A DNA stretch of 64,000 nucleotides from Yuukianura sp. NJ FZ-2021 (lineage: Eukaryota): the NCBI GenBank assembly GCA_046563655.1, contig CM102286.1, positions 7,130,001 to 7,194,000 of the forward strand, in the 5' to 3' direction. The notes under the pieces are model-generated. The model was given only the letters and a program-made list of their open reading frames with translations. It was not told the DNA's origin and did not search any database. The position numbers and the translations under genes are program-made. Numbering within the stretch: the stretch's first letter is position 1; each line of letters begins with the position of its first letter. Below, piece after piece: positions 1 through 64,000 of the stretch.

Positions 1-335
1 TGTACCTCGTATGCAGAATTGTTTCTATTATAAGTGCAAAGTTTGCGTGCGACGTGTTAAGTGAATAAGATGGTTTCGTTAGTATGATGACCGGAATATC
101 CTGCTGGGAAGGCCGAATGGGCAATTAAGGATGTCATGCCATTGTGCACTCCCAAACACTTCTGATTCTCGAAAATATCTCCTGCGTCCCCTGAGACAGG
201 TAAACAAAAGCAGGAATAGGAAGTCGAAAGGAAGTTTTGAATTAGCAGCGTAACGTTTATTACTATCATGTTAATGTTAAAGTAAAGGTAGTGACAATAG
301 CGTAATTAGTTGAGTAGGCGTGAAAAACGACTACT

Positions 336-2229
336 TTATGCTGCCGGATGTTTGGATTTGGTGGCTATTGCCCATACTTCCATGATGAAGTTATCACTGA
401 ATCCGAAGGAACCCAATTCGGAATTGTCAAGAACCTCAGCAAAAGCCGTTACACTTTCTCTTCCGATTGTCATTTCCCATACTTGAGTGGCTGTGGAAAT
501 TAAAAATACATGAATCCTCTTTTCGAAGTGAGAAAAAGAGTTTAAAAGTTCAGCATTCAAAATTTACCTAAGTCTCCATCGCTGATTCCTACAAAATTTT
601 CTAGAAGGTTGTTAATATTGGAAATTGCAGCTTCGGAAGTGTTGTCAACCTGTGAAATACAGACCAGCATGAAAAAACTAATACATTTGAAAATACATTT
701 TTTGTTTATCTAAATTTCGAAACACGAAAGATTTCATAAAATGAAAATTATGTATTGACATTTCACTTACAATTTCTAATACAGGGGGTCCATTAGCACG
801 AAATCTAAGCGTTTCCTTTCCATTTCTAACATTTTCTGGAGTTGCAGCTTTTTGTTTTCTCGCTGCAGCTTTTGGCCCAATATTTGCTTTAGTAAAAGAA
901 AAAAAGACGTTAACAATTTTTGGGAAAAAAATTGAAGGTAAAGAGAAAGCATTACTAAATCCAGCACGTATTGGTTCTATTAGTCTCATCACAAACGTTT
1001 TTCCGATTGGAATATTTCTGAGGTATTTGGCAACTTCAATGTGTCTCCACCCAACCAGACTCTGATCGTCTATCCGCTCAATGTGGTCACCTACCTAACA
1101 AAGGACGACAGTTACAAAGACAAATTGAAAAAAAAAGTCACTCTCAATGGTTCCGGGGTTGACTCCATTTCCGGCTTATTTAAAAAAAAAAGAGAAACCA
1201 TGTCGAATTTGCAGCAACCGCCAAAAGTTCATTTTAGGACAAGTTGTTAAAACTTGTGTGGCTTTTTTTTTTTGTTAAAAAATGCCGTTCAGATGTAAAA
1301 GTAAAAATCATGTCGTTGAACTTGGACTAAAAGTTTGAATTGTTAATTTGTAAATGTTGTTTTGAGGCGAGGGAATGTTTGTGTTACATAGTATTCAAGT
1401 GTTTAAAATTGTCTCGCCTCAATGGCTCCCGCATTTTTGGCAATGCTCCCATCCTTGACCCGCTTAATAAATGAGTAGCCAGTACCATTGTCTGTTATGG
1501 TAAGACCTAACGCATCGCTAGTTTTAGTGATCTCCACTTCCTTTTTTGTTCCTGTAAACAAAGGATGTTAGTGAACCGTCTTAAAACAAAGATTACTGTT
1601 TCTATAATTGTAATCTGTTTAGTTGTTTTCACAAATGTTACAAATTACAAAAAATTTTCTTCGGAGTATTGTGGATGAGCGAACCTTTCATGTGAACAAA
1701 AATAAAGTCTTCTAAAGAAAGCTGGGCGCTAAGGAGCGCTGACATTTCGACGCGATGCGTGTTGAGTGTACAGTAAAGGATCTGAAATGTTCAACACACA
1801 AATATTGCTAAAAATTCTGCGAAACAATGTTTTTGCACAACTGGTTTCATTTTTGAAGTTGACATTCCCATAAAGTTAGGTGATATTTAAATGTTCACTT
1901 GCCTCTTCCACAGGGAACCCATAACATTCAGCAATTTTTCCATAGAGCTCCTTGACATTTGCAAATCCCGAAATTAGGCCGGTGGGACTACCATGGGCTT
2001 GCTGACAACGAAACACAAATTTTGGCTTACTTCCGGATGCGGCGGCTCTAACTGACGGGGACGGCACTACTTTCTCTTTGGGGTCGGACTGACTTTTGGC
2101 ACTTTTATTTGAATTCGACGCCACTGAACTTTTATTATTATTGGTTTCGCCATTTTTGCTTGAAATCGGATTTGAAATTCCTTGGGCGGGTGATTTGGCA
2201 GTTGATTTCGACGTAGAAAAACGTGGCAT
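336..2229 (-). CDS. GIPC: PDZ domain-containing protein GIPC (kermit-like), 7 exons
   Basis: Exons 2229-1903, 1781-1685, 1551-1418, 1094-956, 886-771, 649-568 and 490-336 join in frame. GH1 motif [58 protein letters not shown]...VGDHIE; GH2 [19 protein letters not shown]...[12 protein letters not shown]. Introns 1 and 3 need GC donors. Confidence 0.93.
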
Positions 2230-3009
2230 TTTGGACGACTATCACAACAGGAAAGGCTTCTTTCAAAAGCTTTACAGTTACACACCGACTAGTTCCGAAA
2301 ATACAATCGTGTTGATCACATATCAAAAGCTTTTACGTTATCACCACAACTGTCCTGAGTTGAAGCACCAATCGCTTTGAAATCTACTGTACATGGTAAC
2401 TAATCACCTCAGGATAAAGCCAAAATATCGCAAGCTGATTGATAGAAAAGCACACAATGCTTATGTTACGGGCTACAGCGACGATAATAAAAAATATTTT
2501 TGCACTATGGGGGACTCTTTGGAAGCCAAATGAAAGCCAGATCTGCTATGATGACAAACTGAATCACAATAAGCCGCTCAGGTATTTCCTATTCTTTTGC
2601 TGAATTGGTGTGGCGTAGACTTTACTATAAAGCTGCCATGTCCACGCTTTCCCGATATGCTTCAAATCCCCTAATTATGCCACTGCCAATTCCCACAAGC
2701 ACTCGCTCTGTTTTACCATGGACTAAACCCATTGAAGTTTATTATGTAATAAAACATGCACGTTACACTTATTCGTACACTTCCAATTTTATTTGAAGCA
2801 TGAAGAAAGAAAAACCTTTGAGAAAATTCAAGCGGATCCTGAGCTTAATTTCAAGGGAAAACATGCAATAATTTTAAGCGGTTAACTTTTTTTTTCTTGT
2901 CCCGGGAACCGGGAATAGGAAATTTAGTTCCCACCTACGTAAGTCGAGATGCAACTGATGCTGCTAGTAATTGTAATTCCTCCGACATTGGTTTTGGTGT
3001 GGCAGGTTT

Positions 3010-3585
3010 TTAGTACTTCGGGCGTCGTGGTGGTGGTAATGTTGGATAGCCAGGCGACTGCTGAGAAATGGTCGGGTAGTGCCTGAGAGCAGAAGCAGTG
3101 GGATATTGCCTATGTCGGTAATCCGGGTAGATTGGTCGGTAATTTGTGTTTGTGGTCGGCCGTACATTATAATTTTGGTTCTGACTGTACTCTCTTGGTG
3201 GCTGATTTCGATTTCCATAAAATGCGTTTTGTTGTCCAATTGAACCAGGGCACTTACCCGGAAACTGTATTTTCAGGTCTAAAAAATGGTAAGAAAAATG
3301 TTAGGATGAGATATAAAACTAATAATAAACTATAAATAAAAATGTATTGGAAAACTTACTGGAGTTTCTCTCAATTGCGCATACCAGTAGACACTTGTTG
3401 TCGTAAGTCTTTCCGTCAGTTCTGAAAATGTTGAAATGCTACAAAGTAGTATTTAATATTGGAAAGATAAAATATGTGTAAAACTCTTACCCGCAGAATG
3501 GGCGGTAAATCTTAGGGCAGACACAAGCATTGGCAGAGACGCTAAAAAGAACCAGAGCCACACTTACGATCTGTAGCGACAGCAT
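3010..3585 (-). CDS. Secreted single-Kazal-domain protein with Pro/Tyr/Gln-rich tail (paralog A)
   Basis: Exons 3585-3491, 3421-3360, about 3278-3010. Signal peptide MLSLQIVSVALVLFSVSANA, then the six-Cys Kazal pattern [28 protein letters not shown]...FPGKC, then a low-complexity tail ending PGYPTLPPPRRPKY*. Confidence 0.88.
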
Positions 3586-4077
3586 TTTCTTACTTTACCC
3601 TCGTAGCACAGGAACTAATAACCGACTGCCGGTATTGATGCTGATGCGGTGATGTGCTTATAAAATGTAGCCACTCCAATGTAAAACGCGGAAAACCACT
3701 ATGTAGTAGAGTTTATGAGAAATGCCCGGTTAATATTCCGCTGAAAAAAAAGGAAACCACGCAGCATCCGGGAAATAAAAAGAAGGTTACGGAAAACTAG
3801 AAACATTTGTGGGTTATTCTAAAAATGAAAATAAACGTAAATGAAGCATAGTTTCCAAATTCTGGAAGAAATTATCGCAACCAATTGAATTTATTCCGAA
3901 ATAAAACATGAATGTAGTACTAACATATTTGTTGACTTCCAATTTGATGAGGGGGAAAGAAAATCTTAAGAATGAAATTCAAGAACTGATTAGTTATAAT
4001 TTCAAGGAAAAACATTTTAAGCAATAAGGTTAAGCGGTTATTGTTTTTCTTAATTTTTTGCCCCAGCCAAAGTGGAT

Positions 4078-4989
4078 CTACTTCCGACCTCCGTATGTTG
4101 GAACCCAGCTTTGTTGCTGCTGGTAACTCGGTTTTACGGTAGGAGGTTGGTAGTAATTCTGTCGTGGCGGTGGTGCAATGGTAATCGACTGTTTTGGCGG
4201 TTGATACGGTGATACCGTTGGAGTCGGGTAATACGTCTGCTTCGGGGTTGGATAGTAAGTTTGCTTCGGTGGCTGGTACGGTTTCACGGTTGGAGTTGGG
4301 TAGTAAGTTTGCTTCGGTGGTTGATACGGTTTCACGGTTGGAGTCGGGTAGTATGTCTGCTTCGGGGTCGGGTAGTACTGGTTTCGTGGTGGTGCGATCG
4401 TAGGATACCCAGGAGTTGGATATTGTTTTTGTGGAGAAGCGGTTGGATAGTAGGACTGTGTTTGTTGAAAATTCTTATTACCTTGTTGGTAATTGGGCCT
4501 TGAGTTTTGGTTCTGATATCTTGGTGGTTGAATATACTTCGGCTGTTGTCGTGATTCTGCTCCCCGTTGGTTCTGCAATTGATTTCGATTTCCAGTACGA
4601 GACCCCTTTTCCGGTTCATATGAAACGGCGCAGACGCCCTCAAACTTGACCCTCAGATCTAAAAAAAATAATTCAGAATAAATTATTGAATTCTCTTTCA
4701 GAACATAAGTACACATTAAGTTAAATGAATGATGAGCAATAAAAATACGGTGGAAAACTTACTCGGGTTACCCCGTGTGACGGCACACTCCAGTTCGCAC
4801 TTGTTACTGTAAGTCTTGCCATCAGTTCTGAAGAAAATAGAAAATTTAGTTTCTCGAATACGACGAGTAATATTTGCTAATACTGGAAACTTACCCGCAG
4901 TATGGCTTGTAGTCCGCCGTACAGAAGCACGCATTAGCAGACACGCCAAACAGGACAACAGCTAAACCCACGATCTGTAGGGACATCAT
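4078..4989 (-). CDS. Secreted single-Kazal-domain protein with long Tyr/Pro/Thr repeat tail (paralog B)
   Basis: Same three-exon layout as paralog A. [48 protein letters not shown]...FEGVC. The last exon lies in ORF 4078-4716 and carries YYPTPTVKPYQPPKQT repeats. Confidence 0.9.
4187..4380 (-). repeat. Coding tandem repeat (48-bp unit, KQTYYPTPTVKPYQPP, with partial copies)
   Basis: Recurrent tagtaagtttgcttcggtgg / ggtttcacggttggagt on the + strand; peptide repeats visible in ORF 4078-4716. Confidence 0.85.
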
Positions 4990-5397
4990 TTTCGGATTCT
5001 AACCTTTTGGCATCAAGACGAATGATCGACTGATGATAATATTTTATATGATTGTGTAATAAATATATTAAAATTTGATAAATTTAAGTATAACTTACGG
5101 AAAACCAGCAGGATTTGCAACAAGTTACCCGGTTCGGCTGCAAAACCAGTAACCACATATCTTCCGGGAAATAAAAACTAATGTACAGGAAAAACTGGAA
5201 ATCCAGTGCTACCAGGAAGGTAAGATTCATACCAGAAGTGGTATAACCTTCCTTCCTGTAGTTCAGCAAAAAATAACAATTTGTGCAAATGTTGGCAAGT
5301 TGAAGGAGGTCAGAGAGGTTGCATTGCCGATTGCCAGAAAAGATTTTCGCATTTTCGCCGAATTTAATAATCTGATGTATGCAATAAAACATTAGGC

Positions 5398-7177
5398 TTA
5401 ATTTATAATCTTGAGTCCATTCCAGTAACCTGTTTTTTCCCAGTCCATTTTGTCTATCGCCTTCTGAAACCTCTTGACCCTGAGCTTCCTTTGCATTCTC
5501 TGCTTGACACGAGGCTCCACAATATTTCGTTTCTGGAGGCTGTTGAATCTGCAACAATATAAATCAAGCACGTACATAAAAATGGGCAACGGGAAATGGA
5601 TCTTCCTGGGTAACTAAGTTGTTTACCTTTCCAATGTCAAGCGGCTGCTATGTGCTGGAACTGCGACAAGACTGCCTTTAATTTCATCGCTGAGAGCTGG
5701 GTCAAGTGGGAGTTCTTCGTAATGGAATTTGCTGATTTTCTTCTGGCCAAACTTTTCTCTTTTAAGTTTCTTCTCCACAGCCTTTGCTAATCTTTCTTTT
5801 TGCTTCTTTTCGGTCTTTGTTATTGACTTCTGAATAGACTTGATTCGGAAAACATCATTCAACCTCGCATTTTCTTTCTTCTTCTCCCGAAGAAGCCGAA
5901 GTTTTTCTTTCTCCTCTCGTTCTTTCCTCTTCTGTTGTCTGGTGACAAAAATTATGATAATAATTCGGTAACTGTTCACTCGCAGCAGGGTGCTTTGTTT
6001 ATAAATTATAATAGTAGTTTCAGAACTTACTTTGTTTTGGCTTTGCTTTGGGGAAGATTTGGTTTTTTGTCTTCGATAATTCCATGCTGCTCTTCGTCAT
6101 CTTGTTCAGAATCAGGCTCCTCTTTGTCCACACTGAAAGATGAAGAAAAGACAACTGACTAAAAATTTTGTTTCAAGGAAGTTTGAAATACCGAAACCCA
6201 CGTATGATAAATGGTGGGAGCAATGCTTTTGTCGAGGCGTTGTTCTCTCTTGATGCTGGAACTAACGTCAGCTACAGCAGTCTTCAACAATGCTTGATGA
6301 TCCTTGAAAGAAGGATTGTAGGAAAACCCTGGATGTGGCACTTCAATTGCGGGCAACTCCGAGGTGACGTTTGGCTTCGGCTTTCGAATCTTTTGTCGGA
6401 GATTGTGCCGTTTGATGGTAGGGTTGATCCATTCGGAATCCAGAATTGCTAAAAGCATTAATTTCCAACTTAATCAGTAATTATAAAATATGTGCCCTAG
6501 TAGAATCGAACTGAATGAAATCGACTCACTTTTGGGATCCTCCATGGACCATGGATCTTTACAGTTTTCTGTTTCTGGTGGGATGTCCACTTTCTTCTTG
6601 GCTTGTCGTGCTGTATCCTTTACAGCCATCGTGGCGGTTTTCCCATGGCCAGGCTTCTTTATAGGATTCCTTTGCAAATTAAAAGAAAACACATGTTGAT
6701 GCAACATTCAAGCAGAGGTTCTTTTGGGTAAAATACCTTTTGACGATGGGGTCTCGTACTGCAGTATGTGGCTTTAGAAGGCGGAAGCACTTTAAATCTT
6801 CAGTATTGACAAGTGGTCCAGTCTTACTGCGTGTCGCTTTAGCTATAGGGGCAGTTTCCAAATCATTGTCTTTAAAGTCGCTGCTGAAGGAACCTAAGTC
6901 GTCTAGTGCAAATAGTTCTTCATTAGGTTTAGACCGTATGCCACCGTGTCGTTCATCCGTTCGCACGTCGTCCATAAACTGGTCCACATCTCCATGCTTG
7001 ATTTGTTTCCATGATTTCTTTTTGTTCTTTCCCTGTTTTTGTTTCTGCGCTCCTGGATAATAAACATGAACTTAACATATAGGGTAACCGCACCGTAAAA
7101 TAAATATTTAATCCGAAGAGTGAATAACTTAGCCCAATGACAATGAGACTGAACAACTTACCTCTTAATTTGGCCAT
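5398..7177 (-). CDS. NOP53: Ribosome biogenesis protein NOP53 (GLTSCR2/PICT1)
   Basis: Spliced MAKLRG-AQKQKQGKNKKKSWKQIKHGDVDQFMDDVRTDERHGG...NEELFALD; PAIEVPHPGFSYNPSFKDHQALL; EIKGSLVAVPAHSSRLTLERFNSLQKRNIVEPR. These are characteristic NOP53 motifs across ORFs 6679-6987, 6159-6458, 5623-5979 and 5398-5589. Confidence 0.93.
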
Positions 7178-8861
7178 TGGAGTTACACGTATTTCCAGTT
7201 TACGTTACACCAAACTAGGAGGGTTCCTCAACAGTCAACAGTCTTCTAATCCCAATGTCCTGATCTTCAGATTACCAGTAATATTAAATGTCCAACAAAA
7301 GTAAACTAATTAAAAAGAGTTTGTGGCAATTAATGGTGAAATCACCAATTATAACTTAATTTTTCAGCAATGATTTCTGGTCATATGGGGGCTGTTTCCA
7401 ACTCCAACACACAACACTAACACGTGTTTGCCATTTAGAATTTGAATTCCCGCCTTCAGAATAGGACGCTCAAAGAGAAAGTGGATTAATGAAACTAAAG
7501 CAGTAATAAAGGAGACAAGCAGAGAAACTTTAGTAATACATTGATCTCATAGTGGAGCGCGAAAGTGCGTCATTTAAGAACGATAACCCAAAGAAACAGA
7601 ATTGGTAAACCTTATGTACTAAATGTTGTAAGGGGAAGGTGTGAAATCATACCTAACCATCTACTACCTTGTAAGCAAAGAGAGCAAGCACCCTGAGTAG
7701 ACTGAAAATTAAAGACATAAGATGTACGTACATACTGGTGGAAATGGTAAGTGCTACCTTTACAATTGCGAAGCGAGGTTGTGTTTGTGTGGTTGGAATA
7801 CGTGAATGTAGACATCACGGAGGTTTGAACGAATGAAGGTTGACTCAAATTTGGTTGTGAACTCTTTCCAACCTTAGGCCGTTCTACACCGTCAACTATA
7901 GTCATTAACTCGTTACGGAGTATGCCAGATCCATTGCTATTATCTTGGTAAGGTTGAGGTGTGTGCTGATATTGCCTGTTGGTCGAAATAGTGGTGAAAG
8001 CAGGCTCGTTGTTTGAAAACACCGAAGATGCCCCTATACCACATGTTTCAGCATCATTCAGTACCCCTACCTCAGCATCACTATCCCAGGTAACCCCCGT
8101 ATCTGGAAATTAAAGGTGGAAATAAACCAAAGTTTAATTTTTAAGTCTGTTTACGACAGAAGTAGAATGTGAACGACAGGTTCAAGATGAGTATTACCAC
8201 CAAAAGATACTGTAATCGCTATTTTTGCAATTGTGTCACTAAAAGCTCATCCCTAATACACCCTGCCTGACCAGTTATAACTAACTCGAGCTATAACTCG
8301 TAGATAGTTTCTTTTCTTAGCCTAGGTCTAAACTAAATTGTGTTGAAAAGTAGGCACACTCACAATTACGGAAATATATCTGTTAACGATTGACTAATCA
8401 GCGGAGAAAAGTTACAACGACAGCAAGCAAGAATTCGTCACACGCCATCATTTCAGTCACTTCAAAAAACAACATTTGGAAACTAGATTTTATGTGCGTT
8501 TTGCCTTGGTTCAGGAAAAAGTGTTTAGGCAATTTGAGAATCAAGGTTAGGGAACAACTTTCAATTTCAAAGTTTTTGTCTGTTCTGATATGATATCCAG
8601 CAAGTAGAAAATTAAAACCCTAACGAACAGTTACTCGATGCAACTGTGGATTGATATAGATAACTTGTTGAGAAGTTGAAGGACGCTCTGTAATCTTACT
8701 GTATAGTCATTAGGTCAATTTTGTTCATTTGCTGGAATACAAGGCCAAAGCATTCATCGATTTTTACTGTTATGTTCTTTTTCCTATACCACACCACAGT
8801 GTATTTCAAATTAGATGCAACAATTGGATAATTTGTAGTCGTCCAAAACTTTATAGTAACT

Positions 8862-12122
<3,261 letters not shown>

Positions 12123-12379
12123 AAACAATTTTGTGAAAGCGTCAACTATTCATTTTTATGTAATCAGCATTCATAGTTTTTCAATCCCCGATTGGGTCTG
12201 ATTGTGAGGTTACAAACATAAGGAGTGAAAAACTACTTAAAACATTCAGTTGAACTTGAGTGTAAACAATAATTGTTTAATATTAATTATTAATATCGAA
12301 CAAAATTTGAAAAAAGAAAAGGTTTGGCTGAATGGAAATAAGAGCAATTTGTTATTTGGTTCCATTGTATTACTTCCTT

Positions 12380-12859
12380 TCAATAACCTCTGTTGGAAAG
12401 TGTTTTCAAAATGACAGAAATCAATCCCAAACCGATGGCGACAGTGTTAGGTGTTATACCGGCAGAAGAACTATTATCCAAAAAAAAAATGAGAATATGT
12501 AATTTGAAAAAAAAAATAAGTATGAAAAAAATACTATTTTTTAAAGATGCTTTAGCAAGTTACCACATCACGATCTCCTTATTCCCACAGACACAGAAAT
12601 CGGCAGCTTTATTCCTTGGTGTGGACTTCACACAAGAAATTTTCGGAAATCCCTTTTCGTTGCAATATGCTTTGCACTTGTCACAATTAGCAAAACATTC
12701 TAAATGAGTAAAGTTTGTTAGCTAAATATTTCAGAACAAGTGTTCAGCTGAATCTTATATAAAAAGTTTTCATTGAAACTTACTTTCCTCTTCTTTGGAA
12801 TGAACAATGGAAATCAATAGAACAGTCAAAAGAATAATTGGCAAAACAATTTTAGCCAT
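12380..12859 (-). CDS. 100-aa secreted 8-cysteine CS-alpha/beta (defensin/drosomycin-like) peptide with putative GPI-anchor signal
   Basis: Exons 12859-12784, 12699-12564 and 12470-12380 (GT-AG, 303 nt, in frame): MAKIVLPIILLTVLLISIVHSKEEEK CFANCDKCKAYCNEKGFPKISCVKSTPRNKAADFCVCGNKEIVMC SSAGITPNTVAIGLGLISVILKTLSNRGY*. Confidence 0.8.
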
Positions 12860-13468
12860 TTTGCTTTTAGCTGTGCTCAGTTTACTGAAAAAAAAATTAT
12901 AGCCTTCCGCTCCAGGAAATAAAGGTTGAAATTGTAGTAAGAGGTGAATGTTTGAAGTAGAATGTACTGAAAAGACACTTTGGTTGAGAAGTAAGTTATC
13001 GATAACAAAGTTTAAGTACGACAAATTTAACCCAGTCCTTGCAGGAAAATATAAGCCACCACCACATCAGCATCCTGTGACACGCAGGAACTTAAAGTTT
13101 GGGATTAGTCATTTTCTGGGCAAAAGGATGTGTGACTTTTTATCATTAAAAAAACATTTTTGGAAAATTCGTAACTTTTGTTTCAGAAGGATTTGCGTAT
13201 TCTACTTTTATGTTTCCCACACGCCTCACTCACAGTAGACAGATCAAGCGAAATTTCTATGTTTTTATGTATTTATTTATTTCAACCCTCGAAATGACTT
13301 AGAAACAATTGATATTGAGGCCCCAAAGGGAGTTTGCTAGTTCGTATAAATTAAAAAACTCACATCATTTCACGACCAATTACATTAGTAATTACAAAAT
13401 TACAAATTAAAAAACGCTTTTTACAGTCAACCTGTCGAATTCCTTAATGTTGATTTCATCCTCCAGCT

Positions 13469-16400
13469 TCATTCGTCATGAGTTGGAAGAACATTGTAGA
13501 AATCATTCTCGGTTTCTTCTAAAATTCCGGTGAAAGGGGGGCTAATGGGGGTCCCATTGGTGATGTCCGACTCCTCAACGGTTTCCTTTTCCATTTCTTC
13601 TTCGGTGTCGTCTCCTTCACGAGTTGACGAAGACATTTCTTCCGAACCAAACTCGACTTCCTCCTCCTCATTTTCATTTTCGTCCTCCTCCTCCTCCTCT
13701 TCATTTTCGTTTTCACCTTCCTCCTCTTCTTCATTTTCGTTTTCATCTTCATCCTCCTCTTCATCTTTGTTTTCATCCTCCTCCTCTTCGTCGTCTTCTT
13801 CAGTTTCCCGCGGCGTGTTCTTATCTGACTCGGCACTTTTGTTTTCTCCATGTAATAATTGCTGCGTTTCCTGACGATCTTCTACATCCGGACGTTGGAA
13901 CACGTCTTTGTTTTCATAAATATATGAAAATTCAGTTTCTCCCGAAGTTTTTTGCACTGCAGAAACGACAATTCCAGGCAGCAATTAATATTTGGAATTA
14001 AAAAAATCACCGCTAAAGCAACAATACCTTGGTTGTATTCATCCAAACAGATGTCGTCGTCTTCAGCTGTACATAGCGGCGACTCTTCCTGAAGTTTATT
14101 TTTGAAATATATATCCAATTGCATAGCGACTTCCAATCTTTGGTCCATTGGTATCCTTTCGTGTTTGAGCTTTTCAAATGCGTCCTTGAAGTATCTCCAC
14201 TCGTCCCGACCTTTCCATCTTTTTACAATTTCTTTCATTGCATCTCGTGTAGGATGTTCCTCAGTGATTTTAGCCAACTCGTTCAAATCATCAGTGAACT
14301 CATCTCTGTCAAGGTAGAGGGGTCCATGCACATCTTCCGGCAGAACATGTTCGATAAAGAATTTGGCAGTGATGTTCTAAAATTTTGAAAATTGATTTTA
14401 AACCGGTAGTGTAATTTGTAAAATCTTTGAATTTGATCTCTTACTTTCACCATTTCTCGTTGCAGAAAACCATCAAAGTCTTCAGGCGGCGCGTCGCTGC
14501 CACCACTCAACTGTTCAGATGGTGGTTTCTCGTGGACTTCTGATTTGTTTGAGACTCTGGGCAACTCGAGTTGGGAACCATGCTGGTCCTCTTCTAACAT
14601 GGACAATGCTTCCGATCGAAGTCGTCTAGGAGAAGACTCTGTCGATGATGCTTCCGAACGTTCGTAGCGCCACTGGATAGCTTCTTTTACTACTGATATT
14701 TGAGGAACTTGGTAGAAGTTTGGTAGAAAAAGAGGCAAATCGGCTTCTCGCAGTGCTTCTCCTAAAATTGAGAATCTTCAATTTTAAAAAATGTAAAAAA
14801 AAAATTAAGCTGGTAACTCAATCAAATGGTTTACCTCTTGTAGTAATTAATGACACGAAATTGTCTCTTGTGATGCTATACTCGTAATGGTTATCCGGTT
14901 CTCCCAAAATTTCAAAGGCTCTGAAAATATCTTCTTCGTGGACGCCAGCGTCTCTGTGATTGACATACAGCATCACAAAGTCGTCAAACGTGATTTCAGT
15001 TTGTTTCTTCCCATATTTTTGTCCTAGGATAAATTCCACTTCTTCGGAAAGCATATCGATCTGTAAGAAATTATTTTGAGCTGAAAAAGTCTATTCAAAA
15101 ATTAGTTCATTGCCACAGTTCGTTGCCAGTTTTTATTAAAAATTGAAGTTGTAATGTAAAACCAAGCCTTTAAAAATTATTGAAAAATTATACCTCCAGT
15201 TCAGATGGAAAGTGGCCCATTGTCCTCATGACAGTGGTGATATCAGCCAGTGGAATTGATAATGGCATTTGGAGAAGTTCGTCATGATTTGGCGCTCTTT
15301 TCAACATGAAATGGTAAAATATGTTTTTGATGTCATCAACAATGCTCAAATGTTGAGGAAGACCGGCATCCAAGTAACGTTCAAATGGAACAACTCCCAA
15401 TCCTCCCGCCATTGAATGATTTTCGAGAATTCTAGCCAGGAAAAATTTAAATTTAAAAACCACCAACAAAACTTAAGTTATCAACAACGCTTACCGCACA
15501 TCAGGAATCCACATGAAAATGCATCTGTCAGACTCAGCTCGCGTAAAAAACTCAGAGCCATTCTTGCCAATGCCCACGTCTTGAATCTGGTATTAAGAAA
15601 AAACTAGTAAGTTTTACAAGCATTGTGCAGTTAAGGTTTAAGTCATTTGCCTCAGTAGGGTGCCCGACTGCTGCCATGTACTTGAATGGGTTTCCATCAA
15701 TCGGTGTTTTCATGAGGCCAATTTTATTTCCGAGTGTAATTAGAGCGTACCTCGTGTTACGATCTCCCCTTCCCACAGCAGAAATTGGCTGAAAATGAAA
15801 AGCATTAAAGATTTTTTTAAGTCTGAAACTTTCTTTCTGCTTTTTGTAAGTTTTGCGTTTGAAAATATTTTAAATTAGTTTGCAAAAACCGTAAAAAAAT
15901 TGGGAGAAAATGGCTTAGATTTTGTCCTCGGAAATTCTAAAATTGGAGTTGGAATGTCCAAATTCATCTTGTTTCTAGTCCTATCAAAATTCGTTAACCT
16001 AAACGATATTTTGACAAATATCTTTATCTTATGTGATTTCGAGAATTTCGTTTCACTATTTCTGAAACTTTTACACAAGACAATTTATATTTGAATTGCA
16101 AGGTATTTACCACCATATTTTTCAACGGTGCCCCGAATTCTGGGCCCTGGCACGTTTTTCTGATCTTCAAAGCATCTTGGTCAAACATCCGAATTTTGTT
16201 CTAAACCGTACAAACCATGTTTTATTAAACATGTTTACATTGGCAATATCATATATCGGGCTTACGTTGGTTGTCGAATAGAGTAAAATAGGTCCATGAT
16301 CTCGAAACGGAGCATCAAACGCCATTACAGTCGGAATGGCGAATTGTTCAACTGACGTCACCGACAAAATTTTAAGCCCCTTGGTTGGATTGCTTAAATC

Positions 16401-19399
16401 CAAAACAAAGCAGCTTTAAAAAGTCAAGCTCAATTTTTTTTTACTATAATTTGCAAACCTTTGTGACAAGTCGTATTCAACGATACGCCTATCTTGTCCT
16501 ATTGAGAAAAATCGTTGCAAGTTGACAATTGAGTCGCGGAAGAAAGTAATGTCCACAACTGGTCGGTAATGAGATCGATGTTTTGCTTTCAGGAACCAAC
16601 CGCCTTTACTCCCATTGTAGGTGCACACGCACACAGATACGGTCATGTCGTTATCCTGAGAAGCATCAGAAACAAAAATTTTCCAGCATTCCAACTTTTG
16701 AACTTTAATATGTGGCGGGGTGTGGTTACAAAGATGCCCATGTATAGTCCGCAAGATGAGAAAACGATTTTGGATACAGGGCTTTTGCCGGAATGGAGCG
16801 GATGCTCCTTTAATCCTAACGTAAATGTCTTCCGGAAGTAGATCGCTCCACTGGTTGACCCCAAGACGAAAAAGGATCCTGCGCATGACAAAAATTTGTT
16901 ACGTTTTTTTTAATTTGTAATTTTCAAACGTGGCAACAGGCTTACCTGAAGGATGAAATCGCAAACAGGTCACTTCGACCTCCTTTTTAAACAACTTTTG
17001 AGCCGCAATGATTTCACTTGTTTTGTAATTGATGATCTGCATTGCACCCGACAAAGTTGAAATGGCAATGTGTTTCCTGAGATTATGGAAAAATCAGTCA
17101 ATTAAAAAATTGTCCAGTTTTTTGAAAAATTAGGAAACTATTTTTGAACTTGCGTTGTTGGGCATGTGTCCATTGCAACGATTGCATCGGGACCAAGCGT
17201 TTCTCTGAGGATGTTGTCCACTTTCTCCTCTGCAATGTGAAAGTACGCAACGCTCCCGTCATCATAACCTTCAAAAAGCCAACAATTATTTCTGTGTTAA
17301 AATTTTCGTTATCATTATAATTTGCAAGTGACAGTTTTCACACCTACCTACAACTAGATCCAAGCAATCTTCGGGAAGATGCAGAGGGTTTCTCTCTATT
17401 GTGGTTTCCGATGGAATTCGGTATTTTCCCCCACCGTAAGTGTAGTCGTAGACGGTGCTTTTGCCCTTCCTATGAAATGTGTTGTGATCATGTCCTCCAT
17501 GAGAGTACGTCGATCCTGGAACAGATTGCAATATTGAATAATTCTGAATATTGTATGAACTAAAGCAATTTAAGAAAAAATAGTAACTCAGTTCTTTTTT
17601 CCATGCTGGCGGATCGTCTGTACAGTTGAATGCAATGGAACGGATGCATTTTGAGGCTCCCGTTCTAGTCCATCGCAGTAGCCGAAACTTGTTGTCCAGA
17701 AACCGAACGCCACCTTCTTCATCTCCGACGAGAATGAAACTGTTCAACAGCATAAAATATTACGTAAGCACAAATTAACTTATCTGGGCCCTACTTTATC
17801 TTAGATTTTGGCATTACTGTTTGTGTGCAACAAGCGCTGTTAAACCAACGTCTTGATCGATTTTGACGAAACGCCTAAACTCTTTGACATTGTGGCGTGA
17901 GTTTGGCGTGGCTTCAAAACCCAGTGGATCTTGGGCTTTCCATTCCACGATGTATCCTGCCAGATATCATCTTATTTTTTAAAACTTTGATTTATAAATT
18001 TCTCAAATGGTGAAGCCGGAAGATATTACCTGACGCAGTCGCAGTGAGAACTGAGTCGTTAACCCAAATTGTGGCTGTGAATCGCTTGAATCGTTTCATG
18101 AACCGCATATGACCTCGGGGCACATGAGATATAATTGTCTTCTTGCGTCGTAACTTTACAAACATAATTTACTAAAAAAAACTCCTCAAATATTAGCGTT
18201 AGTTAGCATTGTGTAGGTAATTGTGTTGAATACCCATGTGTAGAAGACGACTTGTGAGTTTCCAGTAGTCACGAAATGAGTAGGAACATCAGAACTAAAG
18301 TGAATCATGGTTTGCCGACGAGCTAGTTCCGGTATTTCAGTCCCCGGAAAACCTATTTAAAAAATGTAAATTAAAAATTTTAAATTATTTAACTTATATA
18401 ATTTAAAAAGATCGTTTATAATGTTACGGTTTACCTGCTGCATGGCTGACCCGTTGCTGTCGTTCACCAAAATGCAAAATACTGACTCTCTGGCGCCCCG
18501 CCTTGTTGGCACTTTGACTTTGAACAACGGTGACACCGCTGTGTCGCAGATCTTCTACCTCAAACACTGCTGCAATGTAGTCAAGTCCATGTCCGACAAA
18601 GCAAACGGCTCGAACGGCACTGAATGCTTCCATGCTATCATTTGAAAAAAGTTTGATCGGAGATCCTGTTCTGGCGTTCCAAATGAGAAGCATAGGGTCT
18701 TCTGACATGTCTCCAGTAGCAAAATATTTAGAATCTGGGTCCTTTGCAATGCAACTAATCTTGTCTTCCTGCAAATTAATCAAATGTTTAAATTAATTTA
18801 AAAACTACAATGTAAAGTTTACTAATTAACCAAGGTAGCCAGTTTGTACTTACGTGACCTTGAAGAACTTTTTGTGAGTTGGCGTAGTAGTCGAAGAATA
18901 CGAGGACATTTGAGGCTGCGTAGACTACGTGGCTTTTGAAAACTCCTGTGAGGTTGAACACCGGAAGGTGTCCAGGTCTGCCAAACACACGGCCAATTTT
19001 CTGCAAAAACCAAAAATTGCATAAGTTTTTGTCATATTATAAAATGAAAAAAGTGAGCCTAAGTACCAGTGGAAAAGGACGCTGCGCCTTAAGTCCTATG
19101 CCACCGGTGAAGTCGTCATATTCACTCGACGGAGGTCGGCTAACTTGAGCTCTCAACGACAACGAGTAGCCATCGTCATCACCATCTTCATCCCCATCAA
19201 GTACATGTCTAGGCAGGAAGTTAATTTCTTCCAGAATTTGAATCGTAACTGGATCTGCTCCATCCCTTTCCAGCTCCCCTGCAAAACCGTGAAGTCCAAA
19301 ACGACTAATTTCATTGTTTGATTTTTCAATGTCCGAGGACTTTCTTTGATTATGTTCTCCAATTGAAGCTCGGAGTGAATGACGTGATGTAATTGACAT
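13469..19399 (-). CDS. CFAP251: Cilia- and flagella-associated protein 251 (WDR66)-like WD40 + EF-hand protein with long acidic C-terminal extension
   Basis: Many exons: VVYAASNVLVFFDY...LQGHEDKISCIAKDPDSKYFATGD; AKHRSHYRPVVDITF...FFSIGQDRRIVEYDL; NKIGLMKTPIDGNPFKYMAAVGHP; DIKNIFYHF...IPLADITTVMRTMGHFPSELE; ITFDDFVMLYVNHR. These match the CFAP251 family from recall. The last exon (from about 13957) is Glu-rich. Confidence 0.88.
13640..13805 (-). repeat. Coding Glu/Asp/Asn-rich tandem repeat (EEEEDENEN-like units)
   Basis: Repeated tcctcctcttcattttcgt on the + strand; ORF 13469-13984. Confidence 0.8.
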
Positions 19400-19617
19400 T
19401 ACTAAAAAATGTTAATGAATTGGTTGACGTTGGAATACTGTTCAGATTACACAAAATATCGACTTTGTTGTTTCAAGTTTTATCGATTGAATAAGCTACT
19501 TGTGCGAATCGCGAAGATACAAAAATATCCCGATCTTATGAAAAAAAAAACACAAAAATATACGACGGTTCTTTAAAAATTGGGCATCAGTTGTTTATTT
19601 ACGTGGTGACATTAGTT

Positions 19618-19631
19618 GTACCTATGGCAAC
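19618..19631. promoter_or_regulatory. RFX X-box upstream of CFAP251
   Basis: GTACCTATGGCAAC fits the X-box consensus RTHNYY-WT-RRNRAC and lies about 220 bp upstream of the ATG of a ciliary gene. Confidence 0.75.
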
Positions 19632-20308
19632 GACATGGCGTTACAAACGATCGTCATCGTCAAAGAAAAAAAATACACTGTTGTTTGTTGCAATAAGACA
19701 GATAAAATCTGCTGCGATTTTTTGGTATTTTTATGGAGGCAATTATAAATGTAAATTAATTCAGTTTCGGAGCAAATAGTCTTTCGGTTACATTTACATT
19801 CGCAGCAATTGGCTTGGGAATTCATTCGGAGCAATTCGCTTCGGAGCATTTCATTCGAAGCTATGGCGTGCTACCGTCGAGAATTAGAAATTAAAAAAAA
19901 CATTCGGATTTATAAAGTAAACTATGGAGGTTTGATTTTCTTGTTAAAAAAAATCAAATCTCATTTGCGACAATATTCAGAATTGAGATCCTTTAATCAA
20001 TAACTTGAAAAACTCTGTGCTTTTTATGAAACTTAAAATAATATTTGAAGAGCTGATTGATTGTTCTTAATCATTACAGAAATAACCAATATATAGAGAT
20101 GTCTTATGATAAAGCTTTTGTCCTAAACAAAGTAATTGAGTAAAATATTGCACAACCAATTGAAATCGTCATACTGAATTTATATAAAATTTGAATTTCA
20201 AAATATCTCTGCTTGCTTTTTTAAGAAACATGTCAATGGCTACAGCTCTCAAATAAATAAATTTCCTTGCGATAAATTCTTTTGCGTCCACAGTTTGCTT
20301 TCGGTGTG

Positions 20309-22256
20309 TCACGTTGCTGAGTAATTCGGTGAAATGAGGCTGTCCATTGGAAGTTGGTAGTGAATCGAATGCCCATTTGTGCTACCCAGGAACAAATCAC
20401 TTCTCAGTGACTCCATTCCACACTGGCTTTCCTGTTGAGCAAATGAACTTATGGCCGCCGATGTTGGTTGTGACGGTGATGACGAGAACTTTGACCAAGA
20501 CTCTGCGTTGTCACTTGGACCTCCACTAGCATCTTCTAAATTATTGTTACTAACTAAACTACAACTAACTTTGTCCTTATCCTTAGTATCGAAGTGCGTA
20601 CCACCGTCTTTCCTTGTCATGCTCAAATGAAGCTCTGCCTGAGTCGTTGAGACGCTGCAACTGTAGGTGTTGGTGGATTCGGAGTTACAAGCTAAGTAGC
20701 AATTGTCTGGTGCTGAGTCCCTGGAAGATGCCTTGATTGGATTGAGTGGTGGTGAAGGTGCATAGTAGTAATTGGACATGGACAGGTCAGTGTCTTCTCC
20801 ATATCCAGAATCACATTCGAGAAGTGATGGCACAGGGCTAGGTGAGAATCCCATTAGACTTGGAGACTGATGAGAGTGAGCGGCAGAATTTGAAAGATCG
20901 GCTTCGGCGTAGTCGTATGAGGGGGTATGAAATGGGGTTTGCTGGGGTCGAAGTGGACTGTTGTAGTCGTAAGCTGCCGGAGACGAGACTGTTGAGTAAG
21001 GCGAGTCATTGTACGGTGATGAAGACAGGTACGGATCGTGACCCAGGGTTGGAGTCGCAGCGGCAGCATTTGAAAGTGTTGGTGGAAGGACGGGATGGGA
21101 AACTTGACCATTCGATGTCACTGGAAGTGGAGCAGCATTTCTGGAGTTAGCTGACCAAAATGATGGAAGTGTTTCTCTGCTCTGGAGAAAATTGGATTCC
21201 CGCTTCTTGACTTCATCTTCTTGGCGGATCTCTTGTTCAATATGGCGCAGAGTGTTGCAAATTAGTACAGAGCGGTGTAAACTTGGTTCTGCACATTGCT
21301 GTTAATAACAAATTAAAGGAATTAATAAACAAATTCAATCAAATAGAAAAAATGTTAGGTAAATTTCTTTTTAACTGAACTAATAAACATAGGGCGGGTG
21401 GACTTACATTTCTGAAAGAATTAAGTTTACAGAGCGATAGATGTAAGACCGTGGATCGTTGCTGTTTGTACGATCGAACTTCCGCTTCATCTTCCGACGC
21501 TTCATCAAATTCTTCACAACTATTGAATAAATCCTCAGAAGAAATGGATTCACAGGAAGACGAAGAACTGCTCTCGTCCAGGTAGTCCAGACTATTGCCA
21601 TTTGACGTCCATGTTTGGTCTGGTGGACTGTTTCCAGGACTACCCTTGCTACTTTTCTTAGCCAAAACAGTTGCTTCCGAAGGACCTAGATTAAAGTAGG
21701 ACTTGCCATTCTCATCTTCCGTAATTAGCTGATCGTTTGACATGGGAACTGGATTGGCGTTCTTCAGCGGCAATATCCCAGTGGCGTCCCATTCTGCCGA
21801 AGTTTGGTCAATCGGAGAAAGAACTGTGACAGTTGACAGCGTAGCGTCCCCAGACAGAAGGCTGTTGAACTCGAGGTCTGTCCTTTCGTCTGACCGTAGA
21901 GCTTTGGGCAGAGAGCAGAAGAGAGGGGAGGAGCACTGGAGTTCTTCCAGGGATTCCAGGAACATTGGTGTGGGAAGGGCCTCGAGGGAGGACTTGAGTG
22001 ACTCCAGAGGGCTGCTGGAGAGGCCATTATTGCAAGGGGTCAGAGCGGGACTTGACGACGTCAGGAGCGTCCGAGCGAGGATTGACGTCGTAAGGAATTC
22101 GGAGCTGCATTTTTCGAGTCCGCTGGAAAAGATTGAGTCGTTGGGGTCACTGTCAAGGAGTGACGACTTTTTAGCTTGTTTTGGTGAGTTTGGGTATTCG
22201 GCGTTTGCACTAGATGCTTCAAGACGTCGCTTGGATGGAAGAGACGCAACACCCAT
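20309..22256 (-). CDS. SERTA-domain transcriptional co-regulator (SERTAD/Taranis family), 2 coding exons
   Basis: Exon 22256-21408 spliced to 21298-20309 gives the SERTA motif YKQQRSTVLHLSLCKLNSFRN|QCAEPSLHRSVLICNTLRHIEQEI, inside Ser/Pro-rich sequence. An acceptor just upstream of the ATG (about 22276) implies non-coding 5' exons further right. Confidence 0.88.
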
Positions 22257-25200
22257 CCTTCCAGTTTCAGAATCCTAGAAATCATAGGAAAAAACACAAA
22301 AATAAGTATTTGGTGCGAAAGACCGGACACCATCTTAACTCATTTGAAACACTAGTCTGAATGACACTCTGAATTTTGAAACACTAGCCAAGCAAGCGTG
22401 TGGATTGCTACTGAATAAAACAGTTAATTTCAGGTAAAATATGTAAAACAGTTACATATTAAATGCGCAGTAATGCAAGTTTCATCAGCAGCATCCTGGA
22501 ATTTCTGCAGCATTGTCCTTGAATTCTCACCCTTCCAATCGCACCTACTCCTATACTTTTCATCGACCATCTCGCGATGGGCAATGTGCTTTCCAAAAAG
22601 AAAATTGCACTGTAGACTAACACACAGAGTGGTCACAAACATTATTAAATTTTATTTTTGAGGAGAGTAAGTGCATCAAGTGGGTTATGAGGTCGCAGTT
22701 GATGTGAAATATCCTATCTCTCAGAACCATACAGTTTGATGAAGTCTATGCAGTGACATGACACTCTATGTCTTGGATGAAGGGAATTGCAATTTCAATT
22801 GTGCTCAAGCAACAAGGGAGTTGATAGGAACGCCGTACCCTCAACCTAACTCAAACTTACTGTGCGAAGGCGCTTACATGAATAAGGTTTGAATTTGGCG
22901 CAAACGTTACCTTGAAGATTTTACCTTTGCTAAACAACAAGGAACTGAGAGAGCCCGACGATTTTTCAATTTATTTTACCACCCCACAATCCAGCTTGCC
23001 TGTCTTCATGTATTGCGGATAAAAATCTAGCGTGCCAAATTGTACTTGTAAGAATGCTGGAGTAAATTTCCAAAAAGTTTTGTGAAAAATAATTTCCAAT
23101 GAATTCCTTATGTTCTTTCAAGTCTTTTTGAACCTATGAATCTGTTGCAACAAGCAGAAAAGTTTGCAAATTGATAATGTTCCCGTTGCGGATCCTTTGC
23201 CGCTATAATGCGGCCAATTAATGCGGCCTGTCCATCTTGCGCTAAGCTCGTGATGCCCTTGGAAGTTCAGCCTACGAAAGCATTTAACGTAAATCCTTAA
23301 AATTCCGAGCTAGAAAGTTTGAGCATAGCATTGTCAATGCATACGAGTTTTAAGGATACAACTAACTAAAAGTTGTTTGTTGGTTGGATTTGGAAGTAGA
23401 AAAACTTGGAAGTATCGGAACTTGAAAGAATCTCGACCAGTTTCCATCCTCTCATGGTCAGCAACTACATTTGAGTCAACCTGCTTTACTTTATTTTCTG
23501 GAAAAGTTGTATCTCGTGTCAGTATCTTGAAAATGGCCTTCAGGAAAAACTATTCTGCGCAGCTGCCACACGCTTCACGTTTTAACATGTACCATATCGA
23601 CTTGAAGTGTCCACTTCGTGTACATCACCAACATTTCAAAACATATTTTCAAAAAAATTTCAATTTTATGTATAACCAAATTTATGAATGCATTGCGCTC
23701 ATTCCGGTATGAACTGAATGAAATTTTTTTTTCTATCGCTCGAATCATTTACCGACGTCAGGAAATACGACGCAAGCGTTCGTTTGCACTTTACGGTTGT
23801 CTGAAAATATCCGGCACCAGATTAGATAAGTTCGATACTCGAGCAAACATTAAAATACAAACCAAAATTACTTTGAAATAAAATTTTTGAAAGGTAAATC
23901 CAAAATTTGGCACATCTTGGGGGTGGCGGGCCTTTCTCCACTACGGAGGTCGTGGTGGATGAAGAATAAGAGAGTACATGGCAGAAAGTCTTTTTGTATT
24001 TTGTGTCTTTCAACGAACCATGGAATTTCGCCAGCGGCAACATCTAAATCTAAATGCAATCTACCTGTTGTTCCACCTTAGACAAAAACCATACGGAGGA
24101 AAGGCAACGTACTGACACAAGCACATGAGTAGTCAAACGTTAAGTAAAAAATAAAGAAAGTTGCACCCAAAAGTCTACAAAGGAGATGAAAAAGTAGGGG
24201 TTAACAATCTAGAATTTCAAAAACAAAAAGAAAGCAGATTTAAAAAAGAAACAGACAAAAAACTTTTTTAAACTGAAATCGTAAAGACAGTAGAAGACTT
24301 TATTAGAAAGTGCGCTTTCTCCAGATTTAATTATTGAATGCAAACCAATTCCCCAGAGGATTAGAACCTCCTGCCTCATCCATTGAAGTTCGGCCGACGG
24401 AGGGAAAGTTCGAAAAGACCGAAATTCGGTTGACAGTAACCCGCGTTACCATCCAATATGACCCTCTCTACTACAAAAACCCATTTCTCATCCGGCTCCT
24501 CTAACTTCCCCTTTTGAAAAAAAAAAAACGAAAAAGTTTCAAAAACGATTTTTTTGTTCCTACCCCATCCCCTACCCTGTGTTCTCTCCATTTCCCGTCC
24601 TTGTGCCATTTTCCATTCCCATTTAGGCTAGCTTTTTTTCTCTCTTGAACTTAAAATGTACCCAGACCCTACTCATCCCCCTTACTCTGCTCTCCTCTTT
24701 GCCAGTGTGCTTGGGGTAGATTTTTGAAGCTTAAAAGTATTCAATATTTTTGTATTTTATTTTTTTCTTTTTTTTTTTCTGAAAATACAATAGGAGAAAA
24801 CAACAATTGAACCTATGGGGAAGGAATCCTAATCCTCCGAAGTGGAGATACAGAAGTTCCAAATCGACACAACAATCTCCTCTCCTGTCGAAGATCACTT
24901 TAACAATGGAGAGAGCAAATGAACAGATCAAAACAGGTGCATGGAGAAAGCATTTACAGTAGTGAATGCTCATGCACGCTGAAACGCATTCCGCAGAGTG
25001 CGTCACTTGTTGAACCACAGAGGAACGCCATTCTGTCACTTCCCCTTTCAATGCTCAATCAATAAACATCATATGCACTCCACGCATTATTCACATTTTG
25101 GCACAATACCGTGTCCCAAATTCACCGAAAATGTCAAAACATTTGACAACTACAGTTCAAATGAAAATGTTCGTTTGCTCTCTCATTCATCGAATAAGCT

Positions 25201-25843
25201 TCAAGCATAACGCTAAAAAAAGGAGAAATAAAAAAAATCGAATCCAAAGTAGGACGCAACAAACCAAATTCGTTTTCACCCAAAAATCGAATCAAACGTT
25301 TGACTTCTACAGTACTTCAAAAAATTTAGTCGGGTTCGGTGCATTTCCGAAAAATGCACAACAATTTTCACAAATTCAAGTACAACTTCGGTAATATTTT
25401 CAAAATTGTGATGAAGATATAATTTCTACAGCATTCCCCAACCAAGACGAAACCGCATTAGGTAACATTTAAAAAAAAACTAAAAATGTAAAATCGGCTT
25501 GTGTAGTAGTCAAAAATCGTAAAAAGACATTAGTTCTGCAGCATTTTGGAAATTCAAAATCGAAGTGGTGTAGGCATTCGGGTTTTCGGAATTTAGCGTT
25601 GTTGACTGTTGAATGAACCCTAAGAAATTTTTGGCGGCATCACTTGACGTGTCTGTTGCTCGCCTGAAGCCATTTTCTAAGAATTCGCTGTGCATCTGTT
25701 GTCGTCTACTTCTGGGCATCCAATAGAGGAAGACTTAAAGCAAAAACCTAATGCTTGTGAACGAAGAATGACGAAGGGGAAAGGACAAGCTCAGCGACCC
25801 TGGAGCTGAAGGAAGTGAGGGCACAAAGTTCCAATGGCAATAC

Positions 25844-26038
25844 TTCCCCCTCCATACCCTCCCTAGACCCACATAGGCCATGGTTCCCCCTCCATACTCT
25901 CCGTAGACCTACATACTCGTTTCAGTTGGACTTTTGAAAGTAGAGGGACATAGCCATCATAGCTTTTCAGAGTGGAGGCATATAGCCACCATAGCTTTTG
26001 AAAATGGAGGCATAGCCACCAAAACTATGGTGGCTATG
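25844..26038. repeat. Short degenerate direct repeats plus a terminal hairpin
   Basis: ttccccctccata...tagacc.acata at 25844 and 25884 (40-bp period); three catagcca(c/t)c units at about 25949, 25981 and 26011; catagccacca...tggtggctatg hairpin at 26011-26038. Confidence 0.6.
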
Positions 26039-29000
26039 ATGTTTCCCCTGACTCACTCCCTTCCTAAAATTCGAGGGTTGGATATACAGACCTGGCAACT
26101 GAGAGAGCACTTTTGCCCTATCTTGGTGGGCACAAAATATTGAGCACAAAAACTTACACAAAAAAACTGCTTCTCTCAACCTAAAAGCTTCGCGCAAACA
26201 AAATGGGAATTTGGAATGAACGTTCTTTGGCTAGATTGGGACGCTGAAGTTGATGAGATTGCCTCATGCGCCCTACCGTCAGCCCTATCTTCTACTTTTT
26301 TACGTATGATCTCTACGGTGAACACACATACATAACAAAACTCAAGATTCACAAATGACATTACATTACAATAGGAGTGAACAGTACGCAAGGAAACATA
26401 AACGGTTATTTCAGCCTTACTTCAACCAAACTTTTTTCAAGCGCAATAACTTAAGCATGAAAACAAAATATTTTGTTGTATTCAAACTCATGAAATGCCG
26501 AAATCGTATTTTCTTGAAATTTAGTGGCCAATTTTTAATGAACAGTGTGGGAAAGGCATTCCTTTTAGCTTTAGTTAGGTTGTTGGGTGAGCGAGTAGTT
26601 TGAAAGTACAGGGAAGAATAGAAGGTTCTTTTCTGTGGCCTTCCATTTTGAAATTTCCTCCCAAGCCCAAGCTTGTAGTCCCAGCAGCTTCAAGCATGAC
26701 GTCAATCCCCTCCAACAACGCCAACGACGCCACCGTGCTCAGCCAATCGACTCTGAGGGGAAACTGAATTCAATAAAGTAAGGTTTTGGCGTGGGATGAA
26801 AGTTTCCAACCCAACCCAAAAACCTCCTTGCCAACAAACTACGGCCAGACCCCCACGTTATTCTTGTGCAACATTCTACCCACCCGAATAAGCCCAACGC
26901 TATAGTCGATGTTCGTGTCATTTCGTCGAGTCGATATAATACAGTGCCTTCAACTCAGCAAAAAATCCAAACATGTCGTAGGCGACATCCACTCTGAGAG
27001 TCCAAGAACACGGAAAATTTTTAGTAACGTCAGCAATTCAGACAAGCCGTCGTTTCGAAAACAAAACGTAACTCTGGCTTGATAGAATTTCGGCCGAACG
27101 CAAAGAAAAGTTACGTAAAATTCGAAATTTTCAGAAAAAAAATGCGAATCGATAAACATGAAGGCTTAGCGTTGCGTTTAAGTTTAAGTTTAAAAACTAA
27201 CTTTAGTAAATTAATCATAACTGCGTTCAAAACTGCGTTCTAGCGAAGAAAATGATGAAATTTGCAAATCGTTTCGTTTTTGTACAATTGCAGCAACTTG
27301 CCCAAAAGTTTGGGAATGGCTATGCGCATGTGCGAAATTTGAAATCTTGGAAACGAAAACGCTGAAAATGGCATTAATCTCAAGTGAAGCTTTGAAATTT
27401 GGAAGCGTCATGCGCCGTAGCATCTCAAACGGAGTAGTTGGCTTACTGTAGTGGTTTTATTGTACGGAGTTTGTAAGGCAGATGGGCGAAGGCCACGATT
27501 CAGCTGCCAACGGAAGCTTACGACAGGGGAGTAGTGGAGGGTTTAGAATGTTTTCCGCCGTCGCCGTCGTCGACGAAAAGTTCTCTCTTTTAGATTTAGT
27601 TTTTGGGAGACTCAAGTTAAGGTTCCCATGCTCGTTTTTTTCTTTTTCTTTTTCAATCTCCCTCCTATTCAAGCCAACATAACGCCTAATGCCTTTTTCC
27701 CTTGGTTCATTTTATCCTTCCAACTTCCACTCGAACCCACCACCACCATACCACCCATCTGCCTCTGCCACTGCCTCTCTACAGAATGCTTTCAAAGTGA
27801 ACCAAAAAAATAAAGGAGGAAACTCATTCCATCAACTTTTAGGTCCCAACTTTAGTGCACACTATACGAAATTGGATTCAGGCAGAGAGAGAGAGTAGGC
27901 ACAAAAGTTAGGTTAGGCTAACCTAACCTAAAAGGAAGCCGGGAAATGTGAAAATGCCCTACTGGTGATGCCATGCCAGACAGGCTCTGAGCAGTGCCCA
28001 CCACAAGAAATACGACGGCTTTTACCAGTTTTCAAACTCGGCGCCTTTCACAGTCTTGAACATTCGATTCCCGGAAGCCTTTGGACGCTAACTCATGAAC
28101 AGTTCCCAGCTGTACGCATGGAACCTAACCAAAGCTAGCCTACATGAATGTTCACAACTGAACATGTATAGGTCACAGTTCATAAGATGCGTCCATGAAC
28201 ATATAGGTCCATGGACAGCCCGTCCAAAAGTGGCTGGTTACGGCTACATTGTTGGCATGGGGCAAGGAGAGATTTGGAAAGTACTTTCACTCTCTCAGAC
28301 GCTGTCACTTTCTCCTCCCTCCTAAAAGCGTCTGCCTAATGCTCCAAACATTTTTGAATGTTCCCTCGCCACCCAAGTGACTTTCTGGAGAACTTATCTT
28401 GGTCGTTCCTGATCCATTCTGCCTTTGACTATGTTAGAGTCCTCTTTCCTTCCATGGGTTAGGTAGGAACCTACAAAAATCCGTGGAACTGTTCGGCTAA
28501 GGCTGGAAGCGCCCTTCGACGGTTCCTTCCCTGCACCGTTTGATGTGACGGAAGGCTAATAACCATCAAGATGTTGGGAACTGCAGGGAGGCTAAAGCGC
28601 AGGAAGATCCTCAGAAGGAATCTTCCGCCGTTTATCCTTTTTCCCGCCTGGACTTGAGCAACATTTTCCCGCTATCTCTGAATTGACCAATTCCTACGAA
28701 AACTCAAATAGCTCTCGTCTTCACTCTTGCGCTCTTCTGTCAACTTTACAAAAATTTTCCCTTCTTGATTGGCCAGGGAATTCATCTCCTTTTCTTCTTC
28801 CCAAAAGCACATGCACTACCAGTTGATTCCTATCAGGTGCTCTGTCAAGACATTACAGACTTGTCCTTGCTACAGCAAAAACAATAGGCCATAACATGCT
28901 ACACTTTACTAATGTATCAAACTTATTCTGCAACAATGTTCAGCATGACCTTGGAATAAAAGCGGAAAAAGAACGCGGGAAAGAGCTTTTCTCAGGTTAA

Positions 29001-32000
29001 CTTTTAATATCGATTTAAGCTATCACGGATTCTCCCGCTTATGAAAAAAACTAAATCCGTGAAAACCAAAATTAGGAAAATCGGAAATAATGAGACGATA
29101 TTAACTTTCATAATGCTGAAATGACTTCCTGAGGAGATGCAAAGGGCGGTTAGGCTAGGATTAGGTTACGGTTAGGTTTATTGGTCCAAGAATGTTATAG
29201 CAGGAGGCAGAAAGTGAGTGGAGGAGTGAAAGGTGAGGACTGTTGATTATTGGAAGGTGTTAATGGGATAAGTGGGATGATCGGGGATTGTGATTACTCC
29301 ATCCCATACAAAGTCCCAGATTATAATCACCCAACAACAAACGCCATGTGCTTTTCAGAATCACATTTTATACACACATTTGCACTGATTACTCCCCACC
29401 ACACTTATTTCCCTCCTAAATGTCTAATTACTACTAAACCGCCCTTCCATGTGTACGTACACACATGCACTTGTAGACTCTTAACATGTCTAATCATACA
29501 AGTTCGGTGTGTCTCAAAATGACATGACACTTGATGATACCCATTCATTATTTACATCGTCTCAATTGCCGTGTCCCTCCTTTGCATTCTTACGCAACGC
29601 CAATTTAAAAACAGGCGACTTAAAATTTTAATTTCGATTCGAGCTGTACAAAACACGGTGTGTAAAATTTAATGAAATTTGCGTCAATATTTTCATTCTG
29701 ATTTGACAAAATTTGTAAACATAAATTTAATAGACCAATTTGGGATTCAAAATTTAAAATAATTTTTAAACTTAGTTTATGAAATTGGTAAGTCTTTTGG
29801 AAATTTGGAAATCTTAAAAATTTTAGAATGTAAATCTGCTCGGTTTGTGGGATTGGTGATGAATTGTGAATGACCTTCCAAAAGTGCATCAAAATTTTAA
29901 AGGATGAAATGCATTTTGAACCAATGCTTGATTAAAATTTAAGTTCAAAACAAGTTTGCTACTTTTAGCAAATCATTGTCTGCGGTGACTTTTAGTGCAA
30001 ACCAAAACTACGTACTTGTCCAGTGGAAGGTTGTGTCAAGTTGAGGCTAAAGTGTGATAAGTTATCACTGGTGTCTAAACCATTGCTTACTCAATTGAAA
30101 GTGTAGTTAGTGATAAGTGTGGTTACTTACAGCGCCTTGTTGCCCGGTGTTTGGCGTTGACATTGTTCTACCCCATCCTCGCCGTGTCTGTCAATTTGGT
30201 TGCTATAGCTGTGTAGGATGCAGTGGCGGGAAATGCTTTCTCTGGCTTCAAATTGCTTTCTCTCGAGAGTCGTGCCTTGGGAAGAAGCGGAGCCGATTCG
30301 TGTGTGCTGAGAGCTCAACCAACGTCCGTGTGCAGAGTGAACCTTCCATGGGAGTCCAATGCAGTTTTCCCTAAGTTGGGAACATAGGCGAGGGCAAACA
30401 CAGTCGAATCCCCTCTACACTAACTTAGACTCTACACAGGACTTGGTTAGGTTGCCACAGAGAAGGAGAGCTATGAACGCGCACAGCCCACCAACCAAAC
30501 CGGAGTTGGCTACCCCTCCCCTATGCCCACTGACTCAACATACCCAAGGCACTGGCCACTCGCGAACTTCTCAAGTTTCATGACATAGCATTGACCTCTG
30601 TCCTGGAAAGCACTGCTCAATTCCCCGAATTCTGTTCGAACCCGCCGATGTGACCTTCAACTCATCCGAAATGGTCGGCTTTCTCCTGAACGAAGCTTTT
30701 GGCTTGAAAGATTCGGAAAGAGTTGAACTTTTTTTTCAGCTTTTGCTGATGAAGTAGATGATCAAAGCGGTTTTCCCGAAGCAGCGCCCTTTTCTCCTCT
30801 CGGAGAAACTTCAGAATATGAAGATGGCTACTGCACTTATTGTCTGCGGTTGATTCTGTGATTTGGAAATTGCAATCACAATATTTCCAAATATTTAAAC
30901 CACATATCTGAATTAACTACCGATCCCAACACTGTCATCGGTCATAATATGAACATCCGACTGACGAAGAAGTATTGGTTTAAAAATATAATAGTAGTTA
31001 ATGTTATTGTTCCAAACAGAACTGGCGTCTGGTGGTGTTCCGGAGCAGTTTGTGCTCTATTTATATAGTGGTATATTTATGTTACTGTACACATCTATTT
31101 GACAAGTTTAAACCTTCAATTTTTGTATTTTATCTTTAAATTTAGAAATATTAAGTTAAGGCGTGTAATTGAAAATCATACTAAAATGATCAAGTGTTTA
31201 GAAATTTCCTTGAACTTTTGTTTCTTTTTTAAACAAATTTTGCTTAAATATTTGAGTTACAAATTTTGTGAATTGAGGTTCAATTTTGTTTTTATTTGAA
31301 GAAAGGAGTTTTGCATTGTATTAGGTTAATTTCCATTAATGGAATACCGTCAGAATTATAATTACTGTCTATGTTAAACTAAATTATATAACGTTTTTTA
31401 GTCATATAAAATTTATAATTTGATCATTCAAAATACAATGTAATCAAAATACGATATAATCAAGTAGCGAAGTTATGAAATTGAGCTTTGATAAAAACTG
31501 AGATTTTGGAACTTTTAGTTTTGATTTGGTAGCTGTTCATACCAAAACAAAAAATACACTATATTCTTGTAAATGTCGCACTTTTGGACATCAAATGAAT
31601 TCATCCAAGAGGTGGCGTCCATGTCGATGACCCAAATGTTTCAACCGCTGTAACTGTAAGGTGGTTGGCGAAAAAGAAATCAGAAGTCGATACTGTGAGA
31701 GAAGCCCGTAGAGGCAGTTCCTTTGGTTTTGGAATGACGGGCAGAATGACAACAAAGACTGACTTTAGTTAGTAGTTTTTTTTATAAAGTAATGTCTCAT
31801 GTATTATAACATCTTCATAACACAAAATTTTGTCTGTTTTACTTTGGAGCACCGTAAATTCCAATAGAACGAAAACGAATGTTTCAAAAGCGTTTTGCAG
31901 AGCGTTTCATTATGGTAAACCCACTCAATCAGTGTAGAGCGAATGTTGCAACATGTTTGAACGAAGAAATGTCCAGCATAGAAACAGAAGATTGTGTAGT

Positions 32001-32598
32001 TTTTTTTTTTGATTACGCCAAATATTTTCGTTATAATACAAACAGGAATTTAAAAAAAAAAAAAAAAGTAAATACGATACTTTTTACACAATTCGTTGTG
32101 CCCAGAGTCACTTGTCGTAATCTGATTTGCTGTATTGCAGCAAAATGTCACACAACCTATGCGTCAAATACATCCAACTAAAATTTAATTACTAATGGAT
32201 TATTTTCAATTCTTGGCGCCTCTTAGAAATATTCACCAGGTTGTTTTTGTCTATACTTTCTTCAAGGATGATGCAGAAGTGAACTTTAGCTTGAATTTCA
32301 AGTGATTGACGAATATAGCAAAACAATAACCCACAATAATGTGAAAATGACACAATTTAGCTTACATTTTGGATCAACTACAACCTAACGCCTCAGTTAC
32401 AGGTGCAATACTAACGTAACTCACGTAATTACTAACGTAAGACATTGGATCATAACATTTCACTAATAATTAAAATTTTTAAGAAGTCAGGAAAAATCGC
32501 TTCGCCAATGCCGTAAGCGCGTAGTTGTTTCTCAATTGTCACATTGCTACCAGGTTGCAGTGTTTGTCTGGAGCGAAAGCCCGTGCGTTAAATCAAAG

Positions 32599-33397
32599 GG
32601 GTCCATGCCATTACATCAAAACAAAGACATAAGCAGCAAAGACATCAGCACCAAACACATAAGCAAGAAAGACATAAGCAATGCAAACACATAAGCAACC
32701 GAAATACATCAGCACAAAACACATCAGCAAAAAAGACATAAGCAAGGCAAACACATAAGCACCGCAAACACATCAGCACGAAACACATAAGCAGGAAAGA
32801 CATCAGCAGTACAATTACATAAGCAACATAATTACATAAGCAGATCAAATTGCTCCGGAATTAAATTAAATTGCATTATGGCGTTTAGAGCTCCTTCATA
32901 TGCTAACCACACCTAACCTAATGATTTACAGCTTAACCTGACGTAATCTTTCAATTGCTAGCCTTTGCCTAACCTAACCGATCGAATTTTAACAGAACCT
33001 GCTAAACACTACTATATACTACTTAACCTAACGCATAATTTTAACTTTCACGTTAAATTTAACTTACCTGCTAGAAAAAATTTTAACCTGCTAACTACAT
33101 TAAAGAATACGTCAGTGCAATTCAATTGAATATGGTCGGAGGAATTTGTGGTCTGCTTATGTAATTATGTTGCTTACGTAATTATACTGCTTATGTCTTT
33201 CCTGCTTATGTGTTTTGTGCTGATGTGTTAGCGGTGCTTATGTGTTTCCCTTGCTTATGCCTTTTTTGCTGATGTGTTTGGTGCTGATGTGTTTGCGGTG
33301 CTTATGTGTTTCCCTTGCTTATGTCTTTCTTGCTTATGTGTTTGGTGCTGATGTCTTTTCTGCTTATGTCTTTTTTTTGATGTAATGGCGTGCTTCG
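32599..33397. mobile_element. Non-autonomous foldback DNA transposon (long modular inverted repeats), 8-bp TSD
   Basis: Left arm (about 32599-32880) and right arm (about 33115-33397) are reverse complements built from 15-17-bp acacataagca/acatcagca units. Termini gggtccatgccattacatc / gatgtaatggcgtgcttcg. Direct repeat AATCAAAG at 32591-32598 and 33398-33405. The spacer is rich in taacct. Confidence 0.88.
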
Positions 33398-36348
33398 AAT
33401 CAAAGTTACCAAACTAGCCAAATTTTTGCTGCTTGGTAACTTTCACCAAGCCGTATAAGCTTCATTAAATTGTTTTATTCTTTCTTTTTTCGCCAAAATT
33501 TGTAATTTAGACCTGATATTCCTTCGTGATTTAATTTTTCTAGCGTAGGAAATGCAATTCAAATGATAAATTCCTGTTTTATTCTACTTATATAAATTAT
33601 TTTATTCTGTAAACTGTAGTTGCGTAAGCTCATACACAGGTCACAAGCGATGACCACCTATTTAGTTAAGCTGACGTATTTGCTTCGTAACCAGCGACAC
33701 TTGAGCGGTGAGCTAAATTTTGTTGTTATCAATTAGCCATAAGAATCTCAACATTTACACCCATCATTGCAGTAATTTGTATAAGTCTTAGATGTGTCAC
33801 TTCATTCTTGCAATTTCAGTGTAAAATGTCACTGTAAAATGTGTTGCAGTAATGTTAGCCTTAATGTATTTGCGTTTTTCATAACTTTCCCTTGCCCGAT
33901 GAATCTGAGATGACTCAGGGAAATGCTGCGCATGCTCTGAAATAGCTTTGTGATGACATGTCTCCTGGTTACCCTGAAAAGCTCCTTTGAACACCGAACC
34001 AAAGGGAAAGTTCATTTTCATTTCACAAAAGAATGTGGAGGTTTTATATTTTTAGTTTCTTTCGAATCTTCCAGCAGCGCTGATTTTCAAACTTCCAAAT
34101 CAATCTCAGATTACTTATTAATTTTTAACGCTTGAACTTGGAACAATTAAATAACTTTAACAATTGAAAACGTTTTCACACATGGTCCAGTGCCCGTTAA
34201 AACCTCACTATCAAATTGCATGTACATATGTAGTAAGAATAGCATGTATAGAAACAGTTCTTGCGTTTGGCACGACACTTTATCTGCGCATTCACAAAAA
34301 ATCCTGCTAAACTTACTTAAATACTTCTTTAATGTAATGAATTTAGATGATTTCCTCAAACAACAACCAAAATAAGAAGCACATAACCTAAATTAACGTA
34401 ACATCTAAAAGCTCGACTTAAAGCCCTGTTGAAAGCGCATCGCCCTGTTGCCTGTCATTTGTGTGTGGTTTAGGAGTTTATTGTTGGACAAAAAATTTCA
34501 CCCAATCGAACTTTCTCCTCCAGAAAGCGTATAGTTTCAAAGCATAAATTTTCTCGGCGTCTTATGAGGATTTCAGTTCCCATTTCAACTGTGAGTGATT
34601 AACAAGACGAGTTTTATTCGTTTGAAAGTTGGAGGAATGAGATTCAGTTCTGTATTTGTATAAAACTGAATGTTTGGTTCAGTGCTGAAGCAAAAACTAG
34701 TTTTCCTTTTATAAGGTTGGTGTCCTTCGAGTCTCCTCTACCGAGACTTTTAGTTTTGTTCATAATAGAAATGCTCCTTTGCTTCATCATGGCAAAGTGG
34801 AGAGAAGGCGATATGACGGCAGAGTTCTACGAAAACCTCCTTCTGCTTCCCAGTCTTGTCAGTACTTTTGGTTCTACGGCCACAGAATTGTATTTTTGGA
34901 TTTAGGTTGGCTAGGAAAGCATAGTGCTTTGCCATCCCTCCCTACAACGATGCCACCCACTGCCATTGCCGAAGCTAGGAAGTACTTTGCTTCGACTGAA
35001 TTTCGCATAGAGACATGTACTGCTATGCTTCAGCCCTTCACAGTTGGGTACCAATGGTCTTGGCTACAAGGGCGTGGGGAAGAATGTAGGAAAACGGGAT
35101 ATACTAAACCTATGTAACGCTGATCAACAAAATGGGGGTGATGAACAGAAAGTGTAGTCGAAAAAGGTTTTTGAAACGGAAAATCCACACTATGAGGGGA
35201 GATACGTCACATAAGCTAAATTTTATCAGCAATGTAGAATGTACGAGCTGGATGGTTTTGTATTTGTATACTTCAATTTACTAACGTTATTTACATTATG
35301 TCATGAATGTTGAATTTTTCGTATACGATACAATTATCAAAAGTAGGTAGGTGAAAGCAGGCACGGGTAGTAGCCGGGGATTGTACGAACATCGGTTTTA
35401 AAATTTGTTTAATACAAAACTTTGTACCACTGAAAATCGAGAATCTTAAAATTTCGTGTGAACATAAAACGATATGAGAAGTTTGAAATATACTGTGTTC
35501 CAAATTTTGCCTGTTAGTTTAAGATTTTTCAGACAAATGGAAATAGTATTTCAAAACGACATTATGAAAGCACTTAGTTACGTTTATGTTTTTCTTACGA
35601 TTTGATTTTTTTTAGTTTCAAACATTCCCCTTGAAAAAATTCAAAAGTGAATCGTCGCAGACTTTTCACTCACGTCGTACGTAGATACTACATTTGAACA
35701 TGTTCTTTTCTTGACCAACGAGGTGCTGAGTCTGCAGCAGAAATTTTGCTGCAGAATTTCAGGTTTACGTAACCCAATCCGCAGTTTGTCATTACAGACG
35801 ACTGCAAATGCATCGGTTAATCGCGCAATTACCATGAGCAGACATATTCCATGATTAACAGTTCATTTTAATTTTTTTTAAAATAAAATGTTATAAAATT
35901 GTCAAAGTGGTTTGGCATTATTGTAGCCTATGGCCTGACCTCTATGAACAATGATTCTAACTCTTAATTGCTAATACAGGAATAGTATGAACGCTAAGAT
36001 CAATATGAAATTTAATAAAGGTTTTTAACCTAACCTTTGTTTGGATCAAAACCATAATGCTGAATTAATTTTACCAAATTAAAGGATTGATTTCAATTCA
36101 ACAGTTAAATCATTTCACTTTTTAACATAACAAATTCTGCGTGGAATGCTCTTTCCCATAACTGCAACTTTCAGTTTACAAGGGTGTTGTAGGCTAATAG
36201 GCGGGAATTAATACATAGTGGTATGTTTTTGTGCTACCTTCAACAATTTGTCAATTGTAAGCACATGTTTTCAGTTTATGTTTACAAATCGTTAAAATAG
36301 TAAGGAAAGTAATTAATCTTAGATTAAATTTAATCGAGGAATACGAAG

Positions 36349-37332
36349 ATGAGGAAACTAAAGTTCCACGAACAGAAACTACTAAAGAAAGTCGACTTTA
36401 TCAACTGGGAAGCGGACAACAACCTCCATGAAGTCAAAGTAATGCGAAAATACCATATTCAAAAACGAGAAGATTATACGAAGTAAGTTCGTGTTTCTAA
36501 ATTCATTCACATAACGTAGGCCTTGTAATTAATTAATTCAATTTTGTAATCCACAGGTACAATAAGCTGTCGCGAGAAATTCGAGAACTGAGCCGCAAAA
36601 TAAAGGAATTGAACCCAAAAAATCCGTCAAGAGTTGAAGCTGGTGCTCAGCTTTTAGAGAAATTGTGAGTTTTACACAAATTCATGTACTACAAACAAAA
36701 TTTATTGAATGAAAAATCGGGTGCCGATGAGAAGGAATTAACATGCAATCAAGTGCTATGCCTTGCAATAATCAGCCTTACGCTTTTAGATATCAAATGG
36801 GACTAATACCTACAAGGCAGTCATTAGAGTTGTGTGATGCAGTAACCGCTTCCAGTTTCTGCCGGCGACGATTACCACTTGTAATGGTACGAAGCAAAAT
36901 GGCACAGACTATCAAAGACGCAACCAAATTTGTAGAACAAGGTCACGTTAGGGTTGGAATTGACGTTGTGAAGGATCCAGCATTTCTTGTTACCAGGTGG
37001 AACATCGCAATAATTCATAATATCGAAAGGACTTAAGTTTCGTAATCATGTTCATGACTGATTTACTTACTAAAATATTACAATAAGATTTGAGTACTTT
37101 TTGCACTAATTCTATTTTGCGATCTAGAAGCCTGGAAGACTTTGTGACCTGGGTTAATACTTCCGCCATCAGGAAACATGTTATGGAATACAACGCCGTG
37201 GTAAGAATCCCCGCCGTCACTTGTGAATCTGTCACTATTCCCTCCTTTATTTTCTTTCATTGTTCCATCGTTAGTTTACAATCTTACTGTTGATATTTTG
37301 ATTCTTAGAGAGACGACTATGATATGATGTAA
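36349..37332 (+). CDS. IMP3: U3 snoRNP protein IMP3, 5 exons
   Basis: [20 protein letters not shown]...[22 protein letters not shown]...LLEKL|YQMGLIP...[12 protein letters not shown]...[10 protein letters not shown]...[17 protein letters not shown]...[15 protein letters not shown]. Confidence 0.96.
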
Positions 37333-37495
37333 ACGAGTTTTGCGGATTTTGCTTGTGGGTGTGAAGATTTAAGAAAACGGTGAAGTGGTTCGGCTCTTTT
37401 GACGCTGCAATTCAAATGACTACGTTTTTTCACTCAAACTTTAAATATATTTTGATGTCACCTTACAGAAATAAAGTAACACTTACACTCTGTTT

Positions 37496-38584
37496 TCACA
37501 AGTCTGGCACTCGGGCCTCTAGAAGCGGCAATCCGAATTCATCCAACCGGATTCCATTGTTCTCCTAATTTTCGAACGGAAAAACTGTAAGACTTTGACC
37601 TACGTTGATAATGGATTTGGATTTCCATAGTTGGGATCTGACGAACTAGAACTGTCTTACAGTATTCAATAGTTGTCTCCCTCCATGGTCTGCCACTGGT
37701 GGTGTGGATTGCGTTGTAGCCAAGCGTCCAGCGATTTGAGGTGACTCCACTGGGTTCTGAGTGACTGCATCCAGATATGACTTGTCCTCATCCATAATGA
37801 TTCCTTCCAACTCAGCCTCTAACTGATCTTCATCAATGTCAGAAATGCCAGGGAATGTTCGGCCAAGGGCCTCTTGAATTCCATCGGAGATTTCTAAAAC
37901 ATCGTCCAGGCTGTCACGTAGGTCCTGCGCATCAATAACTTACAATAGTTAAACGATCGATGAAGATTATTAACGGTTTGGTGTACTTGAGCCTGTAAAT
38001 TCCGTACACAAAAGCTTAAAACAAACGAAACTCACTTCGACTTCATCAAGGGTAATTTTCTTGTTGGCTTTCTCAATTTCTTTCAACGTAGACTTCATTG
38101 TGGAAACAATTTGCTGATTTGTACTTGCTGCATGCATGGCTGAAGTAGCTTGTTCCATGTTAAACGATTGTTGCTGCAAGTTAGACTCCATTTCCTCGTA
38201 TCTACAATGAAAATTTTTTTTTTTCAAAGTCAAGGAAAACTTCGGCATGCATTCACTTTGACTTTACTTTTTCTTTCTTTGCAGAATCAGTTTTGCTTTC
38301 CCCAAAAGCGTATTGTACCCATCACTTCCCCTGCGAAGCCGATTCATCTGTTCTCGAACGCGAACTAATTCAGCGTCACAAGCAGTAATTTTGGCTCGCA
38401 GATCTTCTGCTTTTCGGTCCACCTATGCCAAAGATCATGAAATTCACGCAAATTGTTTAGCATTGTGCGACTTTTTTTGTCCTAGAGTGTCTCTGCTCAA
38501 CAAAAGGGAACCTACCCGGTCAATTGTATCGGAAATAGTAGGCTGAGCCGGTCGAGGTTTTCCAATACCAATAATTCGCTTCAT
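37496..38584 (-). CDS. CHMP5: Charged multivesicular body protein 5 (Vps60/Snf7 family), divergent
   Basis: Five exons: MKRIIGIGKPRPAQPTISDTIDR|VDRKAEDLRAKITACDAELV...|YEEMESNLQQQSFNMEQA...|DLRDSLDDVLE...IQEALGR...IDEDQLEAELE...SYLD|ENNGIRLDEFGLP. QQSFNMEQA and DEFGLP are CHMP5 hallmarks. Confidence 0.9.
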
Positions 38585-38782
38585 CCTTGAAATTCGCTGC
38601 AATGCTTTTCGTTGAATTTCAATGTAAGTTCTAGTTTCTGGGCAAGTCACTCCAAGAAAACTGGGTGAAAATTTTTCACAAAAATTTGGACAAAGTCGAA
38701 TTGGCTTTGCAACTACTACCTGCGCTGCGCGGACGCTGGGTATGAAAAGCAACGCTAAACAGGAATTAAACAAAGCAGTTCG

Positions 38783-38796
38783 GTTGTCATGGCAAC
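38783..38796. promoter_or_regulatory. RFX X-box upstream of the CHMP5-like gene
   Basis: GTTGTCATGGCAAC, one mismatch from the perfect palindrome GTTGCCATGGCAAC, about 200 bp upstream of the ATG at 38584. Confidence 0.72.
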
Positions 38797-39887
38797 AAGC
38801 TACAGCTAGTCTTTGAAATATAAGAATGAAGAAATGAAATAAGTTTTAGGCTACGAAGGGAAAATATTTTTCACTGCTCTGCTCTGTGTTATCTAGAATT
38901 TGAGAACTGAAAATACTAGAAAAAATTTAAGATCAGTTTCATTTTCTAAGATAACTTGCAAATATTATTTTCTCTTCCATACACTTATTAATGTTGAAAG
39001 AAGCTTGCAGGGTATATGTTTCGTAAATCCCTTGACCTGTTGCATAAAAGGTAGTACTTGACAGAAAATGTTGTCTGTGGAACATAGTATACATGTACCA
39101 ATCTGTATCTATGGGACATTAAGTCAAGAGCTAAATGGAGACAGTAGTATCTAGCAGACTTAGGAAAGAGAATGAAAAAAGCTGGAGTGGAGAAATGATG
39201 AATTGGATTGGTTGAGAAGAAAGCACAGAGAAAGTATAGAGACTTGAAGGCAGTGTTTCGTACAGTAACTGAAGTCGTCTTCCTTCCACAGACGAAATCT
39301 TAATCAGCTAAGATAGGAAAAATTGCATTAAAGTGGAACTACTCCTGGGAATTTCAGCGGAGCAATATCTTTCTTAGGATCACAAGGGGGAAAACAGAAG
39401 GTTTTTGTGTATGTGCTATTTAATAAGGGAGAAAGCAAAAGGCTGTGCAAAAAAAGAAAAAAGAAAAGTCGTGACCACGGAGAAACAAAATAATAGAAGA
39501 GAAACAAGAAAATGACGATACATATATTGTTACTACCAAAAGTTGATGTAAACAAATGTGTGAGCACTTTTGTAACAGTAGCTATATCATATGTAGTAGC
39601 TGTGCGAAAAATTATATTAAACTTTAATTTTAAATTTATTTGAGTTGTACTTGTACTAGGCCTAAACGATTTTACTCAGAGCCTATCTAAGAACATATTT
39701 TTGTTAAAAACAGGAAATTAGAAAATTGTAAATCTAAACACAACGCCAGCAAATTTAACATCCGGAGGCCTATTGTTCAGGATGTTTCTAAAGCATTAAA
39801 ATTGATTTAGAAAAAAGTACCTTACAGCTAAGTAGAGGGAATTCAGTTAAGGCATTTCAAAATAACGCACGCCTAATGGTAACCAAT

Positions 39888-39929
39888 ATTTCAGTGACTT
39901 AATCCTAATTAGGATTAAGTCACTGAAAT
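39888..39929. repeat. Perfect 42-bp palindrome
   Basis: atttcagtgacttaatcctaa immediately followed by its exact reverse complement ttaggattaagtcactgaaat. Confidence 0.95.
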
Positions 39930-41796
39930 GAAAGTGTTAACACTTTTGAACCAAACAAGGTTTAACAAAACTGATTAACCGTAACTTTAGGTAAAAATCC
40001 GACAGTAAACTGTTGATATTAATGAATTTACTTGCTTTAGGTTATCTATAGGTTATGTTAGGAATCTATTGCTTTTGCATATAATGGCTGGTTACAACCT
40101 CGGTGAGCTATACGACGTCTCTGCACCTATTAAGCAAACTCGGTTTCAATTACATCCTTAGGGGGGAACCCGTGATCAATGGAAATTGAAGTGTTTTGGT
40201 AAGGATGATTCTACTTTTCTCCTACTTTCTCCATTTGGCCTACCTCATCATCATTTTCTTCATCTTATTTGGAAAAGTAGGCGAGGAGTCGTGATGATAA
40301 GGGGCAAATTGGTAGTCTCAGAGCAGGAATCAATCTTCGGTCGGAAGAGGATAGTTCGAAGCTCCTTCAAATTTGGATAATAAAGGAGGCCTTCGTAGAA
40401 ACTGGAAAATGAAAAATTTCATGGTGAGAATGAAGGATCCATGAGTAGGACATGTGGGAATTGCGATATGGAAAACGGCGGGAAAGCAGGGAAGTAGACG
40501 ACTTTCTCCGCATCCCATTTCTCTCCATGCTTCTTTTGGAATGTGAACTCACTATCTGCTCAGTCAGCAAAATAGGAAAGAAAACTAATAAAATAATTTA
40601 CTCACCTTTGGACTCACTTCAAGTTAAGGGGGAGGGATGAAATGAAAAATTGATAGAAAAAAGGAGATCCGCATGTCATCATCAGGACTTGACATCGCAT
40701 CGTCGGTAATGAGGTGACTATAAGATTGTAGTTTATGAAAGCTAGAAACACAAAGTGACATGTCCTTCCAATTCACTTTTCTTTGTGATATCCTATTTAA
40801 GTACTGGCTCTATTAGCTCCGTACTGTGTCGAAGATTTTGCACAATAATGTATATTCAACTACACAAATTATGGGGTGCTCATCGGCTGGTCAGTCAACA
40901 ACGACTTTTAGATGTTTAAAAAAAAAATAAAAATCAGGAATCAGGAAAAATCCAAACATAAGAGATCTTAAATCGGCTCAGTAGTTTACATGCACAGAGA
41001 TAATAAAAATGTATAAATATAAATATGTAAAAATACGAAATATAAATAATAAAAAAAATGCTCCCCGACATGTCCACAGATATAAACCTTTGTATAAGGA
41101 ATATGCGATTACGATAAAGTTTTTATTTGTGTTTGCTCGTTCTTAAACCACTCTACTTGAATCTTGCACTACAAATTCCACAAATCACATGCAGATCTAC
41201 TCCCTTTCGTATGGCAGCAAATCTACAAATGTTATTCCACTTACGATTAAGTCAAGAAAGTCTGACTTTCTCTGTTGAAAAAGGAATTCCTATGTACCTT
41301 GATCGCTTTTTAAAAGCTCCCTCCTGCTCCTCTAGCAGAATGACGGCAAGTCAGTAGTCCGTGAAAGCTACTTAACTCACAATAAGTTCGCTCTTAATCC
41401 CAGAGCCAATTCACCACGCAAATGCTGAGTATTTTCCGATTTCCCACGGTGGCTGCGTCCGTCGTGACTTGAACGTGGGTTTCGTCCAAGGACTTTCCGA
41501 AGTAGTACTACTATTAAAATACTAAAGTGCATAAGGTTGATGGTTGTAAACACTTTATGCTAGAAACGTTCTTTTGTATTGTAGTCTCCAAAAGGTGACC
41601 AACAACTTAGGACGCAACGAGCAACGCCGAACGTTGTTCGACGAGAAAATTCCTCTTGAACTAACTGAAATTAAAAAGCAGTCGTTAATGTTCTACCGTC
41701 AGAAGATTGAATTTTTTGAGTGTTGGTTCGTATTTCCTTATGGCTTATCGCTAGTCGGGCATTGGCAAATACAGCTCAGATTTAAAGTACGAATTA

Positions 41797-42347
41797 AGGG
41801 GGCGAGTTGGCTCAGTGGTTAAACCATCAATGCTTTTCCACTGGCCGGCCTGGGTTCGCACCCAGTCAGCGGGAGAGGAAAAAAGAAGTCGAGGCCGTGG
41901 GTCCTCCCTGTCCCGAAGCAGGGAGGCAAGTGCTGGACTTCTGCCTTTCCTGTGGCTGCTGTGTGGACACCCCAAGATAGAGGAGAGTGTCCGGGGTACC
42001 ACATCTGCAAGAACTGCCTGCTGTGGTCACAGTACCAAGCTGACCTTGAGTCAGAGGTCTGTGATCATCAATGTCAGCAGGTAAGAGCTTCGCAGATGTT
42101 GGTGTTTACAGATTACAACTCCTTGAACCAGTCCATTAAGCAAAAAATACTCATTCAATCTGATTTGTTTATCGGAATACGGACGACCTCCGTATGGTGA
42201 TAGCATTCAGATTATCATAATGTGTGTTTGCTCAGAAAGGACAAAAAATAACGCTGTTTCTAAAAGGGGTTGATGTTGAAATATTCCATATAAGCGAATG
42301 CTATATATATAAATATATATAAAGTATGCTATATATATAAATATATA
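41797..42347 (+). mobile_element. Full-length tRNA-derived SINE with 14-bp target-site duplication
   Basis: Pol III A box TGGCTCAGTGG (41808-41818) and B box GGTTCGCACCC (41853-41863) inside a T-arm-like hairpin; GC-rich structured body; (TA)n-rich tail; direct repeat TAAAGTACGAATTA at 41783-41796 and 42348-42361. Confidence 0.87.
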
Positions 42348-42896
42348 TAAAGTACGAATTACGATACAAACGGCGTGCTGAGGTTTCTTAGACGTGGGTT
42401 TTGAACGTTAGAGAGAATTTCACATTTTTGAGTTTTTCTGTGTTTTGCTTGGCTTCCACTTTTTTCAAAAAGATCAGGAGCAATGCGTGGTTTGTAGAGA
42501 AAACAAAGGTATTATAACTGCAAAATAAACTTTAAACTGCCATTTCTTGTGCCAATTTTTAATTTTATTTTCTTGAAAAGTCGACGACGATTGTGTCTGG
42601 TAGACGCTGAAGTGCTTTCTGAAATCTAGCCAAAGGAGACTTACAAAAACGCGTCGATAATACTTTCCCATTCCAGTCCTTTCTCCGAGTTTCACCAGGT
42701 ATCATCTTTCTCTCTGCTGCAATAGGCACGCCACTTTTCATACTAATATCAAAACAAACATGTTTTACCAATATGGTGATTCCATATACTAACTCCTGTT
42801 AAACGAAGTATAAATAATTTCTATTAATGTATCGTTAACTCAGCCTGCGTCTCAAAATATTTAAAAGAAGTTGGTTTCAACATTAACCATACCAAG

Positions 42897-45800
42897 ATGA
42901 AATCTCTCGTGCTGTTTTTGGTATTCATCGGATCAGGTAACGATCGTTAACCTTTCTTAACACAGTTTTTTGGGTTGCGGTATTAAATCATTCGGCGTCA
43001 CACTAAAACTTTTTTTGTACATCTTCTTTTCAAAATGTGTTCCCACGAGGTCGCCTGCAGTTCTTCGAGAAATCCTAAAACAATTTATAAAATTACTATT
43101 GTAACAAAAAATATTACCATTCAAATTGTAAAAATTAAGAGCCTAATCGGCAGAAATGACAACTTTTGTCGATGGGGTACTAGTTACTTGACCTTTTACG
43201 TTTAACAACGCGATGTTCAGCTTTGTTTCTTTCAACGTAACTATAAACAGAAAGACACACTATCGCTTACTATATGTAGTATCACGTTTTAAATTTTTTT
43301 TTTCGAAACTTAAGAGAAAACGTTCTGGTAAAGTAGCAATTTTTTTTAATTCCAGTTTCCAAAAATTAATTAGGGCAAAGTGCCACTTTAAATGAAGTTA
43401 ACAGAAAATTGGAGTAAAAGTTCAATTACTTTCGCTGTTTTACATAACCTATAAAGTATAGGAAGCGATCGTACAAAGACTGCCACGGTTTATAACAACG
43501 TATGCAAGTAGCATTTAGAATTAGATGTTAGAATACGAAAAAAACTCATCTTCACTTTCCTTGCTGCTTGTTTGTAAACAAAGTGTAAACAAACAATCCA
43601 CACTACTAAAAAGTTTTGCAAAAAAATTAAAAAACGGCTCTTGAGAGACTACCTTAGTAAGCGGCAGTGTTTTTTTTAAGTGCTTGCTGCCTCCATGCTT
43701 GAAAAAATGTCCCTGGTTTTATTACATTGAAAAGTGTTCGATGAAAGTCAGCTAAAACACATGCACTCTCTAATGAAAGTAAACGGAATATCTTCATTTC
43801 ATTTTTTAAATAACTTTTACTGTTTATACTACGTAGGACATAGTTTTGTATGTTTGGCTTGGCTTTATCACTCTAATTTGTCCTTATGCCAGTGTAGTGT
43901 CAAACAATGGAGAAAAGGTGAGGGGTAGGAGATCGCCAGACTCTAATCCCATAAAAAGACGGAAAAAGTCTTGGATCCTTTGAGGAAACTTTGATGCCCA
44001 AAGTGGAGAAGGAAAAAAGACGTAACGAAGAAACAATGGTTGATGAGTCGACTAATAATAAGCGGATTCTGCCGTTTGATTTGGAGTCGATGTCTTTGGC
44101 CCCATTGTTTGAGTGGTGAAAGGACAGAAGAGAGTAGGGAAACTTATTCCCTTCCATGGTTACTTCCGCTCCATTACGCCCAAGGAGGGGAGCTTATTAA
44201 AGAACCAACTGAAAAGTTATACCTTTCGATGAATGAAGGGAAACGCGTTTTTTCTGTGTTTTTTTTTTAAATCCCACACTTTCACTTTTCCCATCCAGAA
44301 TTCCCTTCCCTGTTAGCTAAAGCCACAGACCTACTTGTCCATCTCCATCTTCTTGAAAAGCTCCCCTCCAGAACCGCCTGGTGGGCAAAGGACGCTTCTT
44401 TCTTGTCGACTTAATGCATTAGGAAAACGTAAATCTTTGGCCATTGATTTTCAATTTGGCATTTGAGTGGCGCCCAAACTCAAACTCATCCTTCCTTTCA
44501 TGTTTCAAAGTGGCGGAATCGCTGAAACTCTACCGTGTTCACGTCCCACATTACCGCCTGGAGAACGAAGACGCCTTCCTGGAATGTGACTACGATCTTG
44601 GAAATGCCCGCCTCTACGCTGTCAAATGGTACAAGGACAATGAGGAGTTCTTTCGCTTCGTCCCCAGATTCAAACCGCCGATAAAGACGCATTCAGTGGA
44701 GGGAGTTAGTGTGGAAGTAAGGCCTTTTCCGCCCATTCTTCAAAAAGTCACCACAGAAACCACTAAAGGAAAGTTTTGTTCCAAATAGATCGGGGAGTCG
44801 GATTCCAAAGGCATTCTGCTCAAGTCCTTGGATTTGGGCTCAACAGGCGTTTATCGCTGCGAAATTTCAACGGAAGCACCTTACTTTCTCACGGTTCGTG
44901 GTGAAGGCAGAATGACTGTTGTTCGTAAGTTTTCACCAACAACCTTATCCTTACCCACTGCTTGGAAACTTGGCCCTAAGCAAACACGCACACCGCAGGA
45001 AACCATGTCACGTGCCAAAATGAACACAGTTTACGTAACGCTTATCACACTTTAGATTTGTCACAGAGCGCTGTTTACATCCTAACGGATAAGTTACTCC
45101 AACTATGAAGCTGCAAATATTTTTAACTCTAACAAACTGAGCTTTCAAATCAAAGATTTGACTCCCAAACTGCTAGAACTTCTATGTCTCACAATTCGTT
45201 GCAAATACTAAGCACAGTTTACTATTTAGAAAGGCTTCGAAAAACATAAAAAAATACATCGAAATAATTCATCGAAAGAACAGAGAAAGCTGAGACGAGT
45301 TTTTTTGCGTGGAAAAGCTTGAAAACGGTTTGTATCTGTTGGCGGGTAAACCGACGGTTCATAATCTTAGGCTAATTCTAGTTTACATTTCTCATGCATT
45401 TCAATTCTTAGAATAAGGTATTAGGTTATTTTTACTTTAGTGGCAGGCAGTAGAAACACTCGTTTCTTCCCTTCTAAACATCTAACTTACACACACTAAT
45501 TTACATTGTGTTCTCATTCTGGTGTTTTCTTTACATTACTAAGGATTAGGAATACTCATTCCTCCCTTTACAATTCAATTCGCTTCGTAGTTTATAAATA
45601 CTAGTGACACACAGTCACTCAGAGTTCAGTCTACTTTCAGCTTTGTAACCGTCTTCTTTTTCCTATTCTAAACATTCAATAAACAAAATAACGTAAATCT
45701 CGATGTCTTGATCTCTCTGTGGCTTCACCACAAGTCATTCACTTGCTCTCCCACATTTCTCATCTGGAGGTCACGGAGGTCAACGAACATTTTGGTGCCG

Positions 45801-48800
45801 AAAGACGGTTACTGCCGAAAGCCTGGACCCAGACTGACACCACTTCACATTCAACATGGCGGAAGTCCTCTCACTCGTCCTTAAGCGAACAGCCCAGAAG
45901 CACAAACTGGCGAAAATCCTACGGGACGTAAGTAGCACGGATTCTCCACCTACTCAGTTTGAACTCCACAAACTGCTGGATCAAACTGAAAAGATCGAAG
46001 GTACTGTCCAATCCATTCAAAATGAAATCCTAACGTATATGTCTAATGAGGATGATTTAATGCCTCAACTTGAAGCTTCAGAACAGATTGATGACATGAT
46101 TGTTAAGATCCATGGTCTTATCAATGGAGAGTTAGCGAAGCTGGACTCCAACACCCAGAGTGGATCCACCCTAACCTCCGCTCCGTCAGTCGTTCATCCA
46201 TCGTCTAAGGTCAAGTTACCTAAGCTTGACCTTCCTACTTTCTCTGGCAGTTACGAAGACTGGCCATCCTTCCGAGACCAATTCGAGGCTTCCATCGTCA
46301 ACAATGGCAGTTTGTCTGGTTGCGAAAAGCTGCAGTATCTAAAGTCATCTCTCAAGGACGATGCACTAAAGATAGTCTCGCCATTCGTAATCACTAATGC
46401 TAATTTTCAGGATGCTTGGGATTTGTGTATCGAGCGATACAACAACACGCGCGAGATCGCATTTTCATTGTTGCGAAAATTATTTAATCTTTCTAAACTC
46501 TTTCAGGAAAACGCGACTTCACTGAGGAACCTGGTTGACACTTTCGACCAGTGCGTGAGACAGTTACGGAACCTTAACCGTAACGTTGACCAATGGGACG
46601 ATGTTCTGGTCTTTACCATAATGGAAAAGTTGGACCCTGACACCAAGAGGGAATTCGCCATCCAACTATCAGGAACGAACGTTCCTACGTACAAAGAGGT
46701 CAAAGACTTCCTTGAGCAACATATCCGTGGTCTCCAGAGCATCTCATCAGCGTCAACAAAACAACCTCAGAAGTCCGTTGACCGTAAGAAGGTCCATGCA
46801 GTGAACACTGCAAAATGCGTTCTTTGCTCAGAGCCACACCCACTATTCAAATGTGGGAAGTTCAATGCCATGACCATTGCTCAACGGATGGACACAGCCA
46901 AAGCTCAGCATCGATGTTTCAATTGTCTCGGTCTTGCTCATACTCCCAAGAACTGTCATTCCAAGTCTCGCTGTCGTGTGTGTCAAAAGCCACATCACAC
47001 TCTTTTGCATATCAACAATGAAGTCGTTCCTTTCACAAACCAGGTAACCAATCCTAATGCTCATTTGACTAATCCTTCTACTTCTGTTCCCACAGCCAGT
47101 TGTAATCACAACTCCGGCTATGGAGTCCTCCTTGGAACGGCAGAAGTCTACGTAATGGATGCTACTGGAGCCTACCAAACCTGCCGTGTCCTTCTGGATC
47201 CAGGAGCTGAGGTTTCCTTTAGCACCGATCGGTGCTGTCAGCGACTTGGTCTCTCACAGACAAAGTCCAACGTCACCATCAACGGAGTTGGTGCTACTAC
47301 AGTTGGTAAAGCAAAGGGAAAAACCATGTTGCAAATCAAATCTAAATGTAATGATTTTACGTTGTCGGTGGAAGCTCTTGTTCTCTCCCAGGTCACAGGT
47401 CAACTGCCCTCCTTTAGGTGCGGTGACACCTGGAAAGAATGGACCCACCTTCAGAATCTGACCTTGGCTGACCCCAGATACATTGACCCGAGGGAAGTTG
47501 ACATTCTACTTGGGGCTGAGGTCACACACAGAATCTTCACTGGTCAGACTCTTTCTTCTCGGGTTGATCAACCCGCTGCTTGCTCGAGCCACTTCGGATG
47601 GGTGGTCATGGGACCAGTCCATACTCCACCAGTGCAGTCATACACGGCCCACTGCCACACCGTCTCTCTGGATGGAGCCATCCAACGCTTGTGGGAACTC
47701 GATCACGTCCCAACTCGGATGCAGTTGACACAAGAGGAGAGTGACGCAGAGAACCACTTTACAACTCATCACTCTCGTACACAGGATGGAAGATACATTG
47801 TTCCACTTCCATTCAAACCCAACATTTCGGAACTCGGATCATCACGATCAATCGCATTACGGAGGCTCCACCACACTGAACGTCGGCTGGATCGACTCCC
47901 GCAACACAAAAGTGAGTACGTAAAGTTCATAAATGATTATCTCAATTTAGGTCACATGGAACAAGTCCCACCATCGGAAGAAGGAGAACAATTCAAGGAT
48001 GGATCCATCCAGACGTACTACCTCCCACATCACTTCGTTTTGAAGGAGGATAGTACAACAACCAAACTTCGTGTGGTTTTTGATGGTTCGTGTGAATCCA
48101 ATTCAGGTTTGTCACTGAATAAGTGCCTAATGGTAGGGCCAACTATTCAACCTGATTTGTTTACGCATCTAATCAAATTCCGATTGGATCCAATCGTCTT
48201 AAAGGCTGACATAACAAAAATGTATCGCCAGTTCTCAGTTTTAGAATCAGACTCCAACTTCCAGCGGATCCTGTGGCGGCCAACTCCTGATCAGCCTATT
48301 CGGGAGTACAGGCTAAAAACAATTACGTATGGAACCTCTTCGGCTCCATTCGGTGCCATTCGGGCCCTCAATCAACTTGCCATGGACGAAGGAGACCACT
48401 TTCCCTTGGCCAGGCAAGCAATAATTGAACGATTTTACGTAGATGATTATCTAGGTGGTGACTCATCAGTTCCAAAAGTGGTGGAAACGTACCACCAATT
48501 AACCAAACTACTCGCTCGTGGACAACTGTCAATCACAAAGTGGACTTCAAACTCTCCGGAAGTCCTACAGGAGATTCCTTCACACCTAGTGGAGATCTCC
48601 ACTCAATCACTGGCGGAGGGATCAAGCACCAAGGCATTGGGCGTTCAATGGACTCCAAATTCTGATCTCCTCCATTTCACTGGATTTAGGTTTGACCAAA
48701 CCTCGGTAATAACAAAACGTACCATTTTAAGTGACATCGCAAAGTTATTTGATCCATTGGGGCTACTCGCTCCATTCGTCGTGTCGGTAAAAGTTTTCTT

Positions 48801-51800
48801 TCAGAGTCTTTGGACCTTGGGCATTGGTTGGGATGATAACCTGCCCGAGGACTTGGTAGAAAGGTGGACCCACCTTGGCTCATCACTGTCATGTCTTAGT
48901 GACATTGCCATTCCACGTTGTGTGATTGTACCAAATTACCAGCGAATGGAATTACATGGATTTTCGGATGCCTCCGAAAGAGCCTATTGTGCCGTGGTCT
49001 ACCTCCGAACTTTTAACAACGATCTACCAACATCACGAATTCTAACTTCCAAGACTAAAGTAGCGCCTGTCAAGGCACAGAGCATACCGAGGCTCGAACT
49101 TTGTGGTGCTTTATTATTATCGAAACTAATCTCTTTTCTTTTATCTAGTTTGGATCCAAACTGTCATGTCTACTGTTGGACTGACAGTGAAATCACTTTG
49201 CGGTGGATCTCGTCTTCTTCTCGTCGCTGGGTCCCATTCGTGGCCAATCGGGTTTCGCAAATCCAAGAGCTCACACCAGTCGAATCTTGGCATTTCATCC
49301 CTGGGACACTCAACCCTGCCGATTGCGGAACAAGAGGGATCCCTCTTAATGAGCTCGTGGATAATCAGCTCTGGTGGAACGGACCGGACTTTCTGTCAGA
49401 ACCACAATTACCTTCGTTCTCCAGTTCACAAACAGTCTCATCTGAGCATCTGAAGGAAGAACGTAAGGTCAAGGTCCTAACTATTCAAATGTCTTTTCCC
49501 ATTCTGAACAGGTACTCATCATTTCTGCAACTCCTTCGTGTCATCGGGTCACTTCTCGGGTTTATGCTGAGAGCTCAGCAGAAGTCGGCACCGACGGCAC
49601 GCTCAGTCGAGTTCTACCGAATGGCCACTCGGAAGGTCATTCAACTGTCACAACAGGAATACTTCCAGGAAGAAATCCAGTCTCTGACAAAAAAGGGTAA
49701 AGTCAGTCAATCCAGTTCGTTGCTCTCTCTTTCCCCATTTTTGGATTCGGATGGATCTCTTCGTGTCGGTGGTCGGCTCCACCTGGCATCGCTCCCAGAA
49801 GCTGCCAAACACCCTCTGATCATACACGGAAAGTCCTCAGTGACTAAACTACTCGTCCAGCATTACCACCACAAGCATCATCATGCTGGGAATCGTCTTC
49901 TGCTCTCACTTCTACGCCAAGACTATTGGATTGTCCACGCACGAGATTTGATCAAATCTGTCATCTCTCGCTGCCTCAGATGTAAGCTGTTGAGACAAAA
50001 GACGGCAACACAACTCATGGGTACACTGCCTCAACCAAGAGTCACGATGTCACCTACGTTTCATCACACTGGTTTGGACTACGCTGGTCCATTTACACTC
50101 CAATCTGTCAAAGGACGAGGCCAGAAACAATTCAAAGGCTACTTCTGCATTTTCATCTGCCTCTCTACGAAAGCCGTTCATGTGGAATTCGGAACCGAAC
50201 TCTCAACCGAATCCTTCCTCGGGACTTTCAAACGGTTTGTATCACGTCGGGGTAACCCACTACATTTGTATTCTGATTGTGGTACCAATTTTGTAGGTGC
50301 TAACAACGAGTTGATGGATTTGGTGAACTCTCACCAGTTCAACTCGGAAGTTTCTTCTTACTTTGCAGAGTCACAAACCCACTGGCATTTTAACCCTCCG
50401 TCTGCTCCTCATCATGGTGGAATCTGGGAGGCAGCAGTACGTTCTGTCAAATTTCATTTGAAGAGGATCATTGGGAGCACCACTTTAACGCTTGAGGAAT
50501 TTGCTACAATTCTTTGCCAAGCGGAAGCAGCGCTAAACTCCCGACCTCTTCAACCGATGTCCAGTGACACATCCGACTTAGGTGTGATCACACCTGGCCA
50601 CTTCCTCGTCGGCAGACCTCTCCTCGCCGCTCCTCAACCAGATCATGCTGATGTCAAGGTCAATCGCCTCTCACGTTGGCAGTTGCAGGAGAAGCTATTC
50701 CAAACGTTCTGGAAGGTCTGGTCGCTTGAATACCTCACATCACTTCAACAACGAGTCAAGTGGACCAAGAAAACCAACAACTTGACAATCGGAGACCTTG
50801 TGGCCATCAAAGATGACAATTTACCTCCGCTAAAATGGAAGCTGGCTCGTGTCATCAACGTCCATCCTGGTCCAGACGGACTAGTCAGAGTCGTCACTCT
50901 TCGTACTGCCCTCGGAGAACTCCAACGTCCCATCGTCAAAATTGTCCCACTTCTATCTAACGACGAGCTCTCTTCAACTTAAGTTCGTATTTTACTTCAT
51001 TTTTAATTCATTTTAATTTTAATTTATCTTAATTTTAAGGCTATGCTAGGTTAAGTCATCTTTTCATTTAGTTAAGATCTTAACTTTTTAGTTTTAAGGT
51101 TTTCACAACATTTAATTTGTAATTTTAAGTTTAACTGATCGATTTATCAACCAGCATGTCAAAGAGTTTCCCACACATTTGTAAGCGGTTTGCTGAGGCC
51201 CTTTGGTTAGAGTCGCTTGAGCTGTAGGAGGTCATGCAAATTGGGTCTCCTTTTAGTTTTGACGGAGGACGAGGGTGACGTTTCGCACTGCCCGAATGAC
51301 CCATCCGACCTACAGTAAGAGTGATTTTGGCCGAGGACTTAGTAGTCCTTACTAATGTATAACGTATTCTTCCGACACGATCGTGTCAGGGGTGGCGGCA
51401 TGTTGGCGGGTAAACCGACGGTTCATAATCTTAGGCTAATTCTAGTTTACATTTCTCATGCATTTCAATTCTTAGAATAAGGTATTAGGTTATTTTTACT
51501 TTAGTGGCAGGCAGTAGAAACACTCGTTTCTTCCCTTCTAAACATCTAACTTACACACACTAATTTACATTGTGTTCTCATTCTGGTGTTTTCTTTACAT
51601 TACTAAGGATTAGGAATACTCATTCCTCCCTTTACAATTCAATTCGCTTCGTAGTTTATAAATACTAGTGACACACAGTCACTCAGAGTTCAGTCTACTT
51701 TCAGCTTTGTAACCGTCTTCTTTTTCCTATTCTAAACATTCAATAAACAAAATAACGTAAATCTCGATGTCTTGATCTCTCTGTGGCTTCACCACAAGTC

Positions 51801-54800
51801 ATTCACTTGCTCTCCCACATTTCTCATCTGGAGGTCACGGAGGTCAACGAACAGTATCCTTATATACAGCAAGTCAAAGCGAATTTTTTTTCCCCAAACA
51901 TTCTTTCAATTTGCCAAAAAAATTAAGTATAGGATAACATTAACGACCTTTTTTTTTTATCTAACCGTATTAAAGCATATAATCTTCGCACCAAGAATGA
52001 CAACAAAATATTTGACGGTGTTTAGAACTAATTGTGTCCAAAACGAGTCAAACTAGTAAGTAAAATAAGCAGGGCATTCGAAATTAAAAGCAACAAAAAT
52101 TTCGAAAGTGTTAACTGAAAAATGTTTAGGTTGAAAAGCGTTTTCAGTCGATTTGAAACTTTTGTTGTTTCCAAAACTTTCTACTGGCCCATTCCTGTTT
52201 CCTGTTGGTAAAATTTTGAAAGCAGGTTTAGAGAAAATATTTGTGGTTGGGAGGGCAGGGCGCCAAGCGTATCCACTTTTCTACTTTTGTTTTGAAAAAC
52301 AATTCATATGAATACGAGTTCATAACTTTTCTTTTTATAAAAAAAATGCGTTTTTGTTGCAAGAACTGCTTTATAAAATTTGGTTTTATTGTAATGTGCT
52401 AAAACGCGTTGCAGAGAGACTTCCAATTCCATGGAAAATCTTGGGATAGCCGGAGTTGTACAATGATAAATGGGAGGTGAGGGCATACGGTAGGTTTTTG
52501 GGGCAAAAGCCACAGTCGTGAGATATACTTGTTACATTTCCCGAGTGCCGGAGTTCACAGGGTCATAAATATCGTGAAGCGTTTGAAATTGGAGGCATCT
52601 GGGAGTGAGGGTGCCGTTTGGCCTAATGCAGATGTTGGTTGGGGAGGGACGTGAGGAAATAAAGTAATTTGCGGCCAATTGCTTAAAGTATTTCTACACC
52701 CAAATAAAAAATATGGGAGCAGGAGAAAGTGGAATGTGGAAGATAGATTCAATCCAATGGATTTCGCTATTCCAAGTCCTGGTTCAAACCAAACCCATTT
52801 ATATGAATTACCGTTTAAGTCACAAGGAGACTCCGAGTTCTAGAAGACTTCGTAGTAGAGGTGTATCTAACAAGTATCTTGGGAAGTGGCATGCTCAAAT
52901 GGATTGTATCAAAGTTATAGGTCAATATTTTCAGATTTGCCAGAAGAAGGGCCACAAATCAATGGGAACCTGCACCAAGAATACGAAATCGGTGATGTAC
53001 TGGATTTAAATTGCACCTCAGCGCTTTCATTTCCACCGGCCAAACTCTCATGGTACATCAACGACCTACCGGTAATTGATCATTTGAATCTTCCTGCATG
53101 ATCATATTATACCTAAATTATACATTTTCATATTTCTTTCAGAAATTTTCAAAATAAGATTTTATTTCATCTTTATTCGAGAGTTTTTTTTTTCTTTTTG
53201 TTTTACTAAAACAACAATTCTATGGGTCCGACGAAGAAGGGCGTACCTCAAAACGCGATGACGACTTGCGTTGTCAAGAAAAAACGTAAACAAAATCTAA
53301 CGAGAGTCGGCAAAAAAAATTACCGAATTCATTTCCGAGAAATTTTTCGAAAGATTCATGTTATGATCTATGGGTGTCTGTCTGTGTGTCATTCTGTTTG
53401 GGTGAGCTGTGTTGTATGTTCGTCGGGCTGTTAAGAGTTATTATAATACCAAATCTATTATTATAACATTATTCTTGTCTGCCCGTCTGTCTGTCTGTCC
53501 GGATTAATTATCAGAAACAGGGTGGCCTTGGTTTAAAAGAAATGATCCAAACCATGGTTTAAACCACCATTTAAACAAGGCAGTTTTTATTCACATGAAC
53601 CAGGTTTAAACCAGCTTGAGTAAATGGGAAAAAGGGGACACTGAATTAACAGAAAATGCTTCCTTTTGAATGAAATTCATTTACTCCTTTGTACGAACTC
53701 GTTTATCTTTTCCCAAATTACGGTTCTAACACATTTTTCACATTGTTAACGTACTGTTGGAACTGAAATCAGTGGATGGAATTTCCACGGATTAAATAGT
53801 TCTAAAGTATAAACTCATCTTGCTGAGCAATATCGAGCTTTGTGGACGTGTTGGTTTAAACCGAGACAACCAAATAAACCATGGTTTAAAGCAAAAACCA
53901 AGTATTTTTGGTTTTTATTTAAAAGAAATAAAAAAAAACCAATGTTGTCCACTTCTTCGACATTTCGTCCACGGCTGGATATCCAGTGGAAGATATGGAT
54001 AAAAATAGATGAACCGAAAGCGGCGGAGCGTTGGCCGCGCGGTTTGAATTAATTAGATACAAAAATGTAAACAATTCAAATTACCGTGCAAGACGAAGGA
54101 AATAACGTTTTTGTATGAGTTTTAAATAAATAATTAAATTTAACGACGAAAGAAACACTTTTTGACAGTATTTTATAAATTTAAATTTGACTTTTTCTTT
54201 TGAATTTCGCGCTAAATTCTTAATTTCTTCTATTCAATAAAAGTTTCCATTTTGGGTGCATTTCTTCCAGTGGACATCCAATGTAAGTGGCAATTAAGCC
54301 ACTGGGCGTTAAAGCACACAGCTGGAAAAATCCAGAGAGACTACTCAAAAACTACTGGACGGATTTCGTTCCGGTTTTACTTATGATCATCTGATGACCC
54401 GGATTTGATCACAATTGACGGATTAAACGGAGGTTACTAGGTTACGTTGAGTTTGTGTTAGAAAACCGCCTTATTGCTGAACTATTATTATATTGTACGG
54501 TTAAATTCCTGTCTGTCTACGTCACGTTGATCTTTTAATATCATTGAATATGTTCGCAAATCTTGAGAAAATTTGAAGTTATGAGTCCGGTGACTGTGAA
54601 AAGTGATGTGCGAAAACTTCGACCTCACAGAAAACACTTGAGTTCTCTGAATCGAATTGACATTGACTCCTGAAATAAATGCCTTTTTCCCTACTATAGC
54701 CCTTACCTAGTTTTAGTGAGTCTGGATGTGTATTGTGACAAATTGGCTTCCATTAAATAATTTTCAGTTCTTTTCGCCAATGTCAATTGAAACTTTTCAA

Positions 54801-57800
54801 AGCAGTTGCAACAGTTTAATGAGGGTACGAAACTATTTCAGTAATTTCCCAATTTCGCGAATACTATGAAAAAAGAACTCTGCACTTTCGCTACTTTGTT
54901 AAATACGAAGTTTTTATGGGAAAAAAGTTAGTACTTGCACCATCGATACTTTGTTAAGGCGATTTCTGATGGCATTTTTCAAATCGAAATCGGCAGACAT
55001 TTTTGATTCCGAGTTTTGGCGAAATTTATTTACTTTTCTCGTCTCCAAGGGAAAAAAAATTTCAAAATCCGAGTTACGCCCTTCTTCGTTGGGACCCTAC
55101 AATTTTAGGTTGAGTTTTTCACATTTTGGAATGAGGGTGTCTCGTCAGTGGCGTTACAGTATTACCAGTGTTACTTTCTCTCAAATACTTCTGGGCTCCA
55201 GTTTAAATTTCATCTTCCATATTTCGATACCGAGGCGGATTGTAACACTCTCCAGTTTCCAGTGTTAATAAAAGGCCGGCAGATAAATCATTTTCACGGG
55301 GCGCGATGTTAGTAATTTAAGTCATTCCGCATTGTCCCATGTAACGCTACCACTATGACCCATGTAGGTAGGATAGCAAAACCGGGAAGTGCGAAAAAGC
55401 TATTTCTATGGAAATTGACTCAAGCCGACCCCAGTACTTCTCTGACTTCCATTTGAACCTGGAGGGTTTTGAAACAATTCAAAAAGTCAGAAGAAGTTGA
55501 GGATTTAAACAAAATTGAGTTATTAAATTGAAGCCTCTGATAAATTATTGCACTAAAACATAAAGCGATGTCTGTGCAGAGTAGTAGATTCTGTAGCCTT
55601 CCAGAAACCTTGAATTACTTTACCAGTTTCAAAATGGTGGGCGACAAAGCAGATTCAAATTCTATTAAACAGGTTTTTACAACCATGAACATTTTACAGA
55701 AAAGTGTGAACACTTTCGCAAAAAGAATCTTCCGTGCTAATGGTCTCCATTATGGCTCAACTCGGTTTTCTGTAATTGTATTACATTACTGGTAATAAGT
55801 TCACCTGCACTTCCTGCCATTTTGGTGAAACATTGTAATATAGTATATTAATCGCCTGTATATTTTTATATTTTATAAGCGACTAACATGAAAAAAAAGC
55901 TTCCTAACAGTTTCTTTCTTTATAATGTTACTAAAACTGTACAATTTTTAAAGTAAAAATGTTCCAAGCAGCTTAGCATTGTGCCTAAAAGTGGAGGCTA
56001 GAAATGTTTCTTTGTGGTTTCTACTTGTATTTTCTGAACCGCAGGCGAAAACATCTCACTTTCTCTACAACTTTCCCCTGATTACACCAACACTTCTGAA
56101 CCACTTCATTCTGATTACTTGTTTTCACCCTTTCTCTATTTAGTTGTAGCCTTCTAGCTAAAAGTATGTTTCAAAGAAATTAGTTAAGTCGAGGCCAAAC
56201 AGATACTTTTTATTTCGCACTTGTTCGCCCCAAGCAAAAAGCGAATGATACCGTCTCAAATTTAAGCAGCAAATACATTTTTACTGAAAGACTACTACTC
56301 CATATAAAAACACTTCAAAAATTGCATTTTTGTGCGCAACTTTTACATAGTTGTGAAGTTTGTCAGAACTAAGAGTTAAATTAAATATAAAAAGAAACAA
56401 ATGCTAATCATTATTTCACACTAACATATTTCACACATTACAATTTTATACAGCATTTTTAAGGTACACGGCAACAGTAACTTGAAATGCGGAAACTAAG
56501 ACTTTTGTTTCGGTAGGCATATAAACTTAAATGTGAAAATTGAATTAAAATTGAAACAGGCTGAAACGGAATGCACTGCACATATGAATTTTGTACCAGT
56601 AATAACACGCGTAATGCGGAACAAGCGTTTTTTCTTTTTTTTTTCAAAATTGCTGTCGGAGGGAACATTTAAATTGTTGGAGAAAGGAGAATTTGTGGTT
56701 TCTGGAATTTGGAATAGGGGAGCCTCGCGATATTGCGGGATGGTCTGAATAGAATTAAGCAAATTACAAAGTTGACTTTCTTCTTATTTCACCATGTTTA
56801 TTTTATTCTCAATTTGTATAAAAAGGTAGAAGTGCCCAAGACAGTCTTCACTGAGCTGGGAACCCTCAAATCCCCAACGGGAAGTACACTGACAGCGTCA
56901 ACGCTTCCACTTCGTCTCAGACTCGCTGCCCATCACGTCAGTCCTGGTGGAATTGCCAAAGTCAGTTGCGTTGCGAGGATCTTTACGCGTTTCTGGGATG
57001 ACGGAAATGAAGTTGCAGTGGGAAATGCCAAAAAATCAGCGGCAGTGCCCACTCCGGCGTCCACTAACAATCATCATCACCACCACCACACAAATCATAA
57101 TAGTAATAATAATTACAATAGCGACGGAGACTACATTGGCTGGATGGAGATCGCTGGAACGGCGACTAGAGCCTCAAGGAGGAATTATTATGACAGTAAC
57201 AACAAGTTGACACGGAATCCCTTCATCTCTAACTCGACGGCTGTTGTCACGGGTAAGAGAGCCCTTTGTTACTCACTACGGTGTCCTGTCACATCAACCG
57301 AGCTTCGACCATTAGGACTTGTCACTCTCACTCACTCTCTCCTTTCATCAACTTTCTCCCAAAATCCACGAGGAGTAGGACTCTCTTGGACGGATGGAAA
57401 GACGGACGTCGTACTTCCGTTTACTTAATTGTCTGATTTTCTGATTTGTTTTTCTAGCTTTGGTAGTAAAATTTTGACTCAATAGGTTGAAACGCCTAAA
57501 ATTCTGACAGTGCATGCACAGTGGGGAAAAAGCCTTCCTTTTGAGACAGAAAATGAAATTTAACTGCATGTAAACTCTTGTCTCAAAACTTCGATTTTTT
57601 TTACTGTGATTTTCTACCGAGAGATTCCGTCCATTTAAATATCTGTTCGTAGATAGAGAAGCTCTCGGCAATCCGTCCATAAGTGTCCGATGAAGTATCT
57701 GCACGACTTCCTCCTCCACCCGCGTCCTTTGTACTTCTCACTCCACAACTTTCTCCTCATCTTGATTTCACAACTTCATTGAATAATTATTAACAGACAG

Positions 57801-58077
57801 ACTTTCCTTTGGCAGGCTCTTAAAAACTTTCCCCAGTTTGTGTTAAAGTGCTAGAGTAGAGTAACTTTGATGAAGTAACTATGAAGTTGGTCTTTGTAGC
57901 ATAAACAAATCTTAAACACAATACATGCCGCTGATGAAACTTTATTACTGTTTCATTAATTAGCGGTTTCTTATAGTTTCAGTTCGTGGAGCTGCCGCTT
58001 GGAGAATTCCTTCAGTCAATATCATCATGCTGAGTTCTTGTATTTGCAAAACTTTTGTTACATCGCTCCATCAATGA
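42897..58077 (+). CDS. beat: Beaten path (Beat)-family two-Ig cell-surface protein, 6 exons
   Basis: Exons 42897-42936 (signal MKSLVLFLVFIGS), 44511-44716 (LECDYDLGNARLYAVKWYKDNEEFFRFVP), 44789-44925 (STGVYRCEISTEAPYF), 52936-53071 (LPEEGPQI...YEIGDVLDLNCTSALSFPPAKLSWYIND), 56826-57252 (KVSCVARI), 57983-58077 (hydrophobic tail). First and last exons are less certain. Confidence 0.87.
45337..45789 (+). repeat. 5' LTR
   Basis: TGTTGGCG...CGAACA; TATAAATA at 45593, Inr-like TCAGT at 45626, AATAAA at 45678. Confidence 0.97.
45793..45803 (+). promoter_or_regulatory. Primer-binding site, probably tRNA-Phe
   Basis: TGGTGCCGAAA, 3 nt after the LTR, is complementary to the 3' end of eukaryotic tRNA-Phe (...UUUCGGCACCA, from recall). 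Confidence 0.75.
45856..50982 (+). CDS. BEL/Pao Gag-Pol polyprotein, 1708 aa
   Basis: DUF1759-like gag (LPKLDLPTFSG...WPSFRDQF); three Cys/His knuckles; protease LLDPGA; RT ADITKMYRQ...FYVDD; RNase H LHGFSDASERAY; integrase HHCC plus GLDYAG/YSDCG/IWE; BEL-type C-terminus WKLARVINVHPGPDGLVRVV. Confidence 0.98.
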   Translation: MAEVLSLVLKRTAQKHKLAKILRDVSSTDSPPTQFELHKLLDQTEKIEGTVQSIQNEILTYMSNEDDLMPQLEASEQIDDMIVKIHGLINGELAKLDSNTQSGSTLTSAPSVVHPSSKVKLPKLDLPTFSGSYEDWPSFRDQFEASIVNNGSLSGCEKLQYLKSSLKDDALKIVSPFVITNANFQDAWDLCIERYNNTREIAFSLLRKLFNLSKLFQENATSLRNLVDTFDQCVRQLRNLNRNVDQWDDVLVFTIMEKLDPDTKREFAIQLSGTNVPTYKEVKDFLEQHIRGLQSISSASTKQPQKSVDRKKVHAVNTAKCVLCSEPHPLFKCGKFNAMTIAQRMDTAKAQHRCFNCLGLAHTPKNCHSKSRCRVCQKPHHTLLHINNEVVPFTNQVTNPNAHLTNPSTSVPTASCNHNSGYGVLLGTAEVYVMDATGAYQTCRVLLDPGAEVSFSTDRCCQRLGLSQTKSNVTINGVGATTVGKAKGKTMLQIKSKCNDFTLSVEALVLSQVTGQLPSFRCGDTWKEWTHLQNLTLADPRYIDPREVDILLGAEVTHRIFTGQTLSSRVDQPAACSSHFGWVVMGPVHTPPVQSYTAHCHTVSLDGAIQRLWELDHVPTRMQLTQEESDAENHFTTHHSRTQDGRYIVPLPFKPNISELGSSRSIALRRLHHTERRLDRLPQHKSEYVKFINDYLNLGHMEQVPPSEEGEQFKDGSIQTYYLPHHFVLKEDSTTTKLRVVFDGSCESNSGLSLNKCLMVGPTIQPDLFTHLIKFRLDPIVLKADITKMYRQFSVLESDSNFQRILWRPTPDQPIREYRLKTITYGTSSAPFGAIRALNQLAMDEGDHFPLARQAIIERFYVDDYLGGDSSVPKVVETYHQLTKLLARGQLSITKWTSNSPEVLQEIPSHLVEISTQSLAEGSSTKALGVQWTPNSDLLHFTGFRFDQTSVITKRTILSDIAKLFDPLGLLAPFVVSVKVFFQSLWTLGIGWDDNLPEDLVERWTHLGSSLSCLSDIAIPRCVIVPNYQRMELHGFSDASERAYCAVVYLRTFNNDLPTSRILTSKTKVAPVKAQSIPRLELCGALLLSKLISFLLSSLDPNCHVYCWTDSEITLRWISSSSRRWVPFVANRVSQIQELTPVESWHFIPGTLNPADCGTRGIPLNELVDNQLWWNGPDFLSEPQLPSFSSSQTVSSEHLKEERKVKVLTIQMSFPILNRYSSFLQLLRVIGSLLGFMLRAQQKSAPTARSVEFYRMATRKVIQLSQQEYFQEEIQSLTKKGKVSQSSSLLSLSPFLDSDGSLRVGGRLHLASLPEAAKHPLIIHGKSSVTKLLVQHYHHKHHHAGNRLLLSLLRQDYWIVHARDLIKSVISRCLRCKLLRQKTATQLMGTLPQPRVTMSPTFHHTGLDYAGPFTLQSVKGRGQKQFKGYFCIFICLSTKAVHVEFGTELSTESFLGTFKRFVSRRGNPLHLYSDCGTNFVGANNELMDLVNSHQFNSEVSSYFAESQTHWHFNPPSAPHHGGIWEAAVRSVKFHLKRIIGSTTLTLEEFATILCQAEAALNSRPLQPMSSDTSDLGVITPGHFLVGRPLLAAPQPDHADVKVNRLSRWQLQEKLFQTFWKVWSLEYLTSLQQRVKWTKKTNNLTIGDLVAIKDDNLPPLKWKLARVINVHPGPDGLVRVVTLRTALGELQRPIVKIVPLLSNDELSST
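51401..51853 (+). repeat. 3' LTR
   Basis: Direct repeat of 45337-45789. Confidence 0.97.
53220..54440. mobile_element. Cluster of degenerate non-autonomous elements (Helitron-like plus hAT-like MITE relic) in beat intron 4
   Basis: A^TCTATTATTATAA start (53454) followed by a (GTCT)n microsatellite; CAGGGTGGCC (53518) followed by repeated GGTTTAAACC motifs; aaaactactggacggattt (about 54348) and CTAG (54437). These resemble insect Helitron/hAT hallmarks, but no TSD or matching TIR was confirmed. Confidence 0.4.
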
Positions 58078-59788
58078 GATTAACTTAATAAAAACATTTT
58101 CTAATGGACATGTCTTGTTCCGCTCCAAATTCAAATGAACGCTTTAATCAGACAGAAAGTAGTATTTTCTCTTAATTTCTCAACAGCTAACTTTCTCTGG
58201 AAGAAATTGGAAAGAAAAATTTTGTTATACAGAGTTATGATTCTCCTGAAATTTTGCTTCGACGCACTAAAAAATTACAAGAAATAAGGTTTGCTTAGAC
58301 CATTTTTTGGGAGTTGTTACGTTAGGCTTGGAATCGGATGTTGTTTGTCGACTCAAAGGCTGGAAGGAAAGTATTGGCAAAATGTGTACCAACTTTTGCG
58401 AACTAACTACAGGTCGATTGGTGCGTTTGGCTTGTATGTGGTATAGGAATGACTTCCTGATCTAGATCACTTTAGCCTCTGTTCTTGCTCAAGAGGAAGT
58501 GTAATCAAGTGGACTGAGGTTCAAAAGAAAGTTCTGTGATCTCCCAAAGTGAACTCCTTTGCTTTCACCAGCATCACAATCTTCTGATCTCTCGTCTGCA
58601 ACAACCAAAAAACTATTGGATAAATAATTTCCCCTTTCATCATCCGCCCAAAAGGAGGGAAGAAGTCGACAAGCTAACTGGTAGAATCTGACTCAAAATA
58701 TTAAACAAACACTATGCCCTCGTGTTCTCGTCAGATCAAGGGAAAGCAAGGTAAGTTGACGAGGCGCTTTATAATATAGTGCGTATGAACTTTACTTTTT
58801 TGAATTTCAAAACATAAACTGTTTTAAACTTTTGTTGTTAAAGGTTTGGTAATATCCAATATCAGTTGCAACAGGAGCATGATTAGTGGTGCCGGCCGGT
58901 CTTGCTTAAACTGAATTTTTATTACTTAAAAAAGAACTTTTGAATATGTCTCCTGAACTGAAGAATCATCTTTTGAGTTTTTGGGCGTAGAAGGAACTAA
59001 TTGCAAGCAGTTTTCCAGAACAGGATTTGCAGAGCATCCAAACTGGTTAATTGCAATTAATATGCCAAATTACCTTTGCTAAGTAATTATGCCCCTCATA
59101 GTCATGCCACACATAGAAGATTCTGATACGCCAACACGAATTTATACGTAATTGAATAAATTGCGGAAAATTTTAGCACATTTAACTGGTTTGGAAGACA
59201 CACCTCCGTTTTGTCTCCATAAAAATCTGCAAAAATGAAGCATGTGGTCGTAAGCACCAAATCCACCAATTCCAATTCAATGTTTGACATTCATGAATCC
59301 AAAATGGTTGTCCTATCTCTTCTTGCAAACCGGAATAATTTAGACTTTAGGTTTTGAAAGTATGACTATTTTGACCTCTGACTCCAAAATTTGACTTAAG
59401 ATAAAAAAAAGGAGGAGAAGAAATATAAGAAAAAAGTGAAACAATCGTTAGTCTTTTATGCAAAGTTGAAGGGCAAATTATGTGTCATCGTAGGGGTACT
59501 TTGACTATAAATAGAACTTATCTTGTTTAAAAAACAAACTTTAAAAAAGATATACAGATATAGCTGGAATTCAAAATGCAAAGAAACGTAAGTTGTCCAA
59601 TGTCCATTCCCTTTTTTCAAGCGTAGCGTAAAAACTGGCCTCAACCCAATAATACTAAAAGCTCAACAAGTGATTCAGTGTCCATTCTTTAGTTCGCTAA
59701 TTAAAAATGCATTTAATTATCATTCTGCAAGTGTTCAACTGATTGTTTTTATATGTTCCAGAACAAATTCTGTGAACGTCACCGAAAG

Positions 59789-59796
59789 TATAAATA
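59789..59796 (+). promoter_or_regulatory. TATA box of MIOX
   Basis: TATAAATA about 120 bp upstream of the ATG at 59909. Confidence 0.55.
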
Positions 59797-59908
59797 CAAC
59801 CACTTCTGAGCTGGGTACTCAACAATTCCCTACCTCCACCTCCACTCTTACCACACTCAATCTCTACAGTGAAAGTAAGAAAACTTTCCACTTGAAAGAA
59901 ACGCAACG

Positions 59909-61981
59909 ATGAGGGACTTAGCGACTCAATTGCGTATGGTAAGATTGTTAAGCCTCCAATAAATTTGGTCCTTTGAAGGTATTGTTGAAGGAAAAAAAAA
60001 TTAGGAAAAAGGAGCCAAACTTTTGAAAAGTCATTCGAAAGAATTTGGCGTTGGAACAAAGTTCATCAATAAAGTTTAAGGGCTCCAAAAAATTCAATAA
60101 GAATCCTTCTCCCGTTTGATTTTTTATTCTGTTTGAACCTAACTTTCTTCTGTTTGGTTCTAAATGAGAAACTCACAAGTTAAGGACTTAAGAGTTCAAA
60201 GGAAATCCGTTGAAACATCACTAATTTCTTTTCAAAAATAAACAAAACGCTGAGAACTTTCCTTTTTTTAGTAATTTTTACGCGTGGGAGTTTATGCGGT
60301 AAAAGGAGATATTCGCAATTTGTTATTTTTTTAGGCAGAAGAGCGAGAAAAAATTTGGTTTCTCGATCCGTCAGAACTCCTGCGTCCTGAGTCAGCATTT
60401 GCAGCAAAGCCGATTTCTGCGTTCCGTGACTACAGCGTTGATGCACAAGATCCCATCAAAGAAAGAGTTCGTAAAACCTATTTGGAGATGCACACAAATC
60501 AAACTTTTGACTTTGTCCAGGACAGAATTAAATATTGGTCCACCTTTGATAAATTCAAGGTAAAATAAACATAAACTCGTTAGTTAACTGCCGGGACTTC
60601 TGCAAGTGCATTTTGATATTGACCTTTGACCTGACAGATGAACATCATGGATGCGCTGGACAAGTTGAATGACTTGGTTGACGAAAGTGATCCGGACGTT
60701 GACATTCCAAATATTGTCCATGCTTTTCAAACGGCTGAACGGATTCGGATGGACCATCCCACACTGGACTGGTTTCATCTGACTGGGCTCATTCATGATC
60801 TTGGAAAGGTTTTATCGTCTACTGAAATTTTCTAAAAGTTTTCTGATTTAGTTAACTATAATATAGAGCAAAATCTTTGATCTATCCACCTTTTCTTAGC
60901 AAATGAAATAAATTAATGTATTTTCTGTCTGAGAATTTTCTGAAAAACGGATTGAAATTACAGATAATGGCATTTTCGGGGGAACCACAATGGGCTACGG
61001 TCGGTGACACCTTTCCAGTTGGTTGTGCCTACGCTCCATCAATTGTATACCGTGAAACCAGTTTCCAAGAGAATCCAGATTTGCAAAACCCCAAATACAA
61101 GTAAGATTTCCAAAAAAGATTTGATGTTGTCTCCCAAAATTCAAAAATTAAGCCCACAAAAACATTGAGTGAAAGCAAAGTCGCACAACCTAGTGAGAAA
61201 CATATGAAATATAATGTATAGGTTGCGAGTGAAAGCGAGACTTTCACTCGCGCCCAATAGATAGAGCTAGAGCAGTAGCGTTGTGGTGGCAGGTTTCAAG
61301 CTTGTAATGTTTTGCAGCACAAAATACGGAATCTATGAACCGAATTGTGGATTGTCCAATGTGACGATGTCATGGGGTCATGATGAATACATGTACCGTG
61401 TTTTAGTACACAACAAAACAACTTTACCAGCACAAGGCCTCGCCATGATACGGTAATTTCCAATACACTCATACATTAGGTATTATAATTTGTATGTCAA
61501 TCAGTAGTACAGTAACAAGGAACAGTAAAGCTTAAAATTTCTTTACCAATGTAGGTTTCATTCCTTCTACCCTTGGCATTCTGGTAACGACTACAAACAT
61601 CTTTGCAATCAAAATGACCTCGACATGCTTCCCTGGGTTTTGGAGTTCAAGTAAGAAATTCTAAAGTGAAGAACAATAGAAAACAAACTACCATTCCAAA
61701 CCAGTTGCTTGCAGATTCTTTTATTTATTAATTTAAAAAACGCTTCAATGTGTAACTAGGTTTAGGTTCACACTAGGTTTAGGCATTTTGTTCTGGCAAG
61801 ATTTAACAAAATGATGGCAAAGTGCACACCAGTATGCTAAACTTTTCCATTTTTGGGTATTTTATTTTTTAGCAAATACGATTTGTACACCAAATCCATC
61901 GATATTCCAGATATTGAGTCTTTGAAGCCCTACTACCAAGGTCTTATTGACAAATACATCCCAGGGGAACTCGAGTGGTGA
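59909..61981 (+). CDS. MIOX: Myo-inositol oxygenase, 7 exons
   Basis: Exons 59909-59938, 60335-60559, 60638-60808, 60964-61100, 61318-61452, 61555-61650, about 61873-61981: [10 protein letters not shown]...FRDY...[14 protein letters not shown]...[10 protein letters not shown]...[49 protein letters not shown]. Confidence 0.96.
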
Positions 61982-62634
61982 ACACCGTTCGCACATTCGC
62001 AAAACTTATTTTCAATTTTGAAAAAACTTTACATTTTATTCCCTTCACTTTTCTAGTGTACACTGTACAGGGAGTATTTATTTTTAATTTGAAAAAAAAA
62101 CTGTGAGTCAAGCTTATGTATTTCAGGCTTACCAAAATATCTCCTAAAAACCCCCAAAATATTGGCAAAAAAAAATTTTTTTTTTAATTCGTCCAAATAT
62201 TAACTTACTTTAGTATTAAGGGCATGGGTAAATAAAGAAATATTAAAGTAATAAAAAAAACCGCAAATAATATTTTTTAACATTACGACCATGGAGCTAA
62301 AAATATGTGACATCTAATTCGACATTATTTATCAATATCACGACGAAAAAACTGCGAAAGTAATTAACTGTAATTATACAGAGGAGCATATAAGTTATGA
62401 TGCCACACGAAATGATTAAACCGTAGTTGACAAGATAAGGCTCTCAAGTGAACAGTTAACTTCTCCACTTCCAACTGAATGCTCAGTGTGTCAAGAACAT
62501 AAGTGGAGAATAGAACCAATTAAACGTTTTAAAAAATTGTCGAAAGTTGAATTTTTTTTACTACTGTAACACGTTTGAGGTGATATTTGGTTGTAATTTT
62601 TAGGAAATTTTAATCCGTTTTAGGCAAGTTTAAA

Positions 62635-63194
62635 ATGGCGGCGAGGACCAAGTACACTGGAGGTTGTCATTGTGGGAAAGTAAGATTTGAAGTATTTGCC
62701 GGAAGTAAAGTTGTTGTATACGATTGCAAGTAAGGATGAAATTATATTTTACGTATTTTGGATTGACACTTTTGGGTATATAAAACTCAATCAATATTGT
62801 TCAGTTGTTCAATTTGTACGAAGAAACAGAACAGACACTTCATTGTTCCAGCCCAAGATTTTAAGTTGCTTCAAGGTCATACGGATTTGACAACCTACAC
62901 TTTCGGAACACACCAAGCGAAGCATATGTTCTGTTCCAAATGCGGTGTACAAAGCTTCTACATACCGAGATCAAATCCAGAGGGTTATGGTGAGTTCATA
63001 ATGCTTCACTTTCACTACAATAAAGTAGTAAATGTCAAATGGCAAATACAATGGTTTACATTTTTATTAATACAGGAATTATGCCGCATTGCATTGATTC
63101 TCCACAACCGACAATATTCCAAATTGAAGAATTCGATGGGGAGAACTGGGAAGAGTCAATCGCAAAGCACCATAATCTGAAGCTTAGTGTTTAA
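62635..63194 (+). CDS. CENPV: Centromere protein V (GFA family), 3 exons
   Basis: MAARTKYTGGCHCGKVRFEV...DCN|CSICTKKQNRHFIVP...YTFGTHQAKHMFCSKCGVQSFYIPRSNPEGYG|IMPHCID...FDGENWE. Confidence 0.93.
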
Positions 63195-63718
63195 ATGATA
63201 TGTGCCACTCCCTCGTATTCTTGACAATACAAACTAAGACACACAACATACAAATAGCGTGTATCAATAACAACTTAGATTTCGTTAGACTTAGATTAGA
63301 CTTTTTAATTTCAAACACAAATTTGGTCCTAAAAGTGAAAGTACCGATGTAAAGGCGATATAATTTTATATTTAGCACATATTGCATTCGGGAATTAAGG
63401 CATTCCGTTGCAACCCAAAATCTTTAGATAACTGGCGACAGATGACGCTAAAAGGAGGATCTTGAACTCTGTTTAGAGAAAGCCTTTGGTTTGTGTTTTG
63501 AAAAGTGAAATGTGAAATCTGGACAGGCGGGTATTAGGCGGACGGAAATCGGCTTACATGAGGTCCCTCGACTCGAACTTTTGCTCCATAATTGCAAAAC
63601 ATCAGCCTTAGCTTTTCCAATTACATCCTTGTTAGAGGTCCAAACAGGGATTGGGATTTAATCTTCCCTCTCGACTTTCTCCTCCTCTGTCAGTTTATTT
63701 CCATCTTAAGCAGGGATT

Positions 63719-63803
63719 TCAAGTGGTTTCTACCAAATAACTAAATCTTCTTTTCAATTGCACAATGGCGCAGCTCTGCCTTTCCAAATAAGTCAACAGT
63801 TCC
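63719..63803 (-). CDS. Possible terminal coding exon of a gene entering from the right edge
   Basis: Acceptor ttccag, then ELLTYLERQSCAIVQLKRRFSYLVETT*. No family recognised. Confidence 0.25.
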
Positions 63804-64000
63804 CTGGAATTTATTTATGTATAAAAAAATTACGTCAAAAATGACAACTAATCAAAACATTTCGGGTTTTAACCAACTTAATTTAGCTTGAATATTATGC
63901 GTATTTCCAGGAAAACATGTTTTAAAAGTCTGCTTGTACATGTTGTAATATAAATTTGAATGAGTAAATTTCATTTTTTTTTTAAATTTCATACAAAAAA

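Follow-up and report, generated by a model that had tools for sequence, protein, structure and literature searches.

A putative springtail gene for a secreted cysteine-rich peptide with a predicted defensin-like fold

The DNA analysed here, a continuous stretch of 64 kb referred to below as the window, belongs to a genome whose closest relatives at the protein level are springtails. The minus strand of the window probably carries a genuine gene, restricted to its lineage and missing from public protein sets, that encodes a secreted, cationic CS-alpha/beta-like (defensin/mytilin-like) host-defence peptide. Exon 1 would supply a cleavable signal peptide and exon 2 a small cationic core of cysteine-stabilised helix and sheet. 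Such a peptide would enter the ER, fold with three to four disulfides and be exported as an antimicrobial or antifungal effector. Judged from the gene layout and a predicted structure, the first two exons have the appearance of a true gene whose product is a secreted peptide of CS-alpha/beta-like type; the use of a candidate third exon is slightly favoured, at about an even chance.

Organisation of the gene

The preliminary description of this DNA had proposed a gene of three exons. All three pieces are present on the minus strand where it had placed them, their frames are compatible, and they join via GT-AG boundaries into a coding sequence of 303 nt (100 codons); this anatomy stood, but exon 3 is kept here as a candidate only. 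The ATG start codon (12859-12857), in the context CAAAATG, opens the coding part of exon 1 (12859-12784), which reads MAKIVLPIILLTVLLISIVHSKEEE plus one base and comprises a 21-residue signal-peptide-like segment, KEEE and the first base of a split codon. The h-region of this segment has a Kyte-Doolittle value of 3.3 and, by inspection, is followed by the small/neutral -3/-1 pattern V-H-S; the putative cleavage site after ...VHS was likewise assigned by inspection. A TATA-like element (TATAAT, 12896-12901, minus strand, by inspection) lies approximately 40 nt upstream of the ATG.

Intron 1 (12783-12700) is 84 nt long, interrupts the frame in phase 1 and has a GC content of 0.26; its boundaries read AAA/GTAAGTTT ... 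CTCATTTAG/AA, with a GTAAGT donor and a TTTAG acceptor. It is followed by exon 2 (12699-12564, GC 0.40), which encodes the cysteine-rich core and ends in phase 2 with TG. Exon 2 holds seven Cys, including a CxxxC motif (CKAYC) and a CxC motif (CVC), with intervening gaps of 3, 2, 3, 9, 12 and 1 residues, to which the three-exon product adds a final gap of 7. The array given in the preliminary description was thus recovered from the sequence, as was the absence of the usual Gly of the GxC motif, which here reads ISC. Including the junction Cys, the core spans about 50 residues, with a net charge of about +2.7 and a pI of about 8.5.

Passages of PMC6435467 describe a phase-1 intron next to an unsplit mature-peptide exon as a layout conserved among CS-alpha/beta defensin genes in arthropods and molluscs. 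The present gene shares it: intron 1 is in phase 1, the six core Cys lie in one exon and, if there are three exons, no Cys codon but the last is divided between them.

The upstream neighbouring gene has its stop codon at 13469 and an AATAAA near 13280, so that approximately 400 nt remain for a separate promoter. Matches to GGGRNNYYYY, which we take to be a kappa-B-like consensus, number 20 in the window against 45 expected, and none falls in the upstream region 12860-13470; these counts give no hint of immune-inducible regulation. An antisense ORF of 106 aa (12387-12707, plus strand) was considered as the coding strand and rejected; it matched no family at E below 0.1.

Predicted fold of the cysteine-rich core

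The structural, homologue and Atlas results were all obtained with the translation of exon 2 (P0001). An AlphaFold single-sequence model of exon 2 reached a mean pLDDT of 79.0 (72-79 over five models) and contains, in order, one helix (residues 5-15) and three strands (20-23, 34-37 and 40-43). The CKAYC motif falls within the predicted helix and CVC within the predicted strand 34-37, which is the placement of CxxxC and CxC that characterises CS-alpha/beta proteins. The third bond of this fold joins an n-loop Cys to a first-strand Cys that usually sits in GxC; the model offers two Cys upstream of CxxxC and one in strand 20-23, where the motif is ISC. In such a structure, the helix CxxxC would bond to the strand CxC, and a Cys at the N-terminal end of the helix to that of the first strand.

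A search with VIA-align of 48,161 PDB representatives placed mytilin (2eem) at the top (Z 3.7, rmsd 2.1 Å, 33 of 34 residues, 18% identity), and a second VIA search did so again. Three further CS-alpha/beta proteins were among the best 50 matches listed, namely a scorpion defensin (5xa6), LURE1.2 (5yah) and a pine defensin (7lns), making four with 2eem. No chain in the list reached Z 5, and unrelated folds appear in it at Z 2.4-3.5. A Foldseek comparison of the model, as the preliminary description had proposed, returned no match at E up to 0.001. Atlas recognition of exon 2 gave 2479, above the 2300 mark, and the Atlas neighbours listed all belong to Toxin_5, Toxin_3, Toxin_2 or Gamma-thionin; their scores of 0.75-0.79 are below the 0.9 level and are therefore treated as a lead only. 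The CS-alpha/beta-like core claimed from the Cys pattern has support at the level of prediction, from the confidence of the model, the placement of both motifs, the rank of mytilin and the Atlas neighbours; the top Z score is weak and exon 2 has no Pfam match.

Passages of PMC5116183 frame the CS-alpha/beta superfamily through a reference array of ten cysteines in which the helix CxxxC and the strand CxC supply Cys 3, 4, 8 and 9. The springtail peptide resembles this superfamily in its CxxxC within a predicted helix, CxC within a predicted strand and Cys in the preceding strand, as well as in having one or two Cys N-terminal of CxxxC, a cationic character, a signal peptide and a phase-1 intron before the mature exon. 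Its gap of 9 residues from CxxxC to the next Cys compares with 9-10 in the springtail defensins covered in passages of PMC10051947. It differs from the superfamily in lacking both a Pfam profile match and the GxC Gly, in having one more Cys, which lies three residues upstream of the first, and in a possible hydrophobic extension at the C-terminus. The loop before CxC is also longer, with 12 residues against 4-9 in the scorpion pattern and 7 in springtail defensins, according to the same passages of PMC10051947 and others of PMC6435467.

Among known systems, mytilin is the best structural neighbour; like the candidate three-exon product, it has eight Cys, several of them along one face of a helix, and a precursor of approximately 100 residues with signal, core and C-terminal extension. 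Mytilin precursors are encoded by four exons and measure about 101 residues, with the array C-X3-C-X3-C-X4-C-X11-C-X-C-X-C-X2-C and an anionic extension (PMC7168163). The springtail array (3, 2, 3, 9, 12, 1, 7) and its hydrophobic tail of charge +1.5 differ from these and place the peptide outside the mytilin family. As mytilin comes from a different phylum, any likeness is structural and not a demonstrated homology.

The specific likeness to drosomycin put forward in the preliminary description was not supported. The three-exon product shares with drosomycin and plant defensins a set of eight Cys in which the additional two sit at the outermost N- and C-terminal positions of the domain, which is the C1-C10 type in passages of PMC5116183. 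Unlike those proteins, the model has no strand before the helix, no more than 3 residues separate C1 from C2 and 2 separate C2 from C3, the gap from CxC to the last Cys is 7, and the eighth Cys corresponding to C10 requires candidate exon 3; the model thus departs from the beta-alpha-beta-beta topology with its C1-C10 bond. Exon 2 likewise gave no match among PDB sequences at E up to 10.

Use of the third exon

Candidate intron 2 (12563-12471) is 93 nt long, in phase 2, with boundaries GTG/GTAACT...T10-GGATAATAG/TT, a GC content of 0.18 and a T content of 0.52. The coding part of candidate exon 3 (12470-12380, GC 0.41) completes a Cys codon from TG+T, continues with SSAGITPNTVAIGLGLISVILKTLSNRGY and ends at a TGA (12382-12380) that closes the three-exon frame. 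If intron 2 is retained, translation runs to ...IVMW and stops, yielding a 7-Cys form just as the preliminary description had stated.

It is quite possible, if somewhat short of an even chance, that this is simply how the gene ends. The TAA overlapping the intron-2 donor would then terminate a two-exon gene with a 71-residue precursor and a soluble 7-Cys peptide (...EIVMW), and the supposed exon 3 would be 3'UTR. The stop adjoins the last codon of exon 2 and lies directly after the donor, where the unspliced frame reads TGG TAA, and GTAACT makes a weaker donor than the one in intron 1. All six canonical CS-alpha/beta Cys are found within exon 2, and a single phase-1 intron with an unsplit mature exon is the canonical defensin layout in the passages of PMC6435467 cited above. 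CS-alpha/beta peptides with seven Cys are known, and mytilin C is listed with seven in passages of PMC5116183. The Cys formed across the exon 2/3 junction, which had been taken as support for the three-exon model, carries little weight, since a Cys is to be expected there by chance: at the 23 AG acceptors downstream of the donor, the junction codon would be Cys in 16 cases, Trp in 3 and a stop in 4.

Several features speak for splicing and against an end at this TAA. The GC content steps sharply from 0.18 in intron 2 to 0.41 in exon 3, exactly at the T10...AG site, compared with 0.25 in the 3' flank, and a T10 tract precedes the acceptor AG. The downstream frame stays open for 30 codons with a non-junk composition, and its residue composition differs from that of AT-rich alternative exons. 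At 93 nt, intron 2 falls in the length class of intron 1 (84 nt) and of the 109-nt intron in the neighbouring SERTA gene, which was verified by homology; for the WD40 gene of the window, a further potential source of reference introns, no homologue was found. A two-exon product would have an odd number of Cys and so one free thiol, whereas the eighth Cys restores an even count, and the extra C-terminal strand of the model (40-43) ends at the position that this eighth Cys would occupy.

Codon usage lacks the power to separate the two models: when 17 long ORFs from the window serve to train the log-odds, exon 2 itself scores like the noncoding null, and exon 3 scores -2.25, where the null averages -2.75 (sd 3.84) and 44% of null windows reach or exceed the exon-3 score. 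A candidate polyadenylation signal, ATTAAA (12281-12276, minus strand, by inspection), lies approximately 100 nt past the exon-3 stop; it could serve a two-exon transcript and fits the three-exon model equally.

The C-terminal extension

If exon 3 is used, the secreted CS-alpha/beta-like peptide would gain an eighth Cys that could pair with the otherwise odd N-terminal one, together with a marginally hydrophobic extension of 29 residues that would hold the precursor at the membrane until removed. This extension may serve as a signal for GPI attachment, as a propeptide to be cleaved off or as a weak anchor. It consists of SSAG, the spacer ITPNT, the hydrophobic stretch VAIGLGLISVIL and finally KTLSNRGY. 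The preliminary description had rightly identified the first three elements, but its tail stopped at ...SVIL and so omitted KTLSNRGY. Kyte-Doolittle hydropathy is 2.52 over 13 residues and only 1.73 over 19, and the charge of the tail is +1.5; the hydrophobic core thus amounts to 12-13 residues, followed by eight polar or basic residues that include K and R.

Somewhat unlikely, though more credible than a GPI signal, is a three-exon precursor whose tail either is a propeptide lost during maturation, which mytilins and class II plant defensins also have, or stays uncleaved as a weak single-pass anchor with a short basic cytoplasmic tail. The K and R after the hydrophobic core fit the positive-inside rule. 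A core of 13 residues is short for a plasma-membrane helix, however, and no dibasic cleavage site is present for removal of a propeptide. The tripartite arrangement of signal, core and extension in about 100 residues matches mytilin precursors (PMC7168163), but mytilin extensions are anionic where this tail is positively charged and hydrophobic. The proposal further depends on candidate exon 3.

Controls for chance and searches for homologues

The gene might also be no functional gene at all, with its open frames arising by chance or belonging to a decaying or unexpressed relic, or it might encode a secreted Cys-rich peptide of another fold and role. We regard this as improbable. Richness in Cys is, on its own, not above chance: stop-free stretches of 45 codons with at least seven Cys occur four times in the window, against a mean of 1.18 and a maximum of 4 in 60 Markov simulations, so that about one per window arises by chance. 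The window holds 13 signal-peptide-like starts, where 40 simulations average 1.55; that of exon 1, just upstream of the Cys-rich frame, has the highest hydropathy (3.34) among the 13. What exceeds chance is the combination of the best signal-peptide-like start, a consensus GT-AG intron and an in-frame, Cys-rich ORF that folds confidently. From simulated densities, the joint occurrence of such a start, a GTAAGT donor, a phase-compatible acceptor and a CxxxC...CxC frame is roughly estimated at 1e-3 per window, which argues against a product of chance. AlphaFold and Atlas also treat exon 2 as protein-like, in contrast to a single control, a 7-Cys chance ORF from the same window, which had a pLDDT of 55.9 and an Atlas recognition of 1331 with no usable match.

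The searches for relatives weigh on the other side, as do structural Z scores no higher than the noise that small domains produce. With exon 2 as query, an exhaustive HMMER search across 1.84 billion representatives found no homologue; its two matches at E up to 0.001 were both unrelated repeat proteins. A word-indexed search with exon 2 for longer proteins found none, and no Pfam family, including any CS-alpha/beta profile, matched at E up to 10. The tblastn search for paralogues that the preliminary description had suggested found none of the conceptual product within the 64-kb window. A text search of the literature for three short motifs of the peptide returned nothing. A metagenome scan produced 313 pattern matches, of which a single locus (L001) was confirmed by tblastn; it proved to be an ORF of 404 aa for a bacterial-type FAD oxidoreductase and was rejected as a chance match because only a KAYCNEKG-like word was in common.

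Tethering at the membrane

Least probable is the GPI-anchored CS-alpha/beta protein of the preliminary description, in which transamidase would cut at SSAG and leave the domain tethered to the outer leaflet, where it would act at the surface as an antimicrobial or as an endogenous channel modulator; the anchor is speculative and very unlikely, depending as it does on both candidate exon 3 and an atypical tail. In its favour, a signal peptide is present and, by inspection, S-S-A-G directly after the last Cys provides small residues for omega, omega+1 and omega+2, followed by the ITPNT spacer and a hydrophobic stretch. Marginal hydrophobicity, such as the value of 1.73 over 19 residues, is more in keeping with a GPI signal than with a transmembrane helix that is stable. 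According to PMC8331152, such signals form the hydrophobic C-terminal end of a protein. The tail here, with a core of 12-13 residues that gives way to eight polar or basic ones, is atypical for such a signal. Basic residues in that place are characteristic of cytoplasmic stop-transfer tails.

In plant LTPG and Ly6/uPAR proteins, as well as in toxins or defensins engineered to be tethered, a signal peptide and a compact Cys-rich domain likewise occur together with small residues that directly follow the last Cys and with a hydrophobic segment at the C-terminus. The folds differ, that of LTPG being the 8-Cys-motif LTP and that of Ly6/uPAR three-finger, and the polar/basic end of the springtail tail sets it apart. 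Their anchors are experimentally shown, and LTPG1 serves as a GPI reporter (PMC8331152), whereas the tail here is predicted from the DNA sequence. The suggested parallel with Ly6 prototoxins would be an analogy of pure inference.

Phrase searches of the literature found no natural GPI-anchored defensin, only engineered tethered peptides. One of these, a GPI-tethered honeybee defensin (Def1), works in flies according to passages of a preprint (bioRxiv 10.1101/2025.07.17.665347), from which it follows that a tethered architecture is functionally viable. That a springtail naturally has a membrane-tethered CS-alpha/beta protein, GPI- or tail-anchored, with intron-2 retention switching between a tethered 8-Cys and a soluble 7-Cys form, is a long shot. 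If true, nature would here have its own equivalent of the tethered toxins and defensins that have been engineered, and the protein could act as an antimicrobial bound to epithelial surfaces or as an endogenous modulator of channels or receptors.

Implications

Springtails inhabit soil that is dense with microbes, yet a homology-based survey, in passages of PMC10051947, found defensins in only one of five springtail species. The putative small orphan gene described here is a plausible addition to this picture. It was missed by Pfam and by a search of 1.84 billion representatives, and nothing but the cysteine frame, the layout of the gene and the fold predicted for it makes it recognisable. Such a gene suggests that homology methods under-count the defensin-fold repertoire of basal hexapods. 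If exon 3 is real, this would be, as far as our phrase searches of the literature show, the first natural defensin-fold domain with a membrane-anchoring tail, and it would be relevant to the evolution of soluble effectors and of modulators tethered to the membrane from one scaffold.

Predicted gene structure

The putative peptide gene lies on the minus strand, as read from the window sequence. Its start ATG at 12859, in a CAAAATG context, opens MAKIVLPIILLTVLLISIVHSKEEE, and exon 1 (12859-12784) ends in AAA ahead of the intron 1 donor GTAAGTTT. Intron 1 (12783-12700; 84 nt, AT-rich, phase 1) closes with CTCATTTAG at 12700 and leads in frame into exon 2 (12699-12564), whose complete codons read CFANCDKCKAYCNEKGFPKISCVKSTPRNKAADFCVCGNKEIVM. 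Exon 2 ends in TG, followed by GTAACT. When intron 2 is left unspliced, TGG TAA yields ...IVMW and a stop, as the preliminary description had stated. Removal of the 93-nt candidate intron 2 (12563-12471; GC 0.18, T 0.52, 3' end T10-GGATAATAG) instead joins TG and T into a Cys codon, and candidate exon 3 (12470-12380) carries the frame on through SSAGITPNTVAIGLGLISVILKTLSNRGY as far as the stop codon at 12382-12380. This three-exon model comprises 303 nt, 100 codons in all, with Cys spacings of 3, 2, 3, 9, 12, 1 and 7. Coordinates, frames and Cys spacings in the preliminary description proved accurate on re-reading, with one omission: beyond the hydrophobic stretch that it gave as the protein end comes a polar run of eight residues, K and R among them (KTLSNRGY).

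Local introns are typically short and AT-rich, at 84-109 nt, to judge by intron 1 and the homology-verified 109-nt intron (21407-21299; AAT before the donor GTAAGTCC, TTAACAG before CAA) that separates the two large exons of a SERTA-domain gene (20309-22274, minus strand). Its best relatives belong to two springtails, Orchesella dallaii and Folsomia candida (44% identity; SERTA family in all three matches), which makes a springtail or a related basal hexapod the most likely source of the window.

Cys-richness by itself does not exceed chance: the window has four stop-free 45-codon stretches with at least seven Cys, where 60 Markov simulations averaged 1.18 and reached 4 at most. Of signal-peptide-like M-starts it has 13, where 40 simulations averaged 1.55, and the start at 12859 scores best among them. 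This start stands 160 nt upstream of the Cys-rich frame on the same strand, and a consensus donor with an acceptor of compatible phase connects the two. This combination of start, intron and Cys-rich frame does exceed chance; a rough estimate from the simulated densities, not a formal test, puts such a juxtaposition at about 1e-3 per window.

Predicted fold and search for relatives

From exon 2 as the sole input, with no alignment, AlphaFold2 reached a mean pLDDT of 79.0 (72 to 79 over five models) and predicted a helix at residues 5-15 and strands at 20-23, 34-37 and 40-43. The helix carries the CxxxC, the first strand a lone Cys and the second strand the CxC; this predicted placement is the cysteine-stabilised helix/sheet arrangement as defined in PMC5116183. 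A control, a 7-Cys chance ORF (30117-30251, plus strand), reached a pLDDT of only 55.9.

Structural searches with the exon 2 model were weak but consistent. Foldseek found no match in the PDB at E up to 0.001. VIA-align, over 48,161 representatives, placed 184 chains at Z of at least 2 and none at Z of at least 5. Mytilin (2eem) came top (Z 3.7, rmsd 2.1 A, 33 of 34 mytilin residues), and did so again in a second VIA search of the PDB; scorpion defensin 5xa6 (Z 2.9), LURE1.2 5yah (Z 2.7) and pine defensin 7lns (Z 2.5) stand amid many unrelated rows of similar Z. In Atlas, a protein-language-model neighbour search, exon 2 had a recognition of 2479, over the 2300 mark, and the neighbours listed were all CS-alpha/beta families (Toxin_5, Toxin_3, Toxin_2 and Gamma-thionin), at scores of 0.75-0.79 that are leads only by Atlas's own grading; the control ORF had a recognition of 1331 and no usable match. 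Taking these results as a whole, the best-supported fold is a CS-alpha/beta-like core, as in the preliminary description; it is predicted, its structural statistics are weak and one control ORF was folded.

The exon 2 peptide had no match in Pfam or among PDB sequences at E up to 10. Exhaustive HMMER search of 1.84 billion cluster representatives returned two matches at E up to 0.001, both unrelated repeat proteins, and a word-indexed search of longer proteins found no relative. One metagenome locus was rejected as a bacterial oxidoreductase with only a short word in common. No paralogue lies within the window. Since an identical 44-residue stretch would be found easily, the gene is absent from the public protein sets searched.

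Candidate third exon and tail

In arthropod and mollusc defensin genes, as described in PMC6435467, the mature exon is unsplit and flanked by a strictly phase-1 intron, and the phase 1 of intron 1 therefore supports the defensin reading. The layout also favours a two-exon model, with translation ending at the stop just past exon 2 and the mature exon unsplit; a 7-Cys mytilin is on record as well (PMC5116183). Against this, mytilin genes consist of four exons and encode a C-terminal extension (PMC7168163).

Whether exon 3 is spliced on is evenly poised. GC content jumps from 0.18 in intron 2 to 0.41 in exon 3 (3' flank, 0.25), the acceptor AG comes after a T10 tract, and 93 nt fits the local intron length class. 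The exon 3 residues are rich in G, A, P, T, V and S, whereas translations from alternative acceptors are F/I/K/L/N-rich; the Cys count would become even, and a predicted extra strand stops at the place that the eighth Cys would take. On the other side, a stop directly follows the intron 2 donor, intron 1 has the stronger donor of the two, and canonical defensin genes keep the mature exon whole. The eighth Cys across the exon 2/3 junction, previously offered as support, would form on splicing but is a weak argument because it is non-specific: among 23 AG acceptors 3' of the donor, 16 give Cys, three Trp and four a stop. A codon-usage test on exon 3 had no power to discriminate.

The tail that exon 3 would add after the eighth Cys may serve as a GPI signal, be cleaved off as a hydrophobic propeptide or act as a weak anchor. 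GPI signals are hydrophobic C-terminal ends taken off by transamidase (PMC8331152). On inspection, S-S-A-G, a cluster of small residues, and the short spacer after it are consistent with the omega region of such a signal. The hydrophobic core spans 13 residues (KD 2.52), and the mean over 19 residues, 1.73, is marginal for a membrane helix. Basic residues after a hydrophobic core are typical of stop-transfer tails. Literature searches by phrase for defensins with a natural GPI or membrane anchor found engineered tethered toxins and peptides only, apart from one further paper that had taken a signal peptide for a transmembrane helix. A GPI anchor is unlikely even if exon 3 is real; overall, membrane tethering of any kind appears improbable, and a GPI anchor more improbable still.

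Genomic context

Both neighbours of the gene, a plus-strand gene (stop 12122) and a minus-strand acidic-protein gene (stop 13469, AATAAA near 13280), have their 3' ends towards it, leaving about 400 nt for its promoter. A TATAAT lies at 12901-12896 (minus strand) upstream of the ATG, and a motif scan found no kappa-B-like motif upstream. The palindrome TATCGATA at 12997-13004, about 140 nt upstream of the ATG, matches the insect DRE core-promoter element. The end of the upstream neighbour (13469-13984, minus strand) is an extremely acidic, Glu/Asp-rich low-complexity region with sub-threshold Pfam matches only. Antisense to exon 2 and to the candidate intron 2 and exon 3, a 106-residue frame free of stops (12387-12707, plus strand) matches no family (best Pfam E 0.17) and probably results from the composition of the coding strand.

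Elsewhere, one uninterrupted 1714-residue ORF (45838-50982, plus strand) is of a BEL/Pao-type LTR retrotransposon, with DUF1759, Peptidase_A17 (E 1e-50), integrase zinc-binding and DUF5641 domains; the element appears intact and is possibly active. A Pro/Tyr/Thr/Gln-rich ORF (4078-4758, minus strand) with repeated YYPTPKQTYYPTPTVKPYQPPKQT-like units has no Pfam match, and signal-peptide-like starts lie just upstream at 4989/4986 (minus strand); its product is possibly a secreted structural protein of the cuticle or eggshell kind. The Cys-rich scan also showed two neighbouring frames rich in Cys and Val, in which CLCVC...AYVF units recur (32638-32860, minus strand); they look like a short tandem DNA repeat, not a gene. 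Ordinary metazoan gene fragments comprise a GIPC GH1 domain (678-2238, minus strand), Nop53 (6679-7071, minus strand) and a GFA (glutathione-dependent formaldehyde-activating enzyme-like) domain (62767-63180, plus strand).

Relation to known defensins

The likeness to drosomycin drawn in the preliminary description does not hold up: the model lacks the N-terminal strand of the drosomycin type, the first three Cys stand close together, with gaps of just 3 and 2 residues, and the search of PDB sequences gave no match. Mytilin membership was likewise rejected, both the Cys array and the extension charge being different. Sequence-profile tests placed the peptide in none of the CS-alpha/beta families, from which it also differs in its 12-residue loop ahead of CxC and, as first described, in lacking the GxC glycine. 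The predicted domain may nevertheless work like CS-alpha/beta defence peptides. Springtail defensins found by homology have six Cys and, among the five species surveyed in PMC10051947, are confined to Sminthurus viridis. On balance, the evidence leans towards a real, lineage-restricted gene for a predicted secreted defensin-like peptide.
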